From: Octopus vulgaris | Lineage: Eukaryota | Length of the DNA: 64,000 nt | Direction: 5' to 3' | Assembly: GCA_951406725.2 (NCBI GenBank) | Contig: OX597833.1 | Coordinates: 930,001 to 994,000, forward strand | In this document: in pieces, positions 1 through 64,000 of the stretch | Position numbering within the stretch: the stretch's first letter is position 1 | How the letters are laid out: every line of letters begins with the position of its first letter | Made by a program: the position numbers and the translations under genes | Notes under the pieces: generated by a model | Told to the model about the DNA's origin: nothing | The model's database searches: none | Seen by the model: the letters and a program-made list of their open reading frames with translations, nothing else

Positions 1-213
1 ACCAGCCATTCCTCATCGTTCGGTTTAACAGACGAGCATTAAATTCAGATGGCGCTGTTCGTCGCCTTCATATTTACAGAAACAAATGCCAGGTTACGAA
101 TACAAACATTAAACCTACGAACCACCCGATTATTACTAATTCTGGGTCGCTGACTACAAAAAAAAATTGTCATCTGTTTGCTAAAAGGTGTGAGTTACTT
201 ATTTATATTGAAA

Positions 214-601
214 CTAGCAGTATCGCCCGGCATTGCTCGGGTTTGTTTCGACCCTTTAGAATTGGAATTTTTGAAAAGTAAAAATTTTGTAGTTTGTTAT
301 TCTCTTTAAGTGAACATTTTTCTGGTTGAAATACACCGAAAAATGGCGACACAGCAGTTAAAAGATCGTAAAAAATAGGGATTTTCACAGAAAAAAAGCA
401 CCATTTTGATGTAAATAAGTTTTGGTGTTAACATGGTCCGATTTTAATTTTTTCTTCTACGGAATGAAGAGCAAGCCTTCTTCTATCATACTCTCAATTT
501 TGGTCAACTTGCACCGCAGGGTCTTGGAGGAGATTGTGTTAGTTGAAGGCTTCCAAACATGCCATACACTGAAGACAACTTCAGCTTTATATATAGAGAG
601 A
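214..601 (-). mobile_element. Non-autonomous Helitron-like element in intron 1 of gene C
   Basis: On the minus strand it starts A|TC(TCTCTATATATAAAGCTG) and ends with the hairpin CCCGAGCAATGCCGGG followed by CTAG|T, the canonical Helitron termini inserted between A and T. Confidence 0.6.
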
Positions 602-850
602 TATAAAGCAAAAGGACAATGAGAAGAATAGGTTCACTAATGGAAATTGAACCACGCGACTCTCACTTATTGGGTGACAATATATAATCTAAATTTTAGG
701 GGTATTTGTTCTGGGGTGGGGATAAGATTTTCCTATATGAATTCATGGCGTATTGGAATAATTCATCTTTCCTTTCCTTCTGGAAGAAACCATCCGAATC
801 ACTTCTGAAAAGGGATCGGCAAACTTTAAAGTCCCCGAGATACAGCGTAT

Positions 851-855
<5 letters not shown>

Positions 856-930
<75 letters not shown>

Positions 931-1166
931 AGCGAGAGAGAAAGCGAGAGAGAGAGGGAGAGAGAGGGAGAGAGAGGGAGAGAGAGAGGGAGAGAGAGGG
1001 AGAGAGAGAGGGAGAGAGAGAGAGAGAGGGAGAGAGAGAGAGGGAGAGCGAGCGAGAGAGAGAGAGGGAGAGAGAGAGGGAGAGAGAGAGAGGGAGAGAG
1101 AGAGAGACAGAGAGAGAGAGAGACAGGGAGAGAGAGAGGGAGAGAGAGGACAGAGGACAGAGAGAA
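856..1166. repeat. (GA)n/(GAGG) purine microsatellite just inside intron 1 of gene C
   Basis: Seen directly; equivalent GA tracts sit at the same position in genes B (28213-28305) and A (47019-47153). Confidence 0.95.
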
Positions 1167-1207
1167 AGGTTGGAGGTGAGAAAATAAAGTTAGTGTCCTT
1201 TACTTAC

Positions 1208-1328
1208 AGGCTGAAGTGTAGGAATACATCATCACTATCATCAGCATAACCGACATCAACAGCTTGCGAGGCAGACGAGAGGAACCCCAAGACCCCTCGG
1301 CAACCGTAAGATAACCAGACGACATCAT
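1208..1328 (-). CDS. Gene C exon 1 (signal peptide) of the two-Ig paralog family; remainder lies left of the window
   Basis: Translates as MMSSGYLTVAEGSWGSSRLPRKLLMSVMLMIVMMYSYTSA plus 1 nt, then a gtaagt donor (phase 1). Clearly homologous to exon 1 of genes A and B. Intron-1 sequence at 85-160 also aligns with B ~26570-26635 and A ~45365-45430. Confidence 0.85.
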
Positions 1329-1370
1329 ATTTGAAGAACTTTCCAATAGTTCTTCGTGATTAATTATATC

Positions 1371-1540
1371 GTTCGTGATATAATGAAGTCAGTTCACAGA
1401 TAATGTACAAATCCGAAACTGACAGGAATATCAGAGAGGCTGTTTTAAGTGAACTTGTTTTATACGTAAGAACACAAACAACTCGCAATTAAAATGTGAT
1501 AATCACGTGACATCTGGTTTTATTTGCTTAGAATCATTTC
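1371..1540 (-). promoter_or_regulatory. Conserved proximal promoter/5' leader block of gene C
   Basis: Aligns with B 28531-28707 and A 47430-47613. Invariant TCACGTGA at 1503-1510 and AAGTGAA at 1447-1453. Confidence 0.6.
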
Positions 1541-1841
1541 ATTGAAAACCGAACACTTCCTTGTCAATAAATACATATTAGAAATGTATAGAATTACATA
1601 GATAGGGAAAGATTTGATTTGGACAAAAGAGAAGGGAGCAAAAATATGAAGAAAACAGGTTTTTCTTATTGCTGACTGAACGTTCTGGTTTAGTTTATCA
1701 GGCAAGTAAACAGAAGGGTCAAGTTTTGTGAGAGATGTAATACGTAGAAAAGAAAGACTAAGAACTAATGAGAGCGGAGGGGATTGAGTTACTGAAAGAG
1801 GGAACTAAGTGGTTTGGTTTGAGTGATAGTAAAAAACACAA

Positions 1842-1914
<73 letters not shown>

Positions 1915-1916
<2 letters not shown>

Positions 1917-2616
1917 TTTTCTTTCAAAACCTTTGTTATGGGCTCCATAGAATTTCTTTTATCAAAAGAAATTTGCTATACTAGGATCGTGGCACAACAA
2001 ACAAAATATGATATGACTAGCAAAACAAACTAACAGGAATGGCTGTGTGGTAAATGGCGGTGCCCCAGCATGGCCACAGCTTGTGAGCTGAAACTAAATA
2101 AAAAAAAAAATTTTTTTTTTAAATGTAAAGAGAGAGAAAGGAGGAGAGAGAGAGACCATATTACGAAGGGTTAGAGGTAAAGAGAGAACGGAAATGAGGA
2201 GGAAAGGACTTAAGTTAGAAATAAGTAAAAGAGAAATTACTGATGAATAATATCAAAGGGAATATGGCAGTTTGAGTGTAAATAAATGAATGAATGACGA
2301 GGGAAGGAGTAAGAGAAAGTAGGAGAGAGAGAGAGAGAGAGAGAGAGAAGAGTGGAAGAAAGAGACAGAGAAAGGGAGAAAGAGAGAAAGAGAGTTGGGA
2401 CATTTTGAGAAGATAGTCAGAAATAAGAGGTGACCAACTCGTCGAGAATGGCACAGTTTGAATCCAATATCAAGTGCTGTTTTTTCTTTCAAAACCTTTA
2501 TTATGGACTCCATAGAATTTCTTTTATCAAAAGAAATTTGCTATACTAGGATCGTGGCACAACAAACAAAATATGATATGATAAGCAAAACAAACTAACA
2601 GGAATGGCTGTGTGGT
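1915..2616 (+). repeat. ~140-bp direct duplication (1915-2052 vs 2479-2616), each copy ending in a SINE head
   Basis: TTTCTTTCAAAACCTTT...CAGGAATGGCTGTGTGGT occurs twice. The first copy is fused to a bare LINE 3' tail (2054-2100) and the second continues as a SINE to ~2760. Confidence 0.8.
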
Positions 2617-2799
2617 TAGAAACTTGTTTCCCATCCACATGGTTCCGGGTTCAGTCCCACTGCGTGGCACCTTGGGCAAGTGTCTTCTACTATAGCCTCG
2701 GAACAACCAAAGCCTTGTGAGTGGATTTGGTAGACAGAACTTGAAAGAAGCTCGTCGTATATTTATTTATTTTATTTTATTTTATATTATTTTATTTTA

Positions 2800-3378
2800 T
2801 CTAGTTTCAGCTCACGAGCTGTGGCCATGCTGGGGCACCGCCATTTGGTGTTGCTACATGATTTTACTTCACAAATGCTTTTTAGCAATTGCCATTTGGT
2901 GCATGAGAGAGTTCGATGCAGCTGCCCTCATCGGCACCTCCTGCCGTGAAGTTGGTTCATCTGGGACACCTGATAGGAAGAGATCCAGTTTTATTTTAAG
3001 GACATCTGCATCCACCCCATGCAGGTCTCTCAGGTTCTTCGGGAGGATATTGAAGAGCTGTGGGCCTCTGAAGCCCAGGATATTACAGTATCTTGTCCTA
3101 CATCTTGATAGCAAATTTGGAGTCCTTGGCACTATGCAGTGGCGCCCAGTTCTAGTATTTGTGTAACTCTCGAAGCCAAAGTTTGGGACAAGTCCTTCTA
3201 GGATCTTCCAGATGTATATTATGGCATATCTTTCTCGCCTACGCTCTAAGGAATAGAATCTTAATCTCTTGAGTCTTTCCCAGTTGCTTATATGCTGCAC
3301 AGAGGCTATCTTCTTCGTGTAGCTTCGTTGGATCGCCTCAAGTTCTGTAATTAACTTGACACTGGATGGTGACCATAT
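2800..3378 (-). mobile_element. 5'-truncated CR1-group LINE (ORF2 C-terminus plus 3' tail)
   Basis: ORF 2869-3384 (WSP...[16 protein letters not shown]...VPDEP) is homologous to the end of ORF 30281-33070, with the tail GGCGGTGCCCCAGCATGGCCACAGCTCGTGAGCTGAAAC. Confidence 0.9.
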
Positions 3379-3548
3379 ATCCATCTTGATTACTTAATTT
3401 AACTATATTTTATTTATATTATTATATTATACCTCCATTACACCTCTATTTAGTACCTTTTTTCATCAACCATCCAATATAACTCACATACTGTACACAT
3501 AATGAGTAACCTTCTGCCAACATTTGAGATTACACAATTGCTAACTTT

Positions 3549-3603
3549 TATAACTATTTGACCTAGCTATAACTATTTGACCTAGCTATAACTATTTGAC
3601 CTA
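3549..3603. repeat. Three copies of a 20-bp tandem repeat (TATAACTATTTGACCTAGC-like)
   Basis: Seen directly. Confidence 0.85.
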
Positions 3604-4384
3604 TTTATTCTAGCTTTTGAGTAGACACAACTGGCAACACACACACCAGTTTGACTATTGTAAATAAAACTACTTTTCAGAGATAACCATAGTAACACAT
3701 CCTTAACAACAAAAAATGCCTGATATGTACTCACATTTTTATATTTCTGTATTTTATATGTATATATATATATATATATATATTTGTATATATTTGTATA
3801 TATGCATATGTACGTATGATAATACACAGTTGTGCATGTGTGTATTTCTATGCAAAATTAAGGACAGGTACATATATATGCGTATATGTGTATATGTGTT
3901 TATGTGGATATGTTGATGTGTATGTATAAATAAAGGTATTTGTATGCGCTTATGTATGTATATATGTGTACATGTTTACCTGTACGTATGCGAATTTCTT
4001 GCCCGTATATATGTATGTATACAAATGCAGTACGAGTGTATTATTTATTTATTTATCTATTTACGTTTATACATCTGTATGTATGTATGTGTGTGCGTAT
4101 ATACATGTATCTATGCGTACAAAATTCTTATTTGATTATTATCTGTCCAATTCACAATTTTACAAGTATGTATAAGTGTATGTGTGTGTGTATGTGTGTA
4201 TATGTGTGTATGAGCACTAATGCTTGTATATTTATGTATGTATATGTACGTACATACATATATGCCATTCTAATAAATAAGTTACCGTTTAACTAATTAT
4301 CTCTTTCATTAGTCACTTAAACTTATATTTACGACTAATTGTTTATATCAGAGCACCCTCATACACTTATATTTATTTTTTTTT

Positions 4385-4948
4385 CTTTATTGCCCTCAAG
4401 GGGCTAAACACAGAGGGGACAAACAAGGACAGACAAAGGGATTAAGTCGATGACATCGACCCCAGTGCGGAACTGGTACTTAATTTATCGACCCCGAAAA
4501 GATAAAAGGCAAAGTCGACCTCGGCGGAATTTGAACTCAGACCGTAACAGCAGACGAAATACCTATTTCTTTACTACACACAAGGGGCTAAACACAGAGG
4601 GGACAAACAAGGACAGACAAAGGGATTAAGTCGATGACATCGACCCCAGTGCGGAACTGGTACTTAATTTATCGACCCCGAAAAGATAAAAGGCAAAGTC
4701 GACCTCGGCGGAATTTGAACTCAGAACGTAGCGGCAGACGAAATACCTATTTCTTTACTACCCACAAGGGGCTAAACACAGAGAGGGCATACAAGGACAG
4801 ACAAACGGATTAAGTTGATTATATCAACCCCAGTGCGTAACTGGTACTTATTTAATCGACCCCCGAAAGGATGAAAGGCAAAGTCGACCTCGGCGGAATT
4901 TGAACTCAGAAATACCGCTAAGCATTTCGCCCGGCGTGCTAACGATTC
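4385..4948 (-). mobile_element. tRNA-derived SINE family B, trimeric (~184-bp body repeated)
   Basis: B-box-like GAGTTCAAATTC followed by GTCGACTTTGCCTTTCATCC...; same family at 6172-6593, 11131-11731, 13441-13858, 25597-26201, 27495-28022, 44785-45350. Confidence 0.85.
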
Positions 4949-5207
4949 CTCCCACGTTTATCCATATCCTCACATTTATACAATTATATTTTTTAAACAA
5001 ATTTTTAAGGAAAAAATTTTTACAAAACTCCCTCCTTTCTTACATCCCACTAGCTTAAAATTGATAATGAAACATTAAACCATTATTCTGGAATAAGAAT
5101 CTACATAAACGCGTTTGACTAATTTAGCTTCCCAATCGGATTTAGCTAATCAAAAGGGATCTACATCACTATTTTTTACAACAATCACCGACCCTCTTTA
5201 CTTACAC

Positions 5208-5620
5208 AGCAGGAGTGGCTGTGTGGTAAGTAGCTTGTTTACCAACCACTTGGTTCCGGGTTCAGTCGCACTGCGTGGCATCTTGGGCAAGTGTCTTCTA
5301 CTATAGCCTCGGGCCGACCAATGCCTTGTGAGTGGATTTGGTAGACGGAAACTGAAAGAAGCCTGTCGTATATATATATATATATATGCGTGTGTGTGTT
5401 TGTGTGTCTGTGTTTGTCCCCCTAGCATTGCTTGACAACCGATGCTGGTGTGTTTATGTCCCCGTTACTTAGCGGTTCGGCAAAAAGAGACCGATAGAAT
5501 AAGTACTGGGCTTACAAAAGAATAAGTCCCGGGGTCGAGTTGCTCGATTAAAGGCGGTGCTCCAGCATGGACGCAGTCAAATGACTGAAACAAGTAAAAG
5601 AGTAAAAGAGTAAAAGAGAG
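5208..5620 (+). mobile_element. tRNA-derived SINE family A (full length)
   Basis: A-box-like TGGCTGTGTGG, B-box-like GGTTCAGTC, internal (TA)n(TG)n, 3' end GGCGGTGCTCCAGCATGG...CTGAAAC plus (AAAAGAGT)n. About 10 copies in the window. Confidence 0.9.
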
Positions 5621-5941
5621 CAGTTAAACTACACCCCATCAAACAAACACAAACTGGAAATTATAAACTTCACACCCGTCAAACAAACAAAAATCAGAAA
5701 TTATGAACACGGAAAACAAAACATTAACTCGAGGCATTCAACGTTACGTTGGACACTAATCAGAGCACTCTCGTTGCATCGAGAATCAACACTAAGATAC
5801 CACAGCACTTCGAATACGACAGGCAGCACTTACAATACATTAAAAGAGTAAATATTCGCGAGGGATTTTCAAAAGTCATTTAACAAAAGACTTTACAATG
5901 ACTTTACAATAGGCGCAGGAGTGGCTGTGTGGTAAGTAGCT

Positions 5942-6969
5942 GGCTTCCTCCGGCGTTGTGTGCGCCGCTGGAGGATGAATATGTGGTCCTCTTCCACAAA
6001 GGAGGAACCATAGAAAACGAAGTCAAGAAAATGGAAAGGAGGGGCCGATGGGTGGGACTTCTGTCCTGCACGGAGGATCCTGAGTGGCCTTCGCAGGTGG
6101 CTGCGGAGGTCCTATGGGATAGTGATCTGTGCAGGATCATGAATTCCTTCCCGGAGGACTCTTATAAATATATACCTATTTCTTTACTACCCACAAGGGG
6201 CTAAACACAGAGGGGACAAACAAGGAGAGACATAGGTATTAAGCCGATTACATCGACCCCAGTGCGTAACTGGTACTTAATTTATCGACCCCGAAAGGAT
6301 GAAAAGTAAAGTCGACCTCGGCGGAATTTGAACTCGGAACGTAGCGGCAGACGAAATACCTATTTCTTTATTACCCACAAGGGGCTAAACGTAGAGGGGA
6401 CAAACAAAGACAGACATAGGTATTAAGTCGATTACATCGGCCCCAGTGCGTAACTGGTACTTAATTTATCGACCCCGAAAGGATGAAAAGTAAAGTCGAC
6501 CTCGGCGGTATTTGAACTCAGAACGTAGCGGCAGACGAAATACCGCTAAGCATTTCGCCCGACGTGCTAACGTTTCTGCCAGCTCGCCGCCTTAATAATA
6601 TATACCTGTGTGGTCCGGCCTGGAACCAGGTGCATGCTTCAATGAAGCAAGGATACTGGTCGGCCGGATAACCTGAACGAGTCTAGAAAATGTGAAACAT
6701 GTAACTTTTTGTTTGTTTTAAAAAAGAAAAAAAGAATTCTGAACATTGTGTTGTTTAAGTAAGAGGTTTATTGCCTCATTGTGTTTTTTTTTTGGGGGGG
6801 GGGAAGGAAAAAAAGAACATTGTTTTAGAGAAGCGAAAGTGGGCGGGCGCTTTTCGTCTTCTCCCATCATCATCATTTTTGCATCACCATCATTCATACC
6901 ATTAATGTCCGTGTCCAGCCCGCAAAGTTTCCATCTGTGTGATGCCCTTGTGGCAAATTATATGAAATA
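5942..6969 (+). mobile_element. 3' end of a Tx1/L1-like LINE inserted into the head of a family-A SINE, itself carrying a dimeric family-B SINE (6172-6593)
   Basis: The SINE head at 5911-5941 resumes at 6970 with the duplicated target AAGTAGCT. The insert begins with a degenerate coding remnant (...KKMERRGRW) and ends in GAAATAAA. Family assignment is inference. Confidence 0.55.
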
Positions 6970-7355
6970 AAGTAGCTTGCTTACCAATCACATGGTTCCG
7001 GGTTCAGTCCCACTGCGTGGCACCTTGGGCAAGTGTCTTCTACTATAGCCTCGGGCCTACCAAAGCCTTGAGTGGATTTGGTATATGGAAACTGAAAGAA
7101 GCCCGTCGTGTATATATGTATATATATGTGTATGTGTTTGTGTGCCTGTGTTTGCCCCCCCCCCCACATCATCGCTTGACAACTGATGCTGGTGTGTTTA
7201 TGTCCCCGTAACCTAGCGGTTCGGCAAAAGAGACCGATAGAATAAGTACTAGGCTTACAAAGAATAAGTCATGGGGGTCGATTTCCTCGACTAAAGGCGG
7301 TGTTCCAGCATGGCCGCAGTCAAATGACTGAAACAAGTAAAAGAGTAAAAGAGTA
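6970..7355 (+). mobile_element. Body and tail of the interrupted family-A SINE
   Basis: Matches the family-A consensus through the (AAAAGAGT)n tail. Confidence 0.9.
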
Positions 7356-7471
7356 ATGACTTGCTGGGGAAACCCTCCCCCCCATCCAGTGATGAGGGAC
7401 GGAGAATGTACCCCTACTTCTCCCCAGCAAAACCTCGGTAAGTAGCCCTCTCCTACTTCCTTACGCTCCCA

Positions 7472-9640
7472 GTGTTTACCATTACTGTGCTTAGGATAGA
7501 CAGTACAAATGCCCGTGGCGTGAGGTCACTCAGGAAGCAGGGACATCTGCTGAATGACCACAGGTCACTAGGTATGGATGTGACAGCCGTCAGCGAAACC
7601 AGGCTTTCTGGCTCACGCACCTTTGCTCCCAGTTTTGACGCTTTTGAGACTTACGCATCTCTTAGTCGGCCTGGAACCGGAGGCGGAGTGACAGTGCTGC
7701 TCAGGAAAGGAATGGATCTCAAAGCACGGACGATCTTCCTGGACTCGGAAGGTAAGTTGGTAGTCCTGGACATGAGTAGTAGCGAAGGTGGTGCTCCGAC
7801 AGGGGCCAGGGCAGCCAGTTTTCTTCAGACGCTTGGAGGTTTTCCTGGGGACGCCTTGCTTATTAGTATTAGTGAGTTATTGGAACGCTATCTCGGATGC
7901 ACGTCTGGACCCGGTGGATGTAGCCGATAGGAGGGGCGAGTGTAAAAGCCTCACAAACCAGCTTAATCACTTCCAGCTAGTTTATTGGTACAGACTGGAT
8001 TTCTCGAATGCGCCAGTGTGGACTCAGGCAAAACGCACCGGGTCATCACGGTCATATTTAAATAGGTTGTACTGTAGGCCAATAGATAAGGATAGCATAG
8101 GATGTCCACGATTTAAAGTTGCCGGCTACACAGACCACAAATTTGTGATCTGTACCGTCGATCTAGATACGCTTCATCGGTAGGGCCCCGGACACAGGAA
8201 GCTGAATGTGTCCTTCCCGGAGAACCAAGCTTTCAGAGACCGGCTTAGCAAGTTATTCCATGGAAAGTTGACGGGTGCTGTCATCAACAACCGATGCTGG
8301 GTAGCTCTGAAAAGGACGATTAGCGTAGAGGCGTTAGGGTTTAGCAAGGAAATAGCGATAAAGAAGTCTAGCGTAGAGGTAAACCTAGTTAGGAAAATAG
8401 AAAAGGCACTTAGTAAAGGCATAGTGACTGACGTGCTGGCGACGAGATTAACACTTGATCAATTCTTCAACGCTAAGCATGAAAGTTGTGTTGTCAGAGT
8501 TAGGGCGCGAGCTCTAAAATACGAGGCAACGAAAACCGTTCGATGGGACCGGCTAGCTGAGGCACACAACGTGTCAACAAAACCACAATTCTGTCTTTGA
8601 CTTTACAGGACGGGATAATGACAGACGAGTCAAAGCAGTTGTGTGAGGAATTTCGCCAGGCGTAGGGCTCCGCCCCATTTGGATCAATCGAAAGCTTTTG
8701 TTAGGGTCGATCATCAATACTTGGCGGCGGGTTTTGATCTCATTTTCAGAGGCTGGACGCCACAATGTATAGCGACAAGTACTCGGTGGTCATAGTCAAT
8801 GGTCACTTTTCGGAATCGTTTAGTATCACTCGTTCGGTTGGTCAAGGATGCCCACTCTCGCCCCTTCTGTACGTACTGGCTCTCAGGCCATTACTGCGGA
8901 AGCTGGTTGTTTCGAGAGGACGTATCCCGTGTGAACTAGGATGCGGAGTTTTCGTCTCAGAATATGCGGACGACGTCACCGTAATAGTGTCGGACGTCTC
9001 GGTAATCGGGGCAATTGGCACTAAACTAAAGGAATACTAAGCATCTACAGGAGCAAAGATTAACCAGGTGAGGCGAGTGAGCCTGCAGCTCGGCACCTGG
9101 TGAGGCAGGTCCATGCTAGACGGAAGGACCAATTAAACTGCTCGGGGTCTACTTTGGTCCTGATCTCCAACTAGACAAGAACTTGGAATAGGTCACAAGC
9201 AGGGTGGCCAATCTCACCCAGAAATGGAACAAGAGAAAGCTGTCCCTGGAAGGTCGGACGGATGTGGCAAATGCGTACATCGTATCCGTCATCTATTACC
9301 GCCTGACCGTTGTTCCTTGCTTTGCTTCGTGGTTGATTAAGCTGGAGCGCTTGTTCTTCCACCTTCTGTGGAAAGGACAGGTTCCGCTTGTCAGACGGTT
9401 CATTTGCAGTCAGGTGTGCACGCCGTTTGTTAAAAGCGCCTACCCGCTGCTCGTATCTTTCACGAAGCGACAGTCCTGGGCCAAGCATAGACAGAGACAG
9501 GGCTCCAAACGCTCACAGTTCTCAGTCAGACGGGCAATGCGGTCGGTGGTAGCTCGACCATGGATTTCTATATGGGATTAGTGGAGCGCAAGAGAGACGA
9601 CGTTCTGGGGGAAACTATGGGAATTGCGGATGAAGCGTCG
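7472..9640 (+). pseudogene. Degenerate Tx1/L1-clade LINE ORF2 (APE endonuclease plus RT), frameshifted and internally deleted
   Basis: APE motifs STNARG, VSETRL, GGGVTVL, WNAI, YTDHKFV and RT motifs GQGCPLSPLLY, YADD, KLSLEGR spread over five short ORFs. Confidence 0.85.
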
Positions 9641-10092
9641 TTCTAGGAATTTTACCGCAAATATATTTATCGCATGGAAAATTAGCCTCAAGATTCTTGG
9701 CCATAACAAACTTCCCGGATACGCCCCAGCATAACCTATTTCCAGTAACTGAAACAGAGCTAAAATACAAATAAATTTTTGGTTACAGAGTATGCTCCCT
9801 TTAACATATGCTACAAATATTTAATCTTGCAATCATATAGAGGGAAGCAACTCAATGTGAGCCAAATCTTTTCACTTAGAACCGCGTGTGTATCGTTGGC
9901 GATTTTTCTTCCTCTGTCTTCCCTTCCTTGGATCTTTCCTTTTCCTATGTTTCTAACGAAGAGCCCCGCTCGAAACGTTAAACCCTCTTTCTTTCTTTCC
10001 TTTCCTGAGCGTCCAATAACACTATACTTGTTCCACGGCCTCACCTTGTTGTGTTTTCTCTTTGTGTTTTCATGTTTGGATTAACTTTATTA

Positions 10093-10191
<99 letters not shown>

Positions 10192-10197
10192 GTATGC

Positions 10198-10302
<105 letters not shown>

Positions 10303-10334
10303 TATATATATATGTATATACATATGTATATATA

Positions 10335-10375
<41 letters not shown>

Positions 10376-10439
10376 TACATATATATACACACACACACAT
10401 ATATATATAAATAGATAGATAGATAGACATATGCACACA

Positions 10440-10506
<67 letters not shown>

Positions 10507-10599
10507 GTATATGTATATATAAAGTTAATCCAAGCATGAAGACGTGTATATATGGTGGACTCATCCGTTGGTTTCAACGTACGAGGCCCCGGCAACGTA

Positions 10600-12140
10600 G
10601 TCTTTCTTTGTCAGTCAAAATGATGTCTAATCTTACAATCAAGTCCGGTCAACGATTTCCGAAGAAGGCCACAGATGCTGCTAGCAAATCAGTGTAGGTG
10701 GTATATATGCAACCGCTTTTCTCTTTTGCCTTGCAGCCCGAATACTGGTTGCGACAAAGTTTTTAATATCGTTTCGATCCAACGATTTCTATTTTGTTCG
10801 TTCAAAAGCTGTCCGCTCAAAGGTGTTGCGAGTTTTCAGTTCTAAGAGGTTACTCTTCAGCTTGTCTTTACATCTGAGCTTTGGTCGATCAAAATTCCTG
10901 TGCCCACACTCAAGCTGACTAAACATAATGTATTTTCATCACTCGTATTCTTTCGTCACTCATTCTGACGAAATGGCCACAAGAAAGCTCTTGACTCCAC
11001 TAATCTTACACTTGCTAAACAGGTCGGCATCAGAAACTCTGTCTTTAAATGAATAACGATAGATTGTCCTCAGCCTTTGTGGAAGATGTCTAGTTGGTTA
11101 ATGTGTCGTCTATAAGGTATCCACGATATCAAGGCGGCGAGCTGGCAGAAATTTAGCACGCCGGGCGAAATGCGTAGCCGTATTTCGACTGCCGGTACGT
11201 TCTGAGTTCAAATTCCGCCGAGGTCGACTTTGCCTCTCTTCCTGTCGGGGTCGATAAATTAAGTACCTGTTAGGCACTGGGGTCGATGTAATCGACTTAA
11301 TCCGTTTGTCTGTCCTTGTTTGTCCTCTCTGTGCTTAGCCCCTTGTGGGTAATAAAGAAATAGGTATTTCGTCTGTCTTTACGTTCTGAGTTCAAATTCC
11401 GCCGAAGTCGACTTTGCCTTTCATCCTTTCGGGGTCGATAAAATAAGTACCAGTTACGTACTGGGGTCGATGTAATCGACTTAATCCGTTTGTCTGTCCT
11501 TGTTTGTCCTCTCTGTGCTTAGCCCCTTGTGGGTAATAAAGAAATAGGTATTTCGTCTGTCTTTACGTTCTGAGTTCAAATTCCGCCGAGGTCGACTTTG
11601 CCTCTCTTCCTGTCGGGGTCGATAAATTAAGTACCTGTTAGGCACTGGGGTCGATGTAATCGACTTAATCCGTTTGTCTGTCCTTGTTTGTCCTCTCTGT
11701 GTTTAGCCCCTTGTGGGTAGTAAAGAAATAGGTCTCCACGATTCTGAGCCATACAAGGGAGTAGTAAGAACGGCATCTCTATACACCTATACTTCGGTCT
11801 CAATTTTGATGCCCCTTTCAGTCCATTGGCGAGGACGGAGTTTGCCAAATGTGTTGGTTCCCTTTGCAAGACGGCTGACGTTTTCATCATCAAAGGAAGT
11901 GCTCGAATTTACTTTACTACCAAGATATGTAAATGACTTCACATAATTTCGGTTTTCCCGTCAACCTGTGCTGGAGTGTCAGGAAATTTGTGAAGCGGTG
12001 ACCTCTGCTTGACCCCTCGAATTTGTGTAGGTGTAGCACAAAGTTGGTGGACTACTTCCGTCTTCTTTATATTGGTGGTTAACCTAAAGGTTTTACATGC
12101 AGCAGAGAACCGGTCTCGAAGTTCCTGGTGTTCCTAGATT
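10600..12140 (-). mobile_element. Old RTE-like LINE fragment interrupted by a family-B SINE trimer
   Basis: Motifs FTYLGS, VYRDAVLTTPLYGSESW and KLRCKD. The SINE at 11131-11731 is flanked by the target duplication AGGT(A/C)TCCACGAT. Confidence 0.75.
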
Positions 12141-12390
12141 ATCTCCCCTATCCACTATAATAACAATCGCCAATTACCTCCCCTTAGATTTTTTCTACTT
12201 GTTGAATCATTCAGTCATAAACTCCACATACAACATGGAGAAAATAATTTTTCTTAAGAAAATACGTAATTAAATCAATTTTAATGTCACGATTAACGAA
12301 AGTGTGACCGGCCGACAAACACTATATACGATATATCAAATGATATATTAAAACTATCGGTTGTCAAGCAATGCTAGGGGAACAAACACA

Positions 12391-12499
<109 letters not shown>

Positions 12500-12693
12500 T
12501 ACGACAGGCTTCTTTCAGTTTCCGTCTACCAAATCCACTCACAAGGCATTGGTCGGTCCGGGGCTATAGCAGAATACACTTGCCCAAGATGCCACGCAGT
12601 GGGACTGAACCCAGAACCATGTAGTTGGTTAGCAAGCTACTTATCACACTCCTGCGCCTATATATATGTATATTTATATATATGTATGTATGC

Positions 12694-12836
<143 letters not shown>

Positions 12837-12929
12837 TATATATATGTATGTATATATATGTGTATATATGGTGGACTCACCCGTTGGTTTCAACATACGA
12901 AGCTCCGGTAACGTAATCTTTCTTTGTCA

Positions 12930-14265
12930 GTCAAAATGATGTCTAATCTTACATTCAAGTCCGGTCAACGATTTCCGAAGAAGGCCACAGATGCTGCTTG
13001 TACGAGGATTACAAATCAGTGTAGGTGGTATATATGCAACCGCTTTTCTCTTTTGCCTTGCAACCCGAATACTGGTTGCGACAAAGTTTTTAATATCGTT
13101 TCGATCCAACGATTTCCATTTTGTTCGTTCCAAAGCTGTCCGCTCAAAGGTGTTGCGAGTTTACAGTTCTAAGAGGTTACTCTTCAGCTTGTCTTTACAT
13201 CTCAGCTTTGGTCGATCAAAATTCCTGTGCCCACATTCAAGCTGACTAAACATAATGTCTTTTCGTCACTCGTTCTGACGAAATGGCCACAAGAAAGCTC
13301 TTGACTCCACTAATCTTACACTTGCTAAACAGGTCGGCATCAGAAACTCTGTCTTTAAATGAATAACGATAGATTGTCCTCAGCCTTTGTGGAAGATGTC
13401 TAATTGGTTAATGTGCCGTCTATAAGGTATCCACGATATCAAGGCGGCGAGCTGGCAGAAATTTAGCACGCCGGGCGAAATGCGTAGCCGTATTTCGTCT
13501 GCCGTTACGTTCTGAGTTCAAATTCCGCCGAAGTCGACTTTGCCTTTCATCCTTTCGGGGTCGGTTAAATAAGTACCAGTTACGCACTGGGGTCGATGTA
13601 ATCGACTTAATCCGTTTGTCTGTCCTTGTTTGTCCTCTCTGTGCTTAGCCCCTTGTGGGTAATAAAGAAATAGGTATTTCGTCTGTCTTTACGTTCTGAG
13701 TTCAAATTCCGCCGAGCTCGACTTTGCCTCTCTTCCTGTCGGGGTCGATAAATTAAGTACCTGTTAGGCACTGGGGTCGATGTAATCGACTTAATCCGTT
13801 TGTCTGTCCTTGTTTGTCCTCTCTGTGCTTAGCCCCTTGTGGGTAGTAAAGAAATAGGTCTCCACGATTCTGAGCCATACAAGGGAGTAGTAAGAACGGC
13901 ATCTCTATACACCTGTACTTCGTTCTCAATTTTGATGCCCCTTTCAGTCCATTGGCGAGGACGGAGTTTGCCAAATGTGTTGGTTCCCTTTGCAAGACGG
14001 CTGACGTTTTCATCATCAAAGGAAGTGCTCGAATTTACTTTACTACCAAGATATGTAAATGACTTCACATAATTTCGGTTTTCCCGTCAACCTGTGCTGG
14101 AGTGTCAGGAAATTTGTGAAGCGGTGACCTCTGCTTGACCCCTCGAATTTGTGTAGGTGTAGCACAAAGTTGGTGGACTACTTCCGTCTTCTTTATATTG
14201 GTGGTTAACCTAAAGGTTTTACATGCAGCAGAGAACCGGTCTCGAAGTTCCTGGTGTTCCAAGAT
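12930..14265 (-). mobile_element. Duplicated copy of the RTE-like fragment with a family-B SINE dimer
   Basis: ORFs 13829-14068 (KSFTYLGS...LYGSESW) and 14065-14262 (FRLTTNIKKTEVV). Confidence 0.75.
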
Positions 14266-14953
14266 TATCTCCCCTATCCACTATAATAACAATCGTCAAT
14301 TACCTCCCCTTAGATTTTTTCTACTTGTTGAATCATTCAGTCATAAACTGCGCATGGACAAAATAATTTTTCTTAAGAAAATACGTAATTAAATCAATTT
14401 TAATGTCACGATTAACGAAAGTGTGACCGGCCGACAAACACTATATACGATATATCAAATGATATATTAAAACTATGTAATGTGTGTGTGCATTTTACTT
14501 CTTTAATTTCGTATATATATATATATATATATATAAATAATTGATTAATAAGGGTGAGAGAATTAGATACTATATCTATTCAACCCCAAGTGGCCCAGTG
14601 CTTCGAGAAACCTGGATTATTATAATATTTTATTATATATTATAATATTTTATACAAAAATAAATATAAGAGAATGGTCACTATGTGGCTCATTCTAGCA
14701 CTAGAAAATCCAAAAGGTTTCAACCACAAAAATACATGTTCGCCGTGAAAGTCAGTGAATAACAATTTACTTAACCATGTGATTTCCATAGCGTTACAGC
14801 TGTTTCACAACCTGTTGTTACATACCTGGTGGCATTTACATGTATGCAGGGAAGTTTCACACGACAGTTGCATGCTTGTCTCTGAATTCCTATCTAGTTC
14901 TGTGCTTATATACACATGTGAGTGTGTGTGTGTGTGTGTGTGTGCGTTGTGTG

Positions 14954-15330
<377 letters not shown>

Positions 15331-15429
15331 ATCTACCCATCCATCTATACAAACATGAGTTTGTAGAGTTTGTATACACACATACGTAAATATATACGCA
15401 ATTCCATATACTTCTATGCATACAAACAC

Positions 15430-15487
<58 letters not shown>

Positions 15488-15757
15488 TTACATATATTAA
15501 TATGTATATTCTCGCGTGCACTCATACGTGTGTGTGTTTATATCGATACACATTAACACATATGCAAATATTATGCAAATATCCATTGCAAATGTTTCCA
15601 TTATTAACTGTTTATACAAATGTGATTCTTATTAAATTAATACACTTCGGTGCACAAAACTAATTATTGCAGTAAATAAGTGCAATTTCAATGAATTCTT
15701 TTTCCATAAACATATTCGTTAAAGAAATCTCCAAAAGACAGACACATTTTCAATTGC

Positions 15758-15763
15758 TTTATT
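15758..15763 (-). terminator. Candidate polyadenylation signal AATAAA of gene B
   Basis: Lies in a ~240-bp block (15571-15810) nearly identical to 35484-35722 behind gene A, followed on the sense strand by a GT/T-rich stretch. Confidence 0.5.
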
Positions 15764-16010
15764 TATCATAATTCCACACGGGTTTTACATTTAAAATTCG
15801 TATATAAAATATAATCCAAATACCTTGATTTACTTCATAAAACAATAATATTTAACTTTTAAAGCAAAATAATTTTGCTGTAGTTCTTAGATAATTTTAC
15901 TTCTGACTCTTTTGTTAACAAATGTTCGCTTTAATCTGATGGAACTTTGTAAGTATATTCAGAATGTTTGTGTATTATAGTGTAACTAAAATGCGGAATT
16001 GCTAATATTA

Positions 16011-16265
16011 TTGGGTTGGTACATAAATATTGCGGCATTTATTTTTTCCAACAAATTTTTTTCGACAAAAACAATAACAATATTTACCAAAAACATTTGA
16101 AAATGACGGTCTAACTGTCTGCCAAGCAAATGGGAAGCAGTAATTGAAGTAGATGGTGAATATGCTCCGGAATATTCATTTAAAGATGTTTTTGTTACAT
16201 GTTGTTATTGTTTTTGTTGAATAAAATTTGTAGAAAAATGCCGCAATAATTATGCACCGACGTAA
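16011..16265 (+). mobile_element. Mariner-derived MITE in the 3' UTR of gene B
   Basis: Inverted termini TTGGGTTGGTACATAAATATTGCGGCATTT / AAAATGCCGCAATAATTATGCACCGACGTAA with TA flanks, an internal transposase C-terminal remnant (LPSKWEAVIEVDGEY), and absence from the paralogous site in A (~35918). Confidence 0.8.
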
Positions 16266-17165
16266 TATTAGTTGTTTACGTTACTACAGTTAGTATTTCT
16301 ACAGTTAGTGACATACAAGGATTATAATTAACATGTTTAATTAGTATCTAAAAATATATAAAGTGTATATATAATCTTGGACAGGAGAAGTTCGATGTTT
16401 GTTGTACCCCGTCACTAACATCACTGGTCGATACCAAATCCAAATAACGTCCATTGGAATCTGTAAATAAGAAAATGAATGCGTAAGGAATACTTTGAAT
16501 GGAATTTAGATAACTTTTGACCAGTGCTGTCGGTCGGTAGGTGGATCGTAAAGGTAAGAGGGATAAACCCCAAAGAAGCGAACGATAAAAGAAAAATTAA
16601 AGAACACACCAACAGGGGAAGTAACCAACATTTCGACTGGGACGAGACTCGAGTGTGAGAGATGCAACACTATAGAATAAATAAATATACAGACACGTTG
16701 AAGGCTGCCATTTTGTGTGTGATGTATAAAACAAAGGGAAACCACTCGATCCTTGGAAACGGTCTTTTCTGTGGATTTAACGGGGCCATCATTCAGGCAG
16801 AGAGTGGTGTTTTTGTATAACTGGCTTATTTGATATACTAAATGGTATCCATAGCACTCTACAGGCCGATCTCTGTGACATTTGGTCTAAATAACTGTTG
16901 GTAGACACCTTTACAGAATAGAGCTCTTGGGTCCCACGGAGAGGGAGCTCCACAGCTGTAGGGGTTAACTGTACCAAGAAGCTTGAACCACCCCCACCAC
17001 CACACCCATGTATATGAAGAGGGCGAAAACGAGTTTGCGGAACGATAAGGAGGGGTAGGAAGGAGATGAATGAGAGGAAAATTAAGAAGCAAAAAGAAAA
17101 CGGAAAAGAAAGTAATTTATCTTTACAAACCTTCGTTATCGTCTTTGTGCAAAAAAAAGATGACA

Positions 17166-17260
17166 CTATCGAGAAATTGCAGCAACCAAAAACAGAAGAA
17201 TGAGATTGACGACCAAAATCCATTTAGTGTACAACATACCAGAAGCAGCGCTGGGAAAAC
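17166..17260 (-). CDS. Gene B exon 4: GPI-anchor-signal-like C-terminus
   Basis: Acceptor ttttgccttacag, then (G)FPSAASGMLYTKWILVVNLILLFLVAAISR*: small residues, spacer and terminal hydrophobic run; homologous to A exon 4. Confidence 0.8.
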
Positions 17261-17295
17261 CTGTAAGGCAAAATGTAGATGTTTCAATGAAAATA

Positions 17296-20205
17296 TAAGG
17301 TTGTTTCACGTAAAATGTATTTGAAAGGTAACAATAAAATGTTTCAGAAGTGTTAGAGAACTGATTTATTTAATCAAAGTATGATCCATGTTCATTTAAG
17401 ACGTTTACCCAACGTTTTTCCATGTCATATCCTCCATCTTTAAAAAAACAATTCATCTTTTCTCCTGGGATAAACTGTCCGAGTGCTTCAATTACCTCTT
17501 CTCTATTTAAGAATGTTTTATTGCTTATGAAAAGCCCAAAATGCTTAAATAAGTGATAATTAGTAGGAGAAATATCAGGGGAATAGGGAGGATGTTGCAA
17601 AATCTCATAATTATTCCGGTTTTGCGACTTCTAGACCGTAACTCGAGGAGTGTGAGGACATACATTGTCATGGAGCAGAACTGGACCATCTCTCTTCACT
17701 AGTCTGGGTTGCTTCTTTTTCAAATTCTGATGAATACAATCAATTTCCTGGCAATACGATGTTGCTGTTACCGTCTTTCTTTGTTGCAAAAATGAATAAT
17801 GAATAACTCCCTTCACAGACCACCATAGAGTGACCACTAACGTTTTAGGGTGCAATGGTGGGTCTGGGTAGTGTTCAGGTGACTCTCCTGCATCTGACCA
17901 CTGTCCTGTTCTCCTGCTGTTGTCAAAGAGCATCCATAGAGTGACCACTAACGTTTTAGGGTGCAATGGTGGGTTTGGGTAGTGTTTAGGTGACTCTCCT
18001 GCATCTGACCACTGTCCTGTTCTCCTGCTGTTGTCAAAGAGCATCCATAGAGTGACCACTAACGTTTTAGGGTGCAATGGTGGGTCTGGGTAGTGTTTAG
18101 GTGACTCTCCTGCATCTGACCACTGTCCTGTTCTCCTGCTGTTGTCAATGAGCATCCATAGAGTGACCACTAACCTTTTAGGGTACAATGGTGGGTTTAG
18201 GTAGTGTTCAGGTGACTCTCCTGCATCTGACCACTGTCCTTCTCTCCTGCTGTTGTCAAAGAGCATCCATAGAGTGACCACTAACGTTTTAGGGTGCAAT
18301 GGTGGGTCTGGGTAGTGTTCAGGTGACTCTCCTGCATCTGACCACTGTCCTGTTCTCCTGCTGTTGTCAAAGAGCATCCATAGAGTGACCACTAACGTTT
18401 TAGGGTGCAATGGTGGGTTTGGGTAGTGTTTAGGTGACTCTCCTGCATCTGACCACTGTCCTGTTCTCCTGCTGTTGTCAAAGAGCATCCATAGAGTGAC
18501 CACTAACGTTTTAGGGTGCAATGGTGGGTCTGGGTAGTGTTCAGGTGACTCTCCTGCATCTGACCAATGTCCTTCTCTCCTGCTGTTGTCAAAGAGCATC
18601 CATAGAGTGACCACTAACGTTTTAGGGTGCAATGGTGGGTTTGGGTAGTGTTCAGGTGACTCTCCTGCATCTGACCACTGTCCTGTTCTCCTGCTGTTGT
18701 CAAAGAGCATCCATAGAGTGACCACTAACGTTTTAGGGTGCAATGGTGGGTTTGGGTAGTGTTCAGGTGACTCTCCTGCATCTGACCACTGTCCTGTTCT
18801 CCTGCTGTTGTCAAAGAGCATCCATAGAGTGACCACTAACGTTTTAGGGTGCAATGGTGGGTCTGGGTAGTGTTCAGGTGACTCTCCTGCATCTGACCAC
18901 TGTCCTGTTCTCCTGCTGTTGTCAAAGAGCATCCATAGAGTGACCACTAACGTTTTAGGGTGCAATGGTGGGTCTGGGTAGTGTTCAGGTGACTCTCCTG
19001 CATCTGACCACTGTCCTGTTCTCCTGCTGTTGTCAAAGAGCATCCATAGAGTGACCACTAACGTTTTAGGGTGCAATGGTGGGTCTGGGTAGTGTTCAGG
19101 TGACTCTCCTGCCTCTGACCACTGTCCTGTTCTCCTGCTGTTGTCAAAGAGCATCCATAGAGTGACCACTAACGCTTTAGGGTGCAATGGTGGGTCTGGG
19201 TAGTGTTCAGGTGACTCTCCTGCATCTGACCACTGTCCTGTTCTCCTGCTGTTGTCAAAGAGCTTCCATTTTTCTTCACAAATAATGATTTGATGCAAAA
19301 ATGGTCTTTTTCCAGTCAAGAAACAAGGAGCACACTTCGAGGCGTCTGTTGTTTTGAATCACGTTCAGTTGATGTGGACGAAACGTATCCGTTTTCTGGA
19401 CTTTTGACTTGACCAATGTTTTACAGGTGTCCACAAACAGTTGTATTTAGAATTCTGCTGAAAGTTTTCGAATCTTTGTTCTTGGATTTTGTTCAACCAA
19501 AGCAATCTATCAGGTGTGCACGCCGTTTGTTAAAAGCGCCTACCCGCTGCTCGTCTCTTTGACGAAGCGACAGTCCTGGACCAAGCATAGACAGAGACAG
19601 GGCTCCAAGCGCTCACAGTTCTCAGTCAGACGGGCAATGCGGTCAGCTCGACCATGGATTTCTATATGGGATTAGTGGAGCACAAGAGAGACGACTTTCT
19701 GGGGGAAACTATGGGAATTGCGGATGAAGCGTCGTTCTAGGAATTTTACCGCAAACATATTTGTCGCAGGAAAATTAGCCTCAAGATTCTTGGCCATAAC
19801 AAACTTTCCGGATACGCTCCGCATGACCAATTTCCAGGAACTGAAACAAATAACTGATTTGGGCCTACCCCTTGGTATATTTCCAAGGCTATCATCTCCT
19901 GAACGAGAGCTTTTGAGCCATCTGTGACTAGTTCTAATGTCAACAAAACCATTACCAAAGACCCGCTTGATATTCCGTAGAGCTTCTGCGGCAGAGTGAA
20001 TGAGTTTGTACTCATACGAAAAAAATCACTCAACATAGTTTGGTTGTTATCCTTTTCATGAGGTCTGCGGGTATGAATTTTGTAAACCAATATTGTTGGG
20101 AAAGAAAAAGAGTCAAGATTAAATGCAGGGTATACATAATTGAGTTTTTAAATGACTGAAATAACAAGTAGTTAAAAATGTGACATTTCATGTAAAATAA
20201 CCTAA
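17296..20205 (-). mobile_element. Hsmar1-like mariner DNA transposon (dead) in intron 3 of gene B
   Basis: Degenerate TIRs TAAGGTTGTTTCACGTAAAATGT / TTAGGTTATTTTACATGAAATGT. The TA duplication (17294-5, 20206-7) is confirmed by the empty site in gene A (~37802). Transposase remnants include the N-terminal HTH (YEYKLIHSAAEALRNI...GRPKS), ICEEKW, LLHDN and HPPYSPDISPTNY. Confidence 0.9.
17824..19266 (-). repeat. 13 x 111-bp in-frame tandem repeat within the mariner catalytic domain
   Basis: The 37-aa unit (M/K)LFDNSRRTGQWSDAGESPEHYPDPPLHPKTLVVTLW is repeated 13 times in ORF 17631-19319. Confidence 0.95.
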
Positions 20206-20993
20206 TATTTACGGATAAATTCATATCTGCATATGTACATATATGCTTTGATGTTTATACGTACGCTACATTTTCATATACTAGTTTAAAATATCAGTCT
20301 GCTGACGCGCAACCCTCTGTGATATCAAACCTAACGAGAAACTATTCTGTTATGCAAACTAAGAAAGCACGTGTTACTTTCAATGTGCTCTCATTGGTTG
20401 GAAGGATTACCAAAGAGCAATTACGGCAGATGTGCTAAATATACAGGTGTACAGGAATTACAAGTAGGGAAGGTTGTTATGAAATACCTTCAGAAACCGT
20501 TTAGTTGACTTCTGCTTCTAGAAGCCATTTAACCAGCTAAATATTAGACCGCAAAAGAAAAAAGAAGAAACCTAATTAGTGTTGAGATTTCTATTAAATC
20601 AATGACCTAATTAGTGTTGAAGTTCGAGGCGATGTATCTTAGAAAACGCTTTGAATATTTATGGGCCCGGGAACAGGGAGTGGAGATGATGCAAGTGCAC
20701 CCCCTAGAATTTTTGTGGAGTGCAGAACCAAAATTTGCAGCCCTACTTATTTTCCTCGAATTTAGAAAACGGTAAATAAGAGATGTGTAAAAAGTAGCTT
20801 GAAGTTAGGTTCCTTCTCAAAGAACAAAACAAAAATAACAAAAAAGAAGACACTGTTTGTAAATATTTTTGGACCTGGGTTTGCATCCCCTAAGCAAATT
20901 TCATTCCCGAGCCAGTGTATTCAACCGTAAAATCTAAGGAATGCAACAATGTTTTCTGTCTGCAAGAAGACAAGCAGCAGGGAATACTTTTAA

Positions 20994-21213
20994 CCCTTTA
21001 GTGTTCAGATTACTCTGTTAAATGTAATACTTTTTCACTCAAATTGTTTTGAATTAATTATGCATTATCTCATAGCTTTGAGGTTTCAATGATGTGATTG
21101 TATATTTTTTGAATGTCAATGTAGGTTAGGTTTGAGGGGCTAGATATTCCCAGTTTGATTATAAAACAGGTAGAATATTTGGGCCAGATATGGCCGGTTT
21201 AAACACTAAAGGG
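20994..21213. mobile_element. piggyBac-type MITE in intron 3 of gene B
   Basis: TIR CCCTTTAGTGTT, TTAA duplicated at 20990-3 and 21214-7; gene A has a single TTAA at the paralogous empty site (~38305). Confidence 0.9.
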
Positions 21214-21326
21214 TTAAATATTTTTGTTAAAGGATCACAACAGGAGACCCGTAACAATGGTCTTCGTATGAGGACATAGAAAAGCTTTATACAGTGAACA
21301 ATGAAACACAAAGAATATTTACTTAC

Positions 21327-21647
21327 CCATGTGTGGTTGACTGACTACTTTGGTACGTGTCTCTTGAAATACTGTACAGGCAATGGTTGTAGGATTAGCG
21401 GAGTGATCGTGGCCCAAATGGTGATGATAAGATGAAGTTACGTTAGCATAGCATGTGTCCGAACCCCAAACATTCACTTTGTCCCATTTCTCGCTCGTCA
21501 TTTGAAAACCGTGCATTACTTTCCAGTGAAAGACGACTTCATTTTGAGAAGGTAATGCAACATGTGCCGTACAGTTGAATACATCCACGTGTTTCATCGC
21601 AGCATCATGGTTGTGGACGTGCTCCAGACTGTGAAGAGAAGATTTCA
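21327..21647 (-). CDS. Gene B exon 3: His-rich C2-like Ig domain
   Basis: ttttattttcag acceptor and gtaagt donor, 321 nt. Motifs FNCTA...FHWK...CYANVTSS...TIACTV give the Ig B-strand Cys, C-strand Trp and F-strand Cys plus one extra Cys. Confidence 0.88.
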
Positions 21648-21829
21648 CTGAAAATAAAACAGACATTAGAATAATAGAATCAAAATAACGAACTGGATGT
21701 AGGCGCTGAAACAAATGAAAGCGTTGATACAAAACTAGAATGCTGAACCCTGAGGTGTCTCTGGTAACTTTTAGGGCTGATGTTTCCAGAAAAAGCAATG
21801 CTAGAGGAAGGTGAAGTAGAGTCTATATA

Positions 21830-22060
21830 CTCTTTTATTTTTTTACTTTTGTTTCAGTCATTTGATTGCGGCTATGCTGGAGCAAATCGACCCCAGGACT
21901 TATTCTTTGTAAGCCCAGTACTTTTTCTATCGGTCTATTTTGCCGAACCGCTAAGTTACGGGGACGTAAGCACACCAGCATCGGTTGTCAAGCGATGTTG
22001 GGAGGACAAACACACACGCACACACACACACACACGCACGCACGCACGCACGCACACACA

Positions 22061-22122
<62 letters not shown>

Positions 22123-22285
22123 ATGGGCTTCTTTCAGTTTCCGTCTACCAAATCCACTCACAAGGCTTTGGTCGGCTCGAGGCTATAGTAGAAGACACTT
22201 GCCCAAGGTGCCACGCAGTGGGACTGAACCCAGAACCATGTGGTTGGTAAGCAAGCTACTTACCGCACAGCCACTTCTACGCCTA
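21830..22285 (-). mobile_element. Family-A SINE in intron 2 of gene B
   Basis: Matches the family-A consensus, with an expanded (CA)n core. Confidence 0.85.
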
Positions 22286-22340
22286 TATGGCGACAATATC
22301 TACATAAACACAGAAGTGTGCGCGTACACGCATGCATACA

Positions 22341-22397
<57 letters not shown>

Positions 22398-22567
22398 TCT
22401 TCTGTTTTATTTGTTTCAGTCATTTGACTGCGGCAATGCTGGAGCACCGCCTTGTTGGGTTTTAGTCGAAAAATTCCCCCCAGGACTTATCTTTAAGCCC
22501 AGCACCTATTCTTATTTCTTTATTGCCCACAAGGGGCAAACACGGAGATGGTTATTGTATGGAAGCT

Positions 22568-22937
22568 AATAGGCCGGATGGTTATTGTATGGAAGCTAAT
22601 AGGCCGGATATAGTTGTCAGAGATCACCAAGAAAAATACGCTTTCTAATCGATATATCAATACCAACAGATGACAATGTTTCTCTAAAATAAACGGAGAA
22701 ACTTTCAAAATACAAAAAAACTGGAAAATCGAATGTGGAGCCTAAAAACTGAAACGATTCCTCTATGATAGTAATTATATTAGGTATGATAAAAAACATT
22801 CAGACAAATACATAACAAAATCATCAGGATTTATAAAGTTTATATAAGATACAGAAAATAGCACTAAGGACGGACGAAATGCTGCTAAGCACTTTGCCCT
22901 CCTCGGTACCGATCCTGCCAGCTCGCAGTCTTATATG

Positions 22938-22940
<3 letters not shown>
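22568..22940 (+). mobile_element. 3' remnant of an RLE-type (R4/Dong-like) non-LTR retrotransposon abutting (TAA)n
   Basis: Translates NRPDIVVRDHQE...FLIDISIPTDDNVSLK*TEKLSKYK...IQKIAL, a PD-(D/E)xK restriction-like endonuclease signature, and ends directly in the (AAT)n array. Confidence 0.65.
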
Positions 22941-23970
<1,030 letters not shown>

Positions 23971-24060
23971 CACACCATCACAAATTTTATGAGAATCTTT
24001 AAAATATAAAATATGAATATTGTTGAATAGCGAAAATTGTGACGGGAATGGAGAACTGAC

Positions 24061-24387
24061 CTTTTAGCGACGCTGGACTGGAAACATGTGTGTCATTTAC
24101 ACTACATCTGTATGAGGTTGCATCATGGCAATTGAGGTTCCTTTTCCAGCAGTCAACCATACTATGCCCCCATTTTGTTTTAGGGTTGCTACAGTAGAAA
24201 TCCTTCGCGTTTGTTACGATATACTTCCCTGTATGATTGTCGTGTTCCATTTTCGAAACGACGGTTCCATTCTGGTGGAGAGAGAATGAATGGAAATCTG
24301 TCGCATTGAAATGGCAGGAAATGCGCATTTCTGTTGAGTCTCCAATAGCGAAACCATGGGCGGGTGAGAGGGTTATTTCGACCTCTG
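24061..24387 (-). CDS. Gene B exon 2: V-like Ig domain
   Basis: ctcttccag acceptor (CAGCAG tandem) and gtcagt donor, 327 nt. Reads AEVEITLSPAHGFAIG...ISC...FSLHQNG...FYC...VDCWKRNLNCHDATSYRCS, containing the DxxxYxC V-type motif. Confidence 0.88.
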
Positions 24388-24456
24388 CTGGAAGAGAAAG
24401 CGGAAGAGGGGGGGAAAAAAGTTTATTAGGAATATATGTTGTGAAACGTGAGATAT

Positions 24457-25132
24457 AGAAGAAGAAGAAGGAGGGCGAGGAGAAGAAGAAGAAGAAGAAG
24501 AAGAAGAAGAAGGAGAAGAAGAAGAAGAAGAAGAAGAAGAAGAAGAAGAAGAAGAAGAAGAAGAAGAAGAAGAAGGAGAAGAAGAAAGAGAAGGCAGAGG
24601 AGGAGAAGAAGAAGAAGAAGAAGGAGGAGGAGGAGGAGAAGAAGAAGAAGAAAGAGAAGAAAGAGAAGGAGAGGAGAAGAAGAAGAAGAAGAAGTAGAAG
24701 GAGGAGGAGGAGGAGGAGGAGGAGGAGAAAAAGAAAAAGAAGAAGAAGAGGCAGTAGAAGCAGCTGAAGAAGGAGAAGACGAAGGAGAAGAAAAAGAAGG
24801 GGAATAAGGAAGGCGAGGAGAAGAAGGAGGAGGAGGAGAAGAAGCAGAAGAAGAAGAAGCAGAAGAAGAATAAGAAGAAGCAGAAGAAGAAGAAGAAGAA
24901 GAAGAAGAAGAAGAAGAAGAAGAAGAAGGAGGAAGAGAAGAAGAAGGAGGAAGAGAAGAAGAAGCAGAAGCAGCTGAAGAGGAAGGAGAAGGAGAAGAAG
25001 AAGAAGAAGGAAAAGAAGAGGAAGAAAAAGAAGAGAAGAAGGAGATGAAGGAGATGAAGGAGAAGAAGGAGAAAAAGAAGTAGAAGAAAGAGAAGAAAGA
25101 GAAATTACAAAGTAGGAAGAGAAAGAGAAGAA
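24457..25132. repeat. (GAA/GGA)n purine tract next to the exon-2 acceptor of gene B
   Basis: Seen directly; counterpart in gene A at 42771-43230. Confidence 0.95.
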
Positions 25133-25596
25133 AACTTAGGAGATATTTCAACTAATGTCCTTCTCATCTTGCTTGTTATAATCACAATGCTTCGACTGTT
25201 GTTTACCCCGGACATCTTCGGGTCCCTCTCCAATTAAATAATAAGCTCGGGGATAGATCATCCTCATTCAGTTGTCCACTTGGGCTAAGGATTTTCTCTT
25301 TATTAATTAATCCTTTTGTTAATTTTGATGCTTCCTTTTTACCCCCGAAATGTTATATAAGCTTGACTAACTCAGTAATTGAACGCACACCGACTAATTA
25401 CAGTAGTACACTTAACTGTTGATCATTATTCCCTTGTGCTTCAGGTAAATAAGATAGGGTGAAATACTGAGCTACAAAATCTGTTTTTATGGCTGTAGTT
25501 TTGTTAACTTTTCTTCTTTATTAAAATAAAAGACTGCCCTAAGGTGTCCATCGCTATGCTAGGCCTACTGAGGAGCTTACGTAAACTCTGAGTATG

Positions 25597-26201
25597 TACC
25601 TATTTCTTTACTACCCACAAGGGGCTAAACACAGAGGGAACAAACAAGGACAGACAAACGGATTAAATCGATTACATAGACCCCAGTGCGTAACTGGTAC
25701 TTATTTAATCGACCTCGAAAGGATGAAAGGCAAAGTCGACCTCGGCGGAATTTGAACTCAGAACGTAGCGGCAGACGAAATACCTATTTCTTTACTACCC
25801 ACAAGGGGCTAAACACAGAGGGGACAAACAAGGACAGACAAACGGATTAAATCGATTACATAGACCCCAGTGCGTAACTGGTACTTATTTAATCGACCTC
25901 GAAAGGATGAAAGGCAAAGTCGACCTCGGCGAAATTTGAACTCAGAACGTAGCGGCAGACGAAATACCTATTTCTTTACTACCCACAAGGGGCTAAACAC
26001 AGAGGGGACAAACAAGGACAGACAAACGGATTAAATCGATTACATAGACACCAGTGCGTAACTGGTACTTATTTAATCGACCTCGAAAGGATGAAAGGCA
26101 AAGTCGACCTCGGCGAAATTTGAACTCAGAACGTAACGTCAGACGAAATACCACAAAGCATTTCGCCCGTCGTGCTAACGTTTCTGCCAGCTCGCCGCCT
26201 T
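25597..26201 (-). mobile_element. Family-B SINE trimer (184-bp period)
   Basis: TACCTATTTCTTTACTACCC at 25597, 25781 and 25965, with a single head ending at 26201. Confidence 0.9.
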
Positions 26202-26772
26202 AGCCAGACATGTTATAGAAGCTTAACTAACACGTCCATTGACCTCACACCCACAAGCTATAATACTACCTCTTACTGTTAATGCTTTGTATTCGTTATT
26301 CCATTATACTGTGGATCAATGAGACAGAAGACATAGTTGTGTTGCTATTGTTATTTTTTCTTCAATTTCTTCTTTTTCAATGAAAGACTACCATAAGGTG
26401 TCCATCGCTATGCTAGGCCTACTGAGGAGCTTCTGTGAACTCTGAGTATGTACCGATTCTTTCTGTCGTCTGGTCTTCCAGTCTTGTTCCCTATGCATTG
26501 GTGTCTTCCATCTTCCTGCACCAAATGACTAACAATTCCCTATGCAGAGGGAGGTGATTACACATCAACCTGGTACAGAATACTAGCATTAATCTTACGC
26601 ACCAGTCGATTTTCACTAGTTTGGGGGCCGCTGGTTGCAAACATTCTGTTCTATTTTCGGGAGTTGCTAATAACAAGGGGTCACATATTGATACTAACGT
26701 TGAAACAAATAAGCTACCCACATCCACACCATATATTCTTCTACCGATCCATTCTTGTTGCTTTTTTCTTGG

Positions 26773-26819
<47 letters not shown>

Positions 26820-27494
26820 ATTATATACACCTATATGCACACACACACACACATGTACTTACACATATAACTATGTATATTCATGCATAAACTCATACAT
26901 AGGTGTACGTGTGTGTCTATATACATACACACATTAATACATATGCATATATTATACTCTTTACTCTTTACTCTTTTACTTGTTTCAGTCATTTGACTGC
27001 GGCCATGCTGGAGCACCGCCTTTAATAGAGCAACACGTTAGGCCGGGACAACGCAATCACAACCCCCCCCCGCACATTTCAGAATCGATGAAATGTGAAA
27101 CCGTTGAGGGTCCTTTTTGATTGAACGGGTAAGCGTCTATTATCATGCGTTCGTTTCAGATGTTGAGACGTTTGAGTGAGACCGTGTAAAGAAAGAGGTC
27201 TGAGGCATGGACAAGCAAAATCCTCTGAGTTGCACCCCAACAAGGCTCTCGCCTTCGTGATAGTCTTATAGGTGAGTACTCTCTTCCCAGTTTTGCCCTC
27301 CGTAGACTTTCCTTCTGTTTCCAAAGACGAGTTCCAAAATGAAACATTATTGATTTTAGACATTAGGAAAAAAGTCAAAGAACCCATCATTTTCTCCTAC
27401 TCCTAAAATTTCTCTTCTGACGATTTTGCTACTAAAAATTCTTCTCATCTCTTCTCTTTGATTCTGTTTAAACGTATATACTTGGGCGCGACAT

Positions 27495-28022
27495 ATCGAC
27501 CCCCGTACGCAACTGGTACTTAATTTATCGACCCCGAAAGGATGAAAGGCAAAGTCGACCTGGGCGGAATTAGAACTCAGAACGTAGCGGCAGACGAAAT
27601 ACCTATTTCTTTTATTACCCACAAGGGGCTAAACATAGAGGGGACAAACAAGGACAGACATAGGTATTAAGTCGATTACATCGACCCCAGTGCGGAACTG
27701 GTACTTAATTTATCGACCCCGAAAGGATGAAAGGCAAAGTCGACCTGGGCGGAATTAGAACTCAGAACGTAGCGGCAGACGAAATACCTATTTCTTTACT
27801 ACCCACAAGGGGCTAAACATAGAGGGGACAAACAAGGACAGACATAGGTATTAAGTCGATTACATCGACCCCAGTGCGGAACTGGTACTTAATTTATCGA
27901 TCCCGAAAGGATGAAAGGCAAAGTCGACCTGGGTGGAATTAGAACTCAGAACGTAACGGCAGACGAAATACCGCTAAGCATTTCGACCGGTGTGCTAACG
28001 ATTCTGCCATCTCGCCGCCTTA
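27495..28022 (-). mobile_element. Family-B SINE multimer
   Basis: Same 184-bp body repeated about 2.5 times with one head. Confidence 0.85.
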
Positions 28023-28219
28023 GACCTATCTATAGTTGGCTTCCATCTAATCAAAATTCTTAAACGACTAGGAATGATTTAAGCGGGTAATAGATATTAT
28101 GTTTTGTTGGTCAAAGGAGTCACGTACTATATTGTAATGTCTAGTCGAGAGGTTTTCTGTGATGGTCACTGTGCGGTTTGTTTAGGTCCTGTTAAGATTA
28201 AATTTGTCTTACGAGAAAG

Positions 28220-28298
<79 letters not shown>

Positions 28299-28347
28299 GA
28301 GAGAAAAGGGAAGAGCTAAGAAAATAAAGTTACCGTCCTTTACTTAC

Positions 28348-28465
28348 CAGCTGAAGTATATGAATACATCATCGCTATCATCATCATCGACATCAGCAGT
28401 TTGGCAGGCAAACCCGAAGATCTCCAAGACCCTTCACCAACATTAATATAACCACGAGACATCAT
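28348..28465 (-). CDS. Gene B exon 1 (signal peptide)
   Basis: MMSRGYINVGEGSWRSSGLPAKLLMSMMMIAMMYSYTSA plus G|gtaagt; hydrophobic core and T-S-A cleavage motif. Confidence 0.88.
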
Positions 28466-28530
28466 GCTTGGTCCGAATAAAATATAAATGCTTGAGCACT
28501 TTCTATTAATTCTTCGTAACCAATTAGCTT

Positions 28531-28707
28531 ATTCGTGATATAATGAAGCTAATTAATTAACAGATATGTACACATCCGAAACCGACAGGAATATCAGAGC
28601 GAATGATATGAAGTGAAGTTGTTCTGTTTGTAACAACTAACACAAACAACTCACAACTAAAATGCGATGATCACGTGATATCTGGTTTTATTCGTTTAGA
28701 ATCATTC
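28531..28707 (-). promoter_or_regulatory. Conserved proximal promoter block of gene B
   Basis: TCACGTGA at 28671-28678 and AAGTGAA at 28611-28617; aligns with C and A. Confidence 0.6.
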
Positions 28708-28752
28708 TGCTACAAATTAAATTCCCCCACTCCTATACTTCCAAATTTATAC

Positions 28753-28789
<37 letters not shown>

Positions 28790-29076
28790 TATATATATGT
28801 GTGTGTGTGTATGTGTGTGACTTATAATGAATGTAAGAGTGAGGAGTAGAAGCGTGAAAGAAACAACAAATGATGAAGATAAAGGAATTTTTATTGACAG
28901 TGAATTGCCCTGGTTTCGTTAATCAATCAGATGAAAAGAAGGGCCCCCGTTCCGAGAGAAAGCATTTAAGATTAAGAAGAGAAATCATTAAAGATAATGA
29001 GTGAGAAAAAGGTTGTGTGGACTTTAAGAGAGAATCAAAGAGAGTGAGAGTGAGGAAGGGAAAGCTAGAGAGATAG

Positions 29077-29152
<76 letters not shown>

Positions 29153-29376
29153 TAAGGTACAGGGTGTACCGAGGATGGGTTAGAGGTAGAGAGAAACAGG
29201 GTGGAAGAGAAACCAGAGTTTTGGTTGGATAAAGTTAAGTAAAAGCGTGTGAGTCATAATTGTTTTCAATTTAGGTACAATGCCTGACGTTTTGAGGGAG
29301 GGGGCAAATCGAGTACATCGGCCCCTAGTACTCAGGTGGTACTTATTTTGTGGGTGTTGCATTTCAGATTATGTAA

Positions 29377-29660
29377 AAAGAACATAACGAGTACATATGA
29401 TGGAAAACCCGTGGTATTTTTATGCACATCAAGAAATAATACTTGAGGATAAAGCCAGTCCAATAGCAGGGTATATAATATAATACCTTAATTAGCCCTT
29501 AATTGAGTTAAAATTAGCATTAGATAACTCAAGCAGGGACTAATTAAGCTAGTATATTTTATACCCTGCTATTGTACTGGTTTTATTCTCAAGTATTATT
29601 TCTTGATGTGTATATAAATACCACGAGTTTTCTATCATAAGTACTCGCTGTGTTCTTGTT
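29377..29660. repeat. ~285-bp imperfect palindrome (foldback/MITE-like) upstream of gene B
   Basis: 29380-29480 is the reverse complement of 29553-29657, and the centre (CTTAATTAG...CTAATTAAG) is also inverted. Confidence 0.8.
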
Positions 29661-29767
29661 GTATTATATATGCATATGTATGTATCTATATATGTATATG
29701 TATGTATATATGTATATGTATGTATGTATGCATGTATATATATATATATATATTTATATACATATAT

Positions 29768-29828
<61 letters not shown>

Positions 29829-30128
29829 ATTAATTTATAAAAATATGGTAAAGTAAAAAAATTCGCTTTACCACACACCGAACTTTTCAGAAATAGCAGC
29901 CAAAAATTTGGCTATTTCTTCAACTGCAAATAAAAGTCTCCAGACAATGCATACTCAGAAAATAACTCACATAGGTATAAGGGAAAAACAATGAAAAATC
30001 ACATCCATATACGATACCCGAGGACAGTCTGTTTCTGGATTTGTGGGTAAAACGCCACTTTTCCTTCATCAGCTCAGAGATTTCTTCTGATTTAGATTTG
30101 AAAATACTAAGAATCTAACATACCCGTC

Positions 30129-30208
<80 letters not shown>

Positions 30209-30209
30209 A

Positions 30210-30266
<57 letters not shown>

Positions 30267-30280
30267 GCATACATACATAC

Positions 30281-33142
30281 ATGGCTCTCACAGAAACGCA
30301 TCTTGAACCCGATATAGGTGATGCAGAAATACACATGCCGCAATATGCAGTCATACGCACAGATAGAAAAGGGAGGAGCCATGGTGGAGTTGCAATGTAC
30401 ATCCGAGATGACCTCACGCCCCAGGTCCTGTTGTCATATTCAAACTCAGTGTGTGAAACTCAAATTGTACACATAAGACAACTGAATATCGTCATATGTA
30501 CTACATATCGCCCACCAGATGCCCCAAAACACTCAGGCATGTTTGAAGATTGCCTAACAAAAATAGGAGAAGTCCTCACCAACCTTGAACAACACAACAG
30601 TGTATTCTTCATGGGTGACTTTAACCTCCCCAATGTGGAATGGCCTGGGGGGCAGATGCTTCCAGGGATGACACACCATCAGCAGGCACAGGTGGAGTCC
30701 CTGCTCCATCTCACAAATGCCTCTTTCATGGAGCAAATAGTTCTGCAACCAACAAGGGCAGATAATATACTGGATCTCTGCTTCACAAACAATATGGATA
30801 TTATCCATAATGTTAATGTGATGCCGACAATGATCTCGGATCACAACATAATAGAGCTGTCTATGTATGGAACAAAAGCCCCCGTGGACACACAACCTAT
30901 ACGAAGCATCCACCATCTCTCCAACTTAAACTTTCATAAAGCCAACTGGAAGTTGATTGAGAAAGAGATCCTCAAACAAGATTGGCCTGAATGTCTCTCC
31001 ACACCGGACATAAACATGAAACACAAACATTTCATGTCCATAATACAAGCCATATGTGACAAATATGTCCCAGTGTGCAGGGCCAGCACACACAAGAACA
31101 AAAACAGGATCCCTAGAGAAAGGAGGATTCTTATGAGACGACGGACAAGGATTGCGAACCGCCTGAGCAAGCACACCAAAAGTGGTGAGAAGTCTCGGCT
31201 CGAAAGAATGCTAATGGAAACTGAGAAAAGTCTACATCAGTCCCATGAAAAGGAGAGAGCAGATAAAGAAGCTTGGGTAATAGAAAATATAAAATCAAAC
31301 CCTAAAGCTTTCTTTAAGTTTGCCAAAGAGACAGCCACAGTGCACCAGAGAATAGGACCTCTCTTCCAAAAAGATGGATCTCTCACAGGAAATCCCACGA
31401 GGATAAGTGAAATACTGAACGAACAGTTCCAAAGTGTGTTCACTACACCTCTAGGACACAGGCAAGTAAACAACCCAGAAGAATTCTTTGCCACAAAATC
31501 AGCTGCTGGACCTGATGGATTCCCAGCGATCCTTCTCAAATCGTGCAAACGAGCCCTTGCAAAACCGCTACAGCTTCTTTTTCAGAGCTTTCTTGCAAGT
31601 GGTAAGCTCCCAGTCAAATTGAAAGAGGGGGTAATATGCCCTATCCATAAGGGAGGTAGCAGAGCAGATGCTAAAAATAATAGGCCTATCTCTCTGACCT
31701 CACACATCAGCAAAGTCATGGAACGAATAGTCCGTAAGAAACTAATCATGTTCCTTGAAGAAAATGACTTGCTGTCTGACACCCAGCATGGATTTCGACC
31801 AGGTAGAGGCTGCCTAACACAGCTCCTGCAACACTATGACTGGGTGTTGAAACAGTTACTAAATGGCTCAAATGTGGATGTAATATATCTCGACTTTGCA
31901 AAAGCCTTTGATAAAGTTGACCATGGTATGATCTGTCACAAACTGCGTGGTCTCGACATAGGCGGAAAACTTGGAGAGTGGCTGCACAACTTCCTAAAAG
32001 ACAGAAAACAAGCAGTTGTGAGCAATGGAGCCACCTCCAAGGAAACGCAAATAACAAGCGGTGTCCCACAGGGCACTGTCTTGGGGCCACTGATGTTCAT
32101 AGTGGCCCTTTCAGACATGCCTTCAGTTGCTACGATGACCACCCTTGCTAGCTATGCAGATGACACAAAAGTCTCCCACGCAATACAAAACCCTGAAAAT
32201 ATTGCGCATCTGCAACATGAGCTGGACACAATATACAGGTGGGCTGAGGACAACAACATGCAGTTTAATGCAGGTAAGTTCCAGGCCCTGCGCTACTGGC
32301 ACACAAAGGTAAACGACGTGAAGACTGGATACACTGGCCCAGGAAGAATTGCAATCCCTGAGTCAAAATCAGTGCGTGACCTGGGCATTGACATGAGCAA
32401 TGATGCATCTTTCCAAGTGCATATTGCTAATCTGGTGATAAAATGCAGACGGCTAGCTGGATGGATTCTCCGAACTTTCAGAACAAGAGAGAAGGAGACA
32501 CTGATGGTCCTATGGAAGACATTCGTCCTCAGCCGCTTGGACTACTGCTCCCAACTGTGGTCACCACACAATATAAAACTAACAGCAGAACTCGAAGCAA
32601 TTCAGAGAAGCTACACAAAGAAAATCGTCTCAATGCAAAATATCAGCTACTGGGAAAGATTGAAGGTATTAAACCTCTTCTCCCTAGAGCGGAGGCGGGA
32701 GAGATATGCGGTGATATACATCTGGAAAATCCTGGAGGGTCTTGTCCCAAACTTTGGCATTCAAAGTTACCCTAACCGCAGAACGGGGCGCCACTGCATG
32801 GTGCCAAGGATTCCAACATCACCATCAAAATACAGGTCCAGATACTGCAACAGCTTGGGTTTCAGAGGACCACAGCTCTTTAACATCCTCCCTAAATGCC
32901 TGAGAGACTTACATGGTGTGGATGTGGGTTTCTTTAAAACTAAACTGGATCTCTTCTTGTTGGGAGTCCCAGATGAACCTACCTCACGACAGGAGACTCG
33001 GATGCAGGCAGCAGCATCGAACTCCCTTGTTGATCAAGTGCCACGTATCAGAGGTGGATTCACAAATTAGTGTAGCTCATTCAGCGGTGGTGGCCCAGCA
33101 TGGCCGCGGCCTTCGGGCTAAAACATTTTAAAGGATTTAAGG

Positions 33143-33145
<3 letters not shown>
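30281..33145 (+). mobile_element. CR1-group LINE with a 929-codon open ORF2 (APE endonuclease plus RT), 5'-truncated
   Basis: ORF 30281-33070 contains TETHL, GGVAMY, YRPP, MGDFN, ILDL, SDHN (APE) and [33 protein letters not shown] (RT). The 3' stem-loop tail and (GGATTTAA) repeats follow. The first 26 codons of the track ORF are microsatellite. Confidence 0.95.
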
Positions 33146-33202
<57 letters not shown>

Positions 33203-33232
33203 TTACATATAAGAGAGAGGGTACGCACTCCG

Positions 33233-33268
<36 letters not shown>

Positions 33269-33636
33269 ATAAAAAAATACAAACTGGGACAAGAACGCAA
33301 AACATTTAGAAGACGATACAAAAGACACGGACAGGACATTCGAAGCCTTCAATCTTCAGTCAAGAACCGGATCATCCTCGCAATTTCGGCTGATTAATCT
33401 TGAGATTGCTCCAATCTGGCCAGCCCCAAGGAAAAACTAAGCTAAGCGCATTAGATTCCTTGGAAGGAAGCTTCACACTTACAGGGAAAAATTCAATTTA
33501 GTATTAAATCAAATTTCACAGTATAAATATATAAAATATAATTTAGAGATAAAACCACTATCATGCATTATGTCTATCACTGTTTGGTAGTGGTTTTATC
33601 TCTAATTTATATTTTATATATATGTGTATATATATA

Positions 33637-34112
33637 TGATGACCGTCCACTCGTGACCGAGGAAGACCATTGCTGACCTTCAGGAACATTTTGCATTTGC
33701 GGCTCCGTTGGTGACTAATGAGCCCTGCTCTTGACAAGCATACACGACTGCAAACATTGCAGACCAAGCTTTCCCCATTCACTATACGAGCCGTGCTCTT
33801 TCGCGCAGCTCGCTTAAGTTCTTCATGCTGGATACGTGCTCTCTCAAAAGTGTCGATCCCCTCCTTAACCTGCTTCCTCCATCTGTGGCGATGACAGGCA
33901 TTGTTCTCCCAGTCAGTGTCCTGCATATCAAAAGCCTTTAACGAGGACTTGACACAGTCCTTAAATCGCAGCCTTGGTTTCTGCCAGAGTCTCCTTCCAT
34001 TCACAAGTTCTCCATAGAGCATCTGCTTAGGAATCCTAAGGAATTCTAATAAGGTGTCCAGTCCAACGCAACCGGTGCTTGTGTACCATCGCCTCAATAC
34101 TCAAGATATCAG

Positions 34113-34116
<4 letters not shown>
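33637..34116 (-). mobile_element. RTE-like LINE 3' end embedded in (TA)n
   Basis: IPKQMLYGEL...KPRLRFKD...CNVCSRVCLSRAGLISHQ; near-identical to 53980-54462 in inverted orientation. Confidence 0.88.
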
Positions 34117-34159
<43 letters not shown>

Positions 34160-34273
34160 CAGCAAAAACAATTAAGATTCAAAAGAATTCGAATGAATTC
34201 AAATGAATATGATACTTAACTTAGATGCACCAAGATTCTTTATGGTATTAACCATAAAATTACGTGGGATGAT

Positions 34274-34576
34274 TATAACCAAGAAGAAAGCAACAAGAAT
34301 GGATCGGTAGATTAGTACAATTGTTTCATACTAAAAACATTTTATTTCAAGCTGCAAATATTACAGCAAATATAATGTCAAGTATTCATCAGCTAAATCA
34401 CATATAGGTTATCCATATATACACTCTCTAAGCATATATGGAAAACCAATATGTGATTTAGCTGATGAATACTTGACATTATATTTGCTGTAATATTTGC
34501 AGCTTGAAATAAAATGTTTTTAGTATGAAACAATTGTACTAATCTACCGATCCATTCTTGTTGCTTTTTTCTTGGT

Positions 34577-34580
<4 letters not shown>
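34274..34580. repeat. ~300-bp near-perfect palindrome (MITE/foldback)
   Basis: The 34276-34410 arm is the reverse complement of the 34445-34578 arm. Confidence 0.9.
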
Positions 34581-34636
<56 letters not shown>

Positions 34637-34689
34637 TTAAAATTACTAAGTCTCTCTAAAAGAGAACACGGCAGCGTTCCTGGAAAATA

Positions 34690-34863
34690 ATAGTTATCGC
34701 CATACTAATATGGCATTCTTATAAAAATAAGAATAAAGCTGTTCGAAGGTTATATGGATACAGTTTGTGTATCAAATAGCTAACTTAAGGCGATGGCCTC
34801 ATGGAGCTAATAAGCGGACAGCTTTATTCTTATTTTTATAAGAATGCCATATTTGTATGGCGA

Positions 34864-34870
<7 letters not shown>
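34690..34870. repeat. ~180-bp foldback element with ~55-bp inverted arms
   Basis: ATAGTTATCGCCATACTAATATGGCATTCTTATAAAAATAAGAATAAAGCTGT and its reverse complement; a partial copy lies at 41468-41500. Confidence 0.8.
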
Positions 34871-34917
<47 letters not shown>

Positions 34918-35067
34918 ATTATATACACCTATATGCACACACACGCACACACACACACACACACACATGTACTTACACATATAACTATGTATATTCATGC
35001 ATAAACTCATACATAGGTGTACGTGTGTGTCTATATACATACACACATTAATACATATGCATATGTT

Positions 35068-35483
35068 ATACTCTTTACTCTTTACTCTTTTACTTGTTTC
35101 AGTCATTTGACTGCGGCCATGCTGGAGCACCGCCTTTAATCGAGCAACTCGACCCCGGGACTTATTCTTTTGTAAGCCCAGTACTTATTCTATCGGTCTC
35201 TTTTGCCGAACCGCTAAGTAACGGGGACATAAACACACCAGTATCGGTTGTCAAGCAATTCTAGGGGGACAAACACAGACGCACAAACACACACACGCAT
35301 AAATATATATACATATATACGACGTGCTTCTTTCAGTTTCCGTCTACCAAATCCACTCACGAGGTTTTGGTCGGCCCGAGGCTATAGCAGAAGACAGTTG
35401 CCCAAGGTGCCACGCAGTGGGACTGAACCCGGAACCATGTGGTTGGTAAACAAGCTACTTACCACACAGCTACTCCTGCGCCT
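35068..35483 (-). mobile_element. Family-A SINE downstream of gene A
   Basis: Consensus match. Confidence 0.9.
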
Positions 35484-35671
35484 ATTATGCAAATATCCAT
35501 TGCAAATGTTTCCATTATTAACTGTTTGTACAAATGTGAATCTTATTAAATTAATACACTTCGGTGCACAAAACTAATTATTGCAGTAAATAAGTGGAAT
35601 TTCAATGAATTCTTTTTCCCTAAACATATTCGTTAAAGAAATCTCCAAAAGACAGACACATTTTCAATTGC

Positions 35672-35677
35672 TTTATT
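35672..35677 (-). terminator. Candidate polyadenylation signal AATAAA of gene A
   Basis: Same position in the conserved terminal block as gene B's signal at 15758-15763. Confidence 0.5.
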
Positions 35678-37091
35678 TATCATAATTCCACACGGGTTTT
35701 ACATATAAAATTCGTATATAAATCACTTAATAAATTTCATGAAACGGTTAAGTTTTATCTTTTAAACCATTATAATTTTAATGTATTTCTTAACCAAGTT
35801 TATTTCTACCCCTTTTGTTAACTTAACAAATGGTTATTTTAACCTTATGAAACTATGTGAACATGTTCTGATGGTGTGTATATAGTATTGTAATTAAAAC
35901 TGTAATTGTTAATTTTATTAGGTGTTTATGTTATTACAGTTACTATTACTAAAGTTAGTGATTTACAAAGATTACGGTTACTGATTGATTAGTATTAAAA
36001 GATTAATAATAATTTTATATGATTTGTAACGGGAGAAGTTCCATGAAAGTTGTCTCCGTCACTAAAATTGCCGGTCGATACCAAATGCAGTTAATGTCAA
36101 CAGGAATCTGTAAATAAATAAGTAAATAAATGAATGTGTGAGGAATCCTTTGAATGGGGTTTAAGCAAATTTTGATGGTGCCACTTACTCCGGTGATGTC
36201 GGTAGGCGGAACCTAAAGGTAAGAGACAAACATCAAAGAAGCAAACGATAAAAGAAAAATCGCAGGAGAACACACGAACAGGGGAAGTAACCAGCATTTC
36301 GACTGGGACGAGACTCGAGTGTGAGAGAAGCAATACTATAGAATAAATAAATATACAGAGACGTATTGATATGTATTTAGTCTCAATGTAAAACTAGGCC
36401 CACGAGGGTATTTTGTGTTGCTGGAAATGCGTATAGGCTTCTGGTGTGTTTGTGAGAACTGAGAGACTTGATCGAAGAGTTTGGGGAATAAACTGGCGCA
36501 CTCTGGGTACCCAGACGTATTAGTAAAATTAATTCGAACAAAGGCAAAAAGTGAATCGGATGAAAGGGCGATGTTTATGTGTAGACCCCAATATTGCATT
36601 TCTGGAGATGCACACGAAATTCCATTTGTTTCTGATGATCTTAGGGTGGTGAGGATTATATCTTGCAAATTGACGTCTTCCCTCTGTGTCTCAGAATCAA
36701 TGCCACCACCCACATCGGCGTGCTGGTCACCTTTAAGCCCTCGGCGGGTGGATTGCCCCTCAGAAAGCCCCGCATGTGTCTTGGCATGACTGAATTCTCG
36801 TCAACATTGTTCATGTGTCACAGCAGTTGCTGGTCGTGAATAGTCATAAATATGTGACCACCCAGCAGGACTCATGCATCTGGAGAGTCGTTGAGAGAGA
36901 AAGAGGGGGAGAAAGAAGAAATAGGGAGAGGTGGAGGGAAAATATGGAGAGAGAGAGAGAGAAAGAGAGAGACAGAGGAGAGAGAAAGAGAAAGAGTAAA
37001 GGAGAGAAATAGAGAGTGAGAGAGAGAGGGGGGAGAGAGACAGAGGGAGGGAAGAGTGTGAAAGAGAGGAGGAGAGAGACAGAGGGAGGGA

Positions 37092-37125
<34 letters not shown>

Positions 37126-37674
37126 TGAGAGAGAGAGGTGGACCTATTGGTCGCTTCCTATTATTACAGACGCGTTGAAGGCTGCCATTTTGTGTGTGAT
37201 GTATAAAACAAAGGGAAACCCCTGGATCCCTGGAAACGGTCTTTTCTCTGGATTTAACGAGGCCATCATTCAGGCAGAGAGTGGTGTCTTTGTATAACTG
37301 GCTTATTTGATATATTAAATGGTATCCATATCACTCTACAGGCCGATCTCTGTGACATTTGGTCTAAATAACTGTTGGTAGACACCTTTACAGAATGGAG
37401 TTCTTGGGTCCAACGGAGAGGGAGCTTCACAGCTGTAGGGGTTAACTGTACCAAGAAGCTTGTACCTCTTCAAGATGGATTTTATTGCAGCGCGCAACAC
37501 CCCCCTCCACCATACCCATGTATATGAAGAGGGCGAAAATGAGTTTGCGGAACGATGAGGAGGGGTAGGAAGGAGATGAACGAGAGGAAAATTAAGAAGC
37601 AGAAAGAAAACGGAAAAGAAAGAAATTTATCTTTACAAACCTTCGTTATCGTCTTTGTGCAAAAAAGAATGACA

Positions 37675-37769
37675 CTAACAAGAAATTGCAGCAGCCAAAA
37701 GCAGAAGAATGAGATTAACGGCCAAAATCCATTTGGAGTATAAAATACCAGAAGGAGCACTGTTAAAAT
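37675..37769 (-). CDS. Gene A exon 4: GPI-anchor-signal-like C-terminus
   Basis: tttatcttacag acceptor, then (D)FNSAPSGILYSKWILAVNLILLLLAAAISC*; candidate omega site at N-S-A. Confidence 0.82.
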
Positions 37770-38417
37770 CTGTAAGATAAAGTATAGGCGTGTCAAGGAA
37801 AATATTTACGGATAAATTCATATGCTTTGATGTTTATACGTACGCTGTATTTTCATATACTAGTTTAAAATATCAGTCTGCTGACGCGCAATTCTCTGTG
37901 ATATCAAACCTAACGAGAAACTATTCTGTTATGCAAACTAAGAAAGCACGTGTTACTTTCAAAGTGCTCTCATTGGTTGGAAGAGCAATTACGGCAGATG
38001 TGCTACGTATACAAATTTACAGGAATAACAAGTGGGGAAGGTTGTTATGAAATACCTTCAGAAACCGTTTAGTTGACTTCTGCTTCTAGAAGCCATTTCA
38101 CCAGCTAAATATTAGACCGAAAAAGAAAAAAAAAGAAACCTAATTAGTGTTGAGATTTCTATTAAATCAATGACCTAATTAGTGTTGAAGTTTGAGGCGA
38201 AGCATCTTAGAAAACGGTTTGAATATTTAAACATTCAACCGTAAAAATCTAAGGAATGCAACAATGTTTTCTGTCTGCAAGAAGACAAGCAGCAGGGGAT
38301 ACTTTTAAATATTTTTGTTAAAGGATCACAACAGGAGACCTTTAACAATGGTCTTCGTATGAGGACATAGAAAAGCTTTATACAGTGAACAATGAAACAC
38401 AAAGAATATTTACTTAC

Positions 38418-38738
38418 CCACACGTGGTTGATTGACTACTATGGCACGTGTCTCTTGAAATACTGTACAGGAAATGACTGTAGGATTAATGGAGTGATCG
38501 TGGCCCAAATGGTGATGATAAGATGAAGTTACGTTAGCATAACATTTATCCGAACCCCAAACATTCACTTTGTCCCATTTCTCGCTCGTCATTTGAAAAC
38601 CGTGCATTACTTTCCAGTGAAAGACGACTTCACTTGCAGTAGGTACTGCTGCACGTGCCGTACAGTTGAATACATCCGCGTGTTTCATTGCAGCAGCATG
38701 GTTGTGGACGTGCTCCAGACTGTGAAGAGAAGATTTCA
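38418..38738 (-). CDS. Gene A exon 3: His-rich C2-like Ig domain
   Basis: 321 nt with canonical splice sites; VKSSLHSLEHVHNH...FNCTA...FHWK...CYANVTSSYHHHLGHDHS...ISCTV. Confidence 0.88.
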
Positions 38739-38894
38739 CTGAAAATAAAATAGACGTTAGAATAATAGAATCAAAATAACGAACTGGATGTAGGCACAGA
38801 AACAAATGAAAGCGTTGATACAAAACTAGAATGCTGAACACTGCTGAAACTAAGTTCTGGTTATAAGTTTTAGGGCCTGTACAATGGATATCTC

Positions 38895-38927
<33 letters not shown>

Positions 38928-39124
38928 TTAGGGAGGTTCACAGCTGTATGGGTGAACCGTATCAAGAAGTTTGCAGAGGATCAACTCACTTATTTTATAG
39001 ATAAAGTAGTGCATGAGGAAGTGCACGATGTGCATGGAGACTATACCTACATCAACACAGAAGCGGGTGCACATAAGCACACTCACATACACCCACATAT
39101 ATATGTATATATATATATATATAT

Positions 39125-39181
<57 letters not shown>

Positions 39182-39256
39182 AAAAACTGTCCGATGAACG
39201 GCAACGGGAAACCCAGAGTAACAGGTTTTGTTGAATTTTCTGGTGCTTTAAATAAA

Positions 39257-39292
<36 letters not shown>

Positions 39293-39331
39293 TCATATTT
39301 GTATGTATATATCTATATCTATATATATATG

Positions 39332-39362
<31 letters not shown>

Positions 39363-39379
39363 GTATATATATATGTATG

Positions 39380-39410
<31 letters not shown>

Positions 39411-39453
39411 GTATATATATATGTATATATATATATATATGTATATATATATG

Positions 39454-39542
<89 letters not shown>

Positions 39543-39559
39543 ATATACTTACTTTTTTC

Positions 39560-39771
39560 TCTTTACTTGTTTCAGTCAGTTTGACTGCGGCCATGCTGGA
39601 GCACCGCCTTTTAGTCGAGCAAATCGACCCCGGAACTTATTCTTTGTAAGCCCAGTACTTATTCTATCGAACTCTTTTGCCGAACCGCTAAGTGACTGAG
39701 ACGTAAACACACCAGCGTCGGTTGTCAAGCAATGCTAGAGGGACAAACACAGACACACAAACATATACACA

Positions 39772-39816
<45 letters not shown>

Positions 39817-39949
39817 GACAGGCTTCTTTCAGTTTCCGTCTACCAAATCCACTCACAAGGCTTTGGTCGGCCCGAGGCTATAGCAGTGGGACTGAACCCG
39901 GAACCATGTGGTTGGTTAGCAAGTTACTTACCACACAGCCACTCCTGCG

Positions 39950-39952
<3 letters not shown>
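39560..39952 (-). mobile_element. Family-A SINE in intron 2 of gene A
   Basis: Consensus match with a small internal deletion. Confidence 0.85.
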
Positions 39953-40016
<64 letters not shown>

Positions 40017-40297
40017 ATGATTGTATATGTATATGTATATGTATATACTTATATATTTCGCTAACCGGGCGAAATGCTTAGCAGTATTTCGTCTGCCGCT
40101 ACGTTCTGAGTTCAAATTCCGTCGACTTAATTCCTTTGTCTGTCCTTGTTTGTCCCCTCTATGTTTAGCCTCTTGTGTACAATAAGGAAATATATATATA
40201 CATACATACATACACACATACAATGAAGGCTTTGAATGACTCGTTTGTTTTTTTGTTCGTCCCTTCGTGTATTTCACGTTATTTATTTATGTAAAGG

Positions 40298-40374
<77 letters not shown>

Positions 40375-41026
40375 AAATAAACAACAAAATAATCACCCCA
40401 TTTTGAATTATATGGATAATACCATAGTATATTCTGGTGCCTTGAACTTAAGTTACATATTCATCTGAATCTAAATTTTACTGAACTTATATACAAAAGA
40501 CGAAAAAATTAAATTTTCTACCACGTAGATGTGAGGAAACGCTCAGATATCGAGCTTTAACTGCGAGCGTTTTAAAAACGTTATTCAGAGCGGGTTATCT
40601 TCCCTTGGACAAAAGTATAAGAACCCCTTACAAACCCGAACCCTCCTAACCAGCAAATGGAGACTTCCAGTTCTCTGTTAGATCCCGGTACCTGAGCGTT
40701 TCCCGTTTCCAAATGTCCGCATGGTAGAAAGTTGTGGCATTCATGGTTACGAAACCATTGGTCTCTCTATGACCAGAATTTAACTTTCCGTTTTAAGAAT
40801 TACTGCTTCTTTTCTGATATATGCTTTATTGAAATGCTCGAAATGAGGAGTAGATAGACAGCAGACAACTGATGAAGGATTTGTTCTCTGTGTTCACTTA
40901 TCCTGTTCCCCATTTTTTCTCTCGCTGTTTGCGAACTTAACTTGCTTGTTTTCGTATTTCATGTTGTTTACACAGTTGTTTACAAAATTCACGGAACGAT
41001 GTCAAGCGTTGCTGACAGGCTGACCG

Positions 41027-41052
41027 CAATAATAATAATAATGATAATAATA

Positions 41053-41083
<31 letters not shown>

Positions 41084-41096
41084 TAATAATAGTAAC

Positions 41097-41152
<56 letters not shown>

Positions 41153-41299
41153 TCATAATAATAATAATAATAATAATAACAATAATAATAATAATAATAA
41201 TAACAGCAACAACAACAATAACAATAATAATAATAATAATAATAATAATATTAATAATAATAATAATAATAATAGTAATAATAATAATAACGATAATGC

Positions 41300-41332
<33 letters not shown>

Positions 41333-41376
41333 TAATAATAATAATAATAATAACAACAATAATAATAATAATAATA

Positions 41377-41438
<62 letters not shown>

Positions 41439-41525
41439 AATAATAATAATAATAATAATAATTAATTGTTATCGCCATATTAATATGGCATTCTTATATA
41501 GAGACTTAGTAATTTTAATATTTCT

Positions 41526-41607
<82 letters not shown>

Positions 41608-42194
41608 GCCCTGATGCAGTACCAGGCAGTGGCTCTCATGGCTTCTCATCTTAACTGATTGGAAGTGCTATCATGTACATTGTTTTGTCTTGGTATAAAA
41701 GATGGGCTACAGCAAATATTCTGCTCAATACCACAGATTTGCTTGTCAGTTGTTTGACCTTAACCAGTTGAGCATGCCCCTTAGTGGTTGACGATATGTG
41801 CATCTCTGATCACGAGCAGAAGTAGAGGGGGAGCATCATAGCCATGTGTTGAGAGGGATTCTTTGGGGTTTGAATAATTCATCTCTGGAAACATGGGTGT
41901 TTCGTTCAAATTCCTTAAATAACTTTTATTCAGGGACCTTTTGAGCGGGATGGGTTACTCGATCTGAAGAAAATTCTAACAGGGCCTCACTTGGAAGGTC
42001 ATGTGCTGTTTATCTTGATATGAGATCACCATGTTACGCACATATGGTTGTGATGCATGTGCCTGATGTACCCTTATCAGACGGGTAGTCATGATGGGTA
42101 TACTGGGCTTCGTATATTTTACCCCAGTGTCACTTTGATGGAATGCACTGATCTCTCACTCAATAATAATAATAATGATGATGATGATGATTAC

Positions 42195-42236
<42 letters not shown>

Positions 42237-42250
42237 AATGATAATGATGA
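41027..42250. repeat. (AAT)n/(GAT)n array with an embedded ~550-bp dispersed element (41606-42161)
   Basis: Microsatellite seen directly. The end of the embedded element (TAGTCATGATGGGTATA...ACCCCAGTGT...CACTCAATAAT) recurs at 23503-23580 in gene B. Confidence 0.8.
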
Positions 42251-42345
42251 TTTCTGAAACACAACACTACAAATTTTGTGAAGGTTTCAATTTTAAATGT
42301 AATAGTGTTGAACAGTGGAAATTATGACGAAGATGGTGAACTTAC

Positions 42346-42675
42346 CTTTTAGAACCATTGAAGCGGAAACATCTTTGTCTGATAAAGAACATCTGTATGA
42401 TGTCGCATCCTTGCAATTGAGGTTCCTTTTGAGGCAGTTAACCACGCCACTATTCTGATCAGGTCTTGGAATCATGCAGTCGAAATCTTTCTTTTTTATT
42501 TCAGCTACAAAGTCTCTAGAAGCTTTGGCGCGTACCATCTTCACTACAGTAGTTCCATTTTGCAACAGAATGAACGATTTAAAATCCTTCGTGCTATATT
42601 GACATGTAATATTCATAATAGTTGGCTTTCCGACAGCAAAACCATCAGCAGGCTCTAGTTGTACGTTTGGGAAAA
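42346..42675 (-). CDS. Gene A exon 2: V-like Ig domain
   Basis: ttttttctcgtatag acceptor and gtaagt donor, 330 nt; VFPNVQLEPADGFAVG...ITC...FILLQNG...FDC...VNCLKRNLNCKDATSYRCS. Confidence 0.88.
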
Positions 42676-42770
42676 CTATACGAGAAAAAAGAAAATGGAA
42701 GGAGGAAAATTTATCAGGCATATATGTTGATCAAGGTAAGTCAGTTAGTCATTAAGGAAAGAAGTAAGCC

Positions 42771-43230
42771 AGAAGAAGAAGAAGAAGAAGAAGAAGGAGA
42801 AGAAGAAGAAGAAAAAGAAGAAGTGAGAAGAAGAAGAAGAAGAAGGAGGAGAAGAAGAAGAAGAAGAAGAAGAAGGAGGAGAAGAAGGAGGAGAAGGAGA
42901 AGGAGAAGAAGAAGAAGAAGAAGGAGAAGGAGGAGGAGAAGAAGAAGAAGAAGAAGAAGAAGAAGAAGAAGAAGAAGAAGAAGAAGAAGAAGAAGAAGAA
43001 GAAGAAAAAGAGAAAAAGAAGAAGAAGAAGAAAAAGAAGAAGAAGGAGAAGAAGGAGGAGAAGGAGAAGGAGAAGGAGGAGAAGGAGAAGAAGAAGAAGA
43101 AGAAGAAGAAGAAGAAGAAGAAGAAGAAGAAGAAAAAGGAGAAGAAGAATATGAAACTGTAGTGGAAGCAAAAAAAAGGAGAAACGTAGGGGAGGAGAAG
43201 AAGAAGAAAAAAAATTAGAAAAAGAAGAAG
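42771..43230. repeat. (GAA/GGA)n tract in intron 1 of gene A
   Basis: Seen directly. Confidence 0.95.
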
Positions 43231-43349
43231 ATAAACGAGGAGTCGATGAGAGCAAACGAGAATTCTTAAGACAAGAATTACGATTATTGCATACGTGCTC
43301 CAGCATGGCCGCAATCAAATGGCTGAAGCTGGTAAAAGAGTAAATGGAA

Positions 43350-43728
43350 GCACTCCGTCGGTTACGACGATGAGGGTTCCGGTTGATCCGAATCAACGGA
43401 ATAGCCTGCTCGTGAAATTAACGTGTAAGTGGCTGAGCACTCCACAGACACGTGTACCCTTAACGTAGTTCTCGGGGATATTCAGCATGACACAGAGAGT
43501 GACAAGGCCGGCTCTTTGAAATACAGGTACAACAGAAACAGGAAGTAAGAGTGAGAGAAAGTTGTGGTGAAAGAGTACAGCAGGGATCACCACCATCCCC
43601 TGCCGGAGCCTCGTGGAGCTTTAGGTGTTTTCGCTCAATAAACACTCACAACGCCCGGTCTGGGAATCGAAACCGCGATCCTATGACCGCGAGTCCGCTG
43701 CCCTAACCACTGGGCCATTGCGCCTCCA
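43350..43728 (-). mobile_element. tRNA-derived SINE family C
   Basis: Head TGGAGGCGCAATGGCCCAGTGGTTAGGGCAGCGGACTCGCGGTCATAGGATCGCGGTTTCGATTCC with A/B boxes; second copy at 46238-46616. Confidence 0.85.
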
Positions 43729-44084
43729 AAAGAGTAAAAATAATATTTGGACTGGTGTCACGATGCTTCGGCTGTTGTATCCTTCGGACATCCCCAGGTC
43801 CTTATCGTATTAAGAATCTGGCGACGAACCTTTTATTTAGTCTACTGGATCGGATCATCTTCGTTTAATTATTTACGTTGACAAGGGGATTTTCTCTTTA
43901 TTAATTAGTGGTTCTATTAATTTTCATGCAACCCTTTGGTTTAATTTGCTCATAAAAATCCTGTAAGCTTGACTAACTCAGGAATTGAACTTGACCCCGC
44001 TAGCTACAGTACCACACCTAACAGTGAACCAATGCTTATATTCTGTAGGACACTTAAGCCCGCTTTTTAATATCGTAGTTTTAT

Positions 44085-44291
44085 TACTCTTTTACTTGTT
44101 TCAGGCATTTGACTGCGGCCATGCTGGAGCATCGCCTTTAGTCGACCAAATCGACCCCGGGACTTATTCTTTGTAAGCCCAGTACTTATTCTATCGGTCT
44201 CTTTTGCCGAACCGCTAAGTGACGGCGACGTAAACACACCAGCATCGGTTGTCAAGCAATGCTAGGGGGACAAACACAGACACACAAACAT

Positions 44292-44322
<31 letters not shown>

Positions 44323-44493
44323 CATATATACGACAGGCTTCTTTCAGTTTCCGTCTACCAAATCCACTCACAAGGCATTGGTCGGCCCGGGGCTATAGCA
44401 GAAGACACTTGCCCAAGATGCCACGCAGTGGGACTGAACCCGGAACCATGTGGCTGGTTAACAAGCTACTTACCACACAGCCACTCCTGCGCC
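44085..44493 (-). mobile_element. Family-A SINE
   Basis: Consensus match. Confidence 0.9.
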
Positions 44494-44784
44494 TATTGTT
44501 ATTTTTCTTCATTTCTGTTTGGTAAATGAAGGACTGCCATAAAATGTTCATCGCTACGGTAGGCCTTCTGAGGAGCATATGTAAACTCTGAATTCGTTTT
44601 GTCGTCTGATCTTCCAGTTTTGTTCCTTGCACATTAATGTGACTTCGTTCCAGACAGATCGGTGTCTTCCATCTTCCCGAACCAAATGATTAGCCAGTCT
44701 TGATTTTACGGTCTCCTCACAGTCCAGCAGTTCATTTTGATGGAAGCAGGCCTCTCCTTCGCAACCACTGAAATAAATACCTGG

Positions 44785-45350
44785 TGGCGAGCTGGAAGAA
44801 ACGCTAGCGCGCTGGGCGAAATGCGTAACCGTATTTCGTCTGCCGTTACGTTCTGAGTTCAAATTCCGCCGAGGTCGACTTTACCATTCATCTTTTCGGG
44901 GTCGTTTAAATAACTACCAGTTACGCACTGGGGTTGATGTAATCGACTTAATCTGTTTGTCTGTCCTTGTTTGTCCTCTCTGTGTTTAGCCCCTTGTGGG
45001 TAGTAAAGAAATAGGTATTTCGTCTGCCGCTACGTTTTGAGTTCAAATTCCGCCGAGGTCGACTTTGCCTTTCATCCTTTCGGGATCGATTAAATAAGTA
45101 CCAGTTATGCACTGGGGTCGATATAATCGACTTAATCCGTTTGTCTGTCCTTGTTTGTCCTCTGTGTGTTTAGCCCCTTTTGGGTAGTAAAGAAATAGGT
45201 ATTTCGTCTGCTGTTACGTTCTGAGTTCAAATTCAGCCGAGGTCGACTTTGCCTTTCATCCTTTCGGGGTCGATGTAATCGATTTAATCCCTTTGTCTGT
45301 CTTTGTTTGTCCCCTCTATGTTTAGCCCCTTGTGGGTAATAAAGAAATAT
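44785..45350 (+). mobile_element. Family-B SINE trimer
   Basis: One head plus three bodies, the last internally deleted. Confidence 0.85.
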
Positions 45351-46237
45351 AAAATAAATACCTCAGACGGAATACAAACATTAATTAAATCGACATACCA
45401 ATTAATTTTTACTGATTCTGAGTGGCTAATTGCACAACTAGTTAGTTTCTGTAATTAGCTGAACGTTGTGAGTTACATATTGATAGTAATGTTGAGACAA
45501 ATAGTCTGCCCTCACCTTAGGTCAGACATCGCAGTCATGAAAACCTACACCTTCCAGAACTGATGAGATGTGAAAATGTTGGCTGTCTTTTTTGATTGAA
45601 TAGGTAGGCATTTTTAATCATGCGTACGTTCAGCGGGTTAAGACAGTATAAAGAAAGAGAATCGAGGCATAGAAAAGAAAGAAGATTGAGGCATGGACAA
45701 AACAAAATTCTGGAAGTTGTACTCCGACAAGATTCCTGCCTACGTTGTAAGCTTTTCTGTTACATTTTAGCAAAGCATTGTCTTTTTTTTTTCCATTTTC
45801 GTCCTCTGCGGACTTCTCTTCTCAAAGTTGAGTTCCAAAATGAAACATTATTGATTTCAGACGATTAAGAAAAGTCGAAGCTAATAAGCTACAATAAATG
45901 TGCGCTAATTCTGAAAATCGTTTCAGGTGCTGTTCGGACTTGGGGAACATTTTAGAGATTTTGTATCACTATTTCATGGAAATATTTTGAAAACTATTGA
46001 AAAGGTTGTGAGACGCAACGAAAATTTTAGAAAAATAAAGAAGGAAATGAGTGGAAATTTTACCGGTGAGTGTGTTAAATTATACGGCACTAAAAGAGAA
46101 TGACCCTCCCCAGACACAATAGAATTTTGAAAAAGTTATATCCGATTAAACTGTAAACAAGGAATTTTTGATAACGTATAGCATCGCTTTTCACATCATA
46201 CGTTCTTATATATATTTACACGTAACTATCGCGTGGC

Positions 46238-46616
46238 TCTCCGTCGGTTGCGACGACGAGGGGTTCCAGTTGATCCGAATCAACGGAACAGCCTGCTCGT
46301 GAAATTAACGTGCAAGTGGCTGAGCACTCCACAGACACGTGTACCCTTAATGTAGTTTTCAGGGAGATTCAGCGTGGCACAGATTGTGACAAGACTGGCC
46401 CTTTGAAATACAGGTACAACAGAAATAGGAAGAAAGAGTGAGAGAAAGTTGTGGTGAAAGAGTACAGCAGGGTTCACCACCATCCCCTGCCGGAGCCTCG
46501 TGGAGTTTTAGGTTTTTTTCGCTCAATAAACACTTACAACGTCCGATCTGGGAATCGCAACCGCGATCCTATGACCACGAGTCGGCTACCCTAACCACTG
46601 GGCCATTGCGCCTCCA
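46238..46616 (-). mobile_element. Family-C SINE
   Basis: Closely similar to 43350-43728 over its length. Confidence 0.85.
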
Positions 46617-47031
46617 CACACGTAACTATACAGTTTTTTTTAATATAGTTTTTTTATTTTTATATATAGTTTGATCTAGACTACAATATAGAGAGTAGCC
46701 ATCTTTTTCAGGACGGCTGAGCCTGGTTTGATGAGGAAATGGATTTTATATTTTGTAGGTCAAATGGTTCCACAGTATGATGTAATGTCTAGTTGAGAGT
46801 TTTAACGTGATGTTTGTTGTGTGGTTTGTTTGGGTCCCGTTGAGATCAACTTTGTCTTATGGGGAAGAGAGAGGATACGTAATGTATTAGTCCCGGACTG
46901 GATCGATTAATCTCTCCTTTCTTTCAGGAATAAATCAGCCGACGTGTCACATCTAAAGAGGGGATCGACTCCACAAGCATTAAAATCCCAAAGACAGGCT
47001 GTAGTCACAACGGCGTCCGAGAGAGAGAGAA

Positions 47032-47144
<113 letters not shown>

Positions 47145-47242
47145 CAGAGAGAGATGGGCAGGAAGAGATAGCGAATGGGAGAGCGGGAGGAGAGGAAGAA
47201 AGGTAAGACCTGAGAAAATAAATTTCTTGTCTTTTTACTTAC

Positions 47243-47363
47243 CGGCCGAAGTGCCAGAGAACATCATCACTGTCATCACCATCATCGACATCAGCAGTTG
47301 GCTAGGCAGACGGGAAGAACGCCATGTCAGCTCACCGAGAACAACGTAACCACGAGACATCAT
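47243..47363 (-). CDS. Gene A exon 1 (signal peptide)
   Basis: MMSRGYVVLGELTWRSSRLPSQLLMSMMVMTVMMFSGTSA plus G|gtaagt. Confidence 0.88.
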
Positions 47364-47429
47364 ATTCGATCGGGAATAAAATATAAATGTTAGAGACCTT
47401 TGCAGGAGTTCGTCGGGTCTAACTATATT

Positions 47430-47613
47430 ATTCGTGGTGTAACGGAGTTAATTTATTAGCAGCTATGAACAGGTACCAAACCGACAGACAGGTTATATAG
47501 ATCACAGTGGTTGTGCAAGTGAAGCTGTTGCAGGTGAGGCAACTAACAAAGGAATTTCATGGTTAGTGTGATAATCACGTGACACCTGTTTTTAATTTCA
47601 TTAGAAGCATTTC
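47430..47613 (-). promoter_or_regulatory. Conserved proximal promoter block of gene A
   Basis: TGATAATCACGTGAC (TCACGTGA at 47575-47582) and AAGTGAA at 47517-47523; aligns with B and C. Confidence 0.55.
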
Positions 47614-47700
47614 AATGGAAGCTCAACTCCTCCACTCCAATACATCTAAATTTAGACACATACATACATACATACATACATACATACATACATACATACA

Positions 47701-47789
<89 letters not shown>

Positions 47790-48300
47790 AACTTAGTTTG
47801 ATTAGAAAACCCCACTAGAATGGGAGAAAGCGCTAATACATGATCTAAGTTATATGATGTATAAAAACATGTAATATACAAATAAATATCTGTAAATATA
47901 AACCATCCGATTTTCTGAGTACCTCATTTCTTCTAATATGTATATATATTTATATATATATATTGGCCTGCTATCGCCTGTGTCATTGCTCTTTATTCTT
48001 AATATACAGTCTTCTGGTCTCAGATTTGAGTAGATGATAAAAAGAGAAATAAAACTGGATATGAATTACAACCCCCATGACCCCACTATGTTCCATGCTA
48101 TTCTAAGAAACTGTAGTCTGTTTTCTTAGCCATTCTTGCTACAATACTGAGAATATGAATTTATTTCATCTTCTTGTTCTGTTAGAATAGTTCAGAAAAA
48201 TTATTTTAATGCATCTTACCTGTTGAAATTCCATATTTTGTGTAGCTGAAGATAGCGCTCTAGTTAAACTGATGTATTGATTGCGTTGTTCAATTATATA

Positions 48301-49551
48301 TAGAAGGGTTGGACAAAATAATGGAAATATTTTAAATTTCAAATTTATTTTAATATGAGGTAGGACCACATTTGGCAGTAATTACAGCTTAAATTCTACG
48401 AGATATGGACTCGTACAAAGTTTGAATTGTTTCCAAAGGATTTTTGTCCATTCTTCAGCTAAAACAGTCTCCTGTTCTTGTAGTGATGATGGTGGAGGGT
48501 ATCGACTCCTTACTTGTTTTTCTAACGTGCACCGTAAATGTTCAAAGATATTGAGATCTGGGGACTGTGGTGGCCAGATAAGATGGTCAACTTCACAAGA
48601 ATGTTCTTCGTGCCATTCAGTAACAACTTCAGCTGTGTGAATTGATGCATTATCATCCTGAAAGATAGCGTTTCCCTCCGGAAACAGTTCCGCAAACATA
48701 GGATGAATTTGATCAGATAAAATGCTTAAATAGCCTTGACTATTAATTCTACCACGAAGGGAAACCATTGGACCGGCGGATTTCCAAGATATAGCACACC
48801 CCTGATCATTACAGATCATACTCCATGTTTAACAGTTGGAAGAAGGCAGTCTGGGTCAAATGATTCATTTGGCTGTCTCCACATGTATACTCGGCCGGTG
48901 GCCGGAAAAAGGTAAAGGATGACTCGTCCGAGAGAATAACATTCTTCCACTGCTCTAGGGACCAATTCTGTAGGTTTTTACTCTACTCTAAAAGCTTTGC
49001 AACGTTTGATTTTGAAAGTAGTGGCTTTCTGGTTGCAGCCCTCCTAAGAAATCCGGCTTTGTGCAGCTCCCGGCGAACAATTTTTGTGGAAACTCGGTTC
49101 TCGAGGTGGTCATTAAGCTCTGCAGTAATTTTGGGAGCTGCACTTTTGTGATCCTTTCTAACAATTCGAGTAAGATCTGACAGTTCCTATCTAAAAGTTT
49201 TGGTTTTCTTCTAGAGTTTTGTTTCGACGAGAAGGTTTGTCCCTCTTTCCCAAAGGCTGTCATTACTTTCGAAATAGTACTTCTTGATACACCAAACATT
49301 TCAGCTGTTTTCGTCATGCTAGCGACAGCCATACGAGCACCAACAATTTGATCTCTTTGAAAGTCCGATACAGCCGTGATTTTAATGAACTTTATTACCT
49401 TTTTCTGATGATATCTGAAAAAAAAAACTGTAAGTTTAGCAATACTAATAATAAATCAAAAAGCAAAAATAAACAAGCTTTTAACGGTTTTATAGATATT
49501 TCAAAATTATGATGCTATAATGCTAGGTGTTTCCTTTATTTTGTCCAACCC

Positions 49552-49554
<3 letters not shown>
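48301..49554 (-). mobile_element. Tc1-like DNA transposon with a pseudogenised transposase
   Basis: TIRs GGGTTGGACAAAATAA(T/A)GGAAA in TA context. HTH region TAEMFGVSRSTISKV and catalytic motifs FQDDNASIH and WPPQSPDLNIFEHL (DD34E type), broken by frameshifts. Confidence 0.9.
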
Positions 49555-49601
<47 letters not shown>

Positions 49602-49609
<8 letters not shown>

Positions 49610-50310
49610 TGATATCAAGGGTAATGAGAAATGTTAGAAATTTCTATTACCAGTAGCCTAGCGTGTAAGAATTTAGTCAATAGAATATATATTATTCATA
49701 TAAATACAGTGTACATTTAAACACATAAGAGGCATCCATCATAGGGCTCTTTGCACGCCAGAGAGAACAGTTAAATTCCAAACCAAGAGTAGGGATAAAA
49801 TTTCGAAGGGAATGAAAAGTAAAAACATTTACCATCTAAGTTCTGGGCCAATGGTTTCAGACTTCTTTTAGCAAATAAAATAATTTGCTAGGCGAAGTCT
49901 TCTTCAGCAGGTACACCTTAGATTAAATATATATACAGGAGACAATCTAGTATATGCCCCGTGCTTATACATTCTAATTTTTTCAAATCTACCGCGCAAG
50001 CGCAGCTCCTTGTCGGTAGTAAATAAAATGCCGGCTTTTCAATTCAAAAATTATCTAGAAAATATTATCAGTAATTAATGATATCAGAGGGTAATCAGAA
50101 ATGTTAGAAATTTCCATTACCAGTGGCCTAGCGTGTAAAAATTTAGTCAATAGACTATGTATTATTCATATAAATACAGTGTACATTTAAACATATAAGA
50201 GGCATCCTTTACAGGACTCCTTGCACGCTAAAGAGAACAGTTAAATTCCAAATCATTAATAGGGATAAAATTTCGAAGGGAATAAAAAAGAAAAACATGA
50301 AAAATAAAAA
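49602..50310 (+). repeat. ~230-bp direct repeat (49602-49830 and 50072-50300)
   Basis: TAATTAATGATATCA...TTTCGAAGGGAAT occurs twice with scattered differences. Confidence 0.8.
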
Positions 50311-50408
50311 AATTACACACACACACACACACGTACACACATACACGCACGCACGCACGCACGCACGCACGCTCGCACGCACGCACACACACACACACAC
50401 ACACACAA

Positions 50409-51712
50409 ACATTATGACTGGGTGTTGAGGCAGTTACTCAACAACTCAAATGTGGACGTAATCTGCCTTGATTTTGCAAAAGCTGTTGACAAGGTGGATC
50501 ATGGTACGATATGCCACAACACAAACTGCGTGATCTCGGCATAGCTGGAAAACTTGGAGAGTGGTTACATGACTTTCTGAAAGAAAGAAGTCAGGCAGTA
50601 GTGGCTAATGGAGCCACCACTATGAACACACAAATAGTTAGTGGTGTTCCACAGGGCACTGTCTTGGGACCACTACTTTTTATAGTGGGCCTCTAAGATA
50701 TGCCCTCAAGAACCGGGATAGCACCCTTGCAAGCTACGCAGAAGATACGAAAGTCTCGCAGAAAATACAGAACACCAGCGATGTTGCACATCTGCAGCAG
50801 AAGTTGGACTCAGTTTACAGATGGGCTGAGGATAATAATATGCAGTTTAAGGATGAAAAATTCCAAACCCTGCTCTACCAGCGTCCAAAACTGAATATGA
50901 AACTTACAGGGTACACTGGTCCACATGGAATTTCAATCCCAGATCCTAAATCAGTGAGGGACCTGGGTATCGAAATGAGTAATGATACCTCTTTCCAAGT
51001 GCACATTGCCAGGATGGCGACAAAGTGCAGAAGACTGGCTGGATGGATCCTAAGAACATTCAGAACCAGAGATTAGGAAACCATGATGGTCCTTTGGCGG
51101 ACATTCGTCCTCAGCCGCCTGGATTACTGCTCACAGCTATGGTCACCCACCAGTATGAAATTAACAGCGGACCTTGAAGCAATCCAGAGAAGATTCACAA
51201 AGAAGATAGTCTCTTTGCAACAGCTCAGCTACTGGGAAAGGTTGAAACAGCTAAGACTCTACTCCCAGGAGAGAAGACGGGAGAGGTATGCAGTAATATA
51301 TATCTGGAAGATCCTGGAAGGAATTGTGCCAAATTTTGGCATTGAAAGCTACACCAATGCCAGAACAGGACGACACTGCATAGCGCGAAAGATCCCAGCA
51401 ACGCCATTGCGCTTCAGGACTAGTTACTGCAACAGCCTGGGTTTTAAGGGCCCACAGCTTTTTAATATTCTCCCAAAGAGTCTGAGGAACTTGCACAAAG
51501 TAGATGTAAGGGCTTTTAAATCAAAGCTGGATCTCTTCCTGTCGAGAGTCCCAGATGAACCTACCTCACGGCAAGAGGTGTAAATAAGGTTAGCTATATC
51601 AAACTTCATTCTTCACCAAGTGCGACATATTAGAGGAGGCTCTCAGTAATAACTCTGTAGCAAAGCGGCGGTGCATAAGCATGGCCACAGCTCTGAGCTG
51701 AAACTACAGAAA
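50409..51712 (+). mobile_element. 5'-truncated, decayed CR1-group LINE
   Basis: HYDWVL...DFAKAVD...[10 protein letters not shown]...[16 protein letters not shown] with stops and frameshifts, plus the shared 3' tail. Confidence 0.9.
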
Positions 51713-51742
51713 ATGAAAAAGAAATATATATATGTATGTATG

Positions 51743-51810
<68 letters not shown>

Positions 51811-52227
51811 TATAACTGGAAGGTTTACGAAAATAAACAAAAGACGAAGGCAGGTGGAGTACAAACAAACAAATGTATTAGTATGGGGTTCAGGAATAGA
51901 AAAAAGTCTTTTACATTTTGAGCCTACGCTCTTCGACAGAAAGATACACAGAAAAGAAACAAGGAGAGAAAAAAACAAGGAGATACATATTTGAATACGG
52001 AGCAAGTAATTCGCAAAAGATGATTTGCGAAGATATCATTGACTTTGTTATTACCTGGTGTAAGAATTTAAAAATGACAATAACAGAATTAATTACATAG
52101 GCGATTGCAGCCCCCATCCTGCAAGTACATCAAATAGTTGAAGGATTCAAATTAAAGGACACACTCTAAGTATGTTTACCTGCTAGAAAGAACAATCAAA
52201 ACTCTTATTTAAATCGCCAAAATATTG

Positions 52228-52607
52228 AGTGGCTGTGTGGTAAGTAGCTTGGTTCCGGGTTCAGTCCCACTGCGTGGCACCTTGGGCAAGTGTCTTCTGC
52301 TATAGCCCCGGGCCGACCAATGCCTTGTGAGTGGATTTGGTAGACGGAAACTGAAAGAAGCCCGTCGTATATATGTATACATATATGTGTGTGTTTGTGT
52401 GTCTGTGTTTGTCCCCCTAGCATTGCTTGACAACCGATGCTGGTGTGTTTACGTCGCCGTCACTTAGCGGTTCGGCAAAAAGAGACCGATTGAATAAGTA
52501 CTGGACTTACAAAAGAAAAAGTCCCGGGGTCGATTTGCTCGACTAAAAGGCGGTGCTCCAGCATGGCCGGAGTCAAATGACTGAAACAAGTAAAAGAGTT
52601 AAAGAGT
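52228..52607 (+). mobile_element. Family-A SINE
   Basis: Consensus match. Confidence 0.88.
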
Positions 52608-53797
52608 AATATCGGCGGCACCTTCACTTCCCACGCCGTCGTGCATTGAGAGTGAATCAGTTTTCTTTGTCTTCTTCGTCTAGACATTCAAATGAAAAGA
52701 ACTTAAACGTATATCAAGAGGTAACAATACTTAGTCAAGAGGTAAAGAGAAGGTAACGATTTTGATATCAGCAGGGGAGAATAATGGCAAATAATTAGAT
52801 AATTTAACGAAGGATACTAAAGAAAACTGGGAAAATTCAAAGGAATTTTATATGTACGATTCATTTCGTCTGTATGTCACGGATGAGAGAGAGACTACAA
52901 GTGAGGCATACAAAAAAGAGAAGAAAAGCAACGACTTTGAAATGAATTAGACTGAGATATGGAATGCATTTAAAGGTACAGAATACACTGAACCTCCATC
53001 CCGGGCAAGCACACACACACACACACGCATGCACACATACACACACACGCATACACACACACACACATCCGCAAATGCAGAACCGCACGTACCGAAGCAT
53101 ACATACATACATAGAGACACGTGCATACCGACGCAAGCATACGCACACATGCACACACAAATGCACAGCCATACATACACACATACGAAATTTGATACAC
53201 AAACATCTATACACAGAGGCAAGCATACACACATACACACACACACACCTTTACGCACTCGCGCACAGTTATTTCCACGCGAACATACGCATATACACAG
53301 TCACACACGTTCATACATACATACATACATACATACATACATACATACATACATACATACATACATACATACATGCATACATATTTTCATACATACATAT
53401 ATGCATACATACATACATACATATATACATACATATATACATACATACATACATGCATACATACATATATACATACATATATGCATACATACATACATAC
53501 ATATATACATACATGCATACATACATACATACATGCTTTGGTTTATCCTCTCAAATTACACCAAAATCTCAGACAATAATAATTAATATCGTATTTATTG
53601 TCTGTGAAAATTATAGAATATAAAACAACTTTGATAAAAACTTATTCCTACTTTTCTGACGAAAAGAATGCCGTTCTGAACATTTTGGCCGCAACTGTAT
53701 ATATATGTATGTACGCATGTATGTATGTATGTATGTATGTATGTATGTATGTATGTATGTATGTATGTATGTATGTATGTATGTATGTATGTATGTA

Positions 53798-53830
<33 letters not shown>

Positions 53831-53834
53831 ATGT

Positions 53835-54462
53835 GTACTGACATCGCTTCTCTACTCATGTGAGACATGGACTCTGTACAAACCTCAGGTAAGGGTCCTT
53901 GAACGTTTTCATCAGAGATGTCTCAGACACATTCTCAATGTTGGCTGGACCTCAAAAATTCCAGACACACAGATCCTGAGGACAGCTGATATCTTGAGTA
54001 TTGAGGCGATGGTACACAAGCACCGGTTGCGTTGGACTGGACACCTTATTAGAATGGAGGGTAGGATTCCTAAGCAGATGCTCTATGGAGAACTTGTGAA
54101 TGGAAGGAGACTCCGGCAGAAACCAAGGCTGCGATTTAAGGACTGTGTTAAGTCCTCGTTAAAGGCCTTTGATATGCAGGACACTGACTGGGAGAACAAT
54201 GCCTGACATCGCCACAGATGGAGGAAGCAGGTTAAGGAGGGGATCGACACTTTTGAGAGAGCACGTATCCAGCATGAAGATCTTAAGTGAGCTGCGCGAA
54301 AGCGCACGGCTCGTATAGTGAATGGGGAAAGCTTGGTCTGTAATGTTTGCAGTCGTGTATGCTTGTCAAGAGCAGGGCTCATTAGCCACCAACGGAGCCG
54401 CAAGTGCAAAATGTTCCTGAAGGTCGGCAATGGTCTTCCTCGGTCACGAGTGGACGGCCATC
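53835..54462 (+). mobile_element. RTE-like LINE 3' fragment flanked on both sides by (ATGT)n
   Basis: LLYSCETW...FHQRCLRHIL...LRWTGHLIRM...IPKQMLYGEL and a C-terminal CxxC...H finger. Confidence 0.9.
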
Positions 54463-55093
54463 ATGTATGTATGTATGTATGTATGTATGTATGTATGTAT
54501 GTATGCATGTATGCATGTATGTATGTATGCATGTATGTATGTATGTATGTATGTATGTATGTATGTATGTGTGTATGTATGTATGTATGCATGTATGCAT
54601 GTATGTATGTATGCATGTATGTATGTATGTATGTATGTATGCATGTATGTATGTATATATGTATGTATGTGTGTATGTATGTATGTGTGTATGTATGTAT
54701 GTATGCATGTATGTATGTATGTATGTATGTATGTATGTATGTATGTATGTATGTATGTATGTATGTATGTATGTATGTATGTGTGTATGTATGTATGTAT
54801 GCATGTATGCATGTATGTATGTATGTATGTATGTATGTATGTATGTATGTATGTATGTATGTATGTATGTATGTATGTATGTATGTATGTATATATGTAT
54901 GTATGTGTGTATGTATGTATGTGTGTATGTATGTATGTATGTATGTATGTATGTATGTATGTATGTATGTATGTATGTATGTATGTATGTATGTATGTAT
55001 GTATGTATGTATGTATGTATGTATGTATGTGTGTATGTATGTATGTATGCATGTATGTATGTATGTATGTATGTATGTATGTATGTATGTATG

Positions 55094-55124
<31 letters not shown>

Positions 55125-55632
55125 GTATGTATGTTTGTGTGTGTATGTATGTATGTATGTATGTATGTATGTATGTATGTGTGTATGTATGTATGTATGT
55201 ATGTGTGTATGTATGTATGTATGCATGTATGCATGTATGTATGTATGCATGTATGTATGTATGTATGTATGTATGTATGTATGTATGTATGTATGTATGT
55301 ATGTATGTATGTATGTATGTATGTATGTATGTATGTATGTATGTATGTATGTATATATGTATGTATGTGTGTATGTATGTATGTGTGTATGTATGTATGT
55401 ATCGCATGTATGTATGTATGTATGTATGTATGTATGTATGTATGTATGTATGTATGTATGTATGTATGTATGTATGTATGTATGTATGTATGTATGTATG
55501 TATGTATGTATGTATGTATGTATGTATGTATGTATGTATGTATGTATGTATGTATGTATGTATGTATGTATGTATGTATGTATGTATGTATGTATGTATG
55601 TATGTATGTATGTATGTATGTATGTATGTATG

Positions 55633-55666
<34 letters not shown>

Positions 55667-56088
55667 TGTATGTATGTATGTATGTGTGTATGTATGTATG
55701 TGTGTATGTATGTATGTATGTATGTATGTATGTATGTATGTATGTATGTATGTATGTATGTATGTATGTATGTATGTATGTATGTATGTATGTATGTATG
55801 TATGTATGTATGTATGTATGTATGTATGTATGTATGTATGTATATATGTATATATGCATGTATATATGTATGTATGTGTGTATGTATGTATGTATGTATG
55901 TATGTATGTATGTATGTATGCATGTATATATGCATGTATATATGTATGTATGTGTGTATGTATGTATGTATGTATGTATGTATGTATGTATGTATGTATG
56001 TATGTATGTATGTATGTATGTATGTATGTATGTATGTATGTATGTATGTATGTATGTATGTATGTATGTATGTATGTATGTGTGTATG

Positions 56089-56122
<34 letters not shown>

Positions 56123-57576
56123 TGTATGTATGTATGTATGTATGTATGTATGTATGTATGTATGTATGTATGTATGTATGTATATATGTATGTATGTGTG
56201 TATGTATGTATGTATGTATGTATGTATGTATGTATGTATGTATGTATGTATGTATGTATGTATGTATGTATGTATGTACGCATGTATGTATGTATGTATG
56301 TATGTGTGTATGTATGTATGTATGTATGTACGTATGTATGTATGTATGTATGTATGTATGTATGTATGTATGTATGTATGTATGTATGTATGTATGTATG
56401 TATGTATGTATGTATGTATGTATGTATGTATGTATGTATGTATGTATGTATGTATGTATGTATGTATGTACGCATGTATGTATGTATGTATGTATGTATG
56501 TATGTATGTATGTATGTATGTATGTATGTATGTATGTATGTATGTATGTATGTATGTATGTATATATGTATGTATGTGTGTGTATGTATGTATGTATGTA
56601 TGTATGTATGTATGTATGTATGTATGTATGTATGTATGTATGTATGTATGTATGTATGTATGTATGTATGTATGTATGTATGTGTGTATGTATGTATGTA
56701 TGCATGTATGCATGTATGTATGTATGTATGTATGTATGTATGCATGTATGTATGTATGTAAGTATGTATGTTTGTGTGTGTATGTATGTATGTATGTATG
56801 TATGTATGTATGTGTGTATGTATGTATGTATGTATGTATGTATGTATGTATGTATGTATGTATGCATGTATGTATGTATGTATGTATGTATGTATGTATG
56901 TATGTATGTATGTATGTATGTATGTATGTATGTATGTATGTATGTATGTATGTATGTATGTATGTATGTATGTATGTATGTATGTATGTATGTATGTATG
57001 TATGTATGTATGTGTGTATGTATGTATGTATGTATGTATGTATGTATGTATGTATGTATGTATGTATGTATGTATGTATGTATGTATGTATGTATGTATG
57101 TATGTATGTATGTATGTATGTATGTATGTATGTATGTATGTATGTATGTATGTATGTATGTATGTATGTATGTATGTATGTATGTATGTATGTATGTATG
57201 TATGTATGTATGTATGTATGTATGTATGTATGTATGTATGTATGTATGTACATGTGTGTATGTATGTATGTGTGTGTGTATGTATGTATGTATGTATGTA
57301 TGTATGTGTGTATGTATGTATATATGTATGTATGTATGCACACACACACGCATGTATGTATGTATGTATGTATGTATGTATGTATGTATGTATGTATGTA
57401 TGTATGTATGTATGTATGTATGTATGTATGTATGTGTGTATGTATGTATGTGTGTATGTATGTATGTATGTATGTATGTATATATATGTATGTATGTGTG
57501 TATGTATGTATGTGTGTATGTATGTATGTATGTATGTATGTATGTATGTATGTATGTATGTATGTATGTATGTATG

Positions 57577-57610
<34 letters not shown>

Positions 57611-57680
57611 TGTATGTATGTATGTATGTATGTATGTATGTATGTATGTATGTATGTATGTATGTATGTATGTATGTATG

Positions 57681-57714
<34 letters not shown>

Positions 57715-57740
57715 TGTATGTATGTATGTATGTATGTATG

Positions 57741-57772
<32 letters not shown>

Positions 57773-58120
57773 TGTATGTATGTATGTATGTATGTATGTA
57801 TGTATGTATGTATGTATGTATGTATGTATGTATGTATGTATGTATGTATGTATGTATGTATGTATATATGTATGTATGTGTGTATGTATGTATGTATGTA
57901 TGTATGTATGTATGTATGTATGTATGCATGTATGTATGTATGTATGTATGTATGTATGTATGTATGTATGTATGTATGTATGTATATATGTATGTATGTG
58001 TGTATGTATGTATGTATGTATGTATGTATGTATGTATGTATGTATGTATGTATGTATGTATGTATGTATGTATGTATGTATGTATGTATGTATGTATGTA
58101 TGTATGTATGTATGTATGTA
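54463..58120. repeat. 3.66-kb (ATGT)n tetranucleotide array
   Basis: Seen directly; source of the >1000-aa YIHT/CMYV pseudo-ORFs. Confidence 0.98.
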
Positions 58121-58785
58121 CACAGCAGACCTCGGATCTTCTCCCTTGTGGCCGTTTTAAGTTTTCCATGAACTAGGATCATCAGTTGGTCGAGATCTTT
58201 CCTGGATTCACAATAATATCATCCTCATCTGATGAGGAATCGAACCCAGGTGTTTCCAAGTCCAAAACACGGGCGAATGTAGCCACAACTTTTTCTATTT
58301 ATTTCATTGAACTTTCGCTTCCCATACGAAGCTGTATCCCCCTCTCTCATTCGAGTGGATCATTTAAGTGAGGTGAACTCAAACGATCAGGCAACTCGGT
58401 TCAAAGATGTTAGATCAAATTGCCTGGAATGGAATTCAGTGTCACTTCAACTGGTTCCAATGTCATAATGCCGTTCACCATTGGGCACCTCAGTCGTAAC
58501 AGTTCGAGCATAGCTTCTACCCCGTAGATTAACTAGGGAGTATGAAATTCATCCCAAATAATGAAGGTGTGTATGTGTGAATCTACAAGGGGAAACCATC
58601 GCGTGCGCGCCCGTGAACTTGATCGAAAAATTTCCCATATAATAAAAGACCGTATTTGCTGAAAAAGCGCAATTATTTGAAAAACGAATTAATTATGGAA
58701 GTGATGAGAAGACAAGTTGGAATTCGAACGAATAAAGTTTGGATATATACATTCTTGGAGAGCAAGTGTCATACCTTTGTTTAAT

Positions 58786-59200
58786 AGGCGCAGGAGTGGC
58801 TGTGTGGTAAGTAGCTTGCTAACCAACCACATGGTTCCGGGTTCAGTCCCACTGCGTGACAACTTGGGCAAGTGTCTTCTGCTATAGCCCCGGGCCGACC
58901 AATGCCTTGTGAGTGGATTTGGTAGACGGAAACTGAAAGAAGCCCGTCGTATAAATGTACATATATATAAGTGTGTGTGTATATGTTTGTGTGTCTGTGT
59001 TTGTCCCCCTAGCATTGCTTGACAACCGATGCTGGTGTGTTTACGTCCCCGTCACTTAGCGCTTCGGCAAAAGAGACCGATAGAATAAGTACTGGGCTTA
59101 CAAAGAATAAGTCCCGGGGTCGATTGGCTCGACTAAAGGCGGTGCTCCAGCATGGCCGCAGTCAAATGACTTAAACAAGTAAAAGAGTAAAAGAGAGAGA
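58786..59200 (+). mobile_element. Family-A SINE (full length)
   Basis: Consensus match from AGGCGCAGGAGTGG to (AAAAGAGT)n. Confidence 0.9.
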
Positions 59201-59738
59201 GAGCCCACATAGTGAACTTGAAAGTTGAAAATTGTCAAAAAGGTGTTCGTTTCACCTTGAGCCATTTTCAGAGTCTTCTAAATATTATATTATGCATTGT
59301 ACATTGTCAATAATCTTATCATGGAGAGATCAGATTTCAATTTGAAGGAACTCAGCAGAAGTTTGCTTGTATTAGCCATCTTGGTCTCATGGGAGCTCTT
59401 TGAATGTTGATTTTTTTTTTATTTTCGCTAATGAAAAAGGTTCATATTTGAAAGGCGAATAACTTAAAATAGAAGAGATAGGGCAATTTTGAGAGTGGAT
59501 TCCGATAGGGTGGGTTCAAATAACCCAGGGTACCCAAATTCAGTCAAATACTATCATTAGTTTTAAAGACATTCAACACCAAAATATGTATAAATTGACA
59601 TTGGAAGCCCAGGAGGAACGTGACCCTCAAATATTGTAGGAGCATATCTTTGAAAACCTTAGAAATTTGGCCCCTAAAATTACGCATGTGTTCTTTATGC
59701 ATATAGAGGTATTACTAAAATAATTTAAGTCATATCTG

Positions 59739-60058
59739 AGGGCGCGTGGCTTAGTGGTTAGGGCATTCGGCTCATGATCGTAAGGTTGTGAGTTCGATTC
59801 CCGGCGACGCGTTGTGTCCTTGAGCAAGACACTTTATTTCACGTTGCTCCAGTCCACTCAGCTGGCAAAAATGAGTTGTACTTGTATTTCAAAGGGTCAG
59901 CCTTGTCACTCTCTGTGTCACGCTGATTATCCCCGAGAACTACGTTAAGGGTACACGTGTCTGTGGAATGCTCAGCCATTTGCACGTTAATTTCACGAGC
60001 AAGCTGTTCCGTTGATCGTATCAGCTGGGACCCTCGTCGTCGTAACCGGCGGAGTCTT
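59739..60058 (+). mobile_element. tRNA-derived SINE with its own head but the family-C 3' half
   Basis: A box TGGCTTAGTGG and B box GAGTTCGATTC. From GTATTTCAAAG onward it matches the 3' half of 43350-43728. AGTCATATCTGAG is duplicated on both flanks (59728-59740, 60064-60076). Confidence 0.85.
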
Positions 60059-60356
60059 TTAGAAGTCATATCTGAGTTGATTACGTGAACAGATTCGGTT
60101 GGGTTCATACTGAATAACTCCAGACACCTATTGCATAAAGTTTTCATGATATCATTTCTTAAAATTCACGTTTTTCTATAAAAAAATTCCACACACACAT
60201 TGCTGGTGGTTGGTTTCTTTCTGATGATGGCATATTTTGATTAAAGTACAAATATTTTCTTTTATTCACGGGAAAAGGGCTGTAAAAATTTTCTTTTTAC
60301 TTGACTTTCATAGAAATTTAATCGTGTGGAACGTTGGCTCAGCTTTTCCAACAATA

Positions 60357-60516
<160 letters not shown>

Positions 60517-60525
60517 TGCATACAT

Positions 60526-60615
<90 letters not shown>

Positions 60616-60704
60616 TATATAAATATATATATATATGGCGGTGCCCCAGCATGGCCACAGCTCATTAGCTGAAACTGGAAAATCAAAATCAAAATCAAAA
60701 TCAA

Positions 60705-60780
<76 letters not shown>

Positions 60781-60783
<3 letters not shown>

Positions 60784-61440
60784 AACATTCAGAACCAGAG
60801 ATAAGGAAACCATGATGGTCCTCTGGCGGACATTCGTCCTCAGCCGCCTGGATTACTGCTCACAGCTAGGGTCACTCACCAGTGTAAAATTAACAGCGGA
60901 CCTTGAAGCAATCCAGAGAAGATTCACAAAGAAGATCGTCTCTTTGCAAAAGCTCAGCTACTGGGAAAGGTTGAAACAGCTAAGACTCTACTCCTTGGAG
61001 AGAAGACGGGAGAGGTATGCAGTAATATATGTCTGGAAGATCCTGGAAGGAATTTTGCCAAATTTTGGCATTGTTAGCTACACCAGTGCTAGAACGGGAC
61101 GACACTGCATAGTGCCAAAGATCCCAGCAATGCCATCACGCTTCAGGACCAGCTTCTGCAACAGCCTGGGTTTCAAGGGCCCACAGCCTTTTAATATTCT
61201 CCCAAAGAGTCTGAGGAACTTGTACAAAGTAGATGTAGCGGTTTTTAAATCAAAGCTGGACATCTTCCTGTCAAGAGTCCCAGATGAACCTACCTCACGG
61301 CAAGAGGTGCAAATGAGAGTAGCTGTGTCAAACTCCATTCTTCACCAACTGCCACATATTAGACGAGGTTCGTCGTAATAGCAGTGTAGCACAAAACGGC
61401 GGTGCATCAGCATGGCCGCAGCTCTGAGCTGAAACTAGAA
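60781..61440 (+). mobile_element. 5'-truncated CR1-group LINE
   Basis: [15 protein letters not shown]...VPDEP, closely related to 51050-51710, with the shared 3' tail. Confidence 0.9.
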
Positions 61441-61458
61441 AAAAAAAATACGTATATA

Positions 61459-61515
<57 letters not shown>

Positions 61516-61526
61516 TGTATATGTAG

Positions 61527-61606
<80 letters not shown>

Positions 61607-61766
61607 AAAAAAAAACAAAAGACGAAGACAGGTGGTGTAGACATCAAACATGTATTAGTATAACGCTCAGGAATAGAAAAAGTCTTTTACGTTTCGAGCC
61701 TACGCTCTTCTACAGAAAGATACACAGAAAAAACAAGGATAGAAAAAAATGTGTAGTGGCTAACAT

Positions 61767-61825
<59 letters not shown>

Positions 61826-62529
61826 GTATGTATATATTTTATAAGTAGATATTGATATGTATAAACATCTGTATATATATATACATGCCTAATATATATA
61901 CATATGTATACATCTTCACATATATATTTTCTTCTACTACTAAGCACTGACCTGTCCAACCACCTAATCTATATTCTTAAGTTCTTCATTCCATACTGTT
62001 ACCCCTCTCTCTGCCCCATCACTTAGACTCTATCACTTCATAACTGACACCCCTTTACTTTTTATACCTTTCTCTCTCTATCACCTTCATCTCCCCGTTC
62101 CTACTTTCGAATTAGCTGGACTGACCCCTAACTGGTACACCTTCCCTTATTATCTCTCTCCTTGTTTTTCTTTTTTCTTTCTTTTCTTTATTCCTCTCTT
62201 CCTGTTTTCGATTTGATCTTACAAATACATTCCCTACTTTTAGGTCACTTTAAATAAAACCCTTGATTCAATATCACTGTGTACAAACTCTATACTTGGA
62301 ATGACCAATTTTAGATACTATTGGATTTTACTCACAAGGTATTGGAATATTATATGTATACCATTCTGCCTAAATAATGGATCTACAAATGCAATATCAC
62401 TGCATATCTCACATCTATTTTCGTTCCTCCACTTCACTCTCTATTTCGTATCTTATCTAAATTAACTATTGCTTAACCATTTTCTCACGCCGTCTCCGAT
62501 GTATAATCTTGCAAAACAACTTGATAATC

Positions 62530-62610
<81 letters not shown>

Positions 62611-62621
62611 TATATGTACGT

Positions 62622-62900
62622 AATTGCCCAATGGTTAGGGCAGTAGACTCGCGGTCGTAGGATCGCGTTTTCGATTCTCAGACCGGGCGTTGTGAGTGTT
62701 TATTGAACGAAAACACCTAAGTTCCACGAGGCTCAGGCAGGGGGTGGGCGTGGCGATCCCTGCTGTACTCTTTCGCCACAACATTCTCTCACTCTTTCTT
62801 CTGCTGGCCTGCTCGCTTAGCCAGCGGGGTGGCGTCATTTGAAGGCTAAAACAATGCGAAGCGCATTGTGACCAGCGATGTGTAGCAACATCTAATAGTC
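62622..62900 (+). mobile_element. SINE with a family-C head and a different 3' half
   Basis: Matches the family-C head through CTCTCACTCTT, then diverges (TGGCCTGCTCGCTTAGCC...). Confidence 0.7.
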
Positions 62901-63546
62901 TAGTTTAAAAAATATATATATATATAAATATATATGTATGTATTTATATATATGTGTATACGTATAAATATATATGTATACACACATACATACACACACA
63001 CACATACACACACACACACACACATATATATATGTAGGTATATATTTTACTTATTCATTTACAACATTCTTTGCAATCTAAACACGACCTATATTGTTTT
63101 CCATTGATGTATAGAAAACTTTTTGATACACATTTTCTTCGTTCTCGCTCCGGTGATGCAAATCTCTTCCGCACCCCCAAGCTCTAGTTTTGCTCTCTCG
63201 ATAAACGTAGAACCTTTCGTGTGTGGTCGAATATCTACAGAAACAACCATACTTCACTTCTCAAACCCAAAATTAAAAGAGTTTGCGGATAAAAGACTGG
63301 AATTGTCATGGATTACTGTCTAATTACATCCTGTAATTATCGAGCACTGGCTCTATAATTCTTCCTTTCGATGCTTTGTAGATAATCATACTGTCATCAC
63401 TCTGACCTCCACCTTAACCACCAAGACTACTAAAACCACCACCAACACTACCAAACGCATCACCACCTTACCACCACCGCCGCTACTACCTCCAAATAGT
63501 ATATTAATAATTATATTCATATTTATAACAACAGATTGACAATTAA

Positions 63547-63765
63547 CCTCTCCACGCGCTGAAAATAGACGCTAAATGGACGCTAAAACCACTTTAAAAA
63601 ATCCAAAAACACAGGTTGTAGTCGAGCAAAAGAAAGATAATAAAATAAACTTTTGTTCAATCGTGTATAAGATCTCATTTGAAGCTCAGGTTTAAAAGTA
63701 TACCTAGTGGAGTTTTTAAGGTGGTTTTAGCGTCATTTGGCTTCTATTTTCAGCGCGTGAAGAGG
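63547..63765. mobile_element. MITE with ~50-bp terminal inverted repeats
   Basis: CCTCTCCACGCGCTGAAAATAGA...AAAACCAC and its reverse complement at 63713-63765; TTAA on the left flank only. Confidence 0.65.
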
Positions 63766-63799
63766 CATGTTGCCAATCCCTTCTTATTATTTATATATA

Positions 63800-64000
63800 T
63801 ATATAAATCCTTAAATCCNNNNNNNNNNNNNNNNNNNNNNNNNNNNNNNNNNNNNNNNNNNNNNNNNNNNNNNNNNNNNNNNNNNNNNNNNNNNNNNNNN
63901 NNNNNNNNNNNNNNNNNNATGGAGTTTGACACAGCTACTCTCATTTGCACCTCTTGCCGTGAGTTAAGTTCATCTGGGACTCTTGACAGGAAGATGTCCA
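63800..64000 (-). mobile_element. 3' end of another CR1-group LINE spanning a 100-N assembly gap (63819-63918)
   Basis: 63919-64000 matches 61257-61338 in reverse, and the tail repeat GGATTTAAGGATTTA is seen at 63803-63818. Confidence 0.75.

Follow-up and report, generated by a model that had tools for sequence, protein, structure and literature searches.

The window analysed here, a 64,000-nt stretch of Octopus vulgaris DNA (contig OX597833.1, positions 930,001 to 994,000), contains two genes, A and B, and the first exon of a third family member, gene C, all on the minus strand. Gene A starts with a signal-peptide-like coding exon 1 (47243..47363) that runs from the ATG, which is also the start codon of annotated protein P0001, to a phase-1 GT donor. 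Its exon 2 (42346..42675) encodes a V-type Ig domain with five Cys and no His, within which three variable segments lie at approximately 42587-42601, 42491-42535 and 42443-42475. Exon 3 (38418..38738) encodes a C-type Ig domain with three Cys and 12 His, and the coding part of exon 4 (37675..37769) passes from small residues to a hydrophobic tail that continues up to the stop, a predicted GPI signal. Gene B has the same order: a signal-peptide-like coding exon 1 (28348..28465), a V-type exon 2 (24061..24387; five Cys, nine His), a C-type exon 3 (21327..21647; three Cys, 14 His), an exon 4 (17131..17260) that holds a predicted GPI signal (coding 17166-17260) and the start of the 3' UTR, and a 3' UTR exon 5 (16250..16460) whose far end is not fixed. 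Exon 2 of both genes has phase-1 AG/GT ends. Exon 1 of gene C lies at 1208..1328 and its V, C and anchor exons fall left of the window (C20:927942, 919063 and ~917700).

Gene B is spliced. In contigs of sequencing runs that are presumed, as a guess, to be RNA, its exon 1-2 junction was seen in X1, X2 and X9, the exon 2-3 junction in X1 and X9, and the B-type exon 3-4 junction and the exon 4-5 junction in X9. A 255-nt contig of X1 matches gene A exon 2 (42426-42676) without difference. Contig depth was in the thousands or more for gene B exon 2 in X1, X2 and X9 and 2.9 for gene A exon 2 in X1, although the runs were chosen via gene B and depth cannot rank the genes. The annotated O. vulgaris model P0001 is gene A fused to the 3' half of gene B. 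A conserved block at 37165-37640 was considered as a further coding exon and rejected, its counterpart in gene B being a 3' UTR intron according to a contig junction.

Structural modelling was carried out on P0002 of O. sinensis, whose V and C domains each match those of gene B at 99% identity. The fold built from a 76-row alignment reached pLDDT 85.9, and a single-sequence fold (pLDDT 42.6) was discarded. The modelled V domain is a two-sheet sandwich with C' and C'' among its strands and can be overlaid on antibody V domains (Z 13.4-13.8, rmsd 1.7-1.9 Å over 100-104 residues). Across the V exons the B-strand Cys is kept in 46/46 and the F-strand Cys in 44/46, and the alignment shows a D-x-x-x-Y-x-C motif, while the C-strand Trp is absent and is replaced by Phe (or Ile/Leu) in 42/42 rows. 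As modelled, the domain is an atypical V-type Ig domain. Eight Cys columns, five in V and three in C, are nearly fixed across the family, and with these 5 + 3 Cys kept, a disulfide linking the two domains is predicted (Cys125-Cys213 in P0002). The V and C profiles gave no alignment to each other, and Pfam at its curated cut-off returned no family for the four exons. Inspection of exons 1 and 4 found the features of a GPI-anchored protein, namely a signal, a small-residue site and a hydrophobic tail without a cytoplasmic part, so that a GPI-type anchor is predicted for A and B.

The genome holds 51 V-exon matches, equivalent to 49 loci, of which 48 lie on one contig in three clusters. At least three V exons are broken, two C exons are frameshifted, and four V copies are identical. 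Word-based protein searches returned 2, 2 and 6 proteins and a profile search returned 57, of which 18 with weak scores or large multi-Ig layouts were set aside (P0036-P0038, P0040, P0042-P0043, P0045-P0048, P0050-P0057). The 20 homologues whose source was looked up came only from three Octopus species and Argonauta. Annotated homologues include LOC118766833 (O. sinensis, P0002), LOC106878948 and LOC106878952 (O. bimaculoides) and Argonauta P0039; all share the domain layout of A and B, with P0039 a transmembrane form, and annotated names are 'uncharacterized', 'hypothetical' or a generic Ig-domain protein. Anchor exons found in the family are mostly GPI-like, with one transmembrane lineage. 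In the literature reached, neither the family nor its accessions were the subject of any paper, and there was no earlier account of it as diversified recognition receptors; the supplement of an octopus skin-mucus proteome (PMC11431876) may list its proteins.

Genes A and B differ sharply between their two Ig exons. The identities of ~45% and ~84% reported in an earlier note on this DNA were reproduced, at 49/108 aligned codons (45%) for exon 2 and 89/106 (84%), or 90/107 counting the split codon, for exon 3. The scaffold described there was also recovered, with 5/5 Cys and the KRNLNCxDATSYRCS core common to both genes, as were the three nearly replaced segments (0/5, 0/15 and 1/11 identical). 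Nonsynonymous differences affect 91/254 sites in exon 2 versus 20/250 in exon 3 (Fisher p=1e-14). Synonymous differences (39/70 versus 5/68 sites, p=4e-10) and non-coding differences (131/461 in the 5' half versus 53/1132 in the 3' half, p=6e-37) repeat this contrast. The exons differ in age rather than in constraint. The dS was 0.98 in exon 2 versus 0.08 in exon 3 by counting, and 1.18 versus 0.07 by maximum likelihood. Exon 2 dN/dS was 0.50 by counting (95% bootstrap 0.25-0.85) and 0.48 by maximum likelihood (p=0.014 against 1), and exon 3 dN/dS was 1.1-1.4.

It could be argued that selection for new ligands drove exon 2 of the two genes apart and that purifying selection kept exon 3 constant. 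The three segments (1/31 identical) are enriched in sites selected family-wide (16/29 versus 15/76 elsewhere, p=7e-4), and long selection would saturate and lower the pairwise omega. Against this, exon 3 dN/dS is not well below 1, the introns flanking exon 3 are as similar as the exon itself, and C domains are not conserved across the family. Purifying selection on exon 3 is contradicted because its silent sites and introns are near-identical, and we regard this explanation as highly improbable. The proximal domain, taken as conserved in the earlier note, is not so family-wide: mean identity is 29% for C versus 33% for V, V identity is below C identity in only 30% of 861 paralogue pairs, and the A/B pair has the largest C-minus-V gap of all 861. 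The outcome that note had named as telling against itself, a contrast produced only by conversion of the 3' half with a low exon 2 dN/dS, is largely what the pair displays.

The similarity is concentrated in a tract of ~1 kb that spans the end of intron 2, exon 3 and the first part of intron 3 (37820..38843 in gene A; 20241..21752 in gene B, broken by B-specific sequence at ~20662-21213). The tract is 93-98% identical including introns, its blocks are 92.9% and 94.1% identical, exon 3 DNA is 93% identical, and each block finds its best match in the other gene of the pair. Masked non-coding K is 0.018-0.090 in the tract and rises to 0.28-0.38 where the 5' half can be aligned. The near-identity of silent sites and introns around exon 3 indicates that this exon was recently homogenised. 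Exon-sized patches are also common to A or B and paralogues up to 2 Mb distant: gene A exon 4 shares 92% identity with its counterparts in gene C and in a paralogue 1.9 Mb off, against 88% with that of gene B; exon 1 of gene B matches that of a paralogue at C20:2.91 Mb at 88% identity; and gene B exon 5 has a 97% identical counterpart in a paralogue at C20:2.86 Mb. The V domain of A may be orthologous to O. bimaculoides P0017 (p-AU 0.42), a placement rejected for its C domain (p 2e-5); the comparable discordance at the 2.915-Mb gene fell short of significance (p-AU 0.07). An assembly artefact was rejected as the source of the A/B likeness, given 22/315 differing bases in exon 3, private insertions in the introns and a 258-nt X2 contig that equals A 38163-38420 with 0 differences.

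Gene conversion from B to A is the likely process, and unequal crossing-over could produce a similar chimera. The direction is suggested by His composition and branch length. Gene B has nine His in V and 14 in C and gene A has none in V and 12 in C, against a maximum of four and six in other members, and the C-domain branch is 0.20 for A versus 0.044 for B. Branch-specific omega on A or B was not significant. A and B would thus be old paralogues with an old 5' half and a young 3' tract, in which exon 3 and its flanking introns were probably copied from B to A.

Selection is evident elsewhere in the family. Whole-domain M0 omega for V was 4.3, 4.7, 3.5 and 3.2 in four of seven subfamilies (p 0.0004, 0.012, 0.0004 and 0.0006), one of the four containing a retrocopy and a gene whose C exon was not located, and M2a beat M1a for the V exon in 5/7. 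In a six-gene subfamily, intron K was 0.004-0.052 and V dS 0-0.049, with V dN of 0.028-0.175. V dN thus exceeds both dS and intron divergence in several young subfamilies, and the selection code returned no false positive when run on 40 neutral simulations. V omega was 0.59 in one subfamily. Family-wide, M0 omega was 1.0 for V and 1.2 for C, which also fits weak constraint on most surface sites, and M8 was favoured over M8a (2dL 110 for V, 85 for C) in site models fitted to recombining paralogues with each exon treated as unbroken. Left out of these models were 4/46 V exons whose protein sequence duplicated that of a retained copy, the broken V exons, one identical and two frameshifted C exons, and two genes in which no C exon was located; two C exons that were broken in part entered as their open core. 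The C domain is likewise under selection by site models. V omega significantly exceeded C omega in 1/7 groups and C exceeded V in 1/7, and the pooled comparison of six subfamilies (1.37 versus 1.10) was not significant (p=0.25).

The proposal of ligand diversification on a fixed scaffold accordingly stands at the family level, where V omega exceeds 1 in young subfamilies with intron controls, and does not hold for the A/B pair, whose contrast is one of age. The three segments singled out from that pair are enriched for change in subfamilies excluding A and B (4.35 versus 2.76 changes per site, p=5e-4). Selected sites also occupy strand positions, and variability is not confined to loops.

One might suppose instead that the family is largely redundant, its high omega reflecting relaxed constraint and its conversion a neutral by-product of tandem arrays. 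A family-wide omega of ~1, the broken and frameshifted exons and the four identical V copies would agree with this. Relaxation cannot yield omega of 3-5 or dN several-fold above intron divergence, however, nor does it account for the M8 preference or the nearly fixed Cys columns, and we find such redundancy very unlikely.

Gene B itself was sampled in four runs, and no high polymorphism was seen in its exon 2. Contigs of the four runs carried 0, 1, 4 and 4 exon differences, with one amino-acid change overall; exon 2 was free of listed differences in X1 and had a single synonymous one in X2. Gene B shows no sign of ongoing diversification. Its protein is uniquely His-rich within the family, with 23 His across both domains (~11%), and we infer that it left the arms race and that the His may serve metal or pH-dependent binding.

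In Hydractinia, the Alr allorecognition genes lie in clusters and encode Ig-fold surface proteins whose distal domain varies, and Alr-type genes show extreme allelic polymorphism of that domain; hyperpolymorphism is expected of allorecognition genes in general. A self/non-self or gamete recognition code, driven by octopus-octopus interactions and not by microbes, would suit clustered two-Ig surface proteins under strong selection, and a weak Pfam match to Izumo-Ig occurs in one member (best E 0.0019, 1/76 rows). We nevertheless consider it unlikely, as gene B, the one gene sampled, is not hyperpolymorphic in the runs examined; A and B also differ from Alr in having no transmembrane helix and cytoplasmic tail. 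A code for neural or sensory wiring, comparable to Dpr/DIP or Beat and enlarged in octopods, would share the two-Ig, anchor-only layout, and arthropod two-Ig clusters appear among language-model look-alikes, which are a lead only (score 0.92-0.94). Conservation is usual for wiring codes, with Dpr/DIP/Beat under purifying selection, whereas this family has omega of at least 1, fast birth and death and broken copies, which makes such a role quite improbable. Gastropod FREPs and other molluscan variable Ig receptors are expanded families with diversified Ig exons. The octopus family resembles FREPs as an expanded molluscan Ig-domain family and differs in having no fibrinogen or lectin domain (Pfam, 76 rows), in the hydrophobic tail that ends A and B, and in proteins predicted to be cell-anchored.

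The closest functional parallel is with CEACAM/PSG. The CEACAM family mixes GPI and transmembrane members, and the CEACAM/PSG N domain is without an intradomain disulfide. The octopus V domain, with five nearly fixed Cys, does not share this N-domain mark, and octopus C domains are also selected. The best PDB profile match is CEA (E 6e-4), level with CD22 (9e-4), LRIG1 (9e-4) and Fc receptors. In the published account, CEACAMs combine positive selection on the N-terminal V domain with exon-scale gene conversion between paralogues, mainly in the N domain (PMC8860441). The likeness lies in clustered Ig surface genes, a selected V domain and inter-paralogue exon conversion, and the difference in the converted part, which is the C exon in the octopus family and not the N domain. 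By this analogy the octopus family would work like CEACAM/PSG, probably without being a member.

We favor, at a probability of roughly 0.6, the reading that A and B are two old paralogues from an octopod family of ~50 two-Ig, predicted-GPI genes, that exon 3 was likely converted from B to A, and that the family likely comprises CEACAM-like surface receptors or decoys facing microbes. Selection would come from a microbe or parasite binding to the exposed surface. A bolder version, which we hold only as a tentative possibility, is that octopods possess germline combinatorial recognition, in which conversion shuffles signal, V, C, anchor and UTR exons among ~50 genes and the V surface evolves under pressure from microbes, with B a His-coated, metal- or pH-switched offshoot whose C domain was grafted onto A as a new effector base.

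For the comparison of paralogues, a V-versus-C identity gap can be a conversion footprint and not a signal of selection. Gene B is an oddity in its own right as an Ig protein with ~11% His. The ~50 surface Ig genes, with V dN/dS of 3-5 in several branches, are candidates for the encounter between octopus and microbe, and if the favored reading is true, the octopus family would represent convergence on the CEACAM strategy.

Genes A (47363 to about 35900) and B (28465 to about 16250) and the related gene C, represented in the window by exon 1 alone (1328-1208), are arranged head to tail, all on the minus strand. Each of genes A and B has four coding exons, joined in phase 1, which encode in order a signal-like segment, a distal Ig (V) domain of 109 or 108 codons, a proximal Ig (C) domain of 106 codons, and a tail of 30 codons in which small residues give way to a hydrophobic stretch that reaches the stop. 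Contigs from public sequencing runs, guessed to be RNA, span gene B junctions 1-2, 2-3 and 3-4 and one 3'-UTR junction. The annotated O. vulgaris protein P0001 contains gene A exons 1-3 letter for letter (exon 3 matching at 100%), joined to gene B exons 3-4 with the A anchor exon missed out; this join and the multi-gene fusions P0003 and P0005 are likely annotation errors. Gene B exon 2 carries a tandem acceptor, CAG CAG (24385-24390), and O. sinensis isoforms are one residue apart. At gene A exon 2 (42346-42675), a contig from run X2 has two 30-base matching ends, yet a separate comparison showed no X2 cover.

The identity contrast between the A and B domains was borne out, with 49/108 residues shared in exon 2 and 89/106 in exon 3, and the three exon 2 segments described earlier as nearly wholly replaced share 1 of 31 residues in all. 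Silent sites display the same contrast as replacement sites: dS is 0.98 in exon 2 versus 0.08 in exon 3 by counting, and 1.18 versus 0.07 by maximum likelihood. Non-coding divergence (K) is 0.28-0.38 in the alignable 5' half, an underestimate because introns 1 and 2 are mostly no longer alignable between the genes, and 0.02-0.09 in the last part of intron 2 and intron 3's first two blocks. Given the low dS and intron K, exon 2 is older than the ~1 kb surrounding exon 3 by a factor of roughly ten. The earlier note had read the contrast as ligand-specificity diversification, which is wrong for this pair, since silent sites and introns show it too; dN/dS is 0.48-0.50 in exon 2 and 1.1-1.4 in exon 3.

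Judged from sequence comparison, genes A and B are patchworks. Exon 4 of both genes matches gene C, and also a gene 1.9 Mb off, at 92-93% identity; the gene B UTR exon is 97% identical to that distant gene, and gene B exon 1 shares 88% identity with a further gene in the same neighbourhood. Both domains of gene B are rich in histidine, with 9 residues in V (p 2e-5) and 14 in C (p 2e-7, binomial tests versus the family), while gene A has 0 and 12; this suggests that exon 3 of gene A came from gene B. Because the C-domain tree groups B with its O. sinensis orthologue to the exclusion of A (support 92/72), the event probably predates the split of gene B from that orthologue.

A V-profile search returned 51 matches at 49 loci, three of them broken. 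On contig OX597833.1 (C20) there are 12 at 0.86-1.10 Mb, 5 at 2.85-2.95 Mb and 31 at 43.6-44.7 Mb; one intronless copy of a transmembrane member, likely a retrogene with a 349-codon open frame, lies on another contig (G000:C1:165120565, L060:1303-2349). Like an Argonauta homologue, this retrocopy encodes a transmembrane helix and tail; the anchor exons found for A, B, C, two more genes at the 0.86-Mb end and all five at 2.9 Mb are GPI-like. All 20 homologues looked up by source were from Octopus or Argonauta. Among the 42 genes with both exons (861 pairs), mean identity is 33% for V and 29% for C, so conservation of the proximal domain fails family-wide; A/B has the widest V-C gap of all pairs. 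The reverse also occurs: at 1.04-1.08 Mb (G000:C20:1040000-1082000), four tandem copies ~13.6 kb apart have identical V protein and differing C exons, at 85-96% identity and one of them frameshifted.

Codon models were run with our own code (GY94, F3x4 and F61), and none of 40 neutral simulations passed the selection test. V omega exceeded 1 in four of seven subfamilies (4.3, 4.7, 3.5 and 3.2; p 0.0004-0.012, uncorrected); in the other three it was 2.3 and 1.2, neither significant, and 0.59, which is below 1. In a six-gene subfamily, V dN exceeded intron divergence in 15/15 pairs, by 2.6-fold or more, with V dS in line with the introns. C omega was 0.89-1.76 and significantly above 1 in none of six subfamilies, with M2a preferred in two of the six. 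C sites are selected too: family-wide, the share of sites in a class with omega 2.0-2.2 is 42% for V and 55% for C. Direct tests found V omega higher in one of seven groups and C higher in one (pooled p=0.25). In young subfamilies, the three replaced segments changed more per site than elsewhere (4.35 vs 2.76, p=5e-4). An alternating pattern of selected sites also runs along strands B, C, E and F, so much of the surface changes, which fits escape from binders and a search for new ligands alike.

The predicted model of P0002, the O. sinensis orthologue of gene B (99% identical in both domains), has a pLDDT of 85.9; the first domain fits onto antibody V domains with Z 13.4-13.8, and the model's best Foldseek matches are Fab chains spanning both domains. 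By strand order, the replaced segments correspond to the BC loop, the hairpin C'-C'' and, between the extra Cys pair, the D-E segment. In the V domain Phe stands in for the usual Trp, and there are five Cys, retained in 46, 46, 46, 45 and 44 of 46 exons; three Cys occur in the C domain, retained in 42, 37 and 42 of 42. The odd count in each suggests a V-C inter-domain bond. V exons at C20:43975376 and 44247500 keep four of the five Cys; the one they lack is the F-strand partner in the canonical Ig disulfide.

Variation in gene B was judged from contigs, which lose rare variants, of only four runs; on these it is not hypervariable. Exon 2 had no listed difference in run X1 and a single synonymous one in X2; in X9 and X19 there were two synonymous changes plus one Arg-to-Gln codon, a residue also found in P0002.

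Between genes A and B lies a 906-codon open frame (30281-32999, plus strand), which by its motifs resembles a LINE endonuclease/reverse transcriptase; relatives of it, now decayed, occur near 2800-3380, 50450-51700 and 60870-61450. Gene B intron 3 holds a 111-bp tandem array (17813-19269), open for 485 codons in one frame on the gene strand and apparently nested within a decayed transposon. Between genes B and C lies a local duplication of ~2 kb (10544-14476, 93-98% identity).

The A/B observation is confirmed; its earlier interpretation is wrong for the pair but holds in part for the family. New here are a probable conversion tract accounting for the A/B exon contrast, a family-wide test in which the C domain proved not to be conserved, and a histidine-rich gene B. 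Primate CEACAMs evolve by birth-and-death and conversion and are driven by external binders (PMC8860441). Membership of the CEACAM family is unsupported for the octopus genes; in the best reading, their array would behave alike, as surface Ig proteins evolving by birth-and-death, shuffled by conversion, with change driven by outside binders, likely microbes.
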